Shown piece by piece: positions 1 to 64,000 of a stretch of 64,000 bases of DNA (the first letter of the stretch is position 1; the number at the start of each line of letters is the position of its first letter). The stretch comes from Methanomassiliicoccaceae archaeon. Lineage in GTDB: Archaea > Thermoplasmatota > Thermoplasmata > Methanomassiliicoccales > Methanomassiliicoccaceae. The position numbers and the translations under genes were made by a program. Under the pieces are notes generated by a model. That model had not been told where the DNA came from. It saw only the letters and a list, made by a program, of their open reading frames with translations, and did no database searches. The DNA lies in NCBI GenBank assembly GCA_040776945.1, contig JAXGZN010000001.1, positions 128,001 to 192,000 of the forward strand. Direction: 5' to 3'.

Positions 1-389
1 CGGCCCTCGACGACGAGACCAAGAAGCTTCTGGCCCTCCGCGACGAGATGAGCCGTGACCGCATCGCCTTCCTAAGGCAGGAGTGGTTCCGCTTCCCCCG
101 TCTGGGCGAGAAGTGGAGAAGGCCGCGCGGCTTGCACAGCAAGATGCGCCGCCATATACAATACCGGCCCAACGTGGTCAGCATCGGCTACCGCGGACCG
201 GCCAAGGTACGCGGCCTGCACCCCTCTGGATTCCAGGAGGTCATGGTATGGAACCCCGACCAACTGGACAAGGTTGACCCCAAAGTGCAGGCGGTCAGGG
301 TCGGAGGCAGCGTGGGATTCAAGAAGAGGCAGGCCATCGAGCAAAGGGCCGATGAGCTGGGCATTCGTGTCCTCAACAGGACGGGATGA
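1..389 (+). CDS. rpl32e: 50S ribosomal protein eL32 (5' partial)
   Basis: FLRQEWFRFPRLGEKWRRPRGLHSKMR, GYRGP and RGLHPSG motifs; the frame is open to the window start. Confidence 0.95.
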   Translation, partial: ALDDETKKLLALRDEMSRDRIAFLRQEWFRFPRLGEKWRRPRGLHSKMRRHIQYRPNVVSIGYRGPAKVRGLHPSGFQEVMVWNPDQLDKVDPKVQAVRVGGSVGFKKRQAIEQRADELGIRVLNRTG

Positions 390-847
390 ATATGGACCTA
401 AAGAACCAGAGGCGTATGGCGGCCGAGATACTGGATTGCGGGGAGAACCGTGTCTGGATCGATCCCAACCGGGCCGAGGACCTTGCCGACGCCATCACAC
501 GGGCGGACATCCGAACCGCCATCGAGTCCGGCACCATCAAGGCGCTGCCCAAGGCCGGCATCTCGAAGGGGCGGACAAGGCACAACGCCGCCCAGCGCAG
601 GAAGGGCCGCCAGCGCGGCCCCGGGAGCAGGAAGGGCAGGGCCGGGGCCAGGAACCCCTCCAAGAGGGACTGGATCCAGACCATCAGGCCCATCCGTGCC
701 GAGCTGCGGGACCTCCGGGACACCGGTAAGATCTCCAAGAGCGTCTACCGCGAGTTCTACATGAAGGCCAAGGGAGGGGTGTTCAAGAGCCGGAACCACC
801 TGCTCACTCACCTCCGGACCGAGGGCCACCTGCAGGAGGCTAAGTAA
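386..847 (+). CDS. rpl19e: 50S ribosomal protein eL19
   Basis: QRRMAAEILDCGENRVWIDP and RGPGSRKG motifs; operon position. Confidence 0.97.
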   Translation: MNMDLKNQRRMAAEILDCGENRVWIDPNRAEDLADAITRADIRTAIESGTIKALPKAGISKGRTRHNAAQRRKGRQRGPGSRKGRAGARNPSKRDWIQTIRPIRAELRDLRDTGKISKSVYREFYMKAKGGVFKSRNHLLTHLRTEGHLQEAK

Positions 848-1348
848 ATGGCAGAAGGACCGAGATACAGGGTGAACTTCCGCAGGCGCAGGGAAGGAAG
901 GACCGATTACAGGCAGAGGCAGAGGCTGCTCAGAGGGCGGGTCCCCCGGGCGGTCGTGCGCCTCTCTCACAGGAACGCGAACGTACAGTTCATCACCTAC
1001 GACGAGAAGGGCGACAAGGTCGTCGCCGCCGCTACCTCCAAGGAGCTGACCAAGCTCGGATGGTCCGGCGCGACGGGGAACCTCCCCGCGGCCTACCTCA
1101 CCGGCTACCTAGCCGGCAAGAGGGCTTCCCAGAGCGGCGTGGAAGAGGCTGTGCTGGATATCGGCCTAAAGGGGCCGGCGAGAGGCTCGGCCGTCTTCGC
1201 AGCCCTGAAAGGCATGCTCGATGCGGGCATCTCCATCCCTCACGGCGAGGAAGTGCTCCCTGCCGGAGAGAGGATCAACGGCGCCCACATCGATGAGAAC
1301 ATGAGCAAGATGGTCGAAGAGGTCAAGAGCCGGCTGGAGGCGATGTAA
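848..1348 (+). CDS. rpl18: 50S ribosomal protein uL18
   Basis: [10 protein letters not shown] and [12 protein letters not shown] motifs. Confidence 0.97.
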
Positions 1349-1349
1349 G

Positions 1350-2045
1350 ATGGCAGAATGGAACCCGAAGACAAGACTGGGCAAGATGGTCCTGAGCGGT
1401 GAGATAACCACAATGAGCCAGGCCCTTGCCACCAAGCTCCCCCTTAGGGAGCCTGAGATCGTCGACATCCTGCTTCCCGAAATGAAGGACGAGGTCATCG
1501 ACCTCAACATGGTCCAGAGGATGACCGACTCCGGCCGCAGGGTCCGGTTCGCGGTCACCAGCTGCGTCGGAAACGGCGACGGCTTCGTAGGCCTTGGCAG
1601 GGCCAAGGGCAAGGAGGTCGGACCCACCATCCGCAAGGCCATTGACAACGCCAAGCTGAACATCATCGAGATCAAGCGCGGGTGCGGCTCTTGGGAATGT
1701 GGGTGTGGCACGGCCCACTCCATCCCCCTGGTCGTCGTCGGCAAGTCCGGGTCGGTCGAGGTCACCCTGAAGTCAGCGCCCCGAGGCATCGGGTTGGCGG
1801 TCGGCGATGTTGCCAAGACCATCCTTGGCCTCGCCGGCATAAGGGACGCCTGGGGGTTCGCCCGCGGGCATACCAAGACCACTGTCAACTATGCCTTGGC
1901 GACCTTTGATGCCCTCAAGAGGACGTCCGAGGTACGAGTGTCAGATGAGCAGGAGAAGCGGTTGAAGATCATCAGCGGACCTACCAGGGTCCATGTGGCC
2001 GGCGCGCCCATAGAGGGCGACGCCGACGCGCTCAGGGAAGCGTGA
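1350..2045 (+). CDS. rps5: 30S ribosomal protein uS5
   Basis: [18 protein letters not shown] and [11 protein letters not shown] motifs. Confidence 0.97.
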
Positions 2046-2050
2046 TTAAA

Positions 2051-2515
2051 ATGGCATTCGCGGTCATCAGAGTTCGCGGACACATAAAGATAAACAAGGA
2101 CGTCGAGGACACGATGAGCATGCTCCGCCTCACCCGCGTCAACCACTGCGTGATCATCCCCCAGAACGATGTGATGAAGGGGATGCTGCAGAAGGCCAAG
2201 GACTTCATCACCTGGGGAGAGGTCTCCGAGGAGACCCTCGCTAGGATGATCAGGACCCGCGGCCGGCTCATGGGGGACAGGCCCATCGATGATGCCTATG
2301 TGGGAGCGAACTCCCAGTTCGGCTCCATCGATGAGTTCGCCAGGAGCGTGGTCAAGGACGAGACCAAGTACTCCGAGCTGAAGGATGTCAAGCCCCTGTT
2401 CAGGCTGCATCCCCCCATTCAGGGCTACGAGGCAGTGAAGAAGGACCTCAAGACCCACGGGTCACTGGGGTATAGGGGCGAAAAGATCAACGCCCTCATC
2501 GAGAAGATGCTGTGA
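2051..2515 (+). CDS. rpl30: 50S ribosomal protein uL30
   Basis: AVIRVRG, TMSMLRL, RLHPP and LGYRGEKIN motifs. Confidence 0.96.
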   Translation: MAFAVIRVRGHIKINKDVEDTMSMLRLTRVNHCVIIPQNDVMKGMLQKAKDFITWGEVSEETLARMIRTRGRLMGDRPIDDAYVGANSQFGSIDEFARSVVKDETKYSELKDVKPLFRLHPPIQGYEAVKKDLKTHGSLGYRGEKINALIEKML

Positions 2516-2525
2516 GGTGCTAGAC

Positions 2526-2951
2526 ATGCCAAGCAGGACCAATAAGTTCAGAGGAAGCCGCACCCACGGCCGCGGAAAGAAGAGCGGCAGGGGCGCCGGC
2601 AAGAGAGGAGGCACCGGCAATGCCGGCCTCCATAAGCACAAGACCATGAGCGTGCTCAAGTACGATCCGATGCACTTCGGCCGCCACGGCTTCAAGCGCC
2701 CGCAGAAGGTCGTTTCCGCCAAGATCACCCTTAACGTAGGGGACCTGGAGGAGCGCCTTGAGGAGTTCCAGAAGCAGGGCTTTGCTGTGAACGAGGACGG
2801 CAAAGTAAAAATCAACCTTGCCAATATGGGCGTCGACAAGCTCCTGGGTTTCGGGAAGATATCAAACCCCTTCGACGTGGTGGTCGCCGAGTCCTCGGTC
2901 CGGGCCAAAGAGAAGCTCGAGGCCGCTGGGGGCTCGGTAGCCCAACCTTAG
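2526..2951 (+). CDS. rpl15: 50S ribosomal protein uL15
   Basis: RGSRTHGRG, RGGTGNAG and FGRHGF motifs. Confidence 0.96.
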   Translation: MPSRTNKFRGSRTHGRGKKSGRGAGKRGGTGNAGLHKHKTMSVLKYDPMHFGRHGFKRPQKVVSAKITLNVGDLEERLEEFQKQGFAVNEDGKVKINLANMGVDKLLGFGKISNPFDVVVAESSVRAKEKLEAAGGSVAQP

Positions 2952-2981
2952 CCAGGCAGTACGCACTAATAGGGATGACTC

Positions 2982-4562
2982 ATGGCCGAGCTACAGAACA
3001 GCCGACTCTACAGGTTGAAGCCGCTCACGGATAGACTCCCATCGATCAAGCGACCGGAAGGGCATGTGCACTTCCGGACCAAGATCATGTGGGTCATCCT
3101 CATGCTGGTCTTCTACTTCGTAATGACCAACGTGTTCCTCTTTGGATTGGACCAGAGCAGGATCATCGACATCTTCGGTCCGTATCGGGCGATCCTTGCC
3201 GGCGCGCAGGGTTCGCTGATGCATCTGGGCATCGGCCCGATCGTCACCGCGTCGATCATCATGCAGCTGTTCGTCGGCGCGAAGATCATCAAGCTCGACC
3301 TTACCAACGACGAGGACAAGGCGGTGTACCAGGGGACCCAGAAGTTCCTGGTCATCATCATGATCCTCGTGGAGTCCATCCCTCAGGTGTTTGGCTACCT
3401 GGTCCCCTCCAATACCCTTATCACCGGCCTCAACGACATGACCGGAGCGGAGGGGGTGTTCAGCGGCGCCAACCTGGCGCGCATCATCATAATAGCGCAG
3501 CTGTTCGTCGGCTCTTACCTCGTCTTCCTCATGGACGAAGTGGTGTCCAAGTGGGGAATAGGAAGCGGGATCTCGCTGTTCATCGCCGCCGGCGTAGCGC
3601 AGGCCATATTCACCGGGACGGTCAACTGGTACCCGGTGGAAGGTGGCGTGGCGACCGTCGGCAATCCTCCGGCAGGCACCATCCCCAAGACCATATTCCT
3701 TCTCACCTCGATGTCCGCGAGCGAACTGGCAGGAGGAGGCTACGAACGGATATTGATACAAAATCCCAATCCAGTGGTAGCGCTCATCGGGACCATAGCG
3801 ATCTTTCTGTTCGTCTCATATATCGAATCGGCGAGGATCGAGCTCCCTCTGGCCCACGGGACCGCGAGGGGCGCCCGCGGACGGTATCCGATCAAGCTGC
3901 TGTACGCATCCAACATCCCGGTCATCCTTATGTCCGCGGTGCTGGCGAACGTCAGCATGTTCGCGTACCTCTTCTATACCAACGACTTCCTGTCTCAGGT
4001 GCCGATCCTGGGCGGCAACTCCCTGTTAGGCTACTATACTCCAGACTCTGGTACCTCCGCGGCCGGAGGACTGGCATGGTATCTTACCACGCCCAACGGT
4101 CTCGCTGGCTGGCTGCTCCCGCTGCTCAACCCCGAAGGATATTCACATGTGGTCTTCGGGCACGGCTCTCTGCAGATATTCATCCGAGTGGTGACGTTCT
4201 TCAGCGTCATGGTCCTCGGCTCGATACTGTTCGCCAAGTTCTGGATCATGACCACCAATATGGGCCCGGAAGCGGTGGCCAGGCAGATCGAGAACTCCGG
4301 GCTTCAGATACCTGGTTTCCGGCGCGATCCCCGGGTGCTCAAGCGCGTGCTAGAAAGATATATCCCAGTGGTGACAGTGATATCGGGGGCCATGGTAGGA
4401 GCGCTGGCGGCGGGAGCGGACCTCATCGGTACCGTGGGGAACGCCTCCGGTACCGGCGTGCTGCTGGCGGTCGGCATCCTTATCCAGTTCTATGAGGCGC
4501 TGGGCAGGGAACAGATGATGGAGATGCACCCCATGCTGAGAGGGTTCTTCGGAGGCGAGTGA
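2982..4562 (+). CDS. secY: preprotein translocase SecY
   Basis: LGIGPIVTASII, GIGSGISLFI, YPIKLLYASNIP and IPGFRRD motifs; about 10 TM segments. Confidence 0.98.
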   Translation: MAELQNSRLYRLKPLTDRLPSIKRPEGHVHFRTKIMWVILMLVFYFVMTNVFLFGLDQSRIIDIFGPYRAILAGAQGSLMHLGIGPIVTASIIMQLFVGAKIIKLDLTNDEDKAVYQGTQKFLVIIMILVESIPQVFGYLVPSNTLITGLNDMTGAEGVFSGANLARIIIIAQLFVGSYLVFLMDEVVSKWGIGSGISLFIAAGVAQAIFTGTVNWYPVEGGVATVGNPPAGTIPKTIFLLTSMSASELAGGGYERILIQNPNPVVALIGTIAIFLFVSYIESARIELPLAHGTARGARGRYPIKLLYASNIPVILMSAVLANVSMFAYLFYTNDFLSQVPILGGNSLLGYYTPDSGTSAAGGLAWYLTTPNGLAGWLLPLLNPEGYSHVVFGHGSLQIFIRVVTFFSVMVLGSILFAKFWIMTTNMGPEAVARQIENSGLQIPGFRRDPRVLKRVLERYIPVVTVISGAMVGALAAGADLIGTVGNASGTGVLLAVGILIQFYEALGREQMMEMHPMLRGFFGGE

Positions 4563-4565
4563 TAG

Positions 4566-5243
4566 ATGCAGAACGCCCCCGTCCCCGCAAGGCCGGCGCC
4601 TGACCCGAAGAAGCAGATGAACCAGTTCATCACCATCTTCATCTTCGTGTTCGCCATGTTCGTGCTCTTCGACCAGTCCCTGAGGACTTGGCTGGGCACC
4701 ATGGTCGGTTATGTACTAGAGCCTCTGGTGGGCCTTAACGGCAGCATGCCGGTGGTAACCCTGTTCCTCACAGGCATCATCATGACCTCGCTGTCCATCG
4801 TCCTCCGGCACTTCTTCACCGATTACGTCGGCCAGGCCGAGAGCCAGAAGATCGTCAGCGCGTTCAATAAGGAACTTCAGAAGGCCAGACTGGAGAACAA
4901 TAAATACAAGATCAAGAAGCTCACGGAGGAGCAGCCCAAGATCCTGCAGAAGTCGATGGACATGTCCACTGGTCAGATGAAGCTCATGCCCATCACCATG
5001 TTGGCGATCATCCCCATATTCGCGTGGCTGGCAGTATGGATAGGCAGCCTTGACCATGCGATGGCAGTGGTCAACGTGCCCTGGGCCGGCAACGTGAGCC
5101 TAGTGGCCTCCAACCTCTTGCCGAACTGGGTGCTCCTCTACTCCCTGATAAGCATACCCTTCGGTCAGATCCTCAGCCGGACCCTGCGCTACTTCGAGTT
5201 CAGGAATAGGTTGAGAGAGGTCGAGGGCCGGGCGGCGGCATGA
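4566..5243 (+). CDS. DUF106 / EMC3-TMCO1 (Oxa1 superfamily) membrane insertase
   Basis: TM segment, coiled coil, then further TM segments; conserved position after secY. Confidence 0.85.
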   Translation: MQNAPVPARPAPDPKKQMNQFITIFIFVFAMFVLFDQSLRTWLGTMVGYVLEPLVGLNGSMPVVTLFLTGIIMTSLSIVLRHFFTDYVGQAESQKIVSAFNKELQKARLENNKYKIKKLTEEQPKILQKSMDMSTGQMKLMPITMLAIIPIFAWLAVWIGSLDHAMAVVNVPWAGNVSLVASNLLPNWVLLYSLISIPFGQILSRTLRYFEFRNRLREVEGRAAA

Positions 5244-5776
5244 GGATCACCATCAGCGGCCCGCCGGGGTCAGGGAAGACCACTGTGTGCCGGCTGGTCG
5301 GCGAGAGACTGGGCCTGGAGGTGGTGATCTCCGGAGACATATTCAGGCAGCTGGCCCGAGAGGCCTCGCTGCCCCTGGCCAAGTTTGGCTCGATGTGCGA
5401 ACTGGACCCCGAAGTGGACCGCAGGCTCGATGAGCGCATGATCGAGATCGCCCGGTCCAGGGACGATATTCTGTTGGAAGGGCGGCTCACCGGCCATATG
5501 CTCGCGAGGAACGGCATACCGGCGCTGAAGGTCTGCATGATCGCTGACCTCGACGTCCGCGCTGCCCGGGTGGCGGGACGGGAGGGCGGCACCGCCGATC
5601 AGAGAAAGAGAGAGATTGTCGAGCGCGAGGAGTGCGAGGCCCGGCGGTACTGTTCCTATTACAACATAGATATCAAGGACCGGAACATCTACGACCTGGT
5701 GATAGATACCACTAGCAAGACCCCGGAGCAGGTGGCCGACCTCATCTGCGACGCGGCGGTGAGAGGCCATGGCTGA
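5240..5776 (+). CDS. cmk: cytidylate kinase (archaeal type)
   Basis: ITISGPPGSGKTT, EGRL and YDLVIDT motifs. Confidence 0.93.
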   Translation: MRITISGPPGSGKTTVCRLVGERLGLEVVISGDIFRQLAREASLPLAKFGSMCELDPEVDRRLDERMIEIARSRDDILLEGRLTGHMLARNGIPALKVCMIADLDVRAARVAGREGGTADQRKREIVEREECEARRYCSYYNIDIKDRNIYDLVIDTTSKTPEQVADLICDAAVRGHG

Positions 5777-6722
5777 GATGCTCGTCCGAGACAGAAGCCC
5801 CAAGGGAGTGGACGCCGGAAAGAGGCCGCAGGACAGGAGCATAGAGGAGCTCCTGGAGGCCGGCGTCATCATTATGGACAAGCCTATGGGGCCGACCTCG
5901 CACCAGGCGACGGCGTGGGTCCGCGATATCCTGCATATCGAGAAGATCGGGCACGGCGGCACGTTGGACCCCAAGGTCTCCGGGGTGCTGCCGATAGCCA
6001 CCGGGCGAGCGGTGCGCGCTCTGAACCTCGTCCTGCGCTCCGACAAGGAGTATGTCTGCTTGATGCGCCTCCACCGCGACCGCAAGGAGGAGCATATACG
6101 GCAGGTCATGAGCACCTTCACCGGGAGGATATACCAGACCCCGCCGGTCCGCTCCGCTGTGAAGCGCCAGATGCGCATACGGACGATCCATTCGCTCAAG
6201 GTCCTTGAGATCAGAGGCCGGGACGTGCTGTTCCGTGTGGACTGCGACGCCGGGACCTACATCCGGACGCTGTGCGTGGACATCGGTGACGCGCTGGGCG
6301 TGGGAGGGAGCATGGAGGACCTGCGGAGGACCCGGTCGGGCAACATGACCGAGGACCACGCGGTCTCGCTGCAGGACATCAAGGACGCGTACGTCGATTG
6401 GAAGGAGGGGGACGAGCGATGGCTGCGCTCGATGCTTCTCCCCATAGAGGCGCTCTTCGATCCGCTGCCCAAGATCATCATCAAGGACAGTGCCGTGGAC
6501 GCGGTATGCCACGGCGCGGACCTCGCTGCGGTCGGCGTGATAAAGGCCGACGCCGCCATCAAGAAGGATGCCGCTGTGACTATGTTCACCTCCAAGGGCG
6601 AGGCCGTGGCGGTCGGGACGGCATCCATGAGCGCGGAGGAAATGGTAAGGGCCAAGGAGGGCGTTGCCGCCTCCACCGACCGAGTGTACATGCCCGCCGG
6701 CACCTATCCCAAGATGTGGTAG
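5769..6722 (+). CDS. cbf5: H/ACA pseudouridine synthase Cbf5
   Basis: DKPMGPTSHQ; GHGGTLDPKVSGVL with catalytic Asp; PUA domain; ends YPKMW. Confidence 0.96.
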   Translation: MAEMLVRDRSPKGVDAGKRPQDRSIEELLEAGVIIMDKPMGPTSHQATAWVRDILHIEKIGHGGTLDPKVSGVLPIATGRAVRALNLVLRSDKEYVCLMRLHRDRKEEHIRQVMSTFTGRIYQTPPVRSAVKRQMRIRTIHSLKVLEIRGRDVLFRVDCDAGTYIRTLCVDIGDALGVGGSMEDLRRTRSGNMTEDHAVSLQDIKDAYVDWKEGDERWLRSMLLPIEALFDPLPKIIIKDSAVDAVCHGADLAAVGVIKADAAIKKDAAVTMFTSKGEAVAVGTASMSAEEMVRAKEGVAASTDRVYMPAGTYPKMW

Positions 6723-7099
6723 GCGGAGCGATGGTTCCCTCCCAGCCGGCGATCTTTCTGTACGGGCCCTATATCGGCGTACACCGCACTGCTGCCCCAG
6801 GCCTCTCGCCCTTACTTAGACCTCTTGGCAGAAGTCGGCCCCCTCCGGGCCCATTCCCTCTTCGACCGCCCCCTCCCCTCAAGCCCCAACGGGGTCCCGC
6901 CCAGGCAATGGTTAGGCCGCCAGGCGTTGATGCTTGTCCCGGTGCCCGGGACGTTCGCGCCGCTCATCGCTGGACCGGGGAAAGGGCTGAAGCGGGGTGG
7001 CCGCCAAGGCCCATAGTGGAACGAGGCCACGGGCCCGGACCCTGAGATGCATGGACCATGAGGGTGGAAAATGCCTTCCAGCGGCACAATGTCCTTTCA

Positions 7100-7171
7100 T
7101 GTTAGAAATTCATAACAAGGCTTAAATACCAATGTGATATATTCCTAACATAAGGTTAGAATTGAATAACA
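7100..7171 (+). promoter_or_regulatory. three TGTTA-N8-TAACA-like inverted repeats flanking a TATA-like box
   Basis: 7100-7117 TGTTAgaaattcaTAACA, 7133-7150 TGTGAtatattccTAACA and 7154-7171 GGTTAgaattgaaTAACA; CTTAAATA at 7121-7128. Confidence 0.7.
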
Positions 7172-7182
7172 TAGGTGAGAGC

Positions 7183-7626
7183 ATGGCTCAGAACATGATA
7201 ATGGACGAAAAGGAGCAGAAGAACAGCAAGAGCATCGGAATGGTGCGCGCCAGGGCAATCAGCGTTTACCTCGGCGGCGCGCTGCTGATCGCCTGCGCGG
7301 TGCTCATGATGCTCGGGGACACCCTGGGTGACATACTGTGGTTTGAGGTCCTGCTCGGCCTCAGCCTGTTCATGGGCGGGATGTCCGAGTTCCTGGGGTT
7401 AAGAAAGCCGTTGAAGGACGAGCGAGCCGCCCGCATCGGCACGCTGGCGACGACCTACTCGTGGTACACCGTACTGCTGCTGGTGGCCACCATTGTCATG
7501 ATCTTCGGGTTCGGGGGCGGGCACAAGGTCAGCATGGAACAGGCCGTGGGAGCGATCTTGATCACCATGGTGGTGTCGTCCCTGAGCTTCAACTGGTACC
7601 TGGGCCGGAAAGGAGACGTGGAATGA
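7183..7626 (+). CDS. DUF2178-like membrane protein
   Basis: 4 TM segments and a KDER..RI motif; coupled to an XRE gene. Confidence 0.7.
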
Positions 7627-7835
7627 GGACCGCCATCAAGGAGCATAGGGCCCGCGTTAACCTGACGCAGGAGCAACTGGCCGAGAAGGTCGGGGTAAGG
7701 CGGGAGACCATAGTCTTCCTGGAGAAGGGCAAGTACAACCCCTCGCTGCGCCTCGCCCATGACGTGGCATCTGCCCTAGGCGTCAGGATCGACGATCTCT
7801 TCTTCTTCGACGACGAGGCAGGGAAGCAGGAGTGA
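7623..7835 (+). CDS. XRE-family HTH transcriptional regulator
   Basis: [32 protein letters not shown]; ATGA overlap with the upstream gene. Confidence 0.93.
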
Positions 7836-7867
7836 ACTTAATCTAGATGCCCGGGGTTCGGGGAGGC

Positions 7868-8377
7868 ATGGCCGTGGATGGTCTGAGCATAGTCAAGGTG
7901 GACGGCAGCAATGTCGACCAGTACGTGGAACTCATAAAAGCGCTGGCGGACTTCGAGGCCCTGGACCCTCCGGACGAGGCTGGCCGGACGAGGCTCATCA
8001 GGGACGTGACCTCCGACCCGCCCATGTTCCACGCTTACCTCGCCATGGTGGACGGCGTTCCCGCCGGTTACCTGGCCTTCTACTTTACCTATTCGACCTT
8101 CCTCGCGCGGCCTACGCTGTTCCTGGAGGATATCTTCATCCTTGAGAAATATCGGAAGAGGGGCATAGGCCGTGAGCTTTTCCGGTTCTGCGTCCGGGAG
8201 GCCAAGCGCCGGGAATGCGGCCGCATGGAGTGGACCGCTCTTGACTGGAACTCGCCAGCCCACCGCTTCTATGAAGGCATGGGCGCGAGGAGGATGGACT
8301 GGTACTTGTTCCGCCTCACCGCTGATGATTTCAGCAAGGCGCTGAACGGCGGGGCGAGGGATGCCTCTTCGCAGTGA
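7868..8377 (+). CDS. GNAT N-acetyltransferase (SSAT-like)
   Basis: YSTF..RPTLFLEDIFI, YRKRGIG and WN.PA.RFYE motifs. Confidence 0.9.
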   Translation: MAVDGLSIVKVDGSNVDQYVELIKALADFEALDPPDEAGRTRLIRDVTSDPPMFHAYLAMVDGVPAGYLAFYFTYSTFLARPTLFLEDIFILEKYRKRGIGRELFRFCVREAKRRECGRMEWTALDWNSPAHRFYEGMGARRMDWYLFRLTADDFSKALNGGARDASSQ

Positions 8378-8668
8378 TCAATGCCTTTCGTACCTCGACT
8401 CGTCCATCCGCCGCTTGAGCACCTCGTCCTCGTTCATGGGGACGCTCTCCTCACCGCCGGTGGCGGCACTGCCCCTCCCATCATCCGGGGCGTCGCCCCA
8501 GATGAACAACGGCGTCATCTTCCCGCACACGCCGCAGCGCCTTATCCTGACGACAAGGAGGTTCAACCCGAACATTCCGGGGACGAACAGCTCCCCGCAT
8601 CGCCTGCAGCGCCTTATGTCCGCCATGAATATTGAACGGGAACGCAGTTCATAATCCTTACCTGTCAT
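8378..8668 (-). CDS. small zinc-ribbon protein
   Basis: CRRC and CGVC pairs. Confidence 0.55.
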   Translation of the reverse strand: MTGKDYELRSRSIFMADIRRCRRCGELFVPGMFGLNLLVVRIRRCGVCGKMTPLFIWGDAPDDGRGSAATGGEESVPMNEDEVLKRRMDESRYERH

Positions 8669-8708
8669 GGAGGCTTGTCTGCCTCCGAGGGGTGCGTATG
8701 GTCCGGGA

Positions 8709-9689
8709 CTAGAATTCAAGAAGAGATCGCTGGCCCTTGAGCAACGGCCGGGCCTCGATGCCCAGCCTGGCCTTGATCTCGTAGGCGAGGGAGTCCGCGA
8801 ACCCGTGGTGGGTGATGACCATCTCCGGCTCGCACGCTTTGACGAAGGACATCAGATCGTTGAAGTCGGCGTGATCGGAGAACGGGAACGCCTCGTCCAC
8901 GCCCAGGCGGGCCTTGTACCCGCTGTCGATGGCCCATCCGGACACCGCCAGCCGCTTGGTGTTCCTCTTCCGCAGGACCTGAGCGTTCTCCGTCCGGTTC
9001 AGCCACGGCGAGCAGATGACCACGAACGCGTCGTCGGGACCGTCCCCATCCCACAGCCGGCACTCCAGCGGGTCCTCATCACTGCGCACCAGGGAGGTGG
9101 CGTTGAACACCGAACGGTCCGCGAACGGCTGGAACTCGCTGAGGACCCGGAGCATGTCCTGGGACTTGCCGAAGGGGTAGGCGTACAGCGATACCGGACG
9201 TCCCTGGGCGAGATTGTCCTCGACCTCGTCCCGGACCAGCGAGGCGATGAGGTCGCTGGGCGGGAACACGTAGCGCGGCTTCCCGTACGTGGACTCGATG
9301 ATCAGCACGTCCGTCCTCACCGGACGAGCGCCGAGGTTCCCGCAGCGGTCCCTGGTGCACAGGTCCCCGGTGTATAGCACCTGGCGGCCATTGACCTCGA
9401 CCTGGAACATGCGGGACCCGGCCATGTGCCCGGCGTCGAACATCTCGATGCCGTCGGCCGGGGCGGCGGCCACCTGCTTCTTGCTCCGATCGTTCAGGCA
9501 GCGCAGGGTGGTCTCCGAGGCCACTACCTTGGAACCGGCGGCCACGCGCTTGGGCAGGTGGTCCGAATGAGCGTGGGAGATGCAGAAGGTGCCGCAGGCC
9601 TCGATGACGTCAGCGTCAAAATGATACTCCTCGCTACCCAGGACCTCTACGCCATTCCCCAGGCGTATGGTCAGCGCTCTCCCCGGCAT
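8709..9689 (-). CDS. MBL-fold beta-CASP nuclease with C-terminal PIP-box
   Basis: SHAHSDH, AGHMAGS, YTGD, IESTYG, FSDHAD and THHG motifs; ends QRSLLEF. Confidence 0.88.
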   Translation of the reverse strand: MPGRALTIRLGNGVEVLGSEEYHFDADVIEACGTFCISHAHSDHLPKRVAAGSKVVASETTLRCLNDRSKKQVAAAPADGIEMFDAGHMAGSRMFQVEVNGRQVLYTGDLCTRDRCGNLGARPVRTDVLIIESTYGKPRYVFPPSDLIASLVRDEVEDNLAQGRPVSLYAYPFGKSQDMLRVLSEFQPFADRSVFNATSLVRSDEDPLECRLWDGDGPDDAFVVICSPWLNRTENAQVLRKRNTKRLAVSGWAIDSGYKARLGVDEAFPFSDHADFNDLMSFVKACEPEMVITHHGFADSLAYEIKARLGIEARPLLKGQRSLLEF

Positions 9690-9891
9690 CCCGGTTTCGA
9701 TGCTGGATAGAGTAGTTAAAGGTATCTACACGGCCTAAGCGGCCGGCGAAAGGTGCCTTCCGCGTAGAGGCCACTAGGGCTCAGAAAAAGATGTGCTTGG
9801 CCGGGGACGACGGTAACCCTGGCTCGGACCCGCTCATCCGACGGGGTCGCTCAATCGGCCCTTTGACAAGGCTTCCGGCGAACGCGGCGAT

Positions 9892-10077
9892 CTAGCTCTG
9901 CAGCTTCATGGGGCTGCCGCAGCAGTCGAAGGAGCATCCATGCGAGCACCCGCAGGATTCCTCCGTCGACGGGGTCTGGGTGCCGCACTCGCTGCACTCC
10001 TTCATTACCTTCAGCTCCAATCCGCAGCTCTCGCAGATGTATACTTCGTTAATCTTCATCTCGTTGCAGCTCGGCAT
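9892..10077 (-). CDS. Cys-rich desulforedoxin/metallothionein-like peptide
   Basis: 10 Cys in 61 aa; YICESCG...CCGSPM. Confidence 0.7.
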   Translation of the reverse strand: MPSCNEMKINEVYICESCGLELKVMKECSECGTQTPSTEESCGCSHGCSFDCCGSPMKLQS

Positions 10078-10263
10078 TTTCGATCCTCGGATGAACTACG
10101 TCGCCGGGGCCTAGATAAGTCTATCCCGACGCTACGCTAGCTACCCGAAGGAGCACAATTCTCACATCGATAAGATGACAGAGCAGGAGCTCGCGCCGAA
10201 TTGTTTCGAGATCCTTTGCTACAAAGGGCGGATTGGTTAGAGTTCGACCACACGGTGTAGGGC

Positions 10264-10538
10264 GAACGGCTTAGGGACGAGAAACTGAGGTCGCTCTATC
10301 ATGCTCGACCATATCTCATCACCCTTGTGGAGTTCAGAAGATCAGCAACGACTGCTTCGTTTCATACAAGGGAAGCAAGTATTCGGTGCCGTGGCAGTAC
10401 GCCGGACGTGAGTGCTAGTCGCACGTGCGCTTCATAAATCTTCGTATGGTCGACGACGAGGTTGTCGCCGGGCATGAGGTCGTGCCTGGATCCCGGACCA
10501 TCAGGGTGAAGGAGCATTTCGCCGGCCGATGGGCGTGA
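10264..10538 (+). pseudogene. IS21-family IstA transposase remnant
   Basis: ERLRDEKLRSL..PYL, a frameshift near 10335, then KISNDCFVSYKGSKYSVPWQYAGREC*...VAGHEV...KEHFAG, resembling the IstA C-terminal region. Confidence 0.72.
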
Positions 10539-10784
10539 AGAGTGACTAGAGCCTTATGCCAATTAATATCTAAAGGTTGATAATAACATTGCTTGACCTA
10601 TCGCCGGCATTAGTATAATTAAGGGCCTATGGGCAAGCCCTAAGCACTGTCTGCCAACAATCGGCCCATCCTTGTATATTCAATGCCCCTGCACGTTCCC
10701 AGCCCACCGGAAATGAAGGGCTACTTTCGGGCACCTCCCCCGGCCTCTGATTAATAACCATAAGGCTGAGAGGATAGTGAGAGA

Positions 10785-11516
10785 ATGAGCATAGCGACCA
10801 GGGAAGCGGGCGAGCTGAAGGTCATGCCTCGACCGGAGGGCGACTTTCAGAGCATGGTCCGCACCTCGATCCCTACGCTGGACGCGTTCTTCGGCGGGCT
10901 GCGGCCGAGTTGCATGACCCTCATCGACTCCTCCGACCGCCTGGTGTTCGACCTCACCCACATATTGTGCGTGAACGGGGTCAGCACCCTGAGCCGGGAT
11001 GCGGTGTGGGTGGACGGCGGGAACTGCGTGGACCCCTACGAACTGGGCAGGATATGCCGGCGCTTCGGGCTGGACCGGACGGAGATCTTGGACAGCATCA
11101 GCGTGGCCAGGGCGTTCACCGCCTACCAGCTCGTGTCGCTGATCGATGAGCGGCTGGAAAGCGAGGTCCAACGGACCGGCGCGGGAATGGTCATCGTGTC
11201 CTGCCTGCCAGACATGTTCCAGGACAAGGAGATGCGCTGGTCCGAGTCGTACCAGCTCATAAGGCGGTGCGTGGAGCGCCTTCAGGAAGTCTCCCGGAGG
11301 GAGGGAACGGCGACGCTGATCACCAACCACGGCCTGATGAAGATCCTGCAGCGCAAGAGCCTGAAGAACCTGCTGTACGGGGCGGCGGACGAGATCCTGC
11401 GCATCGAGAACGCCGCAGGCTGTTTGCGAATGACCTTGCCCAATAGCCAGGAATCGATGCTGTACCACGCGGTGCCGCACAACCAGACCACTCTGGAGGA
11501 GTTCGTGGGGCGATAA
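10785..11516 (+). CDS. PolB2-associated inactive RadA/RecA-like protein
   Basis: TSIPTLDAFFGGL, no Walker A Lys, WVDGGN, VARAFTAYQL; ends with PIP-like QTTLEEF. Confidence 0.85.
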   Translation: MSIATREAGELKVMPRPEGDFQSMVRTSIPTLDAFFGGLRPSCMTLIDSSDRLVFDLTHILCVNGVSTLSRDAVWVDGGNCVDPYELGRICRRFGLDRTEILDSISVARAFTAYQLVSLIDERLESEVQRTGAGMVIVSCLPDMFQDKEMRWSESYQLIRRCVERLQEVSRREGTATLITNHGLMKILQRKSLKNLLYGAADEILRIENAAGCLRMTLPNSQESMLYHAVPHNQTTLEEFVGR

Positions 11517-11517
11517 C

Positions 11518-11757
11518 ATGGGACGGACCGTGCCGACGTACCGGATGACACTGGAGTCGATCATACAGAGCTGGGCCGACTTCCGCCGGGCGCTGCCCCG
11601 GGAGGACCGGGAGGCGTTCGATCACATGGTCAATCGTGCGAGGATGCACGCCTCCGCATCGACCTACGCCGCGTTCTCCGACCCGGTGGAGGGCGCGCTG
11701 CTGTCCATACTGCTGGAGCAGGAGAAGGAGATACGGCGCTTGAAGGGACGGCCATGA
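11518..11757 (+). CDS. small PolB2-associated helical protein (arCOG07300-like)
   Basis: MGRTVPTYR...W..FRRAL..EDR..FD; lies between the radA-like gene and polB2. Confidence 0.8.
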   Translation: MGRTVPTYRMTLESIIQSWADFRRALPREDREAFDHMVNRARMHASASTYAAFSDPVEGALLSILLEQEKEIRRLKGRP

Positions 11758-13946
11758 ACGGCTGGGTCCTGGACTGCTACGCCGACATGGCAGAGAACCG
11801 CATGGTCACCTGGGTGAGGACCAACCACGGCGTGGAGAGGGTGGTCGAGGACTTCGTGCCCCGCATATACGTGCAGGCTCCGAAGGACAGGTTGGAGAAG
11901 CTGAGGGGCGATCTCGCGCTCATCGGGGTGGACGATACCTCGGTGGTCCGCCGCCGCACCGGGCTGGGCGAGCGCGAGCGCGAAGTGCTCTCGGTGGCGG
12001 TCCGTGACTACTCGGCGATACAGCCCCTGGCGGTGACCATCGACTCGTGGGGCGACTACCGCCGCAACCTGCTGTACGACGTCGACCTGCGCATGGACCA
12101 GCGGTACTTCCTGAGGAAGGGCATCTTCGGCATGGGCCTGGTGGAGCTTCCTGGCCTGAGGTCCCTGGACTCCAACCTGCGCATCGATTATCCCATACCG
12201 TCGCTGAGCTCGATCGAGCTTCGGGTACAGACGAAGGGCGTGGGCATACCTACCTTCGACGACCCCATCACCTCGGTGGAGGTGAACGACATTGTGCTGG
12301 ACGGTCCAGAGGGCTCGATCTTGGAGCAGCTCCAGGATCTCGTGAGGGCGGAGGACCCGGACATCATATACACGGCCAAGGGCGACAGCTTCTACCTCCC
12401 GTACCTGAGGAAGCGGGCGGCCGAGAACGGCATGGAGCTGGAGCTCGGACGGGAGAGAGGAGAACGAACTTCGAGGGGAAAGAGCTTCTTCACCTACGGC
12501 CGCATCGTGTACAAGCCGCCTGGCCACAAGCTCCGAGGCCGGGTGCACATCGATCGCGAGTCGTCCTTCACCTTCCGGGAGAGCGGCCTCCACGGCCTCA
12601 TCGAGCTCTCCCGGCTGTCCATGATCCCGCTGCAGGACGTCTCTCGACTATCGCCGGGCAGCGCCATCAGCGCGATGCAGGTGAACGAGGCAGTGCGCAC
12701 CGGGCATGTCATACTGTGGAAGAAGAACCGGCCGGAGGACTTCAAGACCGCCGGAGCGTTGATAGTCTCGGACCGCGGGGGGTTCATCTACGAGCCCCGT
12801 GTGGGAGTGCATGACGGAGTGTGGGAGGTCGACTTCTTCTCCCTCTATCCGAGCATCATGGTGGCACACAACATCTCCCCGGAGACGGTCATGTGCTCCT
12901 GCTGTCCCCGCTCCTCGCGCACGGTGCCGGAGCTCGGGTATCGCATCTGCGAGAAGCGAACGGGGCTCGTGCCCCGCGTGCTGGTGCCGATACTCAACCG
13001 CCGCCGGGCGTACAAGGAGCTGAAGAAGCAGGGCGGTCACAAGGGCGATATGTACGATCAGCGAGCCAAGGCGCTGAAGTGGGTCCTGGTGACATGCTTC
13101 GGTTACACTGGATACCGCAACGCCCGCTTCGGCCGCATCGAGTGCCACGAATCCATCACCGCCTTCGGGAGGGACATCCTGATGCGGTCGGCGGACATCG
13201 CCGAGCGGCGTGGCTTCGAGGTGCTGCACGGAATCGTGGACTCGTTGTGGCTGAAGGGTGACGGCAACATCCGCTCGTACTGTGAGGAGATCGGCCGGGA
13301 GATCGGCATCCCGCTCAACCTGGAAGGACGGTACGAGTGGATCGTCTTCCTGCCCAACATCTCCACGGGCGTCGGCGCGCTGAACCGCTACTACGGCAAG
13401 TTCGAGGGCGGCGAGCTGAAGGTCCGGGGCATCGCCGTCCGGCGGAAGGACACCCCCACACTGGTGGAGGACCTCCAGCATGACATGCTTAAGCATCTCT
13501 CCGCCGCGGGCGACGCGCCGGAGTTTGAGGAGCTCATCCCCTCGTCCCTCGAGGTCCTCGACCGCCACGCTGAGGAGGTGCGCTCCGGGACGGTGTCCAG
13601 GGACCGGCTGGTGATGAGGAAGAGCATATCCAGGAAGCTCGAGGAGTACGTGCAGTTCAACGACTCGGTGGCCGCGCTCCGCCAGCTCCGCGACCGGGGC
13701 TTCGAGCTGCAGCCCGGGCAGTCGGTGGAGTACCTCATAATGGACTCAAAGAGCAGGAGCTCGTGGCAGCGGGTCCGGGCCGCGCCATTCCTGGATGGCG
13801 ACGAGAGGTACGATGCCGAGCGATATGTGGACCTCGCGCTTCGGGGCGCAGCGGAGCTGCTCTCCCCCTTCGGGTGGAACTATCAGCAGCTGCGGGACCG
13901 GGACGACCGCAGGAGATCAAAGCATCGACAGGAGCGCTGCCTTTAG
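11754..13946 (+). CDS. polB2: family B DNA polymerase, PolB2 group
   Basis: Motif A DFFSLYPSI, motif B KWVLVTCFGY, motif C HGIVDS (PolB2-type degeneration of YGDTDS); eroded exonuclease domain. Confidence 0.92.
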   Translation: MNGWVLDCYADMAENRMVTWVRTNHGVERVVEDFVPRIYVQAPKDRLEKLRGDLALIGVDDTSVVRRRTGLGEREREVLSVAVRDYSAIQPLAVTIDSWGDYRRNLLYDVDLRMDQRYFLRKGIFGMGLVELPGLRSLDSNLRIDYPIPSLSSIELRVQTKGVGIPTFDDPITSVEVNDIVLDGPEGSILEQLQDLVRAEDPDIIYTAKGDSFYLPYLRKRAAENGMELELGRERGERTSRGKSFFTYGRIVYKPPGHKLRGRVHIDRESSFTFRESGLHGLIELSRLSMIPLQDVSRLSPGSAISAMQVNEAVRTGHVILWKKNRPEDFKTAGALIVSDRGGFIYEPRVGVHDGVWEVDFFSLYPSIMVAHNISPETVMCSCCPRSSRTVPELGYRICEKRTGLVPRVLVPILNRRRAYKELKKQGGHKGDMYDQRAKALKWVLVTCFGYTGYRNARFGRIECHESITAFGRDILMRSADIAERRGFEVLHGIVDSLWLKGDGNIRSYCEEIGREIGIPLNLEGRYEWIVFLPNISTGVGALNRYYGKFEGGELKVRGIAVRRKDTPTLVEDLQHDMLKHLSAAGDAPEFEELIPSSLEVLDRHAEEVRSGTVSRDRLVMRKSISRKLEEYVQFNDSVAALRQLRDRGFELQPGQSVEYLIMDSKSRSSWQRVRAAPFLDGDERYDAERYVDLALRGAAELLSPFGWNYQQLRDRDDRRRSKHRQERCL

Positions 13947-15500
13947 TCCCAGGAAGTACAGCGCCGACGGGACCAGGAGACACCCGACCAGGTGCACCCT
14001 GCCCACGCCGAGGCGGGGCGGGAGGGTGCCAAGGAAGGTCGCGATGGCGAGGACCAGCAGCCCGGGCAGGCCGCAGAACGCGAACACCAGGGCGACGATC
14101 AGGACGAGGATCGCACGGTTGAGGAGGCGCAGGTCCGCGCCGGCGGCCTGGCGGGCGAACCTGGCGCCGAGCGCGATGGTCAGATGATAGGACACGACCG
14201 CGGACACGAGGACCGATACCAGGAGAAGAGGGAACCATGGAGAGGGGGGAGCGATGAGCTCCGCGCCGCTCCGCCCCAGGACGTCCTTCGCCGCCAGCAT
14301 GGCGCCGGAGCGGCCCTTGAACGCCAGCGCTAGAGCCAGCAGGCCGAGCACGGTGGACGATGTGCCGACCGCCGACACCATGGTCAGGTAGCTCCTGGTA
14401 GCCCGCTCATCGCTGCCCCTCCGCCGGTCGAGGGCCGAGGCGATGATGACCCCGGTGGTCGACGAGATGCCGGGGAACCAGCCTACCAGCGCACCGGAGA
14501 GCGCCCCCCGGATGCCGGACCCCAGGTCGTTGTCGCCGCTGATCTCGCGGTCCTGCGGCGGTATCGAAGAGCTGTGGAGGGAGGCGATGATCGACGGCAG
14601 TCCGAACAGGCCGGTGAGCAGCGGGAAGAGTATGCTCTGGTCCATGCCCACGAAGAGGTCCGAGAGCGGCAATCGAGCCTCGGTGCAGATGATGCCCAGC
14701 GTGCCGGACAGCAGCAGCAGGATGATTGCCAGCGCTCTCTCCCGGCGCGCTGATCGCCGGACGGACCACCGGCCGCACACCGTAACCTGACCTTGAAGAC
14801 GGCGCGCCCCCCTCAGCCTCCATCGGCCATGCTGGGTGCGAAGGTGCCGGGCCCCGAGCGCGCCTGTCTCCACCGTCCCGGAGAGCGCTGCCGGAGCGTG
14901 GTCCACCGGGACCGGCCGGACCAGGCTCACCATCGGCCCGATGGGGGAGGACGATGCGACGATTATGCTGGCCTCCAGCCGCCGCCCCCGCTCGGACAGC
15001 ACCAAGGCCGCCAGGGCGATCACCACCACCGCCGGGGTGGCCGCGTCCAGCAGGGGGAGCAGGCTCAGCGGCGGCCCGAGGACGAGAGATAGCGGAAAGC
15101 ACGCCGCCACCGCCGCGGCCGCGCCCACCAGGCTGCCGTAGGCCGAGCACATGACCGCCTCCAGCCCTTGGCCTTGTAGCAGCATGCGGTGGCCGGGGAG
15201 GACGCTCAGTGCGGTCCCCTCGTCCGGTGCCCCCAGGAACATGGACGGCAGGAAGTCGAGGAAGGAATGTGCCACCGCCGCGGAGACGATCACCGCGACG
15301 AGAAGCACCGGGGCGCCTTCGTTCGGGACGCCCATCTCCATGCAAGCTCGTTCCAGGAGCGGGAGCGCCGCGGGGGCCGAGGCCGCCAGCACCAATGCCA
15401 GGGTGTTGACGTGGATCCCCGGCGCGATACCGGTGAGAGAGCCCAGGCCCGCTCCCAGCAGCGAGATGTACGCCACGGCGAGAAGGACAGAGAACTCCAC
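13917..15500 (-). CDS. TctA-family (tripartite tricarboxylate transporter) permease
   Basis: TGIAPGIHVN, FLGAPD..TALSVLPGHRML and PLLTGLFG motifs. Confidence 0.88.
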   Translation of the reverse strand: MEFSVLLAVAYISLLGAGLGSLTGIAPGIHVNTLALVLAASAPAALPLLERACMEMGVPNEGAPVLLVAVIVSAAVAHSFLDFLPSMFLGAPDEGTALSVLPGHRMLLQGQGLEAVMCSAYGSLVGAAAAVAACFPLSLVLGPPLSLLPLLDAATPAVVVIALAALVLSERGRRLEASIIVASSSPIGPMVSLVRPVPVDHAPAALSGTVETGALGARHLRTQHGRWRLRGARRLQGQVTVCGRWSVRRSARRERALAIILLLLSGTLGIICTEARLPLSDLFVGMDQSILFPLLTGLFGLPSIIASLHSSSIPPQDREISGDNDLGSGIRGALSGALVGWFPGISSTTGVIIASALDRRRGSDERATRSYLTMVSAVGTSSTVLGLLALALAFKGRSGAMLAAKDVLGRSGAELIAPPSPWFPLLLVSVLVSAVVSYHLTIALGARFARQAAGADLRLLNRAILVLIVALVFAFCGLPGLLVLAIATFLGTLPPRLGVGRVHLVGCLLVPSALYFLGLKAALLSML

Positions 15501-15592
15501 GAGCCTCCCTCTGCGGGAGGCATGAAATCACTAGCTCCTACGCTTAGCCTGCATCTAGTGTTTTAAAGCATAGTTGGAATACCGTTGTTCAC

Positions 15593-16507
15593 ATGCCGGT
15601 GGTCTCCGCAAGAAAGCTCGTTAAGAGATACGATGGGTTCCTGGCCGTCGACCACATCGACTTCGACATCGAGGAGGGGGAGATCTTCGGCTTCCTCGGG
15701 CCCAACGGGGCGGGCAAGAGCACCACCATGCGCATGGTCCAGGGAGTGTCGCCGGTCACCTCCGGGAAACTGGAGGTGCTGGGCATGGACATCACTCGCC
15801 GCAGCAAGGAGATCAAGGCCCTTATCGGGGTGGCGCCCCAGGAGGATAACTTGGACCCGGACTTCCCGGTCGTGCGGAACCTCACCACTTACGCCCGCTA
15901 CTTCCGCATTCCCGCCGAGGAGGCGGAGAAGCGGGCCAGGCGGCTGCTGGAGTTCATGCAGCTCGAGGAGAAGGCCGACGCGGAGATCGAGGAGCTGTCC
16001 GGCGGGATGAAGCGGCGGCTCATCGTGGCCAGAGCGCTGATCAATGAGCCTCGACTGCTCATACTGGACGAGCCGACCACCGGGCTCGACCCCCAGGCCC
16101 GACACCTCATCTGGGAGCGCGTCCGCGAACTCAAGAGGAACGGCGCCACCATCATCCTCTCGACCCACTACATGGACGAGGCAGAGCAGCTCTGCGACCG
16201 GCTGGTGATCATGGAGAACGGGCGGTTCCTCGTTGAGGGAAGGCCCAAGGATCTTATCCAGCAGGTCGTGGGCCCCTGCGTCCTGGAGATCATCGATCCC
16301 GAGGAGGGCAGGGACATCGAGAGCTATCTCGTGTCCGTCGGCGCCCAGGTGGAGCGCTCGGCCTACCGCATCTACGCCTACTCCAAGCAATGCCAGACCA
16401 TTCAGTCAGGGTTCCGTGAGCGATTCCCGGACACCTATTCAACGGTTCGCTCGGCGACGCTCGAGGACGTGTTCCTGCGGCTCACCGGCAGGAGGTTGAG
16501 AGAATGA
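15593..16507 (+). CDS. ABC exporter ATP-binding protein (NodI/DrrA-like)
   Basis: GPNGAGKST, LSGGMKRR and LDEPTTGLDP motifs. Confidence 0.93.
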   Translation: MPVVSARKLVKRYDGFLAVDHIDFDIEEGEIFGFLGPNGAGKSTTMRMVQGVSPVTSGKLEVLGMDITRRSKEIKALIGVAPQEDNLDPDFPVVRNLTTYARYFRIPAEEAEKRARRLLEFMQLEEKADAEIEELSGGMKRRLIVARALINEPRLLILDEPTTGLDPQARHLIWERVRELKRNGATIILSTHYMDEAEQLCDRLVIMENGRFLVEGRPKDLIQQVVGPCVLEIIDPEEGRDIESYLVSVGAQVERSAYRIYAYSKQCQTIQSGFRERFPDTYSTVRSATLEDVFLRLTGRRLRE

Positions 16508-17307
16508 GCTGGCTCTCCAACATCGATTACGGCGCGGTGTTGGTGTGGAGGCGCAACGCCGACGTGTTCTTCAAGACCTGGAAGACGAACTTCCTGCCCT
16601 CCATCCTGGAGCCGCTGCTGTATCTGGTGGCCATGGGCGCGGGGCTGGGCGGGCTGATCGTAGGCCTGAAGTACGCGGGGCAGGACATCGGCTATGTGCG
16701 CTTCCTCGCCCCTGGCCTGGTGGCCATCTCCATAATGTACGGAGGGTTCTTCGAGTGCACCTATGGTTCGTTCGTCCGGATGCACTACCAGAAGACGTTC
16801 GATGCCATCGTGGCCACGCCGGTCAGCCTGGAGGACGTCATCGCCGGCGAGATCCTGTGGGGGGCGAGCAAGAGCTTCCTCAACTCCACCATCGTGCTGC
16901 TGGTGATCCAGGTCATGGGCCTGACCTTCGTCCCGGAGGTGCTGTTCGCCGCGCCGACCGCGCTCGCCGTTCCGGCGCTGGCCTTCCTCGGAGGGCTTAT
17001 GTTCTCGGCCATCGCCATGATCTTCACCGCGCTGGTGCCCAACATCGACTCGTTCAACTATCCGTTCTACCTCCTGGTCACCCCCATGTTCCTGCTGGGA
17101 GGGACGTTCTTCCCCATATCGCAGCTGGGCGCGGCGGAGCCGCTGGCGTACATATTCCCCCTCACCCATGTCAGCATCCTGGTGAGGGACATGAGCCTCG
17201 GGCTGGTCAGATGGGTCGACCTCGCGTCCTTCATCTATGTGCTGGCGGCCGTCGTGGTGACCTTCATCCCGGCGGTCTATCTCATGAGGAAGCGGCTGAT
17301 CAAGTGA
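16504..17307 (+). CDS. ABC-2 permease (NodJ-like)
   Basis: 6 TM segments; FLAPGL, GTFFP and PLTH motifs. Confidence 0.9.
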   Translation: MSWLSNIDYGAVLVWRRNADVFFKTWKTNFLPSILEPLLYLVAMGAGLGGLIVGLKYAGQDIGYVRFLAPGLVAISIMYGGFFECTYGSFVRMHYQKTFDAIVATPVSLEDVIAGEILWGASKSFLNSTIVLLVIQVMGLTFVPEVLFAAPTALAVPALAFLGGLMFSAIAMIFTALVPNIDSFNYPFYLLVTPMFLLGGTFFPISQLGAAEPLAYIFPLTHVSILVRDMSLGLVRWVDLASFIYVLAAVVVTFIPAVYLMRKRLIK

Positions 17308-17866
17308 TCCGGTCCACGACCACCAGGCGGCCATTGCGGACCTCTACCTTCACCAGCGCGCGTACGGGAACGCCGAACTCGCGCTCCAGCTTCTCGCCGG
17401 CGCTCCCCTTCTCGACGGCGACCAAGACCTCCGCGATCTGTGCTCCGGCCCGCTTAAGGGCCAGAAGGATGGGCCTGAGCGTACCGCCGGTGGACAGCAC
17501 GTCGTCGATGATCATCACGCGCTCTCCCATCCTCACGTCGTTGATGTACATCGATCCTTTGGAGTAACCGGTGGACCTTCCTATCTCGACCTCGCCCAGA
17601 AGGCCGTACCTCCGCTTCCGAGCGACCACGTAAGGTATGCCAGTGCGCAAGGATATGATCGCACCGAGAGGTATGCCCATAGCCTCCGGCGCGAGGATGA
17701 TGTCACAGTCCAGGGAACTGAACCGCAGCATCGCTCCGACAACCTCTTCCAGAACCGCAGGCTCGACCCTGGGCACCCCGTCGGTGATCGGATGTATGAA
17801 ATATTCGTATCCGCCGACGTTGACTATCGGAGCAGCCTCCAGGCTCGATATGAAGCGTTCCATCAT
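17300..17866 (-). CDS. hpt: archaeal hypoxanthine/guanine phosphoribosyltransferase
   Basis: YEYFIHPITDGVP, EAMGIP and IIDDVLSTGGT motifs. Confidence 0.85.
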   Translation of the reverse strand: MMERFISSLEAAPIVNVGGYEYFIHPITDGVPRVEPAVLEEVVGAMLRFSSLDCDIILAPEAMGIPLGAIISLRTGIPYVVARKRRYGLLGEVEIGRSTGYSKGSMYINDVRMGERVMIIDDVLSTGGTLRPILLALKRAGAQIAEVLVAVEKGSAGEKLEREFGVPVRALVKVEVRNGRLVVVDRIT

Positions 17867-17882
17867 GCTCTGCCCGCCGCGC

Positions 17883-18551
17883 CTACTTACCGTCTAGCCT
17901 GGTCCATCCGTTCTTGGTCTTGACGACCTTGCCCTCCGCCTTGAGCTCCTTGACGGTGGACCGCACCAGGGAGAGGGGGACATCGATCTTGAACTGGGAC
18001 CTGAAAGCCCGCTGGATCTCCGCCTCGTCTTTGGCCTCGGCAAGCGTCTTGGGCAACAGCGTACGCATGTCCTCATGAAGGTTCCAAGGGAAGATGAACC
18101 ATGTCCATCTCCCCTCTGGGATGTGTATGGAATAGAAGTCGGGCTCCATTTTCGAGTGCCCGATGTGCAGCAAGGTGGAGGTCTTGATCTCCCGCGGGCG
18201 CTTCTTGAACAGGTGGGCAGTGGCCAGAGTGAGGGACTCTCCGGTGTCCGTGATGTCATCGACTATCAGGACCGCCTCGTCCTTCACGTCCACGCTAAGC
18301 TCCTGGGTCAGCAGCGCCTTACCGTCCTGGTTGGCGGTCACGCCCCAATGTTCGGTCTTCACCGCGTAGAGCTTCCTGACGCTGAGGATGTCGCAGAGCA
18401 ACCTCGCGGGGACCCATCCCCCGCGGGTCAGCCCGACGACCACCGTCGGCTCGAAGCCGCTGGCCCTGACCTGCCTGGCGACATCTGCGGTCCACTTGGC
18501 GATCTCATCGAAACTGACCAACTTGCATCTGAAGCTCTCGACATATCCCAT
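17883..18551 (-). CDS. purine phosphoribosyltransferase (type I PRT)
   Basis: TRGGWVPAR, IVDDITDTGES and WFIFPW motifs. Confidence 0.88.
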   Translation of the reverse strand: MGYVESFRCKLVSFDEIAKWTADVARQVRASGFEPTVVVGLTRGGWVPARLLCDILSVRKLYAVKTEHWGVTANQDGKALLTQELSVDVKDEAVLIVDDITDTGESLTLATAHLFKKRPREIKTSTLLHIGHSKMEPDFYSIHIPEGRWTWFIFPWNLHEDMRTLLPKTLAEAKDEAEIQRAFRSQFKIDVPLSLVRSTVKELKAEGKVVKTKNGWTRLDGK

Positions 18552-18715
18552 TGACAACCCTCGATCCCTCCGATCTCATGGTCTGCCGCATCTCGGCTCT
18601 TGAGATCAGGGACTATGCTGGCAACGGCATGGGAATCATTAATCTTTTCTTCCGGCCGTCGTCCCGACAACGCGCCTGCCGCTCGATCTACCTCCGAAAA
18701 TCCTAGGGCATCCCA

Positions 18716-20419
18716 TCACGGGCTGGTGTCCTTGATCAGGGCCAGCTCACCTTCCCCCACCACCGGGCTCACCGGAATGCCCCTTATCGTGTCCACCAGT
18801 CCGAGTTCCCCTATTTTGAGCTCGGGAGCGGTGAGCAGGGTCTGATAGGACAGCGTGACGAAGGGGGCGGGAAGCGGACAGCCCATGGACCGCAGGAACT
18901 CGGTGATCTCGCGGGCTTTCCTGATCACCTCTTGCCAGGGGTCCGCGGACATCAGCCCTAGGACGGGCAGTTCCAGCCTGACGCTGTCCACTCCGTCGGT
19001 GGCGTAATAGCCGCCGCCCTGGGCGGCCACTGCGTTCATCGCCTGGGCGAGAAGGGTAGAGCTGGTGCCCACTCCGATGAGGTCGTGGGAATCGCACGAA
19101 ACCGATGAGGCGAACGCTCCCCTGTACAGTCCGAAGCCGTTGATGAAGGCCACCGCAGGTTCCGCCGGGCGATGTCGGCCGACCACCGCTATGAGCAGTA
19201 TGTCCCTAGATGGGTCTGCGTCAATGATGCCTTCATGCACACCCATCTCCGCAACCATAGATCCGCTTGATACTTTGTCCGGCATGGCTTGTATGATCCT
19301 CACCGACGCGGTCGGCCGGCGGGATGCGACCCTGAGTAACTGGGGGTCGATCGTAGAGTGGACCGTTTCCGGGGGAACGGCCGTTGGAGCGCAGGCGAAG
19401 AGCGCCGTGCCGTCCTTGGCCACCATCTGGCCATCGATCCAGGTCTCTAGTACATTGAAGGTCTTTAGATCGCTCACGACCGTAAGGTCCGCCGGTCCAT
19501 CGACCTCCACCGATCCGCCGTTAAGTCCATAATGTTCGGCCGGCCACAATGTCGCTGCCCGCACGGCATGGATGGGGTCCATGCCCTTTTCCACTGCCTT
19601 GCGCAGGAGCGAGTCCATATGGCCTTCGGGCATGTCATCGGCCCGCAGCCCGCCAGTTACCAGGATGTGCTTGTTCCTCAAAGCGAACGGGAGCAGGGCA
19701 TCCAGGTTCCCTCCCGCACTTCCTTCCCGGACCATTATCGTCATCCCTTTGCGGTGCTTCTCCTCGGCCTCCCGCGGGTCGGCACACTCATGCTCATTGG
19801 AAATCCCGGCCATGATATACCTATCAAGGTCATAACCTCGGAGGCCGGGAGCATGCCCGTCCACGCGCTTTCCCAACTGTGCTGCGACCTCGATCTTGGA
19901 CATGACTTCAGGGTCCTCGCCCAGCACCCCCTCTACGTTCACGATCTCTCCGAGCGAGACGAAGTCCTCGGTCGAGAGCATGTCCCTGACCTCCTTCCAC
20001 CCGATGACCCCCTCGTTCGTTCCGGCGCTCGACGGGGGGCCTGATGAGGGGACGCTCAAGTAGAATCGAAGCGGCGTGCTCTTCCCGTCCTTCAGAATGT
20101 ACTCCGCGCCCGCCCTGCCCGCTACGTTGGCGGCCTCGCGGGGGTCTGCCACCACCGCGGCGGTGCCGTGGGCCACCGCCAGCTCCGCGAACCGGCATGG
20201 CGTCAAGAGCGAGCGTTCGATGTGCACATGCGCGTCGATCAATCCAGGGAGTATGTATCTCATCGGAGCGGCTATCTTGCGCTCGATCCCCACGACCTTG
20301 CCCTCCCTGAAGTTCACGCAAGCGGGGAACACCTCTCCTCGGACCACGTCGACAAGTTGTCCGTCGACATGCCTCACGGTCATCGAGCCCAGCACACGGT
20401 CGTAAGCGTGGGAGGCCAT
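18716..20419 (-). CDS. ade: adenine deaminase-like protein with degenerate metal site
   Basis: PGLIDAHVHIE, DGHAPGL and EHEC motifs plus C-terminal domain; TDD is replaced by TGG. Confidence 0.8.
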   Translation of the reverse strand: MASHAYDRVLGSMTVRHVDGQLVDVVRGEVFPACVNFREGKVVGIERKIAAPMRYILPGLIDAHVHIERSLLTPCRFAELAVAHGTAAVVADPREAANVAGRAGAEYILKDGKSTPLRFYLSVPSSGPPSSAGTNEGVIGWKEVRDMLSTEDFVSLGEIVNVEGVLGEDPEVMSKIEVAAQLGKRVDGHAPGLRGYDLDRYIMAGISNEHECADPREAEEKHRKGMTIMVREGSAGGNLDALLPFALRNKHILVTGGLRADDMPEGHMDSLLRKAVEKGMDPIHAVRAATLWPAEHYGLNGGSVEVDGPADLTVVSDLKTFNVLETWIDGQMVAKDGTALFACAPTAVPPETVHSTIDPQLLRVASRRPTASVRIIQAMPDKVSSGSMVAEMGVHEGIIDADPSRDILLIAVVGRHRPAEPAVAFINGFGLYRGAFASSVSCDSHDLIGVGTSSTLLAQAMNAVAAQGGGYYATDGVDSVRLELPVLGLMSADPWQEVIRKAREITEFLRSMGCPLPAPFVTLSYQTLLTAPELKIGELGLVDTIRGIPVSPVVGEGELALIKDTSP

Positions 20420-20473
20420 GGACCATACTAGAGAGGGGAACAAAGATATGCTTTTCTAAGAATATGGAACGTT

Positions 20474-20710
20474 ATGCCGTTCCCCCGCGACGTCCTCAAC
20501 CGCCTCCGCTGGACCGATGGCCTCGAAGGCGTGGTGATCACCTATCTCCATCGAGGGGCGCCGGGGGACCGGATGAGCATCAGGGGTGAGGACCTTTTAG
20601 AGCTGGAGAGGTCGTTCTTCGTCACCACCGACAGCAAGATACCGTACCACCGGATCAGGCTCATCGAAAGACGGGGAGAGGTGTTGTACAGGGATAGAGA
20701 AGAAAGATAA
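20474..20710 (+). CDS. DUF504 / MJ1316-type RNA-repair-associated domain protein
   Basis: RDVLNRLRW, YLHRGAPG and IPYHRI motifs. Confidence 0.85.
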   Translation: MPFPRDVLNRLRWTDGLEGVVITYLHRGAPGDRMSIRGEDLLELERSFFVTTDSKIPYHRIRLIERRGEVLYRDREER

Positions 20711-20731
20711 GGAGTGGAAAGGGTTTCCTGC

Positions 20732-21343
20732 TTACCTGGGAGTGCCGCAGTTGGGGCAGTTCCTCATGAACGCGGGGTACTGCACGCCGCAGTTCTTGCA
20801 CTTGATCATCTCTGAGCGCTGCTGCTGAGGGGGCTCGGGGGCGGCGGCGACAGGCGGCGGGGGCGGTGCCTGGTACTGCTGCGGGGGGGCCTGGTGTTGG
20901 CCGGCGGGCGCCTGCTGGGGATACTGTTGGGGCTGTTGATAATATTGGGTAGGGTACTGCTGATACTGGGGCTGGAAGACCTCCTGCAGGCGCACGTATG
21001 CCAGTAGAAGGAATATCCCGGCTATGAACATGAATATCAGACCCAGGACCCCCCAGACCAGCAACTTATCGCTGGCCTCACGGAACTTGCCCTGGTCAAG
21101 AGGCTCGAAGACCGTCTTCCCCATCATATAGAACAGGAAGCCCAGGACCGCCATGGCTATCAGGAAATATATCCCCGAGGGCCACGCGAAAGTGATGAAG
21201 CTGACGATGGCCATGATCAGAGCTACCAGCGCCATTACGCCGGTTATCAGCTGCCCCCAGTACGCGAACTGGCGGGCGTCCCTGGCGGCGGCCGGAAGCC
21301 ATGCGGGCCCGGTGCCGCTTGCTAAGAATGGTATGTTGGGCAT
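20732..21343 (-). CDS. membrane protein with Q/P-rich linker and C-terminal zinc ribbon
   Basis: 3-4 TM segments, QPQYQQYP linker, CKNC...CPNC. Confidence 0.75.
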   Translation of the reverse strand: MPNIPFLASGTGPAWLPAAARDARQFAYWGQLITGVMALVALIMAIVSFITFAWPSGIYFLIAMAVLGFLFYMMGKTVFEPLDQGKFREASDKLLVWGVLGLIFMFIAGIFLLLAYVRLQEVFQPQYQQYPTQYYQQPQQYPQQAPAGQHQAPPQQYQAPPPPPVAAAPEPPQQQRSEMIKCKNCGVQYPAFMRNCPNCGTPR

Positions 21344-21562
21344 ATTTGGTATGTTTGACGACACGCTCTCCCTCCTTGACAATCTGGATAACTAATCTAT
21401 TAACGCTGAATGGTCCTCGCAAATAAATAATCTATCCATTCGATGACGCCTGGCAAAAAATTCCGCGGACCCATGGCCCGCCTGCGCCACCGTTCTTGTT
21501 ATCGATATATTTAATATACGGCAAGAATTACGAAAACAAGAAATAGAAAGGTTGAACGAGTT

Positions 21563-22363
21563 ATGAAGTATGATGAGTTCAAGGCCCTCTATGACCGGCT
21601 CAACACCCATGAGGATGTTAGGGCCCTGGCAGAAGAGACTGGCCTTGATGAGGAGCTTCTCAACGTTATTTACACCCAAAGGACGGTAAGAGAGGCGACC
21701 AAACGATATCATGTAGTTAAGAGGAACGCCCACCGGATGCTGAGGGAATGGAAGAGCGGGACCAGTCTCCTCGATATCTCCAAGAAATGGAACTTTCCTC
21801 CCGTGCTCACCGCCATGCTGATATTCCAGGAGAACGGGTTCTCCAAGAAGCAGTTCTGGAAGTACATTCGGGAACCGGAGACTATACCCAACCCCCGGAC
21901 CAAGCGTGAGATAATCGAGATCACCAAGGCAGACACCATATACTCACCGTGGGGCAACGAATTGCAGTATAAGCGAGGGACCTGGGGCGAAGAAAAGCTG
22001 CATGAGTGGCTAGACTCCCATAACATAACCTACCGGACAGAGAAGGACCTTCGCGGTAAGTTCACTAAAACACCTGACTGCCTCTTGGACGAGCCGCTGA
22101 AGGTCAACGGTTGGACCATCAACTGGATCGAGTCCAAGGCCTCGTTCGGTGATCGCACCGAGTTCAACAAGAACATCAAAGGACAGCTTGGTCAGTACGT
22201 GGACATGTTCGGCCATGGCCTTGTGGTGTACTGGTTCGGGCATGTTGACGAGGTGGACTGTCCGCCCGGCATCGAGATCATCGATGCGAACCTGTGCTCC
22301 ATGGACTGCGAGAAGACCACGGGAGAGGATTTCTGCCCGGAAGAGATAATCGACGACCCCTGA
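21563..22363 (+). CDS. C15orf41/CDIN1-family (TPD) PD-(D/E)xK nuclease
   Basis: N-terminal helical/HTH region, G..GE..L, KTPDCLL, WIESKASFGD, Q..QY...FG.G.VVYWFG. Confidence 0.85.
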   Translation: MKYDEFKALYDRLNTHEDVRALAEETGLDEELLNVIYTQRTVREATKRYHVVKRNAHRMLREWKSGTSLLDISKKWNFPPVLTAMLIFQENGFSKKQFWKYIREPETIPNPRTKREIIEITKADTIYSPWGNELQYKRGTWGEEKLHEWLDSHNITYRTEKDLRGKFTKTPDCLLDEPLKVNGWTINWIESKASFGDRTEFNKNIKGQLGQYVDMFGHGLVVYWFGHVDEVDCPPGIEIIDANLCSMDCEKTTGEDFCPEEIIDDP

Positions 22364-22434
22364 ACAGGGTCTCGTTCTGATTTTTCAATAATCGGTCAGG
22401 CAACCTAAGATACATCGAGCCTTATCCCTGACCG

Positions 22435-23409
22435 ATGCGGGACATCTCCGCCGGAGACCTTGAAAAGTACTGCTACTGCCCCCTGAGCTGGAAGCTGAGC
22501 AGGGCGGGGGGCTTGGACGCCTCGATGGCCGAGGGGGCCGTCCGGCACCGACACATGGCCAAGGAGCTGGAGAACATCGTGAGGGGGGAGTGGCGGGCCT
22601 CGGTGTATGAGCGCGCGGTAATCGTCTCTTCCCTTCTGGCCACTGCCTTCGCTCTCGTGGGCCTTTTCCTTTTCACCTCCGCCGATCTGGCCTTGCAAAG
22701 CAGGGTACTAAGCGTTCTGGCCTTGCTATGGGTCCTCCTGGCGGTCCTTTCCATGTACGCCTCCGCTCGGGCACGGCCGCCCTGGGACAAAAAGAACGGT
22801 GACCTCATCGTCGGCACCTCGGCCATCCTGGCAATGATCATGGCCTTGAGCGCGGTGCCCATCTTTGGGATCAGCAACGATAGGGGGGTGATCGCCCAGG
22901 CAATCGCGCTGGTGCTGTTGATGGGGGCCTCCATGTCCTTGTACCTGTCGCAGGCCAACCAAGATGGCGCGGAGAGGGCCAGGAAACGCTCCAAGGTCCG
23001 AGGCAACATCACCTATATAGGCGAGAACGGGTCCGCTCCTGTCCTCCGGTCGGAGGCGCATGGTCTGACAGGCAGGCCTGATTATATCCTGGAGATCGAC
23101 GGAGGACTGGTCCCGGTCGAGGTGAAGACCGGCCGGGTACCTAGAGGACCGCTTTTCTCCCATATCGTACAGCTCGCCGCCTACTGCCTTCTTCTGGAGA
23201 GCGAGGGCGAGGTGACCCACGGCATACTGAGGTACGGGGACGTCGAGCACATCATCGCCTTCGATGAGAACCTCCGCTCTCTACTGCTGAAGAAACTCGA
23301 TGAGATGAGAACGGCAGAGGCCCTAGGAGAGGTGCATCGCGACCACGGCCGTCCCGGGAAGTGCCGCTCATGCTCCCGCCGGGACCACTGTCCGGAGAGG
23401 CTCGGTTAG
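22435..23409 (+). CDS. solo Cas4-like nuclease with four inserted TM helices
   Basis: YCYCP, then 4 hydrophobic helices, then GRPDY, EVK, QLAAY and CRSCSRRDHC. Confidence 0.85.
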   Translation: MRDISAGDLEKYCYCPLSWKLSRAGGLDASMAEGAVRHRHMAKELENIVRGEWRASVYERAVIVSSLLATAFALVGLFLFTSADLALQSRVLSVLALLWVLLAVLSMYASARARPPWDKKNGDLIVGTSAILAMIMALSAVPIFGISNDRGVIAQAIALVLLMGASMSLYLSQANQDGAERARKRSKVRGNITYIGENGSAPVLRSEAHGLTGRPDYILEIDGGLVPVEVKTGRVPRGPLFSHIVQLAAYCLLLESEGEVTHGILRYGDVEHIIAFDENLRSLLLKKLDEMRTAEALGEVHRDHGRPGKCRSCSRRDHCPERLG

Positions 23410-25196
23410 TCCACGGTCACACTCTTCGCCAGGTTCCTGGGCTTGTCTATCGGGCAGCCTCTCTTCTTCGCCGTGTGGTAGGCGATCAGCTGCACCATTA
23501 CCGTCAGGGGGACGGGAGATAGGATCGGATTGACCCGTGGCAAGCTCACCGTGGAATCCGCTACCCTTGCCAGGTCACCGTCGCCCTCAATGCCGATCGC
23601 GAGTATGGGGCTGTCCCTCGCCGCCACCTCAGATATGTTGGCGAGCATCTTCTCATAGGTATGGTCATTGATGCATGCCGCCACCACCGGCGTTGATGCG
23701 TCCAAGAGCGCCAGGGGCCCATGCTTCAGTTCCCCGGCGGCGTAGCCCTCGGCGTGGATGTACGATATCTCCTTCAGCTTGAGAGCGCCCTCCAGCATCG
23801 TGGGATAGTTGACGTTGCGTCCCAGGAAGAACACATCCCGGGCGGGTACCAGCATTTCTGTTGCCGCCTCTACCTCGTGCGCCCGGTCCAGGACCTTGCC
23901 GATGTAGCGGGGCATGCCTCTCAGCTCTGATGTAAGCTCCCTGATCTCATCCCTACCCATGGTGCGTCGCAGCTGCCCGAGACGTATCCCCAGGAGGTAC
24001 ATGGCCATGAGCTGGGCGGTGTAGGTCTTAGTGGCCGCGACCCCGATCTCCGGGCCCGCTTTGGTGTAGAAAACCCGTTCGACCTCTCTCGATATCGTAC
24101 TGCCGACCACATTGGTCACCGCCAGGGTCGGACAGCCCCTCCGGCGGGCCTCCCGCGCCGCCGCCAGCGTATCCGCTGTCTCCCCGGACTGGGTGAGCAG
24201 CACGGTCAGTGGGCTTTCCCCGGTGCCGGGCGAGTATCGGTATTCCGACGCCAGCTCCACGGTCGTTGGGATCTTGGCCAGGGCCTCGATGATGTACTTC
24301 CCGACCATGGCGGCGTGATAGGACGTCCCGCATGCCACCAGCTTCACTGATGCGGGCTCCCGGTCGATCATCAGGGTTCCCGCCTCCAGGTCGTCAAGGC
24401 TCCCCAGGAGCGAGTTGTGGATGGCGGTTGGCTGCTCGAATATCTCCTTGAGCATGTAATGTTCAAAACCGCCCCGCTTGGCATCATCCACCGTCCAGGT
24501 CACCACGCACGGGTCGCGGTGGACCGGGCGGCCATCATGATCGAAGATATCGACGCGGTCTGACCGTAAGATGACGGTCTCCCCGTCCATCACATACACC
24601 GCCTTGTTGGTATAGTTCAGCATGGCGGTGACGTCCGAGGCCACGATGTTCTCCCCTACCCCAAGGCCGATCACCAGGGGATTTTCCTTGCGCGCCGCCA
24701 CGAGCTCCTTGCCGTCGGCGCGCAGGGCTACCATGGCATAGGTGCCCTTGACCTCCTTCAGGGTTTCCCTAAGCGCTGCATGGAGATCGCCGCGATAGTG
24801 CTTCTCCAGCAGGTGGACCAGCACCTCGGTGTCGGTCTCGGAGGTGAAGATGTGGCCCTCGCCGGTGAGCTCCTCCTTGAGCGCCATGTAGTTCTCGATT
24901 ATCCCATTGTGCACCACTGCGATCTTGCCGGTGCAGTCCAGGAAGGGATGGGCGTTCCGCTGGGATGGTTTTCCGCATGTCGCCCAGCGCGTGTGGCCCA
25001 CTCCGAGTTGGCCGGGAAGCCGGGGCATGTCGGCAGAGAACTTGGTGATCTCCCCTTTGTCCTTGTATATCTGGAGGCCGCTCCCTACAATGGCCACTCC
25101 TGCGGAATCGTAGCCCCTGTACTCAAGCCTCTTCAGACCATCGAGGAGCACCTCCTGCGCCTCTCGGGGACCTGCATAACCAATTATGCCGCACAT
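23406..25196 (-). CDS. glmS: glutamine--fructose-6-phosphate transaminase
   Basis: MCGIIG, EYRGYDSAG, HTRWAT and PRNLAKSVTV motifs. Confidence 0.98.
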   Translation of the reverse strand: MCGIIGYAGPREAQEVLLDGLKRLEYRGYDSAGVAIVGSGLQIYKDKGEITKFSADMPRLPGQLGVGHTRWATCGKPSQRNAHPFLDCTGKIAVVHNGIIENYMALKEELTGEGHIFTSETDTEVLVHLLEKHYRGDLHAALRETLKEVKGTYAMVALRADGKELVAARKENPLVIGLGVGENIVASDVTAMLNYTNKAVYVMDGETVILRSDRVDIFDHDGRPVHRDPCVVTWTVDDAKRGGFEHYMLKEIFEQPTAIHNSLLGSLDDLEAGTLMIDREPASVKLVACGTSYHAAMVGKYIIEALAKIPTTVELASEYRYSPGTGESPLTVLLTQSGETADTLAAAREARRRGCPTLAVTNVVGSTISREVERVFYTKAGPEIGVAATKTYTAQLMAMYLLGIRLGQLRRTMGRDEIRELTSELRGMPRYIGKVLDRAHEVEAATEMLVPARDVFFLGRNVNYPTMLEGALKLKEISYIHAEGYAAGELKHGPLALLDASTPVVAACINDHTYEKMLANISEVAARDSPILAIGIEGDGDLARVADSTVSLPRVNPILSPVPLTVMVQLIAYHTAKKRGCPIDKPRNLAKSVTVD

Positions 25197-25197
25197 A

Positions 25198-26391
25198 TCA
25201 GACCACTACGCTATGATTCTGGAGATTACCGCTCACCCTCACGCCGTCCTCTATCTGACAGCCCGCTCCGACAACCCTGCCGGGAGATATGACCACCCTG
25301 GAGCCGATGATCGCGTCCTGGCCGATCAGCGCTCCAGTGTCTGAGAGCCTGAACACCTCCCGATCGACCACGGCTTGGCTTCTTCCAGTAGGGGCGGACA
25401 GTCCTGGCCCTACCTTCACTCCGTCATCCAGGACGGAGTGGGAGACATGAGAATGGGAACCTATCCGCACGCTGCTCATTATCAGGCAATTGTTGATGTA
25501 GGTGTAGGGTTCGATGATGACCCCGTTGCCTATGCTGGTGGACGACATTATCGTTACATTGGGGCCGATGTCACAGGCCTCGCCGATCGCCACCGGGCCC
25601 TCGATGTATGAGCCAGAGCGTATGCGGCTGCCCTTCCCGATCGATACCGGGCCCTTTATAGTGACTCCGTTCTCCACCGTGCCGTTGATCCCTTGGCCAT
25701 GGAACTCGAGCGCCGACGAGTTGATATTGGGCAGGTCCCAGGGATAGACAGCGTCTATCCACTTGCCCTTGGTCTTGACCGCCGTGAAATCGAGGCGGGA
25801 GATCACGGGCGCAAGGACCTGGGTTATCCCCAGTTCCATGTCGAACTTCTGCTCTAGGAACAGGTCCAGTATGCCGCTCTTGAAGTAATAGACGCCAGTG
25901 TTGATGATGTTGCCGACCCTGACCTCCGGCTTCTCGATGATGTTGTTTATCCTTCCGTCGATTATCTGAACCACGCCATACTTCGCCGGTATCTCGGACT
26001 CGGTCACCACCATCGAGGGGCCCTTTCTCTTGGCCAGCAGGTCTGCTACCAGCTGGGCGTCGATCAAGTTGTCCCCCGCCACGGTGAGAAAGTCCTCACC
26101 GGTGAGGTGTCTGGCCGCCAATGACAAGGCGTGGGCGGTCCCCAACTGCTTGTCCTGAGCTACGTACATTATGCGGGCGCCGAACCGCCTTCCGTCCTCG
26201 AAATGCGAGAGAATGGTGTCCTTGCGGTACCCGACCACCATGATGATGTCCTTAATGCCGTTCTGGACCAAGGCCTCGACGATATAGTCCAGGATCGGCC
26301 GGTTCCCCACCGGGATCATCCCTTTGGGCCTTGACATAGTGAAAGGACGCAGTCTGGTCCCTTCTCCAGCAGCCAGAATAACCGCTTTCAA
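25198..26391 (-). CDS. glmU: bifunctional sugar-1-phosphate nucleotidyltransferase/acetyltransferase (archaeal GlmU-like)
   Basis: ILAAGEGTRLRP..RPK and EKP motifs; C-terminal hexapeptide repeats; next to glmS. Confidence 0.85.
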   Translation of the reverse strand: MKAVILAAGEGTRLRPFTMSRPKGMIPVGNRPILDYIVEALVQNGIKDIIMVVGYRKDTILSHFEDGRRFGARIMYVAQDKQLGTAHALSLAARHLTGEDFLTVAGDNLIDAQLVADLLAKRKGPSMVVTESEIPAKYGVVQIIDGRINNIIEKPEVRVGNIINTGVYYFKSGILDLFLEQKFDMELGITQVLAPVISRLDFTAVKTKGKWIDAVYPWDLPNINSSALEFHGQGINGTVENGVTIKGPVSIGKGSRIRSGSYIEGPVAIGEACDIGPNVTIMSSTSIGNGVIIEPYTYINNCLIMSSVRIGSHSHVSHSVLDDGVKVGPGLSAPTGRSQAVVDREVFRLSDTGALIGQDAIIGSRVVISPGRVVGAGCQIEDGVRVSGNLQNHSVVV

Positions 26392-26557
26392 GCTTCTTCC
26401 TCTTCATGTCCATCCGGCTCTCTGCTCATAAATCTTTTTGGCCAAATGATGCTCCCGCTAAATCGTGGTGTTATCACTTATTATACTGTGCAACAAAGTT
26501 TTAAACTGCTCACAGAGGTTTTATTTCCACTCATTGGATAAATTGTGGGGCAGATAG

Positions 26558-28024
26558 ATGGAAAAGCCGCCTAAGTTGAGGATCCCTTCCGAGATATTCC
26601 AGTTCTTCACCAATCCCGGTGGTCATTCCCTTATCGTGCGCGGCACCGCAGGGGCGGGCAAGACCACCTTCGCCCTGCAGGCCATCGAAGAGCTTTCTCC
26701 GTACCAGTGGGGGTTCTATCATTCCACCCGAGTATCCGATGCCAGCCTGTTGGCTCAGTTCCCATGGCTTAAGGACAGGGGCGATCGCCTGCTTAGGGCC
26801 GGCAGCTTCTCCGACGAGAGCGGTGAGAACGGCAAGAGGACCGGCCTGAGCGATCTAAAAGGGGTCAAGAGCCCCCCGATGGAGATTGCCAAGGTCGGAG
26901 GCCTGGCCATATCCATAGGCAAGGACCTGGGAGAGCTGGAGGCCCTTTATCGATGCATAGAAGGCAATCTGCCCGAGAAGGGACTGGTGGTCATCGACTC
27001 CATCGATGCCCTGGCCGATAAGTTCAGCATCGGATGCTCCAAGCTCGTGAACACGATCCAGAGGGACATCGTTGAGGGCTACGGCTCAAACGTGATGTTC
27101 GTCGTGGAGACCCCCGGCTCGGACCTGGACTATCTTGGGGACGGGGTGGTGAACTTCACCTGCACCGAGCACCATCATCGCCGCTTGCGGGAACTGGAGA
27201 TAATCAAGCTCAGGGGATGCGAGATCCAGCAGCCCAAGTTCATCTTCAGTTTGGACGGGGGACGGGTCCAGGCGTTTGCGCACAACCGCAACCCGGTCCC
27301 TCAGTCGGACCGAGGCCCGTGGAGGCCGTTGGGCGACCTCGATGGTAGAATATCTTCAGGACTTAGGGATCTGGACCACACGCTCAGTGGAGGGCTGGAG
27401 GTCGGGTCCATCACCCTCATCGAAATGGGCCAGGGGGTGCCGGCAAACGTCACCAGCGAACTGGAGTCGGCGCTGGTCTGCAACTTCGTTTCACTGGGCC
27501 GAGGGGTCCTATGGGTCCCCATGAGGAAGGCCTCGGCTGAGAACGCTCGGACCAAGATCGTGCGGCGCGTCCCCGGGGAGGAGATCGATCGACTGGTAAG
27601 GATACCGGAGAAGGCAGAGCAAATGGCCTCGACCGTGAGCTGCGCCATTCCGGTCGAGGGCACCAGTGCTTTCTCTGACTTCAAGTGGCAGAACATCGAG
27701 TATTCGCTGGGATCCTCGATGAGGCCGATGCTGTCCCTGATGGGCCTAGACACCATGCGGTCCATGTATGGGAGCGATGTCAGCGATCAGTTGATGGACT
27801 TCCTGTCCATGGTGCGAAGGAACAATGGCATATTCGTGGCCTTGGCCCCCACGGGCAGCGGGCCAACGGACCGCTTGGCGGACCTCGCCACGGCCCACAT
27901 TAAGATCGAGAGGGTGGGCGGCACGGTCCTTCTCTATGGCGAGGAGCCGTTCACCGAATGTTACGCGTTCGATTTCGAAGAGAAGGAGGCTGGCGGAGAT
28001 GTATCCCTCACCCGCATACTCTGA
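26558..28024 (+). CDS. GvpD/KaiC-like double-domain P-loop ATPase
   Basis: N-domain GTAGAGKTT, VIDS, DGVV and IIKLRG; C-domain SSGLRDLD with degenerate Walker A. Confidence 0.82.
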   Translation: MEKPPKLRIPSEIFQFFTNPGGHSLIVRGTAGAGKTTFALQAIEELSPYQWGFYHSTRVSDASLLAQFPWLKDRGDRLLRAGSFSDESGENGKRTGLSDLKGVKSPPMEIAKVGGLAISIGKDLGELEALYRCIEGNLPEKGLVVIDSIDALADKFSIGCSKLVNTIQRDIVEGYGSNVMFVVETPGSDLDYLGDGVVNFTCTEHHHRRLRELEIIKLRGCEIQQPKFIFSLDGGRVQAFAHNRNPVPQSDRGPWRPLGDLDGRISSGLRDLDHTLSGGLEVGSITLIEMGQGVPANVTSELESALVCNFVSLGRGVLWVPMRKASAENARTKIVRRVPGEEIDRLVRIPEKAEQMASTVSCAIPVEGTSAFSDFKWQNIEYSLGSSMRPMLSLMGLDTMRSMYGSDVSDQLMDFLSMVRRNNGIFVALAPTGSGPTDRLADLATAHIKIERVGGTVLLYGEEPFTECYAFDFEEKEAGGDVSLTRIL

Positions 28025-28033
28025 GGTGTCCTA

Positions 28034-28714
28034 TTGATAAAGGCCACCTTCCCCGAGCATTCCGCCATGCTCATGATCGGAAGCCCGGGCATTGGGATGC
28101 TGGAGTTCGCGGTCAGCATAGCGAAGGACTGGATGGAGCAGGACAGCGTGGTCATATTCATAACCGTGGACCTGCTGCCTTCGGACCTGCTTAACATCAT
28201 GACCTCCTTCGGGGTGTCCAAGGAAGTGCTCGGGCGCAATCTGTTCATCATCGATTACCATTCCTCGCTTCTCGGCTCACTGGACGTCAGCACGAACTGC
28301 AATGGAACGGAGATCAGGAAGGTATCCGACCTTGAGGGCATAATGTTCAACATCTCAACTCTGGCAGAGAGTACAAAGCGGCCGGTGAAGATCGTCATAC
28401 ACTCATTGTCGACCTTGTTCCTTTATAATCAGGTCAACGTGGTCCTAAAGTTCTTCCAGATATCGTCCTCGCGCATCCGGAACGAGTTTGGCACCGCGTT
28501 CTTCACGATCCATGAAGGGGTGCATGACGATAAGACCGTGAACCATCTCATGGCCATTGCGGATGGGGTATTGGAGCTCAAGTTCGATCAGGATCTGAAC
28601 CGAAGGATGAGGGTCCGCAACATGAGGGGATGCGTCACCTCCTCCCAGTGGATACCGTTCGAGATAAAGCAGGCTTCCAACAACCATTCGTCCTCTCTTC
28701 TTGAATGGCAATAG
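28034..28714 (+). CDS. RAD55/KaiC-like single-domain pseudo-ATPase
   Basis: GSPGIGMLEF (Walker A Lys replaced by Met), IVIHSLS, ADGVLEL and RNMRG. Confidence 0.8.
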   Translation: MIKATFPEHSAMLMIGSPGIGMLEFAVSIAKDWMEQDSVVIFITVDLLPSDLLNIMTSFGVSKEVLGRNLFIIDYHSSLLGSLDVSTNCNGTEIRKVSDLEGIMFNISTLAESTKRPVKIVIHSLSTLFLYNQVNVVLKFFQISSSRIRNEFGTAFFTIHEGVHDDKTVNHLMAIADGVLELKFDQDLNRRMRVRNMRGCVTSSQWIPFEIKQASNNHSSSLLEWQ

Positions 28715-28767
28715 CTTGTGTTCGGAAGAGGAAATGAGATGATATTACGGGTTGGATTAAGGCCCGG

Positions 28768-28980
28768 TCACTCGAACTCTTCGGCCGCGATCGTCCCGTA
28801 GATGGAGGCTTTGAAGCTCTCGCGGTTCTGCGCGGTGGCCCGGACATAGGCCTCGCATTGGGTCTTAGGCCTCACTACAAGTCTCTTTGACTGGCAGAAT
28901 ATCAGCCCCTCGTTCACTCCCGCCTCGGGCCTCTTGTCGGAATAGAGGCAGGCAAAGCATAGATATTGGTCTTTGTTCAA
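28768..28980 (-). CDS. small Cys-containing hypothetical protein
   Basis: CFAC...C...C pattern; TTG start; follows glpC on the same strand. Confidence 0.55.
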   Translation of the reverse strand: MNKDQYLCFACLYSDKRPEAGVNEGLIFCQSKRLVVRPKTQCEAYVRATAQNRESFKASIYGTIAAEEFE

Positions 28981-29009
28981 CGGACTTGCCCAAGTTGTGT
29001 AGCTATTTA

Positions 29010-30050
29010 TTAATTCTGCCCTGGGTCCAGTCTGCCGGCTAGGAATGTGGTCAGGTCTTCCACCGGCATGGTCCCGACACGGCCCAGGTTGACCACGCAG
29101 AAAGGACAGGGGGCGATCATTATGTCCGCCCCGGCGTCCTTGGCCGAACGCAACTTCCGGCGGGCCATCTTCTCTGCCACTTCTGGTCGGGATGCTGCCA
29201 CTCCCCCTCCGCCTCCGCAGCAGTCGTCCTGATCCCTGTGCTCGATGACCTTTACGCCAGGGACGCTTTCCAGGATATCCTTGACCATGTCGATCGTATG
29301 CGGGCCCACCACCCGCGCGAGGTGGCAGGGCCGGTGGAGCGCTATCTTCATGGGCGGGGCGCTCGTGTCGAACCTTTCCTCCGATATTTTGGCAGCATGC
29401 AGATGTTCGATGATATGCCAGGCGTCCTTACCGTAAGCGGCGCGCAGCTGGGCGGTGCACCCGGGGCATGCGGTCACTAACCTCGATGTCTTGAGCACGG
29501 CCTTGTTGTTCGCCTCGACCTTTCTCAACTGGTCGGTCGCCCCGATCTTCTCCAACGGCGATCCGCAGCATGACCATGCCGAGGGCACATAGGGTCGGGC
29601 ACCTGATGCCTCAAGCAGCCTGAGGGCGGCGGCGACCGAACCGGGCAGGCGGCCTTCGGCGATGCAGCCTGGGAAGAACACGAGGTCGCCCTCCGATGGA
29701 TATGACTGGGCCGAGGACGGCGGGACCACCGCGCGTCCGGAATCCTCGATGGCCCTTATCATCCTGAGCTGTCCTGCAGGCCGGTCGGCGCCTTCCAGGA
29801 CAATGCTCCTCATCCGCACGAGCGCGGCGGGCAGAGGAAGACGGGAAGGACAGACCTCCTCACAGCGCCCGCAAGTGGTGCACATGTACAACGCGCCCTT
29901 CAAGGCCTTCAGGTGCGGGTCGAAGCGAGGGGCCTCGATCACAAGCCGCCTGGGGCCGGGGAAGGCCTCGCGTCCTTCCTGGGCCAGTACTGGGCATGCG
30001 CGGACACAAGCGCCGCACCGGATGCAGCCGTCCATGGTCCTGGAGGTCAT
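29010..30050 (-). CDS. glpC: GlpC-like Fe-S / CCG-domain subunit
   Basis: CIRCGACVRACP, CTTCGRCEEVCP and two CCG domains; overlaps the glpB stop. Confidence 0.8.
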   Translation of the reverse strand: MTSRTMDGCIRCGACVRACPVLAQEGREAFPGPRRLVIEAPRFDPHLKALKGALYMCTTCGRCEEVCPSRLPLPAALVRMRSIVLEGADRPAGQLRMIRAIEDSGRAVVPPSSAQSYPSEGDLVFFPGCIAEGRLPGSVAAALRLLEASGARPYVPSAWSCCGSPLEKIGATDQLRKVEANNKAVLKTSRLVTACPGCTAQLRAAYGKDAWHIIEHLHAAKISEERFDTSAPPMKIALHRPCHLARVVGPHTIDMVKDILESVPGVKVIEHRDQDDCCGGGGGVAASRPEVAEKMARRKLRSAKDAGADIMIAPCPFCVVNLGRVGTMPVEDLTTFLAGRLDPGQN

Positions 30051-31162
30051 AGCGCCTCCGTGATCAGGGCGGCGGCCTCCAGGGCCGAGGATGCCACGTG
30101 CCCTAGGCCACGTCCGAGAGGGAAGGACAGGCCTGCTATCGCTGAGCCCGCCACCAGCAGGTTGTTCACGGTCTTGCCGTCGTCCATCACGGCGTGCATC
30201 TCTTGGTCCAGAAGCCCCGATGACAGGACCGAGGCAAGCGGAGCGCCGCCAGCATTCTGACCGCATGTCTTGAGAGGGGCTATCGGAGCACAGGTTCTCT
30301 CTCCATCGATGGTCAGGCCGCCGCCGACCAGGTTGCCTATTGCAAGGACCGCGGCACGGAAACCGATCTCTTGCTCCCGAAGGCCGGACCGGACCACAGC
30401 GCTTGTCGCCGCTCCGTTCCTGAACACCATCCTTCTGACCTCTCGGCCCTTTAAAAGGCGGCAGCCCGAGCGCCGGACATGGTCCTCAAGACATGCCTGC
30501 AGACGGCGCCCTGGCACAGACAGGGGGGTCGCGGGTTCACGGACATGACGGCCAGAGGCCCGCTCCAGGCGCTCAAGGGCCCGGGCATACAGCGGCCCGG
30601 AGAACAGGGGCGGGACCACCACGAGATCCTCTTCGACCTCCGATAAAGGGCCGCATAAGATGTCCACTGCCTCCTGGGCCTCTTCAGACAACGTTCGACC
30701 GTTACCGGAACCGATCTCGGCCGGAACGCCAGGGTCTGTCCAGAGTGGGCGGCATTCCAGGTCCGGGTAACGCCGGGAAAGTGAACGGCAGACCGCATCG
30801 GGGTCCATGCATCCGTTTCCCCTTAGCCCCAGGACCGCCGTGCTCATTTGGCCGGACGCCAGCCAATCATGCGCCGATGTCAGGTCTTGGGTCGTTATTG
30901 TGCCTAGGCAGGAGATGGCGGGTACCTTTCCGGTCGAAGAACTGTAAAGTCCATGGCCCTCGCCGACCGACCTGAAAAGACAGACAAGCCGTTCCCGATC
31001 TACTTCGGGGAGGGACACTCTCGAGGTAGAGAGTTCGGTGGCGGTGGTGCCCAGGCCGACCACTATCACATCGAGCCCCTTTTGAGCCATGGCCGCACCG
31101 GCCAGGCACCCTGAGGCGCCGTGACCGATGACCAGCACATCGCACTGCGTTCCGGCGATCAT
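30047..31162 (-). CDS. glpB: anaerobic glycerol-3-phosphate dehydrogenase subunit B
   Basis: DVLVIGHGASG, PLSVPGRRLQ, LAIGNLVGGGL and NLLVAGS motifs. Confidence 0.82.
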   Translation of the reverse strand: MIAGTQCDVLVIGHGASGCLAGAAMAQKGLDVIVVGLGTTATELSTSRVSLPEVDRERLVCLFRSVGEGHGLYSSSTGKVPAISCLGTITTQDLTSAHDWLASGQMSTAVLGLRGNGCMDPDAVCRSLSRRYPDLECRPLWTDPGVPAEIGSGNGRTLSEEAQEAVDILCGPLSEVEEDLVVVPPLFSGPLYARALERLERASGRHVREPATPLSVPGRRLQACLEDHVRRSGCRLLKGREVRRMVFRNGAATSAVVRSGLREQEIGFRAAVLAIGNLVGGGLTIDGERTCAPIAPLKTCGQNAGGAPLASVLSSGLLDQEMHAVMDDGKTVNNLLVAGSAIAGLSFPLGRGLGHVASSALEAAALITEAL

Positions 31163-32721
31163 CGTCGTCCACCCCCTGTATGGTCCAGGCCATAGCATTT
31201 GAGGATGTGGGCCTTGAACACCTCCTGGCGGAGCTGTTCGCCCTGGAGCACTGGAGCGATGCCTTTCCATCTTTCATCGAGGAAACTTTCGGCCGCTTCG
31301 ATGGGGTCGCCCTCCGGAAGCAGCGCGGCAATGCGGAAGGCGCAAAGCCCTGCTTGGCAGAAGCCCATGCCTGCACGGGTGCGGCGCATGAGGTCGGCCG
31401 GGGACCGCACGTCCGGATAGGAGGCGAAGAATTCCAGCTCTCCTCTGGTCACCGCCTCGCAGGAGCATGCCTCGTCGGCCCCCATGGGCGTCGACAGGCA
31501 ATGGTCCGCTACCTTGTTGGAGACGATGCCGTACTTGGAGGCCATCAGGGAGCGGTGAAAGCTAGAAAGGCTCTCTGCAGGCGGAGATATATCCTCGATC
31601 ATAGTGCGGCAGGAGGCCTTCCGGCCGAGCTTGGACATCACCATGTCCGAAGCCTTCTCGGCCATCAGGCGATATGTGGTAAGCTTTCCTCCCGCCACGC
31701 TAACCAGGTTATCCACTCCCTCATCTTCGTGGTCGACCACCTGGAATCCCCTGGACGCTTTGCGCCCATGCCCGGTCCCCGAGAGCAGGGGACGGACCCC
31801 GGCATAGGCGCGGACGACCCTGGTCGATAACACCTCAGGGACGGCGGCGGCCGCTTCCCTAAGCAATCTCTCCGACTCCTCCCGGGTCGCCCTTGCTCCG
31901 TCGAGGTTTCCTTCTCCTGAGGTCGTTCCCAGGATCGTCGAGGAGCGGTGGGGGACGAGTATGTCCCCGTCCGAGGGTGGCCGGAGGCGGTTCACCAGTC
32001 CGTTCACCGCGCGGCCGTTGAGCACTATCATGCTTCCTTTGTCCAGCTGCATCTCCAGCTTTAGACCGGCCATCGCCGCGGTACGGCCGCACCACGCTCC
32101 AGTGGCATTGATGACCATCTCTGGACGGACCGTGATGGCGTTGACGCCTTCACCGAGCATGGCGCCTGATATCCTTCCGTCCTTGACCTCGAAGCACCGC
32201 AAAGGAAGGTAGTTGCGGACCTCTGCCCCTGCCTGCCGGGCCGCCTCGACGTTCGACCATACAAGGAAGAAGGGATCTATGGAGGCGTCGGCCACCTTGA
32301 CCGCGCGCTGGACGTTGAGACTGAGGCTCGGCTCCGCCTTCCTGGCCTCTGTGACGGACAGTTCTTCGGTCCAGATACCGGCGCTTCGGCATGAGCGCAG
32401 GAAGAGGTCCCCATATTCGGGATCGTCCGATGGGAGGGATACGTACATGCCGCCGCAATCCTCGATGCAAGACCGTGCTATCCGCTTCAGCGTAGCGCCC
32501 TCCACGGCGCATTCCGCCGCTGCCTGAGGGTCCTTAACGGCATATCGGGCGCCCGAGTGCAGCATCCCGTGGTTGCCTCCGGAGGCTCCGGTGCAGAAGT
32601 CACCGGCCTCCGCCAGCAGTACCTGCGCCCCGCGCATCGCCAGGTCCCTGGCGATGCCTGCTCCGGTGGCCCCTCCCCCTATGATCAGAACCTCGGGGGA
32701 CGCCGTCCGCGCTCTCTCCAT
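31159..32721 (-). CDS. glpA: anaerobic glycerol-3-phosphate dehydrogenase subunit A
   Basis: IIGGGATGAGIARD, HGMLHSGARY, GGKLTTYR; BFD-like CSCE...RTRAGMGFCQAGLC. Confidence 0.92.
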   Translation of the reverse strand: MERARTASPEVLIIGGGATGAGIARDLAMRGAQVLLAEAGDFCTGASGGNHGMLHSGARYAVKDPQAAAECAVEGATLKRIARSCIEDCGGMYVSLPSDDPEYGDLFLRSCRSAGIWTEELSVTEARKAEPSLSLNVQRAVKVADASIDPFFLVWSNVEAARQAGAEVRNYLPLRCFEVKDGRISGAMLGEGVNAITVRPEMVINATGAWCGRTAAMAGLKLEMQLDKGSMIVLNGRAVNGLVNRLRPPSDGDILVPHRSSTILGTTSGEGNLDGARATREESERLLREAAAAVPEVLSTRVVRAYAGVRPLLSGTGHGRKASRGFQVVDHEDEGVDNLVSVAGGKLTTYRLMAEKASDMVMSKLGRKASCRTMIEDISPPAESLSSFHRSLMASKYGIVSNKVADHCLSTPMGADEACSCEAVTRGELEFFASYPDVRSPADLMRRTRAGMGFCQAGLCAFRIAALLPEGDPIEAAESFLDERWKGIAPVLQGEQLRQEVFKAHILKCYGLDHTGGGRR

Positions 32722-32756
32722 GCTCCCGGTGAGGCGGTACATGGCATAAAGCGTTT

Positions 32757-33143
32757 TCATGAAGCGCCGCGCGAAGGACCATCATGGGACGGGACAGCGG
32801 TCAGCCCGAGTTCTCGTTCCTCCTCCCGCAGCTCAGCGGTCTCCTTCGACAGGACAAAGGTTAGAACCGTTCGGATCAGCACTATGCCTCCCAACCGAAG
32901 CACCTCGTCCATGTTGGGAGCAATAATGGTCAGGACAATGTCCGAAGCTATGAGGAAGTCCAGTCCGAAGACGATCTTCCTGGCGAGTTCGCCCCGGATG
33001 CGGGTGAACGTCATCCCCTTATCTCTCTGGATGCCTCCGAGGACCAATCGGACAAGGGCCACGGCCCCTCCGTAGGCTATCACCAGGGCACCGGCGTACG
33101 CTAGGAACAAAGAGATGAGCTGGATGATATTGGGGAGCTCCAC
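32757..33143 (-). CDS. DUF1622 membrane protein
   Basis: GLDFLIASDIV.T and IVLIRTVL motifs. Confidence 0.85.
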   Translation of the reverse strand: MELPNIIQLISLFLAYAGALVIAYGGAVALVRLVLGGIQRDKGMTFTRIRGELARKIVFGLDFLIASDIVLTIIAPNMDEVLRLGGIVLIRTVLTFVLSKETAELREEERELGLTAVPSHDGPSRGAS

Positions 33144-33197
33144 AGTTACGTGTAATGCCGGTCAGGACATTAATCATTTCCAAAGGATGAAGTAAAA

Positions 33198-33275
33198 TGG
33201 TAGCGGGGGGTCGATTTGAACGACCGGTCTCCGGGTTATGAGCCCGACGGGATGTCCTGGCTACCCCACCCCGCT
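33198..33275 (-). tRNA. tRNA-iMet(CAT), CCA encoded
   Basis: Reverse complement AGCGGGG...CGGGCT-CAT-AACCCG...GTTCAAATC...CCCCGCTACCA; A1-U72 pair and GGG/CCC anticodon stem. Confidence 0.96.
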
Positions 33276-33337
33276 GTGTATCTCCCGCTATTGCAAGACC
33301 CAATATAAAGCTTTGTGATGCCTTAACGGCCCCAGGT

Positions 33338-33670
33338 TCAGAACAGGTTCCTAAGCCGGAGCATATCATCGATGCTTCCCTTCAGCTTCAGCTTTCTTAG
33401 GGCCAAAGCCTTCATTGGTTTTATCTTTCCAGATATGAGGCCATCCATGGTCTCCGGGTCGGACAGGATGGTGATGTCCGGATCATCGATGCGGCCTGCC
33501 TTGAAGTCGTTGACCCTCTCGTCGTGCAAGTGGAAATTGTATGTTTCGCTCTCGAGGTCGATGAGCACCTTGCGGTCCACTCCCTTGAGCTCGCCGCGTA
33601 TCTTCTCGTCGCTCTCGACCTTGTCATTGAACCTCTTGATGAGTTCTTGCAGTTTCGGCTCGATAGTCAT
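33338..33670 (-). CDS. SCP2 sterol/lipid-binding domain protein
   Basis: PDITI.SD..T...LISGKIKPMKALALRKLKLKG. Confidence 0.85.
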   Translation of the reverse strand: MTIEPKLQELIKRFNDKVESDEKIRGELKGVDRKVLIDLESETYNFHLHDERVNDFKAGRIDDPDITILSDPETMDGLISGKIKPMKALALRKLKLKGSIDDMLRLRNLF

Positions 33671-34332
33671 CGTTCATCCATCCAATCTGTCAATCTGGTA
33701 ACCCTGCTTAGCGAATATAAGTCCTTGGCCGTCTTCCAGGTCCCCCGCACGTGGGGCGGCAGAGAGCCGTTCTCCTTCAGCCAGTCCTGTATGAATCCGA
33801 TCGTAGTCCGGTCATGGGCGTAGCCTGAGCCGATCGGTCTCCCAAAAAAACTCTGGATGTCGTCCATGGCCTGGTCCCTCAGTACCTTGGCCACTATTGA
33901 CGCCGCCGCCACCACGGGGTACATGGAATCCGCGTGATGGCTGCAGACCATCTCCGGCCGGCAGATGGTGCGTTCCGTGATGTTCCTGCCGAAGCGCTCC
34001 TCGATGACGTCCGCGGCGTCCACGAACACACGGTCTGGTCGAAGGCGGTCGATGAGGTCGGCGAAAAGGGCTGCCTCAAGGGCGTTCAGGGTGTCCCGTC
34101 CCATGAGCTCATCGATCTCCGCGGCGGAGATGATGGAGACCTCTACAGCAGAGATCTTGCGGATCTCGATGGCCAGTTCCTCCCTCTTCCTCCGGGTCAG
34201 GAGCTTGGAGTCCTTGACCTTGAGCCTCTTAAGAGCCCGGTCGTTCTCGACCATGACCGCGGCAACGACCATCGGCCCCATCACTGGACCTCGGCCGGCC
34301 TCATCCACCCCGCAGATCACGGTACCGCTCAA
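33667..34332 (-). CDS. rnhB: ribonuclease HII
   Basis: GVDEAGRGP, DSKLL, VAAASIVAKV and GSGY motifs; PIP-like TRLTDW tail; TTG start inferred. Confidence 0.95.
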   Translation of the reverse strand: MSGTVICGVDEAGRGPVMGPMVVAAVMVENDRALKRLKVKDSKLLTRRKREELAIEIRKISAVEVSIISAAEIDELMGRDTLNALEAALFADLIDRLRPDRVFVDAADVIEERFGRNITERTICRPEMVCSHHADSMYPVVAAASIVAKVLRDQAMDDIQSFFGRPIGSGYAHDRTTIGFIQDWLKENGSLPPHVRGTWKTAKDLYSLSRVTRLTDWMDER

Positions 34333-34420
34333 TTTTCTCTCCGTATATAGCAATATCGAACCGAGGGCTGCGGGCGCGGGAAGGTTAATCAATCGCGGCG
34401 GCACTCAGTCCTGCGGTAAT

Positions 34421-35527
34421 ATGTCCGAGGTGTACTTCGCCGACCTGAAGGCCGATCGAGCGTCCAGGAACGTGCCGAACAAGATCCAGAAGCTCTTCCG
34501 GAGGGCCAGACTGGAAAGCACCTTCTCCCCCGGCGACCTGGTGGCGGTGAAGACCCACTTCGGGGAAGAAGGTTTGACCTCATATCTCAGGCCGGAACTG
34601 GTCTCCAAGGTCGTCGACCTCGTGTCCAAGGCCGGCGGGAGGCCTTTCCTCACCGACTGCAGCACCTTGTACAAAGGAATGAGGACCAACGCGGTCGACC
34701 ACCTTCTGCTAGCGGCGAGGCATGGGTTCACCTATCCCGTGATAAACGTCCCGGTGATCATAGCTGATGGGTTGAGGGGCACCGACCATGTGGAGGTTCC
34801 AGTAGGCTTGAGGCACTGCTCCACGGTGAAGTACGGAGCTGCCGCTCATCATGCGGACGCTCTCATGGTGGTGTCGCACTTCAAGGGACACGGCCTGACC
34901 GGCTTCGGCGGGGCGATCAAGAACGTGGCCATGGGCCTGGGGTCCAGGCGGGGCAAGATGGAGATGCATGCTCTGGTCCGCGCGAAGGTTATCGAGAGCA
35001 CGTGCAAGGGGTGTGGGCAATGCGTTGTGCGGTGCCCGGCGGATGCCATTCGGATCAAGGGCCGAAAGGCCGTGATCGATCCGGAGAAGTGCATCGGCTG
35101 CGGCGAGTGCAACGTGGCCTGCCAACACGGGAGCATCGACCTCGGTGATTGGAACAACTACATCGCCCTCCAGGAGCGCATGGTAGAGTACTGTTATGGC
35201 ATTCTCAAGGGCAAGAGGGGCAAGGCCGGGTACATGACCTTCATTATGAACGTGACCCCGCTGTGTGACTGCTACGACTTCAACGACGCCCCGATCGTCC
35301 CGGACATCGGGATATTGGCCTCAAAGGACATCGTGGCCATCGATCAGGCCGCGGCCGATCTTGTGAACCGTGCGCCAGGAATGCCGGACAGCAGGCTGAA
35401 GGACGCTCGCGTTCCCGGGACCGATAAGTTCAGGCAGATAGTGGATGCCGACTGGACCGCCCAGTTGCGGTACGCGGAGGAACTGGGCCTGGGCGAGCGG
35501 ACCTATGATCTCATTAAGGTGAGGTGA
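34421..35527 (+). CDS. DUF362 protein with 2x[4Fe-4S] ferredoxin domain
   Basis: KTHFGE, HFKGH..TGFGGAIKN, CKGCGQC and CIGCGEC motifs. Confidence 0.88.
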   Translation: MSEVYFADLKADRASRNVPNKIQKLFRRARLESTFSPGDLVAVKTHFGEEGLTSYLRPELVSKVVDLVSKAGGRPFLTDCSTLYKGMRTNAVDHLLLAARHGFTYPVINVPVIIADGLRGTDHVEVPVGLRHCSTVKYGAAAHHADALMVVSHFKGHGLTGFGGAIKNVAMGLGSRRGKMEMHALVRAKVIESTCKGCGQCVVRCPADAIRIKGRKAVIDPEKCIGCGECNVACQHGSIDLGDWNNYIALQERMVEYCYGILKGKRGKAGYMTFIMNVTPLCDCYDFNDAPIVPDIGILASKDIVAIDQAAADLVNRAPGMPDSRLKDARVPGTDKFRQIVDADWTAQLRYAEELGLGERTYDLIKVR

Positions 35528-35613
35528 GGTGAGGTGGCTACGCTAACGCCTGTAGCTACAAAATCTATATTGACCTACAGATGTTAGAGCAGGTCGCGCA
35601 ATAGGGTGATATC

Positions 35614-36489
35614 ATCACGACGGACGTTCAGAACCGGAAATTGGCCAACGGCTTCAAGCTCACCAGGGTAGGGGTCACTGGTGTCAAAAAGCCGGTACGG
35701 ATCACTAGGGCCGGAAGGAACAACATCCTTTTCTGTACGATCGATGTATATGTCGATCTTCCGGCGACCCAGAAAGGGTCCCACTTGTCACGCAACCTTG
35801 AGGTCATTAACGAAACGGTCAATCGGAGCATGGTCGACTCGATAGCGGGCATCGAGATAATAGCCGCGGATATCTGCCGGGCCCTGAGAGAGAAGCATGA
35901 GTACTCGAGCTACGCAGAGGTGCGATTGGTGGCCGACTATTTCGTGGAGCGCCCCGGGCCCAGCGGAAAACGGAACCTCGAATCGTTCAAAATAATGGCC
36001 AACGCGGTGAGCAGGAACGGTGACAGCCTAAGGAAAATGATCGGTGTGGAGGTCGTGGGCATGACGGCCTGCCCTTGCGCTATGGAGACGGTCAAGGAGC
36101 AGTACGGGAACAACGTCGCGTTCGAGAACGACCTTCCGATCATAAGCCATAACCAGCGTAACATCGCGACGGTCATGGTGGAGGTCCCAGAAGAGTATGA
36201 TGTTGAGGCCAACGAGCTTATCGACCTCGTTGAATCGTCCTTCTCCTCGGCGACCTATGAGGTACTGAAGAGGGCCGATGAGGCCGCAGTGGTACTGCAG
36301 GCCCACCAACAGCCCAAGTTCGTCGAGGATGTGGTCCGCACCATGCTCTCCAAGCTCTTGGTCCATCTGGAAGACATGCCGGACGGGGCGCTGGTGACGG
36401 TGAGGAGCGAGAGCGAGGAGTCCATCCACAAGCACAACGCCTTCGCCGAGAGGACCGCCAGTCTAGGCGAGCTGCGCACAGGGGATTAG
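35614..36489 (+). CDS. mptA: GTP cyclohydrolase MptA/FolE2 (start uncertain)
   Basis: DVQ...LTRVGV, QKGSHLSR, MTACPC, SHNQR, PKFVEDVVR and ESIHKHNA motifs. Confidence 0.9.
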   Translation: MTTDVQNRKLANGFKLTRVGVTGVKKPVRITRAGRNNILFCTIDVYVDLPATQKGSHLSRNLEVINETVNRSMVDSIAGIEIIAADICRALREKHEYSSYAEVRLVADYFVERPGPSGKRNLESFKIMANAVSRNGDSLRKMIGVEVVGMTACPCAMETVKEQYGNNVAFENDLPIISHNQRNIATVMVEVPEEYDVEANELIDLVESSFSSATYEVLKRADEAAVVLQAHQQPKFVEDVVRTMLSKLLVHLEDMPDGALVTVRSESEESIHKHNAFAERTASLGELRTGD

Positions 36490-38816
36490 ATCATTGGCCT
36501 GGCGTCCCCGGTGACTGCAGGTAGAAGGACCACGAACCTCGCCCCTTTCGATGGATCGCCGGGCACGCGGTCCTCGACCCATACCCTGCCGTTGAGGTCC
36601 TCGACCAGTTTCTTCACGAGATAGAGGCCCAGACCGCTCCCTGTGGTCTTGGTGCGCCCCCTCATCTTTCGCTGGAAGAGCTTGCTCTTCAGATCATCGG
36701 GGATCCCTGGGCCGTCGTCCTCCACCCACACCTTATAGTGCTCCCTCCCGGCCTCGAAGACCTTGTTGAGCACGATCGATATCTCCACGGGACCGGTGGA
36801 ATGCTTGATCGAGTTGCTCAAGAGATTTGTGAACACGTCCCTCAGCAGGTCTCCGGCCATTACGAACTTCTTGATGGATGCCTTATAGTTTATCTTGACC
36901 TCTCTGCCCGGATAGTGCTCGAACTCCGCCCTTACGTCCTCTAGCAGCCACCCCAGGTCGACCAGTCCGTATTTCGAATCGTGGCTTTCCACCCTTTGGA
37001 TCTTGCGGACTGTCTCGATAAGCTCGTTGCTGCTGGAAAGGATGTCCTGGGACTTGGAGAAGTATTGCATGTTCTTCGCTTCGATGTCCATCTTGTCAAC
37101 GGCAGCCTGGAGATAGCTTGAGACCGCGGCGTTCATATTGCTGATGTCATGCGACAGCAGGTCGATGTAAAGCTCCGCCTGCTCCTTGGCCTCGATGGCA
37201 TCGTGCTCCAGCTTCCTCTGCCTGGTGATGTCCTGAACGACGCTCACCCCCCCGATGATCTTATTCGATCCATCGTGGATGGGCGCTGCCGAGCACAATA
37301 TGGTCCCCCGGCTGCCGTCGAGCCGCTGGATATCGATCACGTTGCCCACGACGGTCTCCCCCTTTCGGATAGCGATGGCGATCGGCCATTCGTCCGGCCG
37401 CACGGTCATGCCGTTATCTGCCCACCAGCCCTTGAGCGCCTTGTAGTCCTTAAGGCTGGACAGGGTAGGCAATCTGCCGCCCCAGATGACGTCAACAAGG
37501 TCATTGCTCATCACTGTCTTTCCAACGTTGTCAGAAACGCTCACGCCCACGGGCAGGTTGTCCAGAATCGCCCTTACCCATCGCTTCTCTGCGTCCGCCC
37601 GGGCGGCCATCTCCTCCATGCGGTTCCTTGCCGAGACCTGTTCCGTTACGTCGGTCAGAAGGACCAGAGCGCCCTTCTCCCCGACCTTGTACTGGATCGG
37701 GACGATCGATATGTTCAGGAACGTCCGCTTGCCATTGAGCGTGATGGTCTCCGCCTCCTTCCGGCCGCTTGGAGCATTGTTCCTCAGCACCGCCTGGACC
37801 TTATCGGTAAGGTCCAGGGGCGGTGCCGACACCTGCGTCAACGGCTTCCCGGCCATCAGCTCTGCCCATACCGTGTCCCCGCAGACATCGGCGAAGGCCT
37901 GGTTCGCCCATCTCACCTTGAGGTCATTGCCCGAGAGCGCCAGTATCCCTGCCGGAGCGTTCTCAATCACCGTCTGGAGCATTTTCCTCTGCTCCTCCAC
38001 CTCCAGCGCCAGGCGGGCCCTCTCCTCCTCGGCGCGCCTGCGTTCGGTGATGTCGTGCACGATCGAGTAGGTATAGGTCCGGTTCTCGATGTGTATCGGG
38101 CCGGTAACGACCTCCACATCGCGTAATTGCCCATCGGCAAGGCGATGCTTGAGGAAGAGAGGGCTCATCTCATTGGACGATGCATCCTCTGCTCCCGGAC
38201 CCTCTGAGCATATTATGTAATGAAGGTCCTTCCCGATAAGGTCCTGCCGGCCATATCCATAGAAGTCAACCGCCGCCTGATTGACGTCCACTATCTTGTT
38301 CTTGGCCGGGTCCGCGATGAACATGACCGCGTGGTTCTCCTTGAACAGGCTGACATAGCGGTCGTTGCTCTCCCTCAGCTCCTCCAGCATTCGCTTTCTC
38401 TGGATAGCGTATCTTATGGCCCGCTCGACGCCTGTCTCGTCCACCTCGCCCTTGACGAGGTAATCCTGAGCGCCTATGGTCATGGCCTTAACGCCCAGCT
38501 CGACGTCGGTGAGGCCGGTCAGCACTATGGTGGGGAGCTTTGGGTAGGAGGCGTTCATCGTTTCCAGGGTTTTCAATCCGGAGGAGTCCGGCAGGCCAAG
38601 ATCGAGGAGCACGATGTCCGGAGCCTCATCCTCCACCATCTTCAGCGCAGCGCTCAGGCGATCGACGGACATCAGTGCGAACCTCGCGGAACGGGACTCG
38701 TTGAGCATCTCGCGCATCAGGGCCACATCCCCAGGGTTGTCTTCCACGAGAAGTACCCTTACTATGTTGTTCGCCGAACCGCTTCGATCAGGATCGTTAA
38801 CCATGGTGATGACCAT
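36486..38816 (-). CDS. hybrid sensor kinase REC-PAS-PAS-PAS-HisKA-HATPase
   Basis: LLVEDN, LLDLGLPD, H-box LSHDISN, NLLSNSIKH, DDGPGI and GSGLGL motifs. Confidence 0.92.
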   Translation of the reverse strand: MVITMVNDPDRSGSANNIVRVLLVEDNPGDVALMREMLNESRSARFALMSVDRLSAALKMVEDEAPDIVLLDLGLPDSSGLKTLETMNASYPKLPTIVLTGLTDVELGVKAMTIGAQDYLVKGEVDETGVERAIRYAIQRKRMLEELRESNDRYVSLFKENHAVMFIADPAKNKIVDVNQAAVDFYGYGRQDLIGKDLHYIICSEGPGAEDASSNEMSPLFLKHRLADGQLRDVEVVTGPIHIENRTYTYSIVHDITERRRAEEERARLALEVEEQRKMLQTVIENAPAGILALSGNDLKVRWANQAFADVCGDTVWAELMAGKPLTQVSAPPLDLTDKVQAVLRNNAPSGRKEAETITLNGKRTFLNISIVPIQYKVGEKGALVLLTDVTEQVSARNRMEEMAARADAEKRWVRAILDNLPVGVSVSDNVGKTVMSNDLVDVIWGGRLPTLSSLKDYKALKGWWADNGMTVRPDEWPIAIAIRKGETVVGNVIDIQRLDGSRGTILCSAAPIHDGSNKIIGGVSVVQDITRQRKLEHDAIEAKEQAELYIDLLSHDISNMNAAVSSYLQAAVDKMDIEAKNMQYFSKSQDILSSSNELIETVRKIQRVESHDSKYGLVDLGWLLEDVRAEFEHYPGREVKINYKASIKKFVMAGDLLRDVFTNLLSNSIKHSTGPVEISIVLNKVFEAGREHYKVWVEDDGPGIPDDLKSKLFQRKMRGRTKTTGSGLGLYLVKKLVEDLNGRVWVEDRVPGDPSKGARFVVLLPAVTGDARPMI

Positions 38817-39113
38817 CTCAAGGACCTCGTTGCTCCTCCGCTCCATCCGACCATCGATGGTTCGCGTTGGCTCCCCATATGAATAAAACCTCTCCATGCC
38901 TACGGCGATAGGGTCTTTCACCCATCACGTCGCAACCCCTGTCCGGCGATCGGCCCGTCCAACAGTGCTCTCATCGGCTGAACCGTTCTAACCGGACAAT
39001 GATTAAAGTGGTTTGGGATTATATTAGCCTAACCGTAAGATGGTCCCAATTGCCGCGATGTCGAGAATTGTCCTTTTTATTCCCACATGTGATGAAAGGT
39101 CCGGAGAGCGGAA

Positions 39114-39785
39114 ATGAGCATAAAGGCGATCGTTGTGGACATCGATGGAACGCTAACGGACATGAACAAGCTCATTTTCACCTCAGGCATAGAGGCGCTG
39201 AGGAAGGTGCAGGAGAAAGGCATCCCGGTGAGCTTGGCATCTGGGAACGTCCTTCCGGTCGCCTATGGCCTATCGACCTATCTGGGCCTTAGGGGACCGA
39301 TCGTGGCCGAGAACGGAGGAGTGGTATCGCACCAAGAGCGCATATACCAGGTCGCCGAAGGCATATTGGCGGAGAGGGCCTATGAACACCTACGGTCCAG
39401 GATGCCAGTGGAGCGCTTGTTCACTGACAGGTGGAGGTGCACCGAGGTAGCGCTCCGCCGCACCGCCGACCTCGAGCGAGTGAGGAAGGAGCTGGAGGGT
39501 TGGGATGTGACTATAGAGGCGACCGGCTTTGCCATCCATATCATGGACCGCGGCCATGGAAAGCTAGCAGGGGTAAGGAAGATGGCCGAGATATCCGGCA
39601 TCGACATCTCGCAGATCGCGGCGTTCGGCGACTCAGACAACGATGTGGGGATGCTTAAGGAGTGCGGAGAGAGCGTCGCGGTAGGCAACGCATCGCTGGC
39701 GGCAAAGGCCGCCGCGAGGTACGTGAGCCCCCATCCTCATGCCGCCGGCGTCATTGATGGCCTCCGGAGGCTTGGGCTTCTATAA
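39114..39785 (+). CDS. HAD phosphoglycolate phosphatase (TA0175/SPP-like)
   Basis: DIDGTLT, ASGN, AENG and FGDSDND motifs. Confidence 0.88.
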   Translation: MSIKAIVVDIDGTLTDMNKLIFTSGIEALRKVQEKGIPVSLASGNVLPVAYGLSTYLGLRGPIVAENGGVVSHQERIYQVAEGILAERAYEHLRSRMPVERLFTDRWRCTEVALRRTADLERVRKELEGWDVTIEATGFAIHIMDRGHGKLAGVRKMAEISGIDISQIAAFGDSDNDVGMLKECGESVAVGNASLAAKAAARYVSPHPHAAGVIDGLRRLGLL

Positions 39786-39797
39786 TGGATAAAGGAT

Positions 39798-40301
39798 TTA
39801 CTTGCGCTGAAGGAGCTCCAGCGCGCCGGCCTCGTCCAGGCCGATGGAAAGTAGGAGGTACTTAAGGGACTTCTTAATGACCATCTCCTCCGTCTTATCG
39901 TCCATGTAGGCTTCCATGACCACGGGGGCGCGCTTGAAGTACTCCACCCCGAACTCCGAGTAATAATATGCGGCATTATCGGGGTCCAGTTCGGCGGCCT
40001 TCTTGTAGGCGGCCTCGGCATCGTTGAACAGTCCGGCCTCCACGCAGAACGAGCCCATCGAACTGTGATACATAGGGTTCTTGGGGTCCAGTTCGGCGGC
40101 CTTCTTGTAGGCGGTCAGGATGTCCTCGGTCTTCACCTTGGGCACCAGCACTGCCGCTTCAGCCTTTCCGAACCAGGCCTCTGCATTGTTTGGATCGACC
40201 TTGGTGACCTTCTCGAACTTGGACAATGCCTTCTGATAATCGCCGTCTCCGAGCGATTGATAAGCCTGCTTCATGAGCTTGTCAGAACTCTCCTCTGCCA
40301 T
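39798..40301 (-). CDS. TPR protein
   Basis: Repeated AYKKAAELDP and AWFGKA motifs. Confidence 0.85.
   Translation of the reverse strand: MAEESSDKLMKQAYQSLGDGDYQKALSKFEKVTKVDPNNAEAWFGKAEAAVLVPKVKTEDILTAYKKAAELDPKNPMYHSSMGSFCVEAGLFNDAEAAYKKAAELDPDNAAYYYSEFGVEYFKRAPVVMEAYMDDKTEEMVIKKSLKYLLLSIGLDEAGALELLQRK
39981..40114. repeat. 32-bp exact direct repeat inside the TPR gene
   Basis: GGGGTCCAGTTCGGCGGCCTTCTTGTAGGCGG at 39981-40012 and 40083-40114; period 102 bp, equal to one TPR unit. Confidence 0.85.
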
Positions 40302-40605
40302 GTGATCGCCTCTATGGTGGCCTGATGTAAGGTCATGGAATTGATAAATCTTATTGCTCATTGAGGCCTTGATGAGAGCATCTAGGGATGTGACGAACAC
40401 CATCTGGAGGTGGCCGTTGATCCCCTTCGTGCGGCGCTCGGGGGAGCTTGTCGACGCAATGCTCCCATGGCCTCGCCATTTCCATTGAACGCCCCTCTAC
40501 AGCTTGGAGAGAGGGCGGACGGCCAGTCATGCTACGGTCCTGACAAATGTTAAATATCGAGGTCCTAATGCTAAGGGGCGTCCCTCCCCTGGGGGTTCTC
40601 ACCAT

Positions 40606-40878
40606 ATGGACAAGGAGACTATCAGCAGAGTGGCAAAGGTAGCTAGGCTCAAGCTCGCCGATGAGGAGCTGGAGCAGTACGCGGCCGATCTGGAGGACAT
40701 CCTTTCGGCGTTCTCGGTCCTTGACGAGGCGCCGACGCTGGAGGAATACGACCTTGGCCCGGTCAAGGTCGAGAACGTCCTTCGCGAGGATGTGATCTGC
40801 CGGGATTCCGACCCCGCCGAACTGAGAGAGGTCATGAGCACCAGGGACGAATGGGTAAGGGGGCCGAGGCTTTCGTGA
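40606..40878 (+). CDS. gatC: Asp/Glu-tRNA amidotransferase subunit C
   Basis: VAKVARL.L..EE and NVLRED motifs; precedes gatA. Confidence 0.9.
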   Translation: MDKETISRVAKVARLKLADEELEQYAADLEDILSAFSVLDEAPTLEEYDLGPVKVENVLREDVICRDSDPAELREVMSTRDEWVRGPRLS

Positions 40879-42200
40879 CCGCTCTTCCCACAGCGCATGC
40901 CCTAAGAAGGTTGGACGAGAGGCATCAGGTCTTCTGCGAGCGATTGGACGACCCCATGATGATGGGGGACGCGAAGTTCCACTTCTCTGCCAAGGACAGC
41001 CTTTGCTCCAGGGATTTCCAGGCACGGGCCGGGAGCAAGGTTCTGGAAGGGTATCGCCCTCCCTTCGATGCCACCCCCGTTCACCGGCTCAGGGAGGCCG
41101 GCGGGCTACTGATAGGCAAGACCAACATGGACGAGTTCGGGTTCGGGTCCTTCAGCACCAACTCCGGGATCGGCATACCTCGTAACCCATTTGACGTGGG
41201 GAGGAGCTGCGGAGGATCGTCCGGGGGAGCGGCCGCGGCGGCATCTCTAATCGCCGATCATGTGGCCTTGGGCGTCAGTACTGGCGGGTCGATCTCCTGT
41301 CCTGCCTCGTTCTGCGGCGTCATCGGGCTGACACCTACCTATGGCAGGGTCTCCCGATGGGGGCTGATCGATTACAGCAACTCATTGGACAAGGTCGGAT
41401 TGCTCACGAGGACCTATCGTGATCTGGAACGCTACCTTCCGATCATATCCGGGCCGGACCCCAAGGATCCCACATCAATGGCGCAGCCCCCATTGGACAT
41501 GAGGGGAGAGGTCACGACAGCCGCTGTGCCCGCGGAGGCCATGACCGGTCTTTCGCCGGAGGTCAGGTCCGCTTTCGAGGAGGCACTGAAGGAGCTTGGG
41601 CGGAACGGCATCAAGGTCAGAGAGATCAAGATGCCGTCCATTCGTTATGCCCTCCCTGCCTACTATATATTGGGGACATCGGAGGCTTCGACGAACCTGG
41701 CGCGATACTGCGGCATGAGGTTCGGATCGATGAACCATGAGTTCGACCAGGGATTCAACGATTTCTTCTCGCAGACCCGCTCCGAGGATTTGGGTCCAGA
41801 GGCCAAGAGGAGGGTCTTGCTAGGTACCTTCTCGCGCATGGTCGGTCTCCGCAACCGCTATTATGTTAAGGCTCTGCAGGTCAGGCAGCTCATCATCTAC
41901 GAGTACCGCAAGGTGTTCGAGGACTTTGATGCCATCCTCTCACCGACCATGCCGTTCGTGGCCCCGCGGTTCGATGAGATAGCGCGAATGAGGCCCCTTG
42001 AGATGTACCAGGCCGATTTCCTTACAGTCCCGCCGAACCTGGCAGGCATGCCCCATATCTCGCTACCATGCGGATACAGCAGGGGGATGCCCATAGGCAT
42101 GCAGGCCGTTACCCCCCATTGGGCCGAAGGGGCCCTCGTGGACTTCGCCCGGTCGTGGGAGGAGTCCTTCCACTACCGGTTCCCGGAGGCGGTAGCATGA
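40875..42200 (+). CDS. gatA: Asp/Glu-tRNA amidotransferase subunit A
   Basis: AKD, GKTNMDEF, GGSSGG, STGGSISCPA and NLARY motifs. Confidence 0.93.
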   Translation: MTALPTAHALRRLDERHQVFCERLDDPMMMGDAKFHFSAKDSLCSRDFQARAGSKVLEGYRPPFDATPVHRLREAGGLLIGKTNMDEFGFGSFSTNSGIGIPRNPFDVGRSCGGSSGGAAAAASLIADHVALGVSTGGSISCPASFCGVIGLTPTYGRVSRWGLIDYSNSLDKVGLLTRTYRDLERYLPIISGPDPKDPTSMAQPPLDMRGEVTTAAVPAEAMTGLSPEVRSAFEEALKELGRNGIKVREIKMPSIRYALPAYYILGTSEASTNLARYCGMRFGSMNHEFDQGFNDFFSQTRSEDLGPEAKRRVLLGTFSRMVGLRNRYYVKALQVRQLIIYEYRKVFEDFDAILSPTMPFVAPRFDEIARMRPLEMYQADFLTVPPNLAGMPHISLPCGYSRGMPIGMQAVTPHWAEGALVDFARSWEESFHYRFPEAVA

Positions 42201-43543
42201 AGATCGGACTGGAGATACATGTGCAGCTCCCGACGAGGTCCAAGCTTTTTTGCGGCTGCTCGACCTCCGGGGACGCTCCGAACAGCTCGGTGTGCCCGAT
42301 CTGCCTAGGCTTCCCCGGCTCAAGACCGTTCCTTAACCGGCGCGCTCTTGAGATGGGCGTGCTCATCGCCAAGTTCCTGAACTGCCAGATCACGGACCGG
42401 GTTTGGTTCGCCCGCAAGACCTATTTCTACCCGGACCTGCCCAAGAACTTCCAGATCACCCAATACGATACTCCGTTGGGTACTGACGGACACTTCATGA
42501 CCGGGGGGAAGAAGGTGGGGATCTGGAGAGTTCACATCGAAGAGGACCCCGGACGGATAAGAAGGGTCGGACGGGCCGGGGAGGAGGTGGCATTGATCGA
42601 CTATAACCGCTCGGGCGTGCCTCTTGTCGAGATCGTCACCGCTCCGGACCTGACATCCCCAGGGGAGGCCCGTGACTTCCTCACCGACCTTATCACCGAA
42701 CTGCGCCGGTTGATCGGCGTCACCGGAGAAGAGCAGACCATGAGGGTCGACGCAAACATCTCGGTGGGCGAGGAGAGGGTCGAGATCAAGAACATCACCG
42801 GTCTGAGGAACGTGGAGAAGGGATTGAGGTCCGAGGTGACCAGACAATCCAAGATGTTGGCCGCAGGGAAGCGCATAGTCAGGGAGACGCGGCACTTCGA
42901 CGAGGAGCGCGGGGTCACCATGCCCGGGCGGGAGAAGGAGTTCGAGGAGGATTACGGTTACATCGACGAGCCAGACCTCGGGACCTATCGCATCGGAGAG
43001 CTCGCTGCCTCCATGGTAGTGCCTGAGACGCCGCTGGTGCGTGCGGCCCGGCTGTCTTCACAACATGAGATAGGGATCGCAGCGGCCAGACAGATAGTCC
43101 TCACCGACTGGGCCCTGGCCGATCTGTTCGAGCTTCTCGCCGCTCGGGTTGGCGGAGAGGCCGCGATGAGCTGGACCATGGGGCCCCTGAGCTCATCTTG
43201 GAAGGAGCTCAAGTGCAAGGTCCCAGAGCTCGAAGGGGACATCATCAATATCATAACCGAGGTCACCGAGGGAAGGATGACCGACAGTGAGGGGAGGATG
43301 CGCCTTGTCGCGCTGGCATGTGGCCATGAGACCGCCTTGAACGCCTCGGAGGAGGCGCCCGATGACCTGGAAGAAATCATCGTCAAGATAGTGCGTGAGC
43401 ACCCCGAGGTGGTCAAGGATTACAGGATCAACGAGAGGGCGGCAAACTTCCTCATCGGCCAGGTCATGAAGGCGACCAAGGGGAGGTATTCCTCCAAAGT
43501 GGTGGCCGAAAGGATGAGAAAGGAATTGGAGAAAGGAGTTTAG
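42197..43543 (+). CDS. gatB: Asp/Glu-tRNA amidotransferase subunit B
   Basis: IGLEIHVQL, RKTYFYPDLPK, DYNRSGVPLVEIVT and FLIGQVMK motifs. Confidence 0.95.
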   Translation: MKIGLEIHVQLPTRSKLFCGCSTSGDAPNSSVCPICLGFPGSRPFLNRRALEMGVLIAKFLNCQITDRVWFARKTYFYPDLPKNFQITQYDTPLGTDGHFMTGGKKVGIWRVHIEEDPGRIRRVGRAGEEVALIDYNRSGVPLVEIVTAPDLTSPGEARDFLTDLITELRRLIGVTGEEQTMRVDANISVGEERVEIKNITGLRNVEKGLRSEVTRQSKMLAAGKRIVRETRHFDEERGVTMPGREKEFEEDYGYIDEPDLGTYRIGELAASMVVPETPLVRAARLSSQHEIGIAAARQIVLTDWALADLFELLAARVGGEAAMSWTMGPLSSSWKELKCKVPELEGDIINIITEVTEGRMTDSEGRMRLVALACGHETALNASEEAPDDLEEIIVKIVREHPEVVKDYRINERAANFLIGQVMKATKGRYSSKVVAERMRKELEKGV

Positions 43544-45372
43544 TTGTCCTCGTCCTCGTCGTCCCCGGCAAGGCAGAGAAGCTGCAGCTCGGAGAGCTTG
43601 CCGTCCTCGACCTTGGCCGGAGCGCCGTCCATAAGGGACTGGAACTTCTTGTTCTTCGGGAAGGCTATCACCTCTCGGATGGTGTCGCAGCCCAGCAGTA
43701 TCGATACCAAACGGTCCACTCCCAGGGCTATGCCGCCGTGGGGAGGCGCCCCGTACCCCAGCGCTTCAAGGAAGAACCCGAAGTCCGAATCGATCTTCTC
43801 GTCCGACATCCCCAGTCGGCGGAACACCTGCCGCTGCACCTCGGGATCATGACATCGGATAGAGCCGGAGCCTATCTCTGAGCCGTCGAGAACAAGGTCG
43901 TAGCTCAGTCCGCCGATCGCGCCCAGGTCCCGGCAGCCCTCGACCTCACTGACCTCAGGGCAGACGAACGGATGATGGAACGCCTCCAGCTGGCCGGAGA
44001 TGCTATCTCTCTGGAAAAGAGGGCAGCCGACCAGCCATACGAACTGGTGGTCCTTTCCCTCGGTGAGACGGAGATCCTTGGCCAGCTTGCGGCGCAGTTC
44101 GCCACCAGCCTTGAGGGCGGCGATCTCGGAGCCGGCAAGGAACAGGAGAAGGTCTCCCTCTTGGGCACCCATCTCGTTCTCCAGCGATCTGGTGATCTCC
44201 TGGGGGAAGTACTTCACAATATTGCTCTGGAGGCCCTCAGAGGTCATGCGCATCCAGGTTAGGCCGCCCATGCCCTGTCCCTTGGCCCATTCGATGAGCC
44301 TGTCGACCTCGTTGCGTCCTACCGCGGCCTCATCGCCCGCCGTGGGCCTCATGAGATCGGCCGTGACGTTCATGCACACGACCCTCCCGCCCTTGGAGAG
44401 CACCTTTTTAAAGATCTCGTAGTTCGCGCCCTGAACGATGTCGGTCACATCGTGCAGCTTCAGATCGTATCGGATGTCCGGAGCGTCGGTGCCGTAACTA
44501 TGCATTGCTTCGTGGAAGGTTACGCGGGGGAACGGCGTCCTCAATTCCCGGCCGTAGATGGCCCGCCACATTGAGGACAGGACCTTCTCGACGAGCGCCT
44601 GGACGTCCCGGTCGTTCACGAAGGACATTTCGATGTCAAGTTGGGTGAACTCGGGCTGACGGTCAGACCTCGAGTCCTCGTCGCGGAAACAGCGGGCCAC
44701 CTGATAGTATTTGTCCATGCCGCCCACCATCAGCATCTGTTTGTACAGCTGGGGCGACTGAGGAAGGGCATAGAACGTCCCTGGCGAGATGCGAGAGGGA
44801 ACGATGAAGTCCCTGGCACCCTCCGGGGTCTGACGGCATAGCGTAGGGGTCTCCACCTCAACGAACCCCAGGTCGTCCAGAGCCCGCCTTGCGGCGGCGA
44901 TGGCTCGATGCCGAAACCTCAGGTTGTTCGCCATCTGGGTCCGCCTCAGGTCCAAGAAACGATACCTTAGCCGGAGGTCTTCCGAGGGAAGCAGCGATCC
45001 CTTCTGATCGGCGACCTCGAACGGCAGAGGTCTTGATGAGTTCAGCAGACAGGCCTCTTCGATCAGCACCTCGAGCTGGCCAGTGGGGTTGCGGGGGTCC
45101 TCTGTCCCGGGCACACGATTCCTGACCGTTCCGCCGACCGAGATTACAGACTCTCGGCCGAAGGACTTGAGCATCCTTTCCAGGCTCTCGCGGTCGCCCT
45201 CTCCTGACATGGCCTCCGGGTCGTACACCACCTGGGTGGTGCCGTATGCGTCCGCCAGGTCGAAGAAGAGGACCCCGCCATGGTCTCTAGAGAACCTAAT
45301 CCAGCCGGCCAGCTGTACATGCATGCCCAGATGATCGGCGCGCAGTTCTCCGCAGGTGTGTGTCCTCATCAT
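43540..45372 (-). CDS. aspS: bacterial-type aspartyl-tRNA synthetase (likely non-discriminating)
   Basis: RTHTCGELR, RDHGG, PQSPQLYKQ, RCFRDED, GAD insertion, GAPPHGG; about 610 aa. Confidence 0.95.
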   Translation of the reverse strand: MMRTHTCGELRADHLGMHVQLAGWIRFSRDHGGVLFFDLADAYGTTQVVYDPEAMSGEGDRESLERMLKSFGRESVISVGGTVRNRVPGTEDPRNPTGQLEVLIEEACLLNSSRPLPFEVADQKGSLLPSEDLRLRYRFLDLRRTQMANNLRFRHRAIAAARRALDDLGFVEVETPTLCRQTPEGARDFIVPSRISPGTFYALPQSPQLYKQMLMVGGMDKYYQVARCFRDEDSRSDRQPEFTQLDIEMSFVNDRDVQALVEKVLSSMWRAIYGRELRTPFPRVTFHEAMHSYGTDAPDIRYDLKLHDVTDIVQGANYEIFKKVLSKGGRVVCMNVTADLMRPTAGDEAAVGRNEVDRLIEWAKGQGMGGLTWMRMTSEGLQSNIVKYFPQEITRSLENEMGAQEGDLLLFLAGSEIAALKAGGELRRKLAKDLRLTEGKDHQFVWLVGCPLFQRDSISGQLEAFHHPFVCPEVSEVEGCRDLGAIGGLSYDLVLDGSEIGSGSIRCHDPEVQRQVFRRLGMSDEKIDSDFGFFLEALGYGAPPHGGIALGVDRLVSILLGCDTIREVIAFPKNKKFQSLMDGAPAKVEDGKLSELQLLCLAGDDEDEDN

Positions 45373-45496
45373 TTCTAGACCTCTTTAGAAGTCGCGGTCG
45401 TCCAAATATGTGGCCCCATCATAAACCATTCGGTAGGGGGCCGTCAATTATCATTGTGGTTCGAGCAAAACCATGAGATGAGGAGATGATCGGCGA

Positions 45497-45976
45497 TCAC
45501 GATCCTCCCTCCGGATGGTCCCCGGCGATGTTGAGGTCGGGGATGAACTGGTATGGGTCCTTGATCATGTTAAGGACAACATAGGTATTGGTCTTCTTGA
45601 TCCCATGGATGGTCAGCATCCTTTTTATCAGGTCGGAGAACTGGTCCCTGTTCTTGCAGGCGACCCAGGCTATGGAATCGCATTCACCGGTGACATCAAA
45701 GATCGCGAGCACGTTGTCCATCGCCTTGATCTTTCCCTGGACATCGAGTATGTCCCCCTCGGTGTAAATATGGACGAGGGCCATGAACTCGTAGCCCAGC
45801 TTCAAGTAGTCGATGTTGGCCCGATAGCCCTTGATTATCCCCTTTTCCTCCAAGTTCTTGACCCTCTGGATCAAGGTCGTGGGGTGAACCCCCAGCCTCT
45901 TGGCGATCTGGCGGTAGGAACCTTGACTGGATATGCATAGCTCCTCGATAATCCGCTTATCAAGCCCATCGAGCAT
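45497..45976 (-). CDS. Lrp/AsnC transcriptional regulator
   Basis: LD.LDKRII..L, HTH, RVKNLEEKGII and VTGECD motifs. Confidence 0.93.
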   Translation of the reverse strand: MLDGLDKRIIEELCISSQGSYRQIAKRLGVHPTTLIQRVKNLEEKGIIKGYRANIDYLKLGYEFMALVHIYTEGDILDVQGKIKAMDNVLAIFDVTGECDSIAWVACKNRDQFSDLIKRMLTIHGIKKTNTYVVLNMIKDPYQFIPDLNIAGDHPEGGS

Positions 45977-46106
45977 TGTAACGACCTAATTGGACAAATG
46001 TCTAATGAGATAGGGACTATTAAAACTATTAGGGAGGCCTTTCTCACATTTGTAGGCAAGTTGGTTGTCGCAATAGTTAATATGGGTCAATGATTAAAGA
46101 GCGGCC

Positions 46107-56002: not shown

Positions 56003-57159
56003 TGCTTCACCCCCAGATAATTAACGGTCTTGGCCGTGCCGGCCTCCAGTTCCCTGAACACGACCTTGAGGTCCTCGACCCCTACGTCCCGGCCTCCGAG
56101 GCCATACACATAGCTTACAGTGCGGGGGTGAACGCGGTTGTCGAACTCCGCGGAGCGTATGTCCGAGAACAGCGGACCGACGGCCCCGAAGCTCATTACC
56201 CGGTCCATCACCGCCACCGCCTTCTTCCCCTCTAGGGCCTTGGCGACCTCCTGGTATGGGAACGGCCGGAACAGCCGGATCTTAAGGCAGCCGACCTTAT
56301 GGCCTTCCTTGCGCAGCTCGTCGACGACGGCCTTCATCGTTCCGGCGGTAGAGCCCATGGCCACGGCCACATACTCGGCGTCATCGACCATGTATTTCTC
56401 TATGACATCATAGTTGCGTCCGGTCAGCTTCCCGTACTCAGCAGCGACCTCCTTGAACACCGGCAGGGCGTTCTTCATGGCCATAGCCTGCTGGTACTTG
56501 TGCTCGTAGTAGAAGTCCGGCATGTCGAAGGGGCCGTGGGAATGAGGGTTCTTCCAATCCAGAAGAGGCTTGGTGGGCTTGAACTCGCCCACGAACCTTT
56601 TCACCTGATCGTCCTCCATAGGGGTCAGGGACTCGATGGCATGGGTCACGATGAACCCATCCAGGCAGTTCATGACCGGCAGGCGAACATCGGGGTGTTC
56701 GGCCACCCGGAAGGACATGAGAGAGTTGTCGTATGCTTCCTGGACGTTCTCCGCGAACATCTGCACCCACCCGCTGTCCCTTGAGCCCATGGCATCGGAG
56801 TGGTCGCAATGGATGTTGATCGGCCCGGATAAGGCCCGGTTCGCCACTGTCATCACTATCGGTAATCGCATGGAAGCGGCTATGTACAGCATCTCCCACA
56901 TTAAGGCCAGACCAGCTGACGCGGTCGAAGTGACGGAACGCGCGCCTGCTGAGGATGCTCCGATGCAGATGCTCATGGAGCTGTGCTCCGATTCGCTGCA
57001 AACGAACTCGGTATCGACCTCTCCGTCGGCCACATAATCAGAGAACGCTTCCACGATGATGGTCTGTGGCGTTATTGGATAGGACGCGCACACGTCAGGG
57101 TTGACCTGTTTCCAGGAAAGGGCGACCGCCTGGTCCCCGTTGACCGCGATCCTCTTCAT
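55999..57159 (-). CDS. porA: pyruvate:ferredoxin oxidoreductase alpha subunit
   Basis: YPITPQT, ESEHS and NRALSGPINIH.DHSD motifs. Confidence 0.93.
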   Translation of the reverse strand: MKRIAVNGDQAVALSWKQVNPDVCASYPITPQTIIVEAFSDYVADGEVDTEFVCSESEHSSMSICIGASSAGARSVTSTASAGLALMWEMLYIAASMRLPIVMTVANRALSGPINIHCDHSDAMGSRDSGWVQMFAENVQEAYDNSLMSFRVAEHPDVRLPVMNCLDGFIVTHAIESLTPMEDDQVKRFVGEFKPTKPLLDWKNPHSHGPFDMPDFYYEHKYQQAMAMKNALPVFKEVAAEYGKLTGRNYDVIEKYMVDDAEYVAVAMGSTAGTMKAVVDELRKEGHKVGCLKIRLFRPFPYQEVAKALEGKKAVAVMDRVMSFGAVGPLFSDIRSAEFDNRVHPRTVSYVYGLGGRDVGVEDLKVVFRELEAGTAKTVNYLGVKQ

Positions 57160-57419
57160 TGCTCTCCCTCCTCGACCATCACTATCGCCTGTTTGGGGCA
57201 CTGGTTGGCACATATGCCGCAGCCCTTGCAATGGGTAAGCCTAAAACCCTTCATCTCTCCTCCTTCAACGAGGATGGAGTTGTCGGGACAGTACATCCAA
57301 CAGAACATGCAGTTGATGCACTTCTCCTTGTCCACCACCGGGCGCCTGGACCTCCAGGAGCCCGTCTTGTAGTTCTTGGCGGTACCTGGGTCCATGATCA
57401 CGGTGCTTTTAGAGGACAT
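57156..57419 (-). CDS. porD: pyruvate:ferredoxin oxidoreductase delta subunit
   Basis: KTGSWR..RP, CINCMFCWMYCP and CKGCGICANQCP motifs. Confidence 0.93.
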   Translation of the reverse strand: MSSKSTVIMDPGTAKNYKTGSWRSRRPVVDKEKCINCMFCWMYCPDNSILVEGGEMKGFRLTHCKGCGICANQCPKQAIVMVEEGEQ

Positions 57420-57979
57420 CAGTCCACCTCCTCGTACGCCCTTTGGACGCTAAGTATGTTCTTCTCCACGACCTTCTCCGGCAGCTTCCCGCTCATCTTG
57501 TTGCGGAGCTCCTTCTTTACGCTCTCCAAGTTCAGGACCCCGGAGACCTTGACCAGGGCGCCCAGCATCGCGGTGTTGGCCAGCGGCTTGCCGATGGTTT
57601 CCAGGGCGATCTTGCTTGCGTTCACCGCATGAACGTCCATGTCGGTGGCCAGCGCCCTTCGGAGGCTCTCCCTGCCGTCCGGGTAGTTGGCCACAAGCGC
57701 GCCTTCCTTCTTCATTCCCTCGAGCACGTTGATGTTGCCGATGAGGGTAGGGTCCAGCACGACGACGTAATCAGGGAAATATACTTGGCTGTGCACCTTG
57801 ATGGGCTCCTCGGATATTCGGGCGAAGGCCCTGATGGGAGCTCCCATCCTCTCCGGTCCGAACTCGGGAAAGGCCTTCATGTACTTGCCTTCCTCGAGCG
57901 CGGCCCCGGCCAGGATCTCGTTCGCGGTGACAACGCCTTGTCCGCCCCTGCCGTGCCATCTAATTTCCATGGTCCTCAA
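57419..57979 (-). CDS. porG: pyruvate:ferredoxin oxidoreductase gamma subunit
   Basis: EIRWHGRGGQG, FGPERMGAP and NTAMLGA motifs. Confidence 0.93.
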   Translation of the reverse strand: MRTMEIRWHGRGGQGVVTANEILAGAALEEGKYMKAFPEFGPERMGAPIRAFARISEEPIKVHSQVYFPDYVVVLDPTLIGNINVLEGMKKEGALVANYPDGRESLRRALATDMDVHAVNASKIALETIGKPLANTAMLGALVKVSGVLNLESVKKELRNKMSGKLPEKVVEKNILSVQRAYEEVD

Positions 57980-58042
57980 CTTAGTCCCTCGCTTGGCTCC
58001 GTGTAATCTTGAAAATATATAACCTTACCTAAAAACCCGTTT

Positions 58043-58057
58043 AATTTGAATCAAATT
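58043..58057. promoter_or_regulatory. palindrome in the por/ppsA divergent promoter region
   Basis: AATTTGA-A-TCAAATT, a perfect 7-1-7 inverted repeat. Confidence 0.4.
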
Positions 58058-58326
58058 TCTTCGATTAAGCATAAAAAGGAGATAGGTATTCGGAACTGAT
58101 TGAAGGATTTCGAAACCGGAAGCCGGGCCAGCGGGATCCCGCCGCACGGCAGATGTTACCCATGCGGTGGGGCTTGATGGCGGCAGCATGGCGCCGAGCC
58201 TGCGGACCGTTCGACCAGTGGTCTCTGGCACCGCCCGACGTTGAAACGGATAGATTAGATTTAAAACCATTGAGTTTATGTTGCCGTTGCTCCATCCAAT
58301 AGCAGGAGTCCGACCGGGGATCTACA

Positions 58327-60630
58327 ATGAAAAGGATCATGAGCATCAAGAACCTTGGAGTGAACGACATTCCGATCGCTGGAGGCAAGGCCGCGAACCT
58401 AGGAGAGCTCACCTCTGCAGGTTTCAACGTTCCGCCAGGTTTCGTTCTGACAACTGAGTCGTATGATTACTACCTCGAGCACAATAAACTGGCCGACGTG
58501 CTAAGGGATGCTCTGGCCGAGCTTGACGTATCCTCGGACGCTTCCCTTCAGGAAGTGTCCGGCAAGATCCGCAAGGCGTTCGAGGCAGGCGTGGTCCCCA
58601 AGGACCTTGAGACCGCCATCCTGGACGAGTACAAAAAGCTTGGCAAGGGCAAGTATCCATTGGTGGCGGTCCGTTCAAGCGCCACTGCCGAGGATCTGCC
58701 CACCGCGTCCTTTGCCGGGCAACAGGACACCTTCCTCAATGTCTCGGAACCAGAGTCGCTACTGCTCAGCGTCAAGAAGTGCTGGTCGTCGCTTTTCACT
58801 CCCAGGGCCATTGCTTATAGGGTCTCTAAGCACTTCGAACATGACAAGGTCAAGCTTGCGGTCGTGGTCCAACGCATGATCAATTCCGACATCTCGGGCA
58901 TAATGTTCACCATCGACCCCAATTCCGAGCTTCCGCACATAATCATCGAGGCCGGCTATGGGCTTGGTGAGGCGCTGGTGGGTGGAAAGGTCACCCCGGA
59001 CACTTATGTGGTGGATAAGTTCCACAGCAAGATACTGAACCGCCGCATATCCAACCAGACCTGGAAACTTGTCCGGGGGGAGAGCGGAGAGTGCATGAAG
59101 AAAGAGGTCCCTGACGGAGAGGCGAAGAAGCAGAAGATGGCCGACGAGAAGATCCTAGAGCTAGCGGATGTCGGGAACCAGATCGAGATGCACTACGGGA
59201 AGCCGATGGATATCGAGTGGGCTGTAGAGGACGGCAAGATGTACATCGTCCAGGCCAGGCCGGTAACCACACTGACCAATAATAACAATGCGAAAGAGAC
59301 AAAGAAGGAAGATAAGGTGGAGGCGGCCAAGAACATCCTGATCAAGGGACTTGGCGCCAGTCCCGGGAAGGCCTGTGGGCCTGTGCGGGTATACACCGAG
59401 GACATGAGCCTTGACGTGGTTAAGCAGGGCGACGTCCTCGTAACGCAGATGACCACTCCAGACATGGTCCCGGCCATGACCAGGGCGGCAGCCATAGTCA
59501 CAGATGAGGGTGGGATGACCTGTCACGCCGCCATTGTGGCCCGGGAACTCGGGATCCCATGCATCGTAGGCGCCGCAAACGCCACCAATGTGCTCAAGGA
59601 CGGCATGGGGGTGACCGTCCATGGCCAGATGGGCGTCGTATATGAGGGTCTGGAGAAGGAGGAGAAGCCAGCGGTCATGGCCGCCGCTTCAGCCACCGCG
59701 GTCGCCACCCCGGTCACTGCGACCAAGATAATGGTGAACGTTGGCGTTCCGCAGAAGGCCGAAGAGTACGCTCAACTGCCAGTACAGGGCGTCGGTCTGA
59801 TGCGCATCGAGTTCCTGTTCACCTCATATGTCCAGGAACATCCCTGCGCTCTCATCGAGCAGGGCCGGGAGGATGAGCTGATAGAGAAGCTGGCCCAAGG
59901 GATATCAATGGTGGCCAAAGCGTTCTACCCCCGTCCCGTCGTCCTCAGGACCAGTGATTTCAAGACAAATGAGTACCACGACATGAAGGGGGGCTCGAAG
60001 TATGAGCCAAAGGAGCAGAACCCCATGATCGGTTGGAGGGGGTGCTCCAGGTATGTTTCAGAGTCGTACCGCGCGGCGTTCCTGGCCGAGCTTAAGGCGG
60101 TCAAGAAAGCCCGCGATGAGATGGGCCTGAAGAACATCTGGGTCATGCTGCCGTTCGTCCGCACGGTGGACGAGGTGAAGCAGATCGAGAAGATGATGAA
60201 CGGGGTAGGCCTCTACCGCGGGAATGACTTCAAGCTCTATCTTATGGCCGAGGTCCCGGTGATAATATTCATGGCCGAGGAGTTCGCTGAGGTGTGCGAC
60301 GGGTTCTCCATAGGGTCGAACGACCTAACCCAGCTGACCATGGGCGCCGACCGTGACTCCGACATCCTGGGCCGTATGGGCTATTTTGACGAGCGGTACC
60401 CCGCGATCAAGCGCGCGATAGCTCATCTGATCAAGCATGCCCATATCAAAGGCGTGCCGGTCAGCATCTGCGGGCAGGCGCCATCGGTATATCCGGAGTT
60501 CTGCGAGTTCCTGGTGCGGGCCGGCATAGACTCCATATCGCTCAATGCAGACACGGTGGTGAAGACCATCAGCCATGTGGCCGCCGCCGAGCAAAGGATG
60601 ATCCTTGAGTCGATAAGGAAGCAGAAGTGA
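58327..60630 (+). CDS. ppsA: phosphoenolpyruvate synthase
   Basis: GGKAANLGEL, AVRSSATAED, GGMTCHAAIVARE and SIGSNDLTQ motifs. Confidence 0.96.
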   Translation: MKRIMSIKNLGVNDIPIAGGKAANLGELTSAGFNVPPGFVLTTESYDYYLEHNKLADVLRDALAELDVSSDASLQEVSGKIRKAFEAGVVPKDLETAILDEYKKLGKGKYPLVAVRSSATAEDLPTASFAGQQDTFLNVSEPESLLLSVKKCWSSLFTPRAIAYRVSKHFEHDKVKLAVVVQRMINSDISGIMFTIDPNSELPHIIIEAGYGLGEALVGGKVTPDTYVVDKFHSKILNRRISNQTWKLVRGESGECMKKEVPDGEAKKQKMADEKILELADVGNQIEMHYGKPMDIEWAVEDGKMYIVQARPVTTLTNNNNAKETKKEDKVEAAKNILIKGLGASPGKACGPVRVYTEDMSLDVVKQGDVLVTQMTTPDMVPAMTRAAAIVTDEGGMTCHAAIVARELGIPCIVGAANATNVLKDGMGVTVHGQMGVVYEGLEKEEKPAVMAAASATAVATPVTATKIMVNVGVPQKAEEYAQLPVQGVGLMRIEFLFTSYVQEHPCALIEQGREDELIEKLAQGISMVAKAFYPRPVVLRTSDFKTNEYHDMKGGSKYEPKEQNPMIGWRGCSRYVSESYRAAFLAELKAVKKARDEMGLKNIWVMLPFVRTVDEVKQIEKMMNGVGLYRGNDFKLYLMAEVPVIIFMAEEFAEVCDGFSIGSNDLTQLTMGADRDSDILGRMGYFDERYPAIKRAIAHLIKHAHIKGVPVSICGQAPSVYPEFCEFLVRAGIDSISLNADTVVKTISHVAAAEQRMILESIRKQK

Positions 60631-60640
60631 TCAAAGGGAG

Positions 60641-60672
60641 GCCGGCGGGTCTATTTTTTTTCACCCGCCGGC
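60641..60672. terminator. hairpin between convergent ppsA and CBS-ParB genes
   Basis: GCCGGCGGGT / ACCCGCCGGC 10-bp stem with a T-rich loop. Confidence 0.6.
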
Positions 60673-61466
60673 GATTCGTCCTTAAGAAGCCGCGTATAGA
60701 CCCGGACCAATGGATGATGGGAGCTTTGGATGATCTTAACGTCGTCCAGTGTGCGCACTCCCATCTCATCCGCGGTCCTCTCCATCCCTAGATCAATATC
60801 TCGGTCCGGCTCGAGGACGAAGGCCTGGAACTGGCGAACGCCCATGTCCCTGGCCGCCAGCACGCGGTGGTGGCCGTCCACCAGTACATAATGGCTGTTC
60901 TTCTGGATGACTATCAGCGGTTCTACCAGGCCGCGCTTTATCTCATATTGCCTTCCTCTCAGCTCGTCGGCGAAGACCTCATGCTGGGTGGGCCTTATCA
61001 TCTCGATGGGGATGACTCTCCTTTTTATCGCTATGGTAACGCCATGCTTCTTCTCAAGGAATGCCTTGAGCATATTGATCTTGTTCGGCGTCGCCTTCTC
61101 GATGTGCGAGCGGATGATGTCTATGTTGGACAGCATCCCGACGGCGAGGCCTTTCTCGTCCACGACCGGGACGTTCCTCAATCCATATCGGAAGAGCACC
61201 CTGGACGCGTCATCGATGTCCATGTCCGGCGACACAGTGATCGTTCCCATCTTGATGATGTCCTTGACCTTGTCCTGCGGTCGAACGATGGCCCTGAGCA
61301 GCTCCTTTGCGGTAACGAAGCCGATGATGCGGCCATTCTCGGCGACCGGGAGACCATGGAACTCGGTCTCGATCAGCTTCTTCCGTGCCTGCTCCACTGT
61401 GTAGTCCGGTGGGATCGAAACTACTTCCCGGACCATGTAATTGCTGACCTTCAGCTTCCCGTCCAT
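60651..61466 (-). CDS. CBS-pair + ParB/Srx-like domain protein
   Basis: Two CBS repeats (HGLPV, RNVPVVD), then IRPTQ and LVDGHHRVLAA. Confidence 0.88.
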   Translation of the reverse strand: MDGKLKVSNYMVREVVSIPPDYTVEQARKKLIETEFHGLPVAENGRIIGFVTAKELLRAIVRPQDKVKDIIKMGTITVSPDMDIDDASRVLFRYGLRNVPVVDEKGLAVGMLSNIDIIRSHIEKATPNKINMLKAFLEKKHGVTIAIKRRVIPIEMIRPTQHEVFADELRGRQYEIKRGLVEPLIVIQKNSHYVLVDGHHRVLAARDMGVRQFQAFVLEPDRDIDLGMERTADEMGVRTLDDVKIIQSSHHPLVRVYTRLLKDESPAGEKK

Positions 61467-61633
61467 GTGCTTCCGGGGGCCATATCCTGCGCCACCAACA
61501 TAAAGCTGATGCGCTGACCGTTCATCGTTGAAAGAACGCGCTCGCATCGAGCGGTTACCTCTGGAAAGAATCCCAGGAGGGGCGGCGCGTCACAAACGCA
61601 TATATAGGACCTACATATTTGGGTGAAAAGCAA

Positions 61634-61709
61634 GCCCTGGTAGTGTAGCGGCCTATCATGAAGCCCTGTCGAGGCTTCGACTCGGGTTCAAATCCCGACC
61701 AGGGCGCCA
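61634..61709 (+). tRNA. tRNA-Asp(GTC), CCA encoded
   Basis: GCCCTGG...AAGCC-CT-GTC-GA-GGCTT...GGTTCAAATCC...CCAGGGCGCCA. Confidence 0.96.
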
Positions 61710-61721
61710 ACCGCTCTTCTC

Positions 61722-62819
61722 TCACGCATATCTTATCATCTTCTCCACCATGGGCAGGGCCACCTCCTCCTGCTTGGTTATGACCCTGTTCACTTCGGCC
61801 GCTATCTTCTCGGAGGATGTTCCGGCCTCCGGGTCGTGGAGACCGGCGATCCCGTCAGCCCCCTTTGATTGCCCGCCCGTCAGCTCCGCGAACATAATGG
61901 CCCATGTTCTCCTGGTGGCGTCGATATCGTAGCCGCCTCCTCCTAAAACCAGGTACCTGCCGTCGCACAGCTCGTGCGCGAGCGCATGCGTGGCCTTGGA
62001 GATCTCAAGGAAGCCGGCGGTGGTGAGTCCCAGACCCACAAGGGGGTCTTTGTAATGCCCGTCTGCCCCGAACTGGTGGATTATGAACTGGGGCTGGTAC
62101 GCTCGCAGAGCAGGTAGCACTATGGTGCGGTAGGCCTGCAGATATAGATCGTCATCGGTCCCGGCGGGCAGGGGTAGGTTGATGCTGTAGCCTTCTCCCT
62201 CGTCCACCCCGCGCTCTTCCATCCCTCCGGTCCCTGGGAAGAAACCGCGGCCATAACGATGGAGGGAGATTGTCAGAACGCTCTCGCCATAGAACACATA
62301 TTGGGTGCCGTCGCCGTGATGGCCGTCGATGTCCACTATGGCTATGCGCTGGAGACCGTGCTCGCGTTGCAGGTACCGGGCCGCCACCGCGAGGTCGTTG
62401 AACACGCAGAAACCGGAGGCCTGCTCAGGATGAGCATGGTGCAGTCCGCCAGCAGGATTGAAGGCATGCTCGAACTCCCCTCTCATGATCCCTTCCGCTC
62501 CCCGGACGCTGCCTCCCACGGCCGCCAAGGCGCCGGTGAAAAGGCCTGGGTTCCCCGGCGTATCTCCCCGGTCCAGGAGCCCCCCGGCGATGCATTGGCG
62601 CTCGACGTCGGAGACGAAGCTCGGAGGGTGAACCCGGTTCAGTCGTTCCATGCTCACCGGGGAAGGTGCGACGACCATTGCTCGCTCGCTGTCGAGGATG
62701 CCGAGGGACAACAAGGTATCCATAGCCAGCCTCTCCCTCACTGGCTGGAAAGGATGGCTCGGCCCGAACTGATAGAGCATGAAGTCATCATGGTACAGGA
62801 ACGCCGAGATTCCGGTCAT
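61722..62819 (-). CDS. AcuC/HDAC-family deacetylase
   Basis: GGLHHA, GFCVFND, DIDGHHGDG, FFPGTG and GGGGY motifs. Confidence 0.92.
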   Translation of the reverse strand: MTGISAFLYHDDFMLYQFGPSHPFQPVRERLAMDTLLSLGILDSERAMVVAPSPVSMERLNRVHPPSFVSDVERQCIAGGLLDRGDTPGNPGLFTGALAAVGGSVRGAEGIMRGEFEHAFNPAGGLHHAHPEQASGFCVFNDLAVAARYLQREHGLQRIAIVDIDGHHGDGTQYVFYGESVLTISLHRYGRGFFPGTGGMEERGVDEGEGYSINLPLPAGTDDDLYLQAYRTIVLPALRAYQPQFIIHQFGADGHYKDPLVGLGLTTAGFLEISKATHALAHELCDGRYLVLGGGGYDIDATRRTWAIMFAELTGGQSKGADGIAGLHDPEAGTSSEKIAAEVNRVITKQEEVALPMVEKMIRYA

Positions 62820-62876
62820 AATGCTCGAACATTGCATGACAACAGGCATAAAGCTGTCCCAGGGATCGGGGGGATT

Positions 62877-63674
62877 TCACCGGTCCCGGCATTCCTTGCA
62901 AGAACGAATTATGGCCACGCTGTGCGCCCCTATGCGCTCGTCGTAGTAAACCGATGCCTCGATCCCGAAAACCATGCGCAGGTTCTCTGGAGTGAGAGCA
63001 TCTATCACGTCGCCTGCGGCTACTATCTTCCCCATCTGCATCAATATGAGCTTGTCACAATACCTGGCCGCCAGTGCGAGATCATGGGTGACGAAGATAA
63101 CGATCAGCCTCTCCGTCCTTGCCAATCTGGTGATCAGGTCCAGGATGTCCAGCTGATGATTGACGTCCAGATGCAGTGTTGGCTCGTCCAGGAGCAGGAC
63201 CTTAGGCTTCTGGGCCAGCGCCCGTGCGATGATGACCCTCTGCCTCTCTCCGCCGCTCAGCTGGTCCATCGTTCGGCTGGCCAGGTGGGCCGTGTTGGTC
63301 ATCTCCATCGCCTCCTGGACGATGTCCAGGTCCTTCCTGGACTCCGGTTCGAACCTCCTTATCTCGGGCGTGCGTCCCATAAGGACGATGTCCAGAGCGG
63401 TGAACGGGAAATTGACGTTGGCGCTTTGAGGCACCACTGCCATGCGAGCAGCGATCTCCCGGCGGGTCAGCTCTCGGTAGTCCCTTTCATCGATGAGCAC
63501 AGTGCCGGTCCTGGGCGACAAGGAGCGGTTCAGGCACTTGAGGAGAGTGGTCTTACCAGACCCATTGGGGCCGAGGATCCCGATGATCTCGCCGTCCTTG
63601 GCCTCCAGATCGACCTCGGAAACGACGTCCTTTGTCCCGTAACGATAGCACACTCCAGATGCTTTGAGCCTCAA
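62877..63674 (-). CDS. Fe-siderophore/cobalamin ABC transporter ATPase
   Basis: GPNGSGKTT, LSGGERQR and LDEPTLHLD motifs. Confidence 0.92.
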   Translation of the reverse strand: MRLKASGVCYRYGTKDVVSEVDLEAKDGEIIGILGPNGSGKTTLLKCLNRSLSPRTGTVLIDERDYRELTRREIAARMAVVPQSANVNFPFTALDIVLMGRTPEIRRFEPESRKDLDIVQEAMEMTNTAHLASRTMDQLSGGERQRVIIARALAQKPKVLLLDEPTLHLDVNHQLDILDLITRLARTERLIVIFVTHDLALAARYCDKLILMQMGKIVAAGDVIDALTPENLRMVFGIEASVYYDERIGAHSVAIIRSCKECRDR

Positions 63675-63675
63675 G

Positions 63676-64000
63676 CTACCACCCCATGGACTTCTTGCGG
63701 GACATCAGCAGATAGATGAAGAAGGGCGCTCCCAGCAGCGAGGTGATTATGCCTACCGGCAGCTCCGCCGGTGCGATGACCGTTCGGGCCAGCGTATCGG
63801 TCCATATGAGGAACAGCGCGCCGCTTACGACCGATGCGGGCAACAGTATGCGGTGGTCCGGGCCCACGAGTATCCGCACGACATGCGGTATTATCAGACC
63901 GACGAAGCCGATGACGCCTGATACGGAAACGGCCATCGCCGTGACCAGTGAGGCCGCCAGCAGTAGGACCAAACGGACCTGGTTGACGTTGATCCCCAGG
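63676..64000 (-). CDS. FecCD/BtuC-family permease (5' partial)
   Basis: GVIGFVGLIIPH, D.LART and ELPVGIIT.LLGAPFF motifs. Confidence 0.92.
   Translation of the reverse strand, partial: LGINVNQVRLVLLLAASLVTAMAVSVSGVIGFVGLIIPHVVRILVGPDHRILLPASVVSGALFLIWTDTLARTVIAPAELPVGIITSLLGAPFFIYLLMSRKKSMGW

Follow-up and report, generated by a model that had tools for sequence, protein, structure and literature searches.

The gene analysed here, TM-Cas4, encodes a Cas4-family nuclease with four predicted transmembrane (TM) helices built into its catalytic domain, and together with its relatives it shows a large Cas4 clade in which 2, 4 or 8 helices interrupt the catalytic domain and which constitutes a CRISPR-independent core gene of a phylum. 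We consider it probable that the protein is a membrane-bound nuclease with a cytoplasmic head, serving a CRISPR-independent housekeeping role on single-stranded nucleic-acid ends. The gene lies in a stretch of 64 kb that was analysed as a whole (the window). No published description of a membrane-embedded Cas4 design was found in the literature, and the design points to an undescribed nucleic-acid-cutting activity predicted at the inner face of the membrane. TM-Cas4 is a concrete and expressible candidate for the processing of nucleic acids at the archaeal membrane, to which hardly any enzyme has, to our knowledge, been assigned.

The assignment to the Cas4 family is supported by sequence comparison, which finds a complete set of catalytic and cysteine residues and from which the activity is predicted. 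All motifs on which the original prediction for this reading frame had been built are found in the translation, namely ISAGDLEKYCYCP (residues 4-16), EGAVRH (33-38), GRPDY (213-217), EVK (229-231) and QLAAY (246-250), and a clade signature, H301-R302-x-H304, stands just before the C-terminal cysteine set. The profiles PDDEXK_1 (1.2e-12) and Cas_Cas4 (2.5e-6) of Pfam match residues 200-320, and the scores exceed the curated cut-offs for NCBIfam TIGR00372 cas4 (70.1 bits against 65), PF01930 (28.1 against 22.7) and PF12705 (48.7 against 22), with the matches limited to model positions of about 53-180 because the insert interrupts the domain. Homologues at E<=1e-3 number 494 proteins; among the 120 matches listed, 115 are 324-357 aa long with a query coverage of 99-100% and 5 are shorter pieces. 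M. luminyensis has an orthologue, P0028. In an alignment of 80 diverse sequences C15, G34, D216, K231, Y250, C310, C313 and C319 are invariant, and H38, E229 and Q246 are conserved to at least 90%. Thus the motif-I histidine, the aspartate of motif II, the ExK of motif III and the QxxxY motif of RecB-type nucleases are all present, as is the Cas4 pattern of one N-terminal cysteine and a C-terminal CX2CX5C. The catalytic residues are kept in split bacterial forms as well. D216, E229 and K231 align with the GRAD and EIK motifs of SSO0001 (4ic1), positions that match the residues Asp99, Glu113 and Lys115 cited for Cas4 in the accessible parts of two papers (PMC13621843; PMC12501428). C310, C313 and C319 align with CNNCSLQSIC of 8d3l, a type I-C Cas4 with whose N-terminus the N-terminal module aligns weakly. 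The intact RecB-type core and C-terminal CxxCx5C that had been proposed earlier are therefore borne out by conservation; of the pair of N-terminal cysteines, C15 is conserved and C13 is variable. In databases the clade is annotated merely as 'CRISPR-associated protein Cas4'.

The predicted structure is consistent with a single Cas4 domain made of both halves of the protein. The AlphaFold2 model (pLDDT 82.6, pTM 0.75; only 56-80 pLDDT in the TM region) has the Cas4 fold, and its best matches in Foldseek are Cas4 chains. Over 174 residues, model residues 1-324 superpose on residues 8-200 of 7mi4_A with a Z of 19.3 and an rmsd of 2.7 A (VIA-align), and Z is 17.6 for 8d3l_I and 13.7 for 4ic1_D. 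This whole-domain superposition, together with contacts predicted in a split homologue between N-module residues 20-26 and C-module residues 150-171 (see below), indicates only indirectly that C15 would converge in space with C310, C313 and C319. The model places helices at residues 29-80, 85-112, 119-139 and 148-186; the helix that starts at residue 29 continues directly into TM1, and that of TM4 is prolonged to residue 186, after which the nuclease core begins.

The insert of about 130 residues lies between motif I and motif II. TM assignments are based on hydropathy, the distribution of lysine and arginine and the helices of the AlphaFold2 model. Four Kyte-Doolittle peaks have 19-residue means of 1.98-2.48, the usual TM threshold being 1.6, and coincide with the four hydrophobic helices seen in the original prediction. 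Averaged over the 80 sequences, K+R counts alternate along the insert, with 3.38 in the N-terminal flank, 0.96 in loop 1-2, 3.67 in loop 2-3, 0.30 in loop 3-4 and 3.98 in the C-terminal flank, a pattern which places both halves of the nuclease head in the cytoplasm and by which the K/R-rich loop 110-124 before TM3 is likewise predicted to be cytoplasmic. Counted by peak picking, the inserts of 58 full-length relatives have 2 TM helices in 14 cases, 4 in 31 and 8 in 10, which makes 55 with an even number and leaves 3 unresolved. Forms with 8 TM helices give two tandem matches to the 4-TM profile. The protein thus has TM-length helices in even number and a positive-inside bias, as an integral membrane protein with both termini inside would have, and the earlier argument that an even number of helices keeps both halves on the same face gains from the K+R alternation and from the relatives. 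Conservation in the TM region, with W99 and small-residue patterns, exceeds what hydrophobicity alone would need. A membrane-tethered active nuclease, as it had been proposed, is as a prediction supported by the conserved catalytic set, the fold and the topology signal. Positions of the gene, its parts and its upstream neighbour are collected in the table.

Table. Features of the TM-Cas4 locus, with positions counted from the start of the window.
Feature	Positions	Strand	Remarks
Whole TM-Cas4 reading frame, Cas4-family nuclease with 4-TM insert	22435..23409	+	324 aa and stop
N-terminal Cas4 module, residues 1-61	22435..22617	+	invariant or near-invariant columns; model helix 29-80
C15, predicted Fe-S ligand of the N-terminal module	22477-22479	+	
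H38, motif I with G34, N-terminal module	22546-22548	+	
TM helix 1, residues 62-80	22618..22674	+	Kyte-Doolittle 2.48; model helix
TM helix 2, residues 91-109	22705..22761	+	Kyte-Doolittle 2.47; near-invariant W99
TM helix 3, residues 125-143	22807..22863	+	Kyte-Doolittle 2.14; K+R statistics
TM helix 4, residues 151-169	22885..22941	+	Kyte-Doolittle 1.98; model helix 148-186
RecB-type PD-(D/E)XK core, residues 188-300	22996..23334	+	family profiles, conserved columns
D216, RecB-type core	23080-23082	+	
E229, RecB-type core	23119-23121	+	
K231, RecB-type core	23125-23127	+	
H243, further listed residue of the RecB-type core		+	
Q246, RecB-type core	23170-23172	+	
Y250, RecB-type core	23182-23184	+	
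C310, C313 and C319, predicted Fe-S ligands (C310-x2-C313-x5-C319)	23362..23391	+	invariant columns
Upstream neighbour, TPD-domain (PF14811) protein	21563..22363	+	Pfam 3.8e-45; gap of 71 nt to TM-Cas4

The gene is distributed independently of Cas1. TM-Cas4 was found in 80 of 151 genomes sampled from the order, nearly always with one match, and its occurrence by family (46/47 in f3, 4/4 in f4, 10/10 in f6 and 2/64 in f7) does not follow that of Cas1 (10/47, 0/4, 4/10 and 17/64, respectively). Within the genus to which the window belongs, TM-Cas4 is present in 10/10 genomes and Cas1 in 2/10, and in the phylum at large 215 of 301 sampled genomes contain matches to TM-Cas4. The window contains no CRISPR array, the only repeat reported by TRF being an unrelated one of 18 bp, and the sole Cas1 match of the genome belongs to a Cas4-Cas1 fusion frame at a distance of about 132 kb. 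TM-Cas4 is hence a solo gene, as had been stated from the lack of cas1 or an array nearby, and does not show the association with cas1/cas2 and an array that defines a CAS-Cas4 in the strict sense. Nor was the TM form found in 50,697 phage records, in a plasmid collection (14 matches, all to the C-terminal domain only and covering at most 55% of the query) or in IMG/VR, where one weak match to the C-terminal domain was obtained. Searches against PADLOC-DB 2.0 returned Cas4 and Cas1-fusion models only, apart from a weak match to DruK (2.8e-5), and none for two neighbours of TM-Cas4, which gives no membership in the anti-phage defence systems of that database.

Searching for the architecture and its neighbourhood across Thermoplasmatota, as had been suggested at the outset, leads to housekeeping genes. 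Across 20 loci of the phylum, the neighbours include L15e at 4 loci, S2 with Dus at 3, Trm1 at 2 and RtcB with archease at 1, and no cas or defence genes were seen among the 113 flanking ORFs. Different lineages have no neighbour in common, so that the loci do not point to a particular pathway. The TPD gene adjoins TM-Cas4 in 30/30 loci of the order and, in the other families of the phylum, in 0/20 loci. The TPD protein was rejected as an obligate partner, with the gene present in order genomes that lack TM-Cas4 (149 of the 151 order genomes have it, including 64/64 of f7) and the synteny confined to the order. A sequence search of the PDB gave no match for the TPD protein, and an Rfam search of window positions 15000-30000 found no match either. 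In some lineages TM-Cas4 shows clean or ongoing loss with the flanking genes retained; this repeated loss, which affects g2, part of g3 and f7, makes it a dispensable gene, and dispensability could suit an accessory function, for example in defence or uptake, too. Overall, TM-Cas4 is present in single copy, is inherited vertically and has housekeeping genes as its neighbours.

In the Chloroflexota, the gene is split into two adjacent genes, and the break falls in the outward-facing loop of a 2-TM hairpin. A locus scan, for which the narrower alignment A4 was used, A3 being too diverse, showed that at 68 of 80 loci an N-module ORF with exactly one TM helix stands on the same strand as a one-TM C-module, with a gap of 1-65 nt in 17 clean pairs. 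Their K/R counts put the N-module in an N-in/C-out and the C-module in an N-out/C-in orientation. When the two halves were predicted as a complex with a 4Fe-4S cluster, the median ipSAE of three runs was 0.80 and the best control gave 0.02. Among solved complexes 116 of 157 came up to that mark, and among mismatched pairs 2 of 215. Solved Cas4 structures are similar to this pair, and the pass may stem from that likeness. At least 74% of contacts recur between runs, with a partner pLDDT of at least 70. In the prediction, residues 6-30 of the N-module, C20 among them, touch the cysteine region of the C-module (residues 150-171), and TM helix contacts TM helix. Upstream of the split genes, 44 of the 80 loci have a translin-like gene, which was not found beside the archaeal genes or in the window; SSB lies near 7 and RecN near 12 of the loci. 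Another variant carries a C-terminal TRAM domain, fused in 4/4 sampled genomes of the archaeal family f43 (1.1e-10 to 1.6e-15, one 6.1e-6) and in the representative P0211 (1.5e-15). TRAM is described, in the accessible parts of two papers, as a domain of RNA-modification proteins and also as an archaeal RNA chaperone (PMC5572242; PMC6705878).

According to the mechanism that we propose, the N-terminal module with C15 and H38 and the C-terminal core would come together on the cytoplasmic side as one Cas4 domain, in which C15 and C310/C313/C319 would bind one [4Fe-4S] cluster. Two helices, one leaving and one re-entering the domain between motifs I and II, would be prolonged into a packed four-helix bundle in the membrane, which would fix the enzyme to its inner face. 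There it would most likely be a nuclease that depends on divalent metal and acts at the ends of single-stranded nucleic acids near the membrane, in what is presumably a CRISPR-independent, chromosomally inherited and non-essential housekeeping process. DNA ends would be the more likely substrate; the TRAM fusions, the translin-like neighbour and the RNA-related neighbours fit RNA as well as DNA, and in view of the TRAM fusions RNA or another single-stranded nucleic acid is as plausible a substrate as incoming DNA. A more far-reaching idea, which we put forward only tentatively, is that TM-Cas4 is the catalytic subunit of an undescribed membrane-bound nucleic-acid machine, ancestral to the Thermoplasmatota and present in some of the Chloroflexota as well, whose Fe-S cluster staples two membrane-anchored halves of an active site. 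If true, the protein could be the nuclease still lacking from an archaeal pathway of the DNA-import or chromosome-at-membrane kind or, alternatively, the first membrane-anchored RNA-decay nuclease of archaea, and in the bacterial form the stapled halves would be two separate polypeptides.

The neighbourhoods and fusions could also be read as those of a membrane-tethered ribonuclease or RNA-end processing enzyme acting, for example, on transcripts translated at the membrane, by a principle similar to that of the membrane-anchored bacterial RNases RNase Y and RNase E. Such an enzyme, which we regard as unlikely, would agree with the TRAM domains in P0211 and the f43 genomes, with the translin-like gene of the Chloroflexota and with the frequency of RNA and translation genes beside TM-Cas4 in other Thermoplasmatota. 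However, TRAM and translin folds bind single-stranded DNA too, housekeeping neighbours in compact archaeal genomes are mostly RNA or translation genes anyway, and the SSB and RecN genes are also found near the Chloroflexota genes. Moreover, the characterised Cas4-family enzymes act on DNA, as far as the accessible parts of the respective papers describe them (PMC13621843; PMC12501428). The original prediction had instead seen a nuclease that may process DNA at entry, in uptake or defence; such an enzyme would process or destroy DNA arriving by natural uptake, conjugation or virus injection, the defence being innate. For this speak the inner membrane face, which would be the first place where incoming DNA appears, the repeated loss of a dispensable gene with its near absence from f7 (sampled genomes of 1.0-2.3 Mb), the PADLOC matches to Cas4 models and weakly to DruK, and one of the 20 phylum loci (L036), which adjoins a prepilin-type peptidase, a T2SSE-type ATPase and a HerA-like gene. 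We nevertheless find it improbable, given a single-copy, syntenic and vertically inherited gene outside defence islands, which apart from L036 has no competence, cas or defence genes among the flanking ORFs, of which no TM form came up in the phage, plasmid and viral collections and for which there is no partner able to distinguish self from non-self DNA. The head is furthermore predicted to be cytoplasmic, in contrast to EndA and NucA, the enzymes with which it had been compared.

It is very improbable that TM-Cas4 serves in trans as the adaptation Cas4 of a Cas1-Cas2 integrase encoded elsewhere in the genome, even if it passes the NCBIfam cut-off for the cas4 equivalog and the genome does hold an adaptation module with its Cas4-Cas1 fusion frame. 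A canonical Cas4 is already part of that module, the window is without an array, and the counts given above include TM-Cas4 without Cas1 in f4, most of f3 and most of its own genus and, conversely, an f7 nearly without TM-Cas4 though Cas1 occurs there. Hardly any weight can be given to a non-enzymatic role, in which a membrane protein would bind nucleic acid or sense redox state (Fe-S) through its Cas4 fold without cutting. A precedent is the Cas4-derived viral nucleocapsid protein, a case of non-catalytic recruitment according to the accessible part of its description (PMC4625639), and the conservation of the TM region beyond hydrophobicity would also suit such a role; the preservation of H38, D216, E229, K231, Q246 and Y250 in the 80 diverse sequences, and also in the split bacterial forms, argues against it.

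With canonical Cas4 (SSO0001, 4ic1; Pcal_0546, 4r5q; 8d3l; Geobacter Cas4-Cas1, 7mi4), TM-Cas4 shares the fold (Z 13.7-19.3), the D / ExK / QxxxY motifs, the motif-I histidine and the 1+3 cysteine pattern for one Fe-S cluster. Unlike canonical Cas4, it has the four-TM insert, no link to cas1, cas2 or an array and the clade signatures KTGRxPRGPLFSH and HRxHxRPGKC, and it is an inherited core gene of a phylum in place of a component of a mobile defence module. Annotation pipelines consequently predict too many CRISPR adaptation genes in the Thermoplasmatota and the Chloroflexota. Solo-Cas4 proteins also occur away from CRISPR-cas loci (Hudaiberdiev et al., 2017, PMC5704561; for M. mazei, PMC12501428), and in the accessible text of these two papers 'transmembrane' does not occur and 'membrane' occurs once in the former, in a gene name, and not in the latter. 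The M. mazei protein is described there as lacking the RecB motif, which in TM-Cas4 is intact (PMC12501428). The Fe-S 'staple' nucleases AddB, Dna2 and EXO5 as well as MGME1 have a PD-(D/E)XK core too and are structural matches with Z of 9.5-15.9. In the former three the Fe-S cluster ties an N-terminal segment to the C-terminal end, as predicted for TM-Cas4. All four are soluble and helicase-fused or helicase-partnered, whereas TM-Cas4 has no helicase partner and its stapled loop is a membrane domain, a rare instance of a TM domain inserted inside an enzyme fold and not appended to it. In the Chloroflexota form, the complex prediction suggests that the staple would link separate polypeptides, a natural split version that tests the 'staple' idea.

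Nucleases with cytoplasmic heads that are held by TM helices include RNase Y and the YacL-type proteins with TM, PIN and TRAM parts, for the latter of which no literature was found. The f43 forms, with TM, nuclease and TRAM, mirror the YacL architecture. RNase Y and YacL differ from TM-Cas4 in having an unrelated catalytic fold and an anchor that is N-terminal and not inside the catalytic domain. EndA and NucA are membrane-associated nucleases as TM-Cas4 is, yet their catalytic domain lies outside the cytoplasmic membrane and has a fold other than PD-(D/E)XK, whereas the best structural matches of TM-Cas4 are all PD-(D/E)XK and its head is predicted on the opposite side, where an Fe-S domain without an export signal is expected. 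The analogy to EndA/NucA-type entry nucleases is accordingly not supported, the K+R distribution in the 80 sequences predicting a cytoplasmic head and the locus being neither one of uptake nor of defence.

A tree of the nuclease domain (quick IQ-TREE, LG+G4; 165 of 172 rows kept, 139 columns, metagenomic fragments included) has low resolution (25 of its 159 branches are starred) and gives no order of events, be it from 2 to 4 to 8 TM helices or between split and fused forms. The TM-number classes, labelled on the tree from length and a cruder TM count, need 45 changes, with 5-7 in each class forced by starred branches. A search for longer homologues yielded, as weak evidence, one protein of 571 aa without an informative extra domain, and the 630-residue N-terminal extension of the L052 frame, which has no match in Pfam or the Atlas, may be an over-called ORF. 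Contigs of four RNA libraries span parts of the TM-Cas4 gene, as contigs only and with DNA carry-over possible; contigs of four runs end at 22432-22470, and some stretches of the gene are without a contig in some runs. Atlas rows for Methanobacteriota (264-269 aa) and for Planctomycetota are candidates for further relatives.

The Cas4-family nuclease with a four-helix transmembrane insert (TM-Cas4) is a real, widespread and structurally unusual variant within the known Cas4 family. Its open reading frame was called at exactly the coordinates originally predicted, and every motif quoted in that prediction is present in the translation together with the four hydrophobic helices; regarding the quoted N-terminal cysteines, C15 proved invariant and C13 variable among the relatives. 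A word-indexed search returned 494 relatives at E<=1e-3; among the 120 of these listed, 115 measure 324-357 aa with a query coverage of 99-100% and 5 are shorter pieces, and their source names, where given, read "CRISPR-associated protein Cas4" and Methanomassiliicoccus or Methanomassiliicoccales. In an alignment of 80 full-length members with identity down to 27% (A2), Y14, C15, G34, D216, K231, H243, Y250, C310, C313 and C319 are invariant and H38, W99, E229, Q246 and C251 are conserved in at least 90%; judged by its sequence, the ORF is evidently conserved and no chance frame. Residues 200-320 match Pfam PDDEXK_1 (1.2e-12) and Cas_Cas4 (2.5e-6) as well as the NCBIfam cas4 equivalog TIGR00372 (70.1 bits vs a cut-off of 65, the model's second two-thirds being aligned), and Cas4 profiles detect the C-terminal part only because the insert interrupts the domain. 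The A2 profile places D216 and E229-V-K231 on the GRAD...EIK motifs of SSO0001 (4ic1) and aligns the C-terminal Cys triad with that of type I-C Cas4 (8d3l), while a weaker alignment sets "sdlEkfgYCPLsww...eG..he" on the 8d3l N-terminus "SGLQHFQFCKRQW...EGQHLH". H243 may be the counterpart of the second His ligand reported for Pcal_0546.

Coordinates of TM-Cas4, its motifs and other features (window positions unless a residue, genome or locus is named)
Feature	Position	Strand	Details
TM-Cas4 ORF	22435..23409	+	324 aa
N-terminal motif ISAGDLEKYCYCP	residues 4-16		translation
EGAVRH	residues 33-38		translation
Hydrophobic stretches	residues 62-80, 91-109, 125-143, 151-169		Kyte-Doolittle 19-residue means 1.98-2.48
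Nuclease motifs	GRPDY 213-217, EVK 229-231, QLAAY 246-250		translation
C-terminal Cys triad	C310-x2-C313-x5-C319		translation
TPD-domain gene	21563-22363	+	266 aa; PF14811, 3.8e-45
Zinc-ribbon gene	20732-21382	-	216 aa
GvpD-like / KaiC-like P-loop gene	26558-28024	+	488 aa; GvpD_P-loop 2.6e-13, GvpD_bR2 3.5e-11
Inverted repeat	22393-22434		8 bp, cggtcagg ... cctgaccg, 26 nt apart
CRISPR adaptation module, outside window	G000:C1:17508-18980		579-aa open frame
Decaying TM-Cas4	L140 (G057:C22:1-5500), ~1394-2465
Long frame with 2-TM TM-Cas4	L052:5998-8694	-	898 aa
TRAM-fused forms of family f43	L047:5929-7884, L142:2182-4305, L143:450-2405, L144:2067-4247

An AlphaFold2 model built from A2 reached a mean pLDDT of 82.6 and a pTM of 0.75, with about 90-97 in the nuclease core and 56-80 in the TM region. 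Its helices cover residues 29-80, 85-112, 119-139 and 148-186; the motif-I helix bearing H38 is continuous with TM1, and TM4 leaves the membrane as a helix that is followed by the first strand of the core. Cas4 chains are the top PDB matches (Foldseek), and VIA-align superposed model residues 1..324 on residues 8..200 of 7mi4_A from the Geobacter Cas4-Cas1 complex (Z 19.3, rmsd 2.7 A, 174 aligned residues), on 8d3l_I (Z 17.6) and on 4ic1_D (Z 13.7), therefore both halves form one complete Cas4 domain in the model. TM-Cas4 keeps the complete catalytic and cysteine set of Cas4, with an intervening TM bundle that is conserved, densely packed and rich in small residues. Across the 80 sequences, K+R counts average 3.38 in the N-flank, 0.96 in loop 1-2, 3.67 in loop 2-3, 0.30 in loop 3-4 and 3.98 in the C-flank, an alternation that is the positive-inside signature of a putative N-in/C-in four-helix protein. 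Fe-S domains that carry no export signal are expected in the cytoplasm, and together with the charge alternation this leads to the prediction of an inward-facing nuclease head with both halves cytoplasmic.

When 1.84 billion representatives were scanned exhaustively with HMMER, 965 hits were obtained at E<=1e-3, a number that falls to 421 with the threshold at 1e-10 and to 68 at 1e-30; among the best 150 of the 965 the nearest relatives are membrane forms of several lengths, not soluble Cas4. A peak-picking hydropathy scan of 58 proteins having N-motif, core and Cys triad counted 2 insert helices in 14, 4 in 31, 8 in 10 and an odd number in 3, two of which shift with the threshold. The 8-TM forms give two tandem matches to the 4-TM profile, which indicates internal duplication. 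One 2-TM form follows about 630 residues without Pfam or Atlas match in a long frame (L052), which must be a genuine fusion or else an ORF extended too far. In the window's order, Methanomassiliicoccales, 80/151 sampled genomes have a match, nearly always a single one, distributed over its families f1 to f7 as 15/23, 1/1, 46/47, 4/4, 1/1, 10/10 and 2/64. The original prediction had proposed searching for the architecture across the phylum (Thermoplasmatota), where 215/301 sampled genomes match at E<=1e-8, mostly in frames of ~280-650 aa whose alignment starts at the last TM helices and spans the nuclease. Relatives' source names include Thermoplasmata, Thermoplasmatota, "Methanobacteriota archaeon" and "Euryarchaeota archaeon"; the protein names are all generic (Cas4 or PD-(D/E)XK).

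Roughly one in three of the best 150 representatives is ~170-180 aa long and consists of one N-terminal hydrophobic helix, the core and the Cys triad, without the N-terminal Cas4 module. A locus scan for this C-module with one genome per species matched at least 600 stretches, of which 598 were confirmed and 80 loci kept; 79 of their record titles name Chloroflexota lineages (Anaerolineae, Caldilineae, Thermoflexia, Herpetosiphon and others) and one reads "uncultured bacterium". Within the sampled genomes of that phylum the C-module is present in 54/201 (E<=1e-20). In 68/80 loci a same-strand ORF of 75-130 aa matching A2 profile positions ~3-78 supplies the missing N-module (IRASEIGxYAYCARAWWLG...AGEAAHxRHG), after which comes exactly one TM helix; the gap between the modules is 1-65 nt in 17 cleanly called pairs. 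In 4 of the 12 loci without it, the retrieved DNA stops no more than about 300 nt from the C-module. The N-module averages 3.65 K+R before its helix and 0.51 after it, with a tail of ~3.5 residues (N-in/C-out), and the C-module 0.59 before and 3.90 after (N-out/C-in). The opposite charge patterns of these one-TM halves therefore argue that the gene was cut in the outer loop of a two-helix hairpin and both pieces were kept. Complex prediction for one pair (alignments A6 and A5, with a 4Fe-4S cluster) gave a median ipSAE of 0.80, whereas the best of three controls reached 0.02; when the tool was calibrated, 116/157 solved complexes and 2/215 mismatched pairs attained the mark. The runs had at least 74% of contacts in common, and the pLDDT of the partner was at least 70. 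In the confidently predicted interface, N-module residues 6-30, C20 among them, touch C-module residues 150-171 (H154, C160, C163, C169) and the two TM helices touch each other, which supports binding between the modules, although the pass may reflect the pair's likeness to solved Cas4 structures. On comparative grounds, the even helix numbers together with the split form argue strongly that N-module and core must share a membrane side and work together; they agree with the original proposal that an even TM number puts both halves on the same face.

The absence of cas1 and arrays nearby, also noted in the original prediction, held up: the genome's only Cas1 match lies ~132 kb from TM-Cas4 in one frame with a canonical Cas4, and no CRISPR array was found within the window. 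This Cas4-Cas1 fusion forms a CRISPR adaptation module, and long Cas1 frames of 522-718 aa likewise occur in several genomes of the order. Cas1 is found in 41/151 genomes of the order in a pattern unrelated to TM-Cas4 (f3, Cas1 10/47 and TM-Cas4 46/47; f4, 0/4 and 4/4; f7, 17/64 and 2/64; the window's genus, 2/10 and 10/10). PADLOC reported Cas4 and Cas1-fusion models and a weak DruK match only. No TM-Cas4 was found by tblastn in 50,697 phage records, 14 plasmids gave C-terminal-domain matches only (<=55% of the query), and IMG/VR gave one weak match to the same domain. In genomes of the window's family without TM-Cas4, the neighbouring TPD and GlmS genes abut with gaps of ~380 and ~20 nt, and one locus (L140) carries a decaying copy between intact TPD and GlmS genes with two recognisable fragments, residues 1-146 and 227-323. 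Since the flanking genes are kept and a decayed copy exists, TM-Cas4 is dispensable and has been lost several times. TM-Cas4 is core-like and CRISPR-independent; it is a Cas4 family member by profile score, motifs, Cys pattern and fold, and is not functionally CRISPR-associated.

In the window, the TPD-domain gene ends 71 nt upstream of TM-Cas4 on the same strand, glmS is convergent, and a TM and zinc-ribbon gene, a small MJ1316-domain gene, adenine deaminase and a phosphoribosyltransferase lie further upstream. The order of divergent zinc-ribbon gene, TPD, TM-Cas4 and convergent GlmS is kept in 30/30 loci from other genomes of the order, with the zinc-ribbon gene visible in 27 and cut off by contig ends in three. 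The TPD family PF14811 is that of human C15orf41/CDIN1. For C15orf41/CDIN1, a domain prediction quoted in PMC7261414 gives an HTH and a PD-(D/E)XK nuclease. The TPD gene is present in 149/151 genomes of the order, among 14 control genomes it matched in Methanosarcina acetivorans only, and no sequence relative was found in the PDB. As a partner of TM-Cas4 it was rejected: it occurs in 64/64 genomes of f7, nearly all without TM-Cas4, and is absent from 113 flanking ORFs (three per side) of 20 loci in other families of the phylum, so that the association is one of synteny and not of partnership. Those 20 loci are flanked by L15e (4 loci), S2 with Dus (3), Trm1 (2), RtcB with archease, metabolic genes and, in one case, a prepilin-type peptidase, a T2SSE-type ATPase and a HerA-like gene; no cas genes or known defence families were found among the 113 ORFs. 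The zinc-ribbon protein, divergent from TPD in 27/30 order loci, has hydrophobic helices and a low-complexity linker rich in Q and P, and its C-terminal zinc ribbon gives weak Pfam matches. Near the GvpD-like protein there are no obvious gas-vesicle genes.

As to the substrate, the clues point to single-stranded nucleic acid, with DNA and RNA both fitting. A TRAM domain is fused at the C-terminus (PF01938, down to 1.5e-15) in 4/4 sampled genomes of the archaeal family f43 and in one representative; according to PMC5572242 and PMC6705878, TRAM is a domain of RNA-modification enzymes and, standing alone, an archaeal RNA chaperone. The Chloroflexota pair is preceded by a translin-like gene in 44/80 loci (Pfam Translin 5e-5; NCBIfam PRK14562-type, 266 bits, below its cut-off) and has DUF3467 upstream in 19/80, which together with the TRAM fusion points to RNA or to single-stranded nucleic acid generally. 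Pointing to DNA are SSB upstream in 7/80 loci, NAD kinase (18 loci) and a RecN-like SMC protein (12 loci) downstream, and the characterised relatives described in PMC13621843 and PMC12501428, all of which act on DNA. A mechanism in which TM-Cas4 cuts single-stranded ends close to the membrane, stapled by Fe-S and dependent on metal, is judged moderately probable, with DNA roughly twice as probable a substrate as RNA. C15 and the C-terminal Cys triad would bind a [4Fe-4S] cluster stapling the two halves; the site for Mn2+ or Mg2+ would consist of H38, D216, E229 and the residue-230 backbone; and the enzyme would cut single-stranded nucleic-acid ends near the membrane's inner face. The varying size of the TM domain (2, 4 or 8 helices, or a 1+1 split) suggests an anchor or platform more than a defined channel. 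The process served could be repair or handling of membrane-proximal DNA, handling of incoming DNA, or RNA turnover.

In the Chloroflexota loci (L055-L134) a recurrent order is SSB or DUF3467, a translin-like gene of ~315 aa, N-module, C-module, NAD kinase and a RecN-like gene. The f43 loci have the N-module in frame with an 8-TM-nuclease-TRAM body, and in 4/4 genomes that frame offers only ATT, ATC or ATA upstream of the N-module and no ATG, GTG or TTG. A non-canonical start codon, or some other feature yet to be explained, is therefore suggested.

In contrast to the Cas4, solo-Cas4, AddB, Dna2 and EXO5 enzymes checked, only TM-Cas4 has a membrane domain inside the catalytic fold. Full-text searches, with subscription journals outside their coverage, found no description of a transmembrane Cas4, and term searches of the available text gave 0 occurrences of "transmembrane" in a Cas4 phylogenomics paper (PMC5704561) and of "membrane" in a paper on the M. 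mazei Solo-Cas4 (PMC12501428).

The window's stretch was found in sludge and digester metagenome DNA runs and in six metatranscriptome libraries. Contigs of four RNA libraries from four studies span the whole TPD gene (start 21448-21562, end 22432-22470), and contigs of these libraries also cover parts of TM-Cas4 (e.g. 22691-23600, 22498-22704, 22748-23028, 22664-23007); being contigs and not reads, they give neither strand nor level and may include DNA carry-over. In three runs the contigs start at 21553-21562, just 5' of the TPD start codon, which would fit a leaderless or short-leader transcript, although contigs cannot show true starts. The inverted repeat follows a T-run, ends directly at the TM-Cas4 ATG and might mark where a TPD transcript stops or act as a regulatory hairpin.
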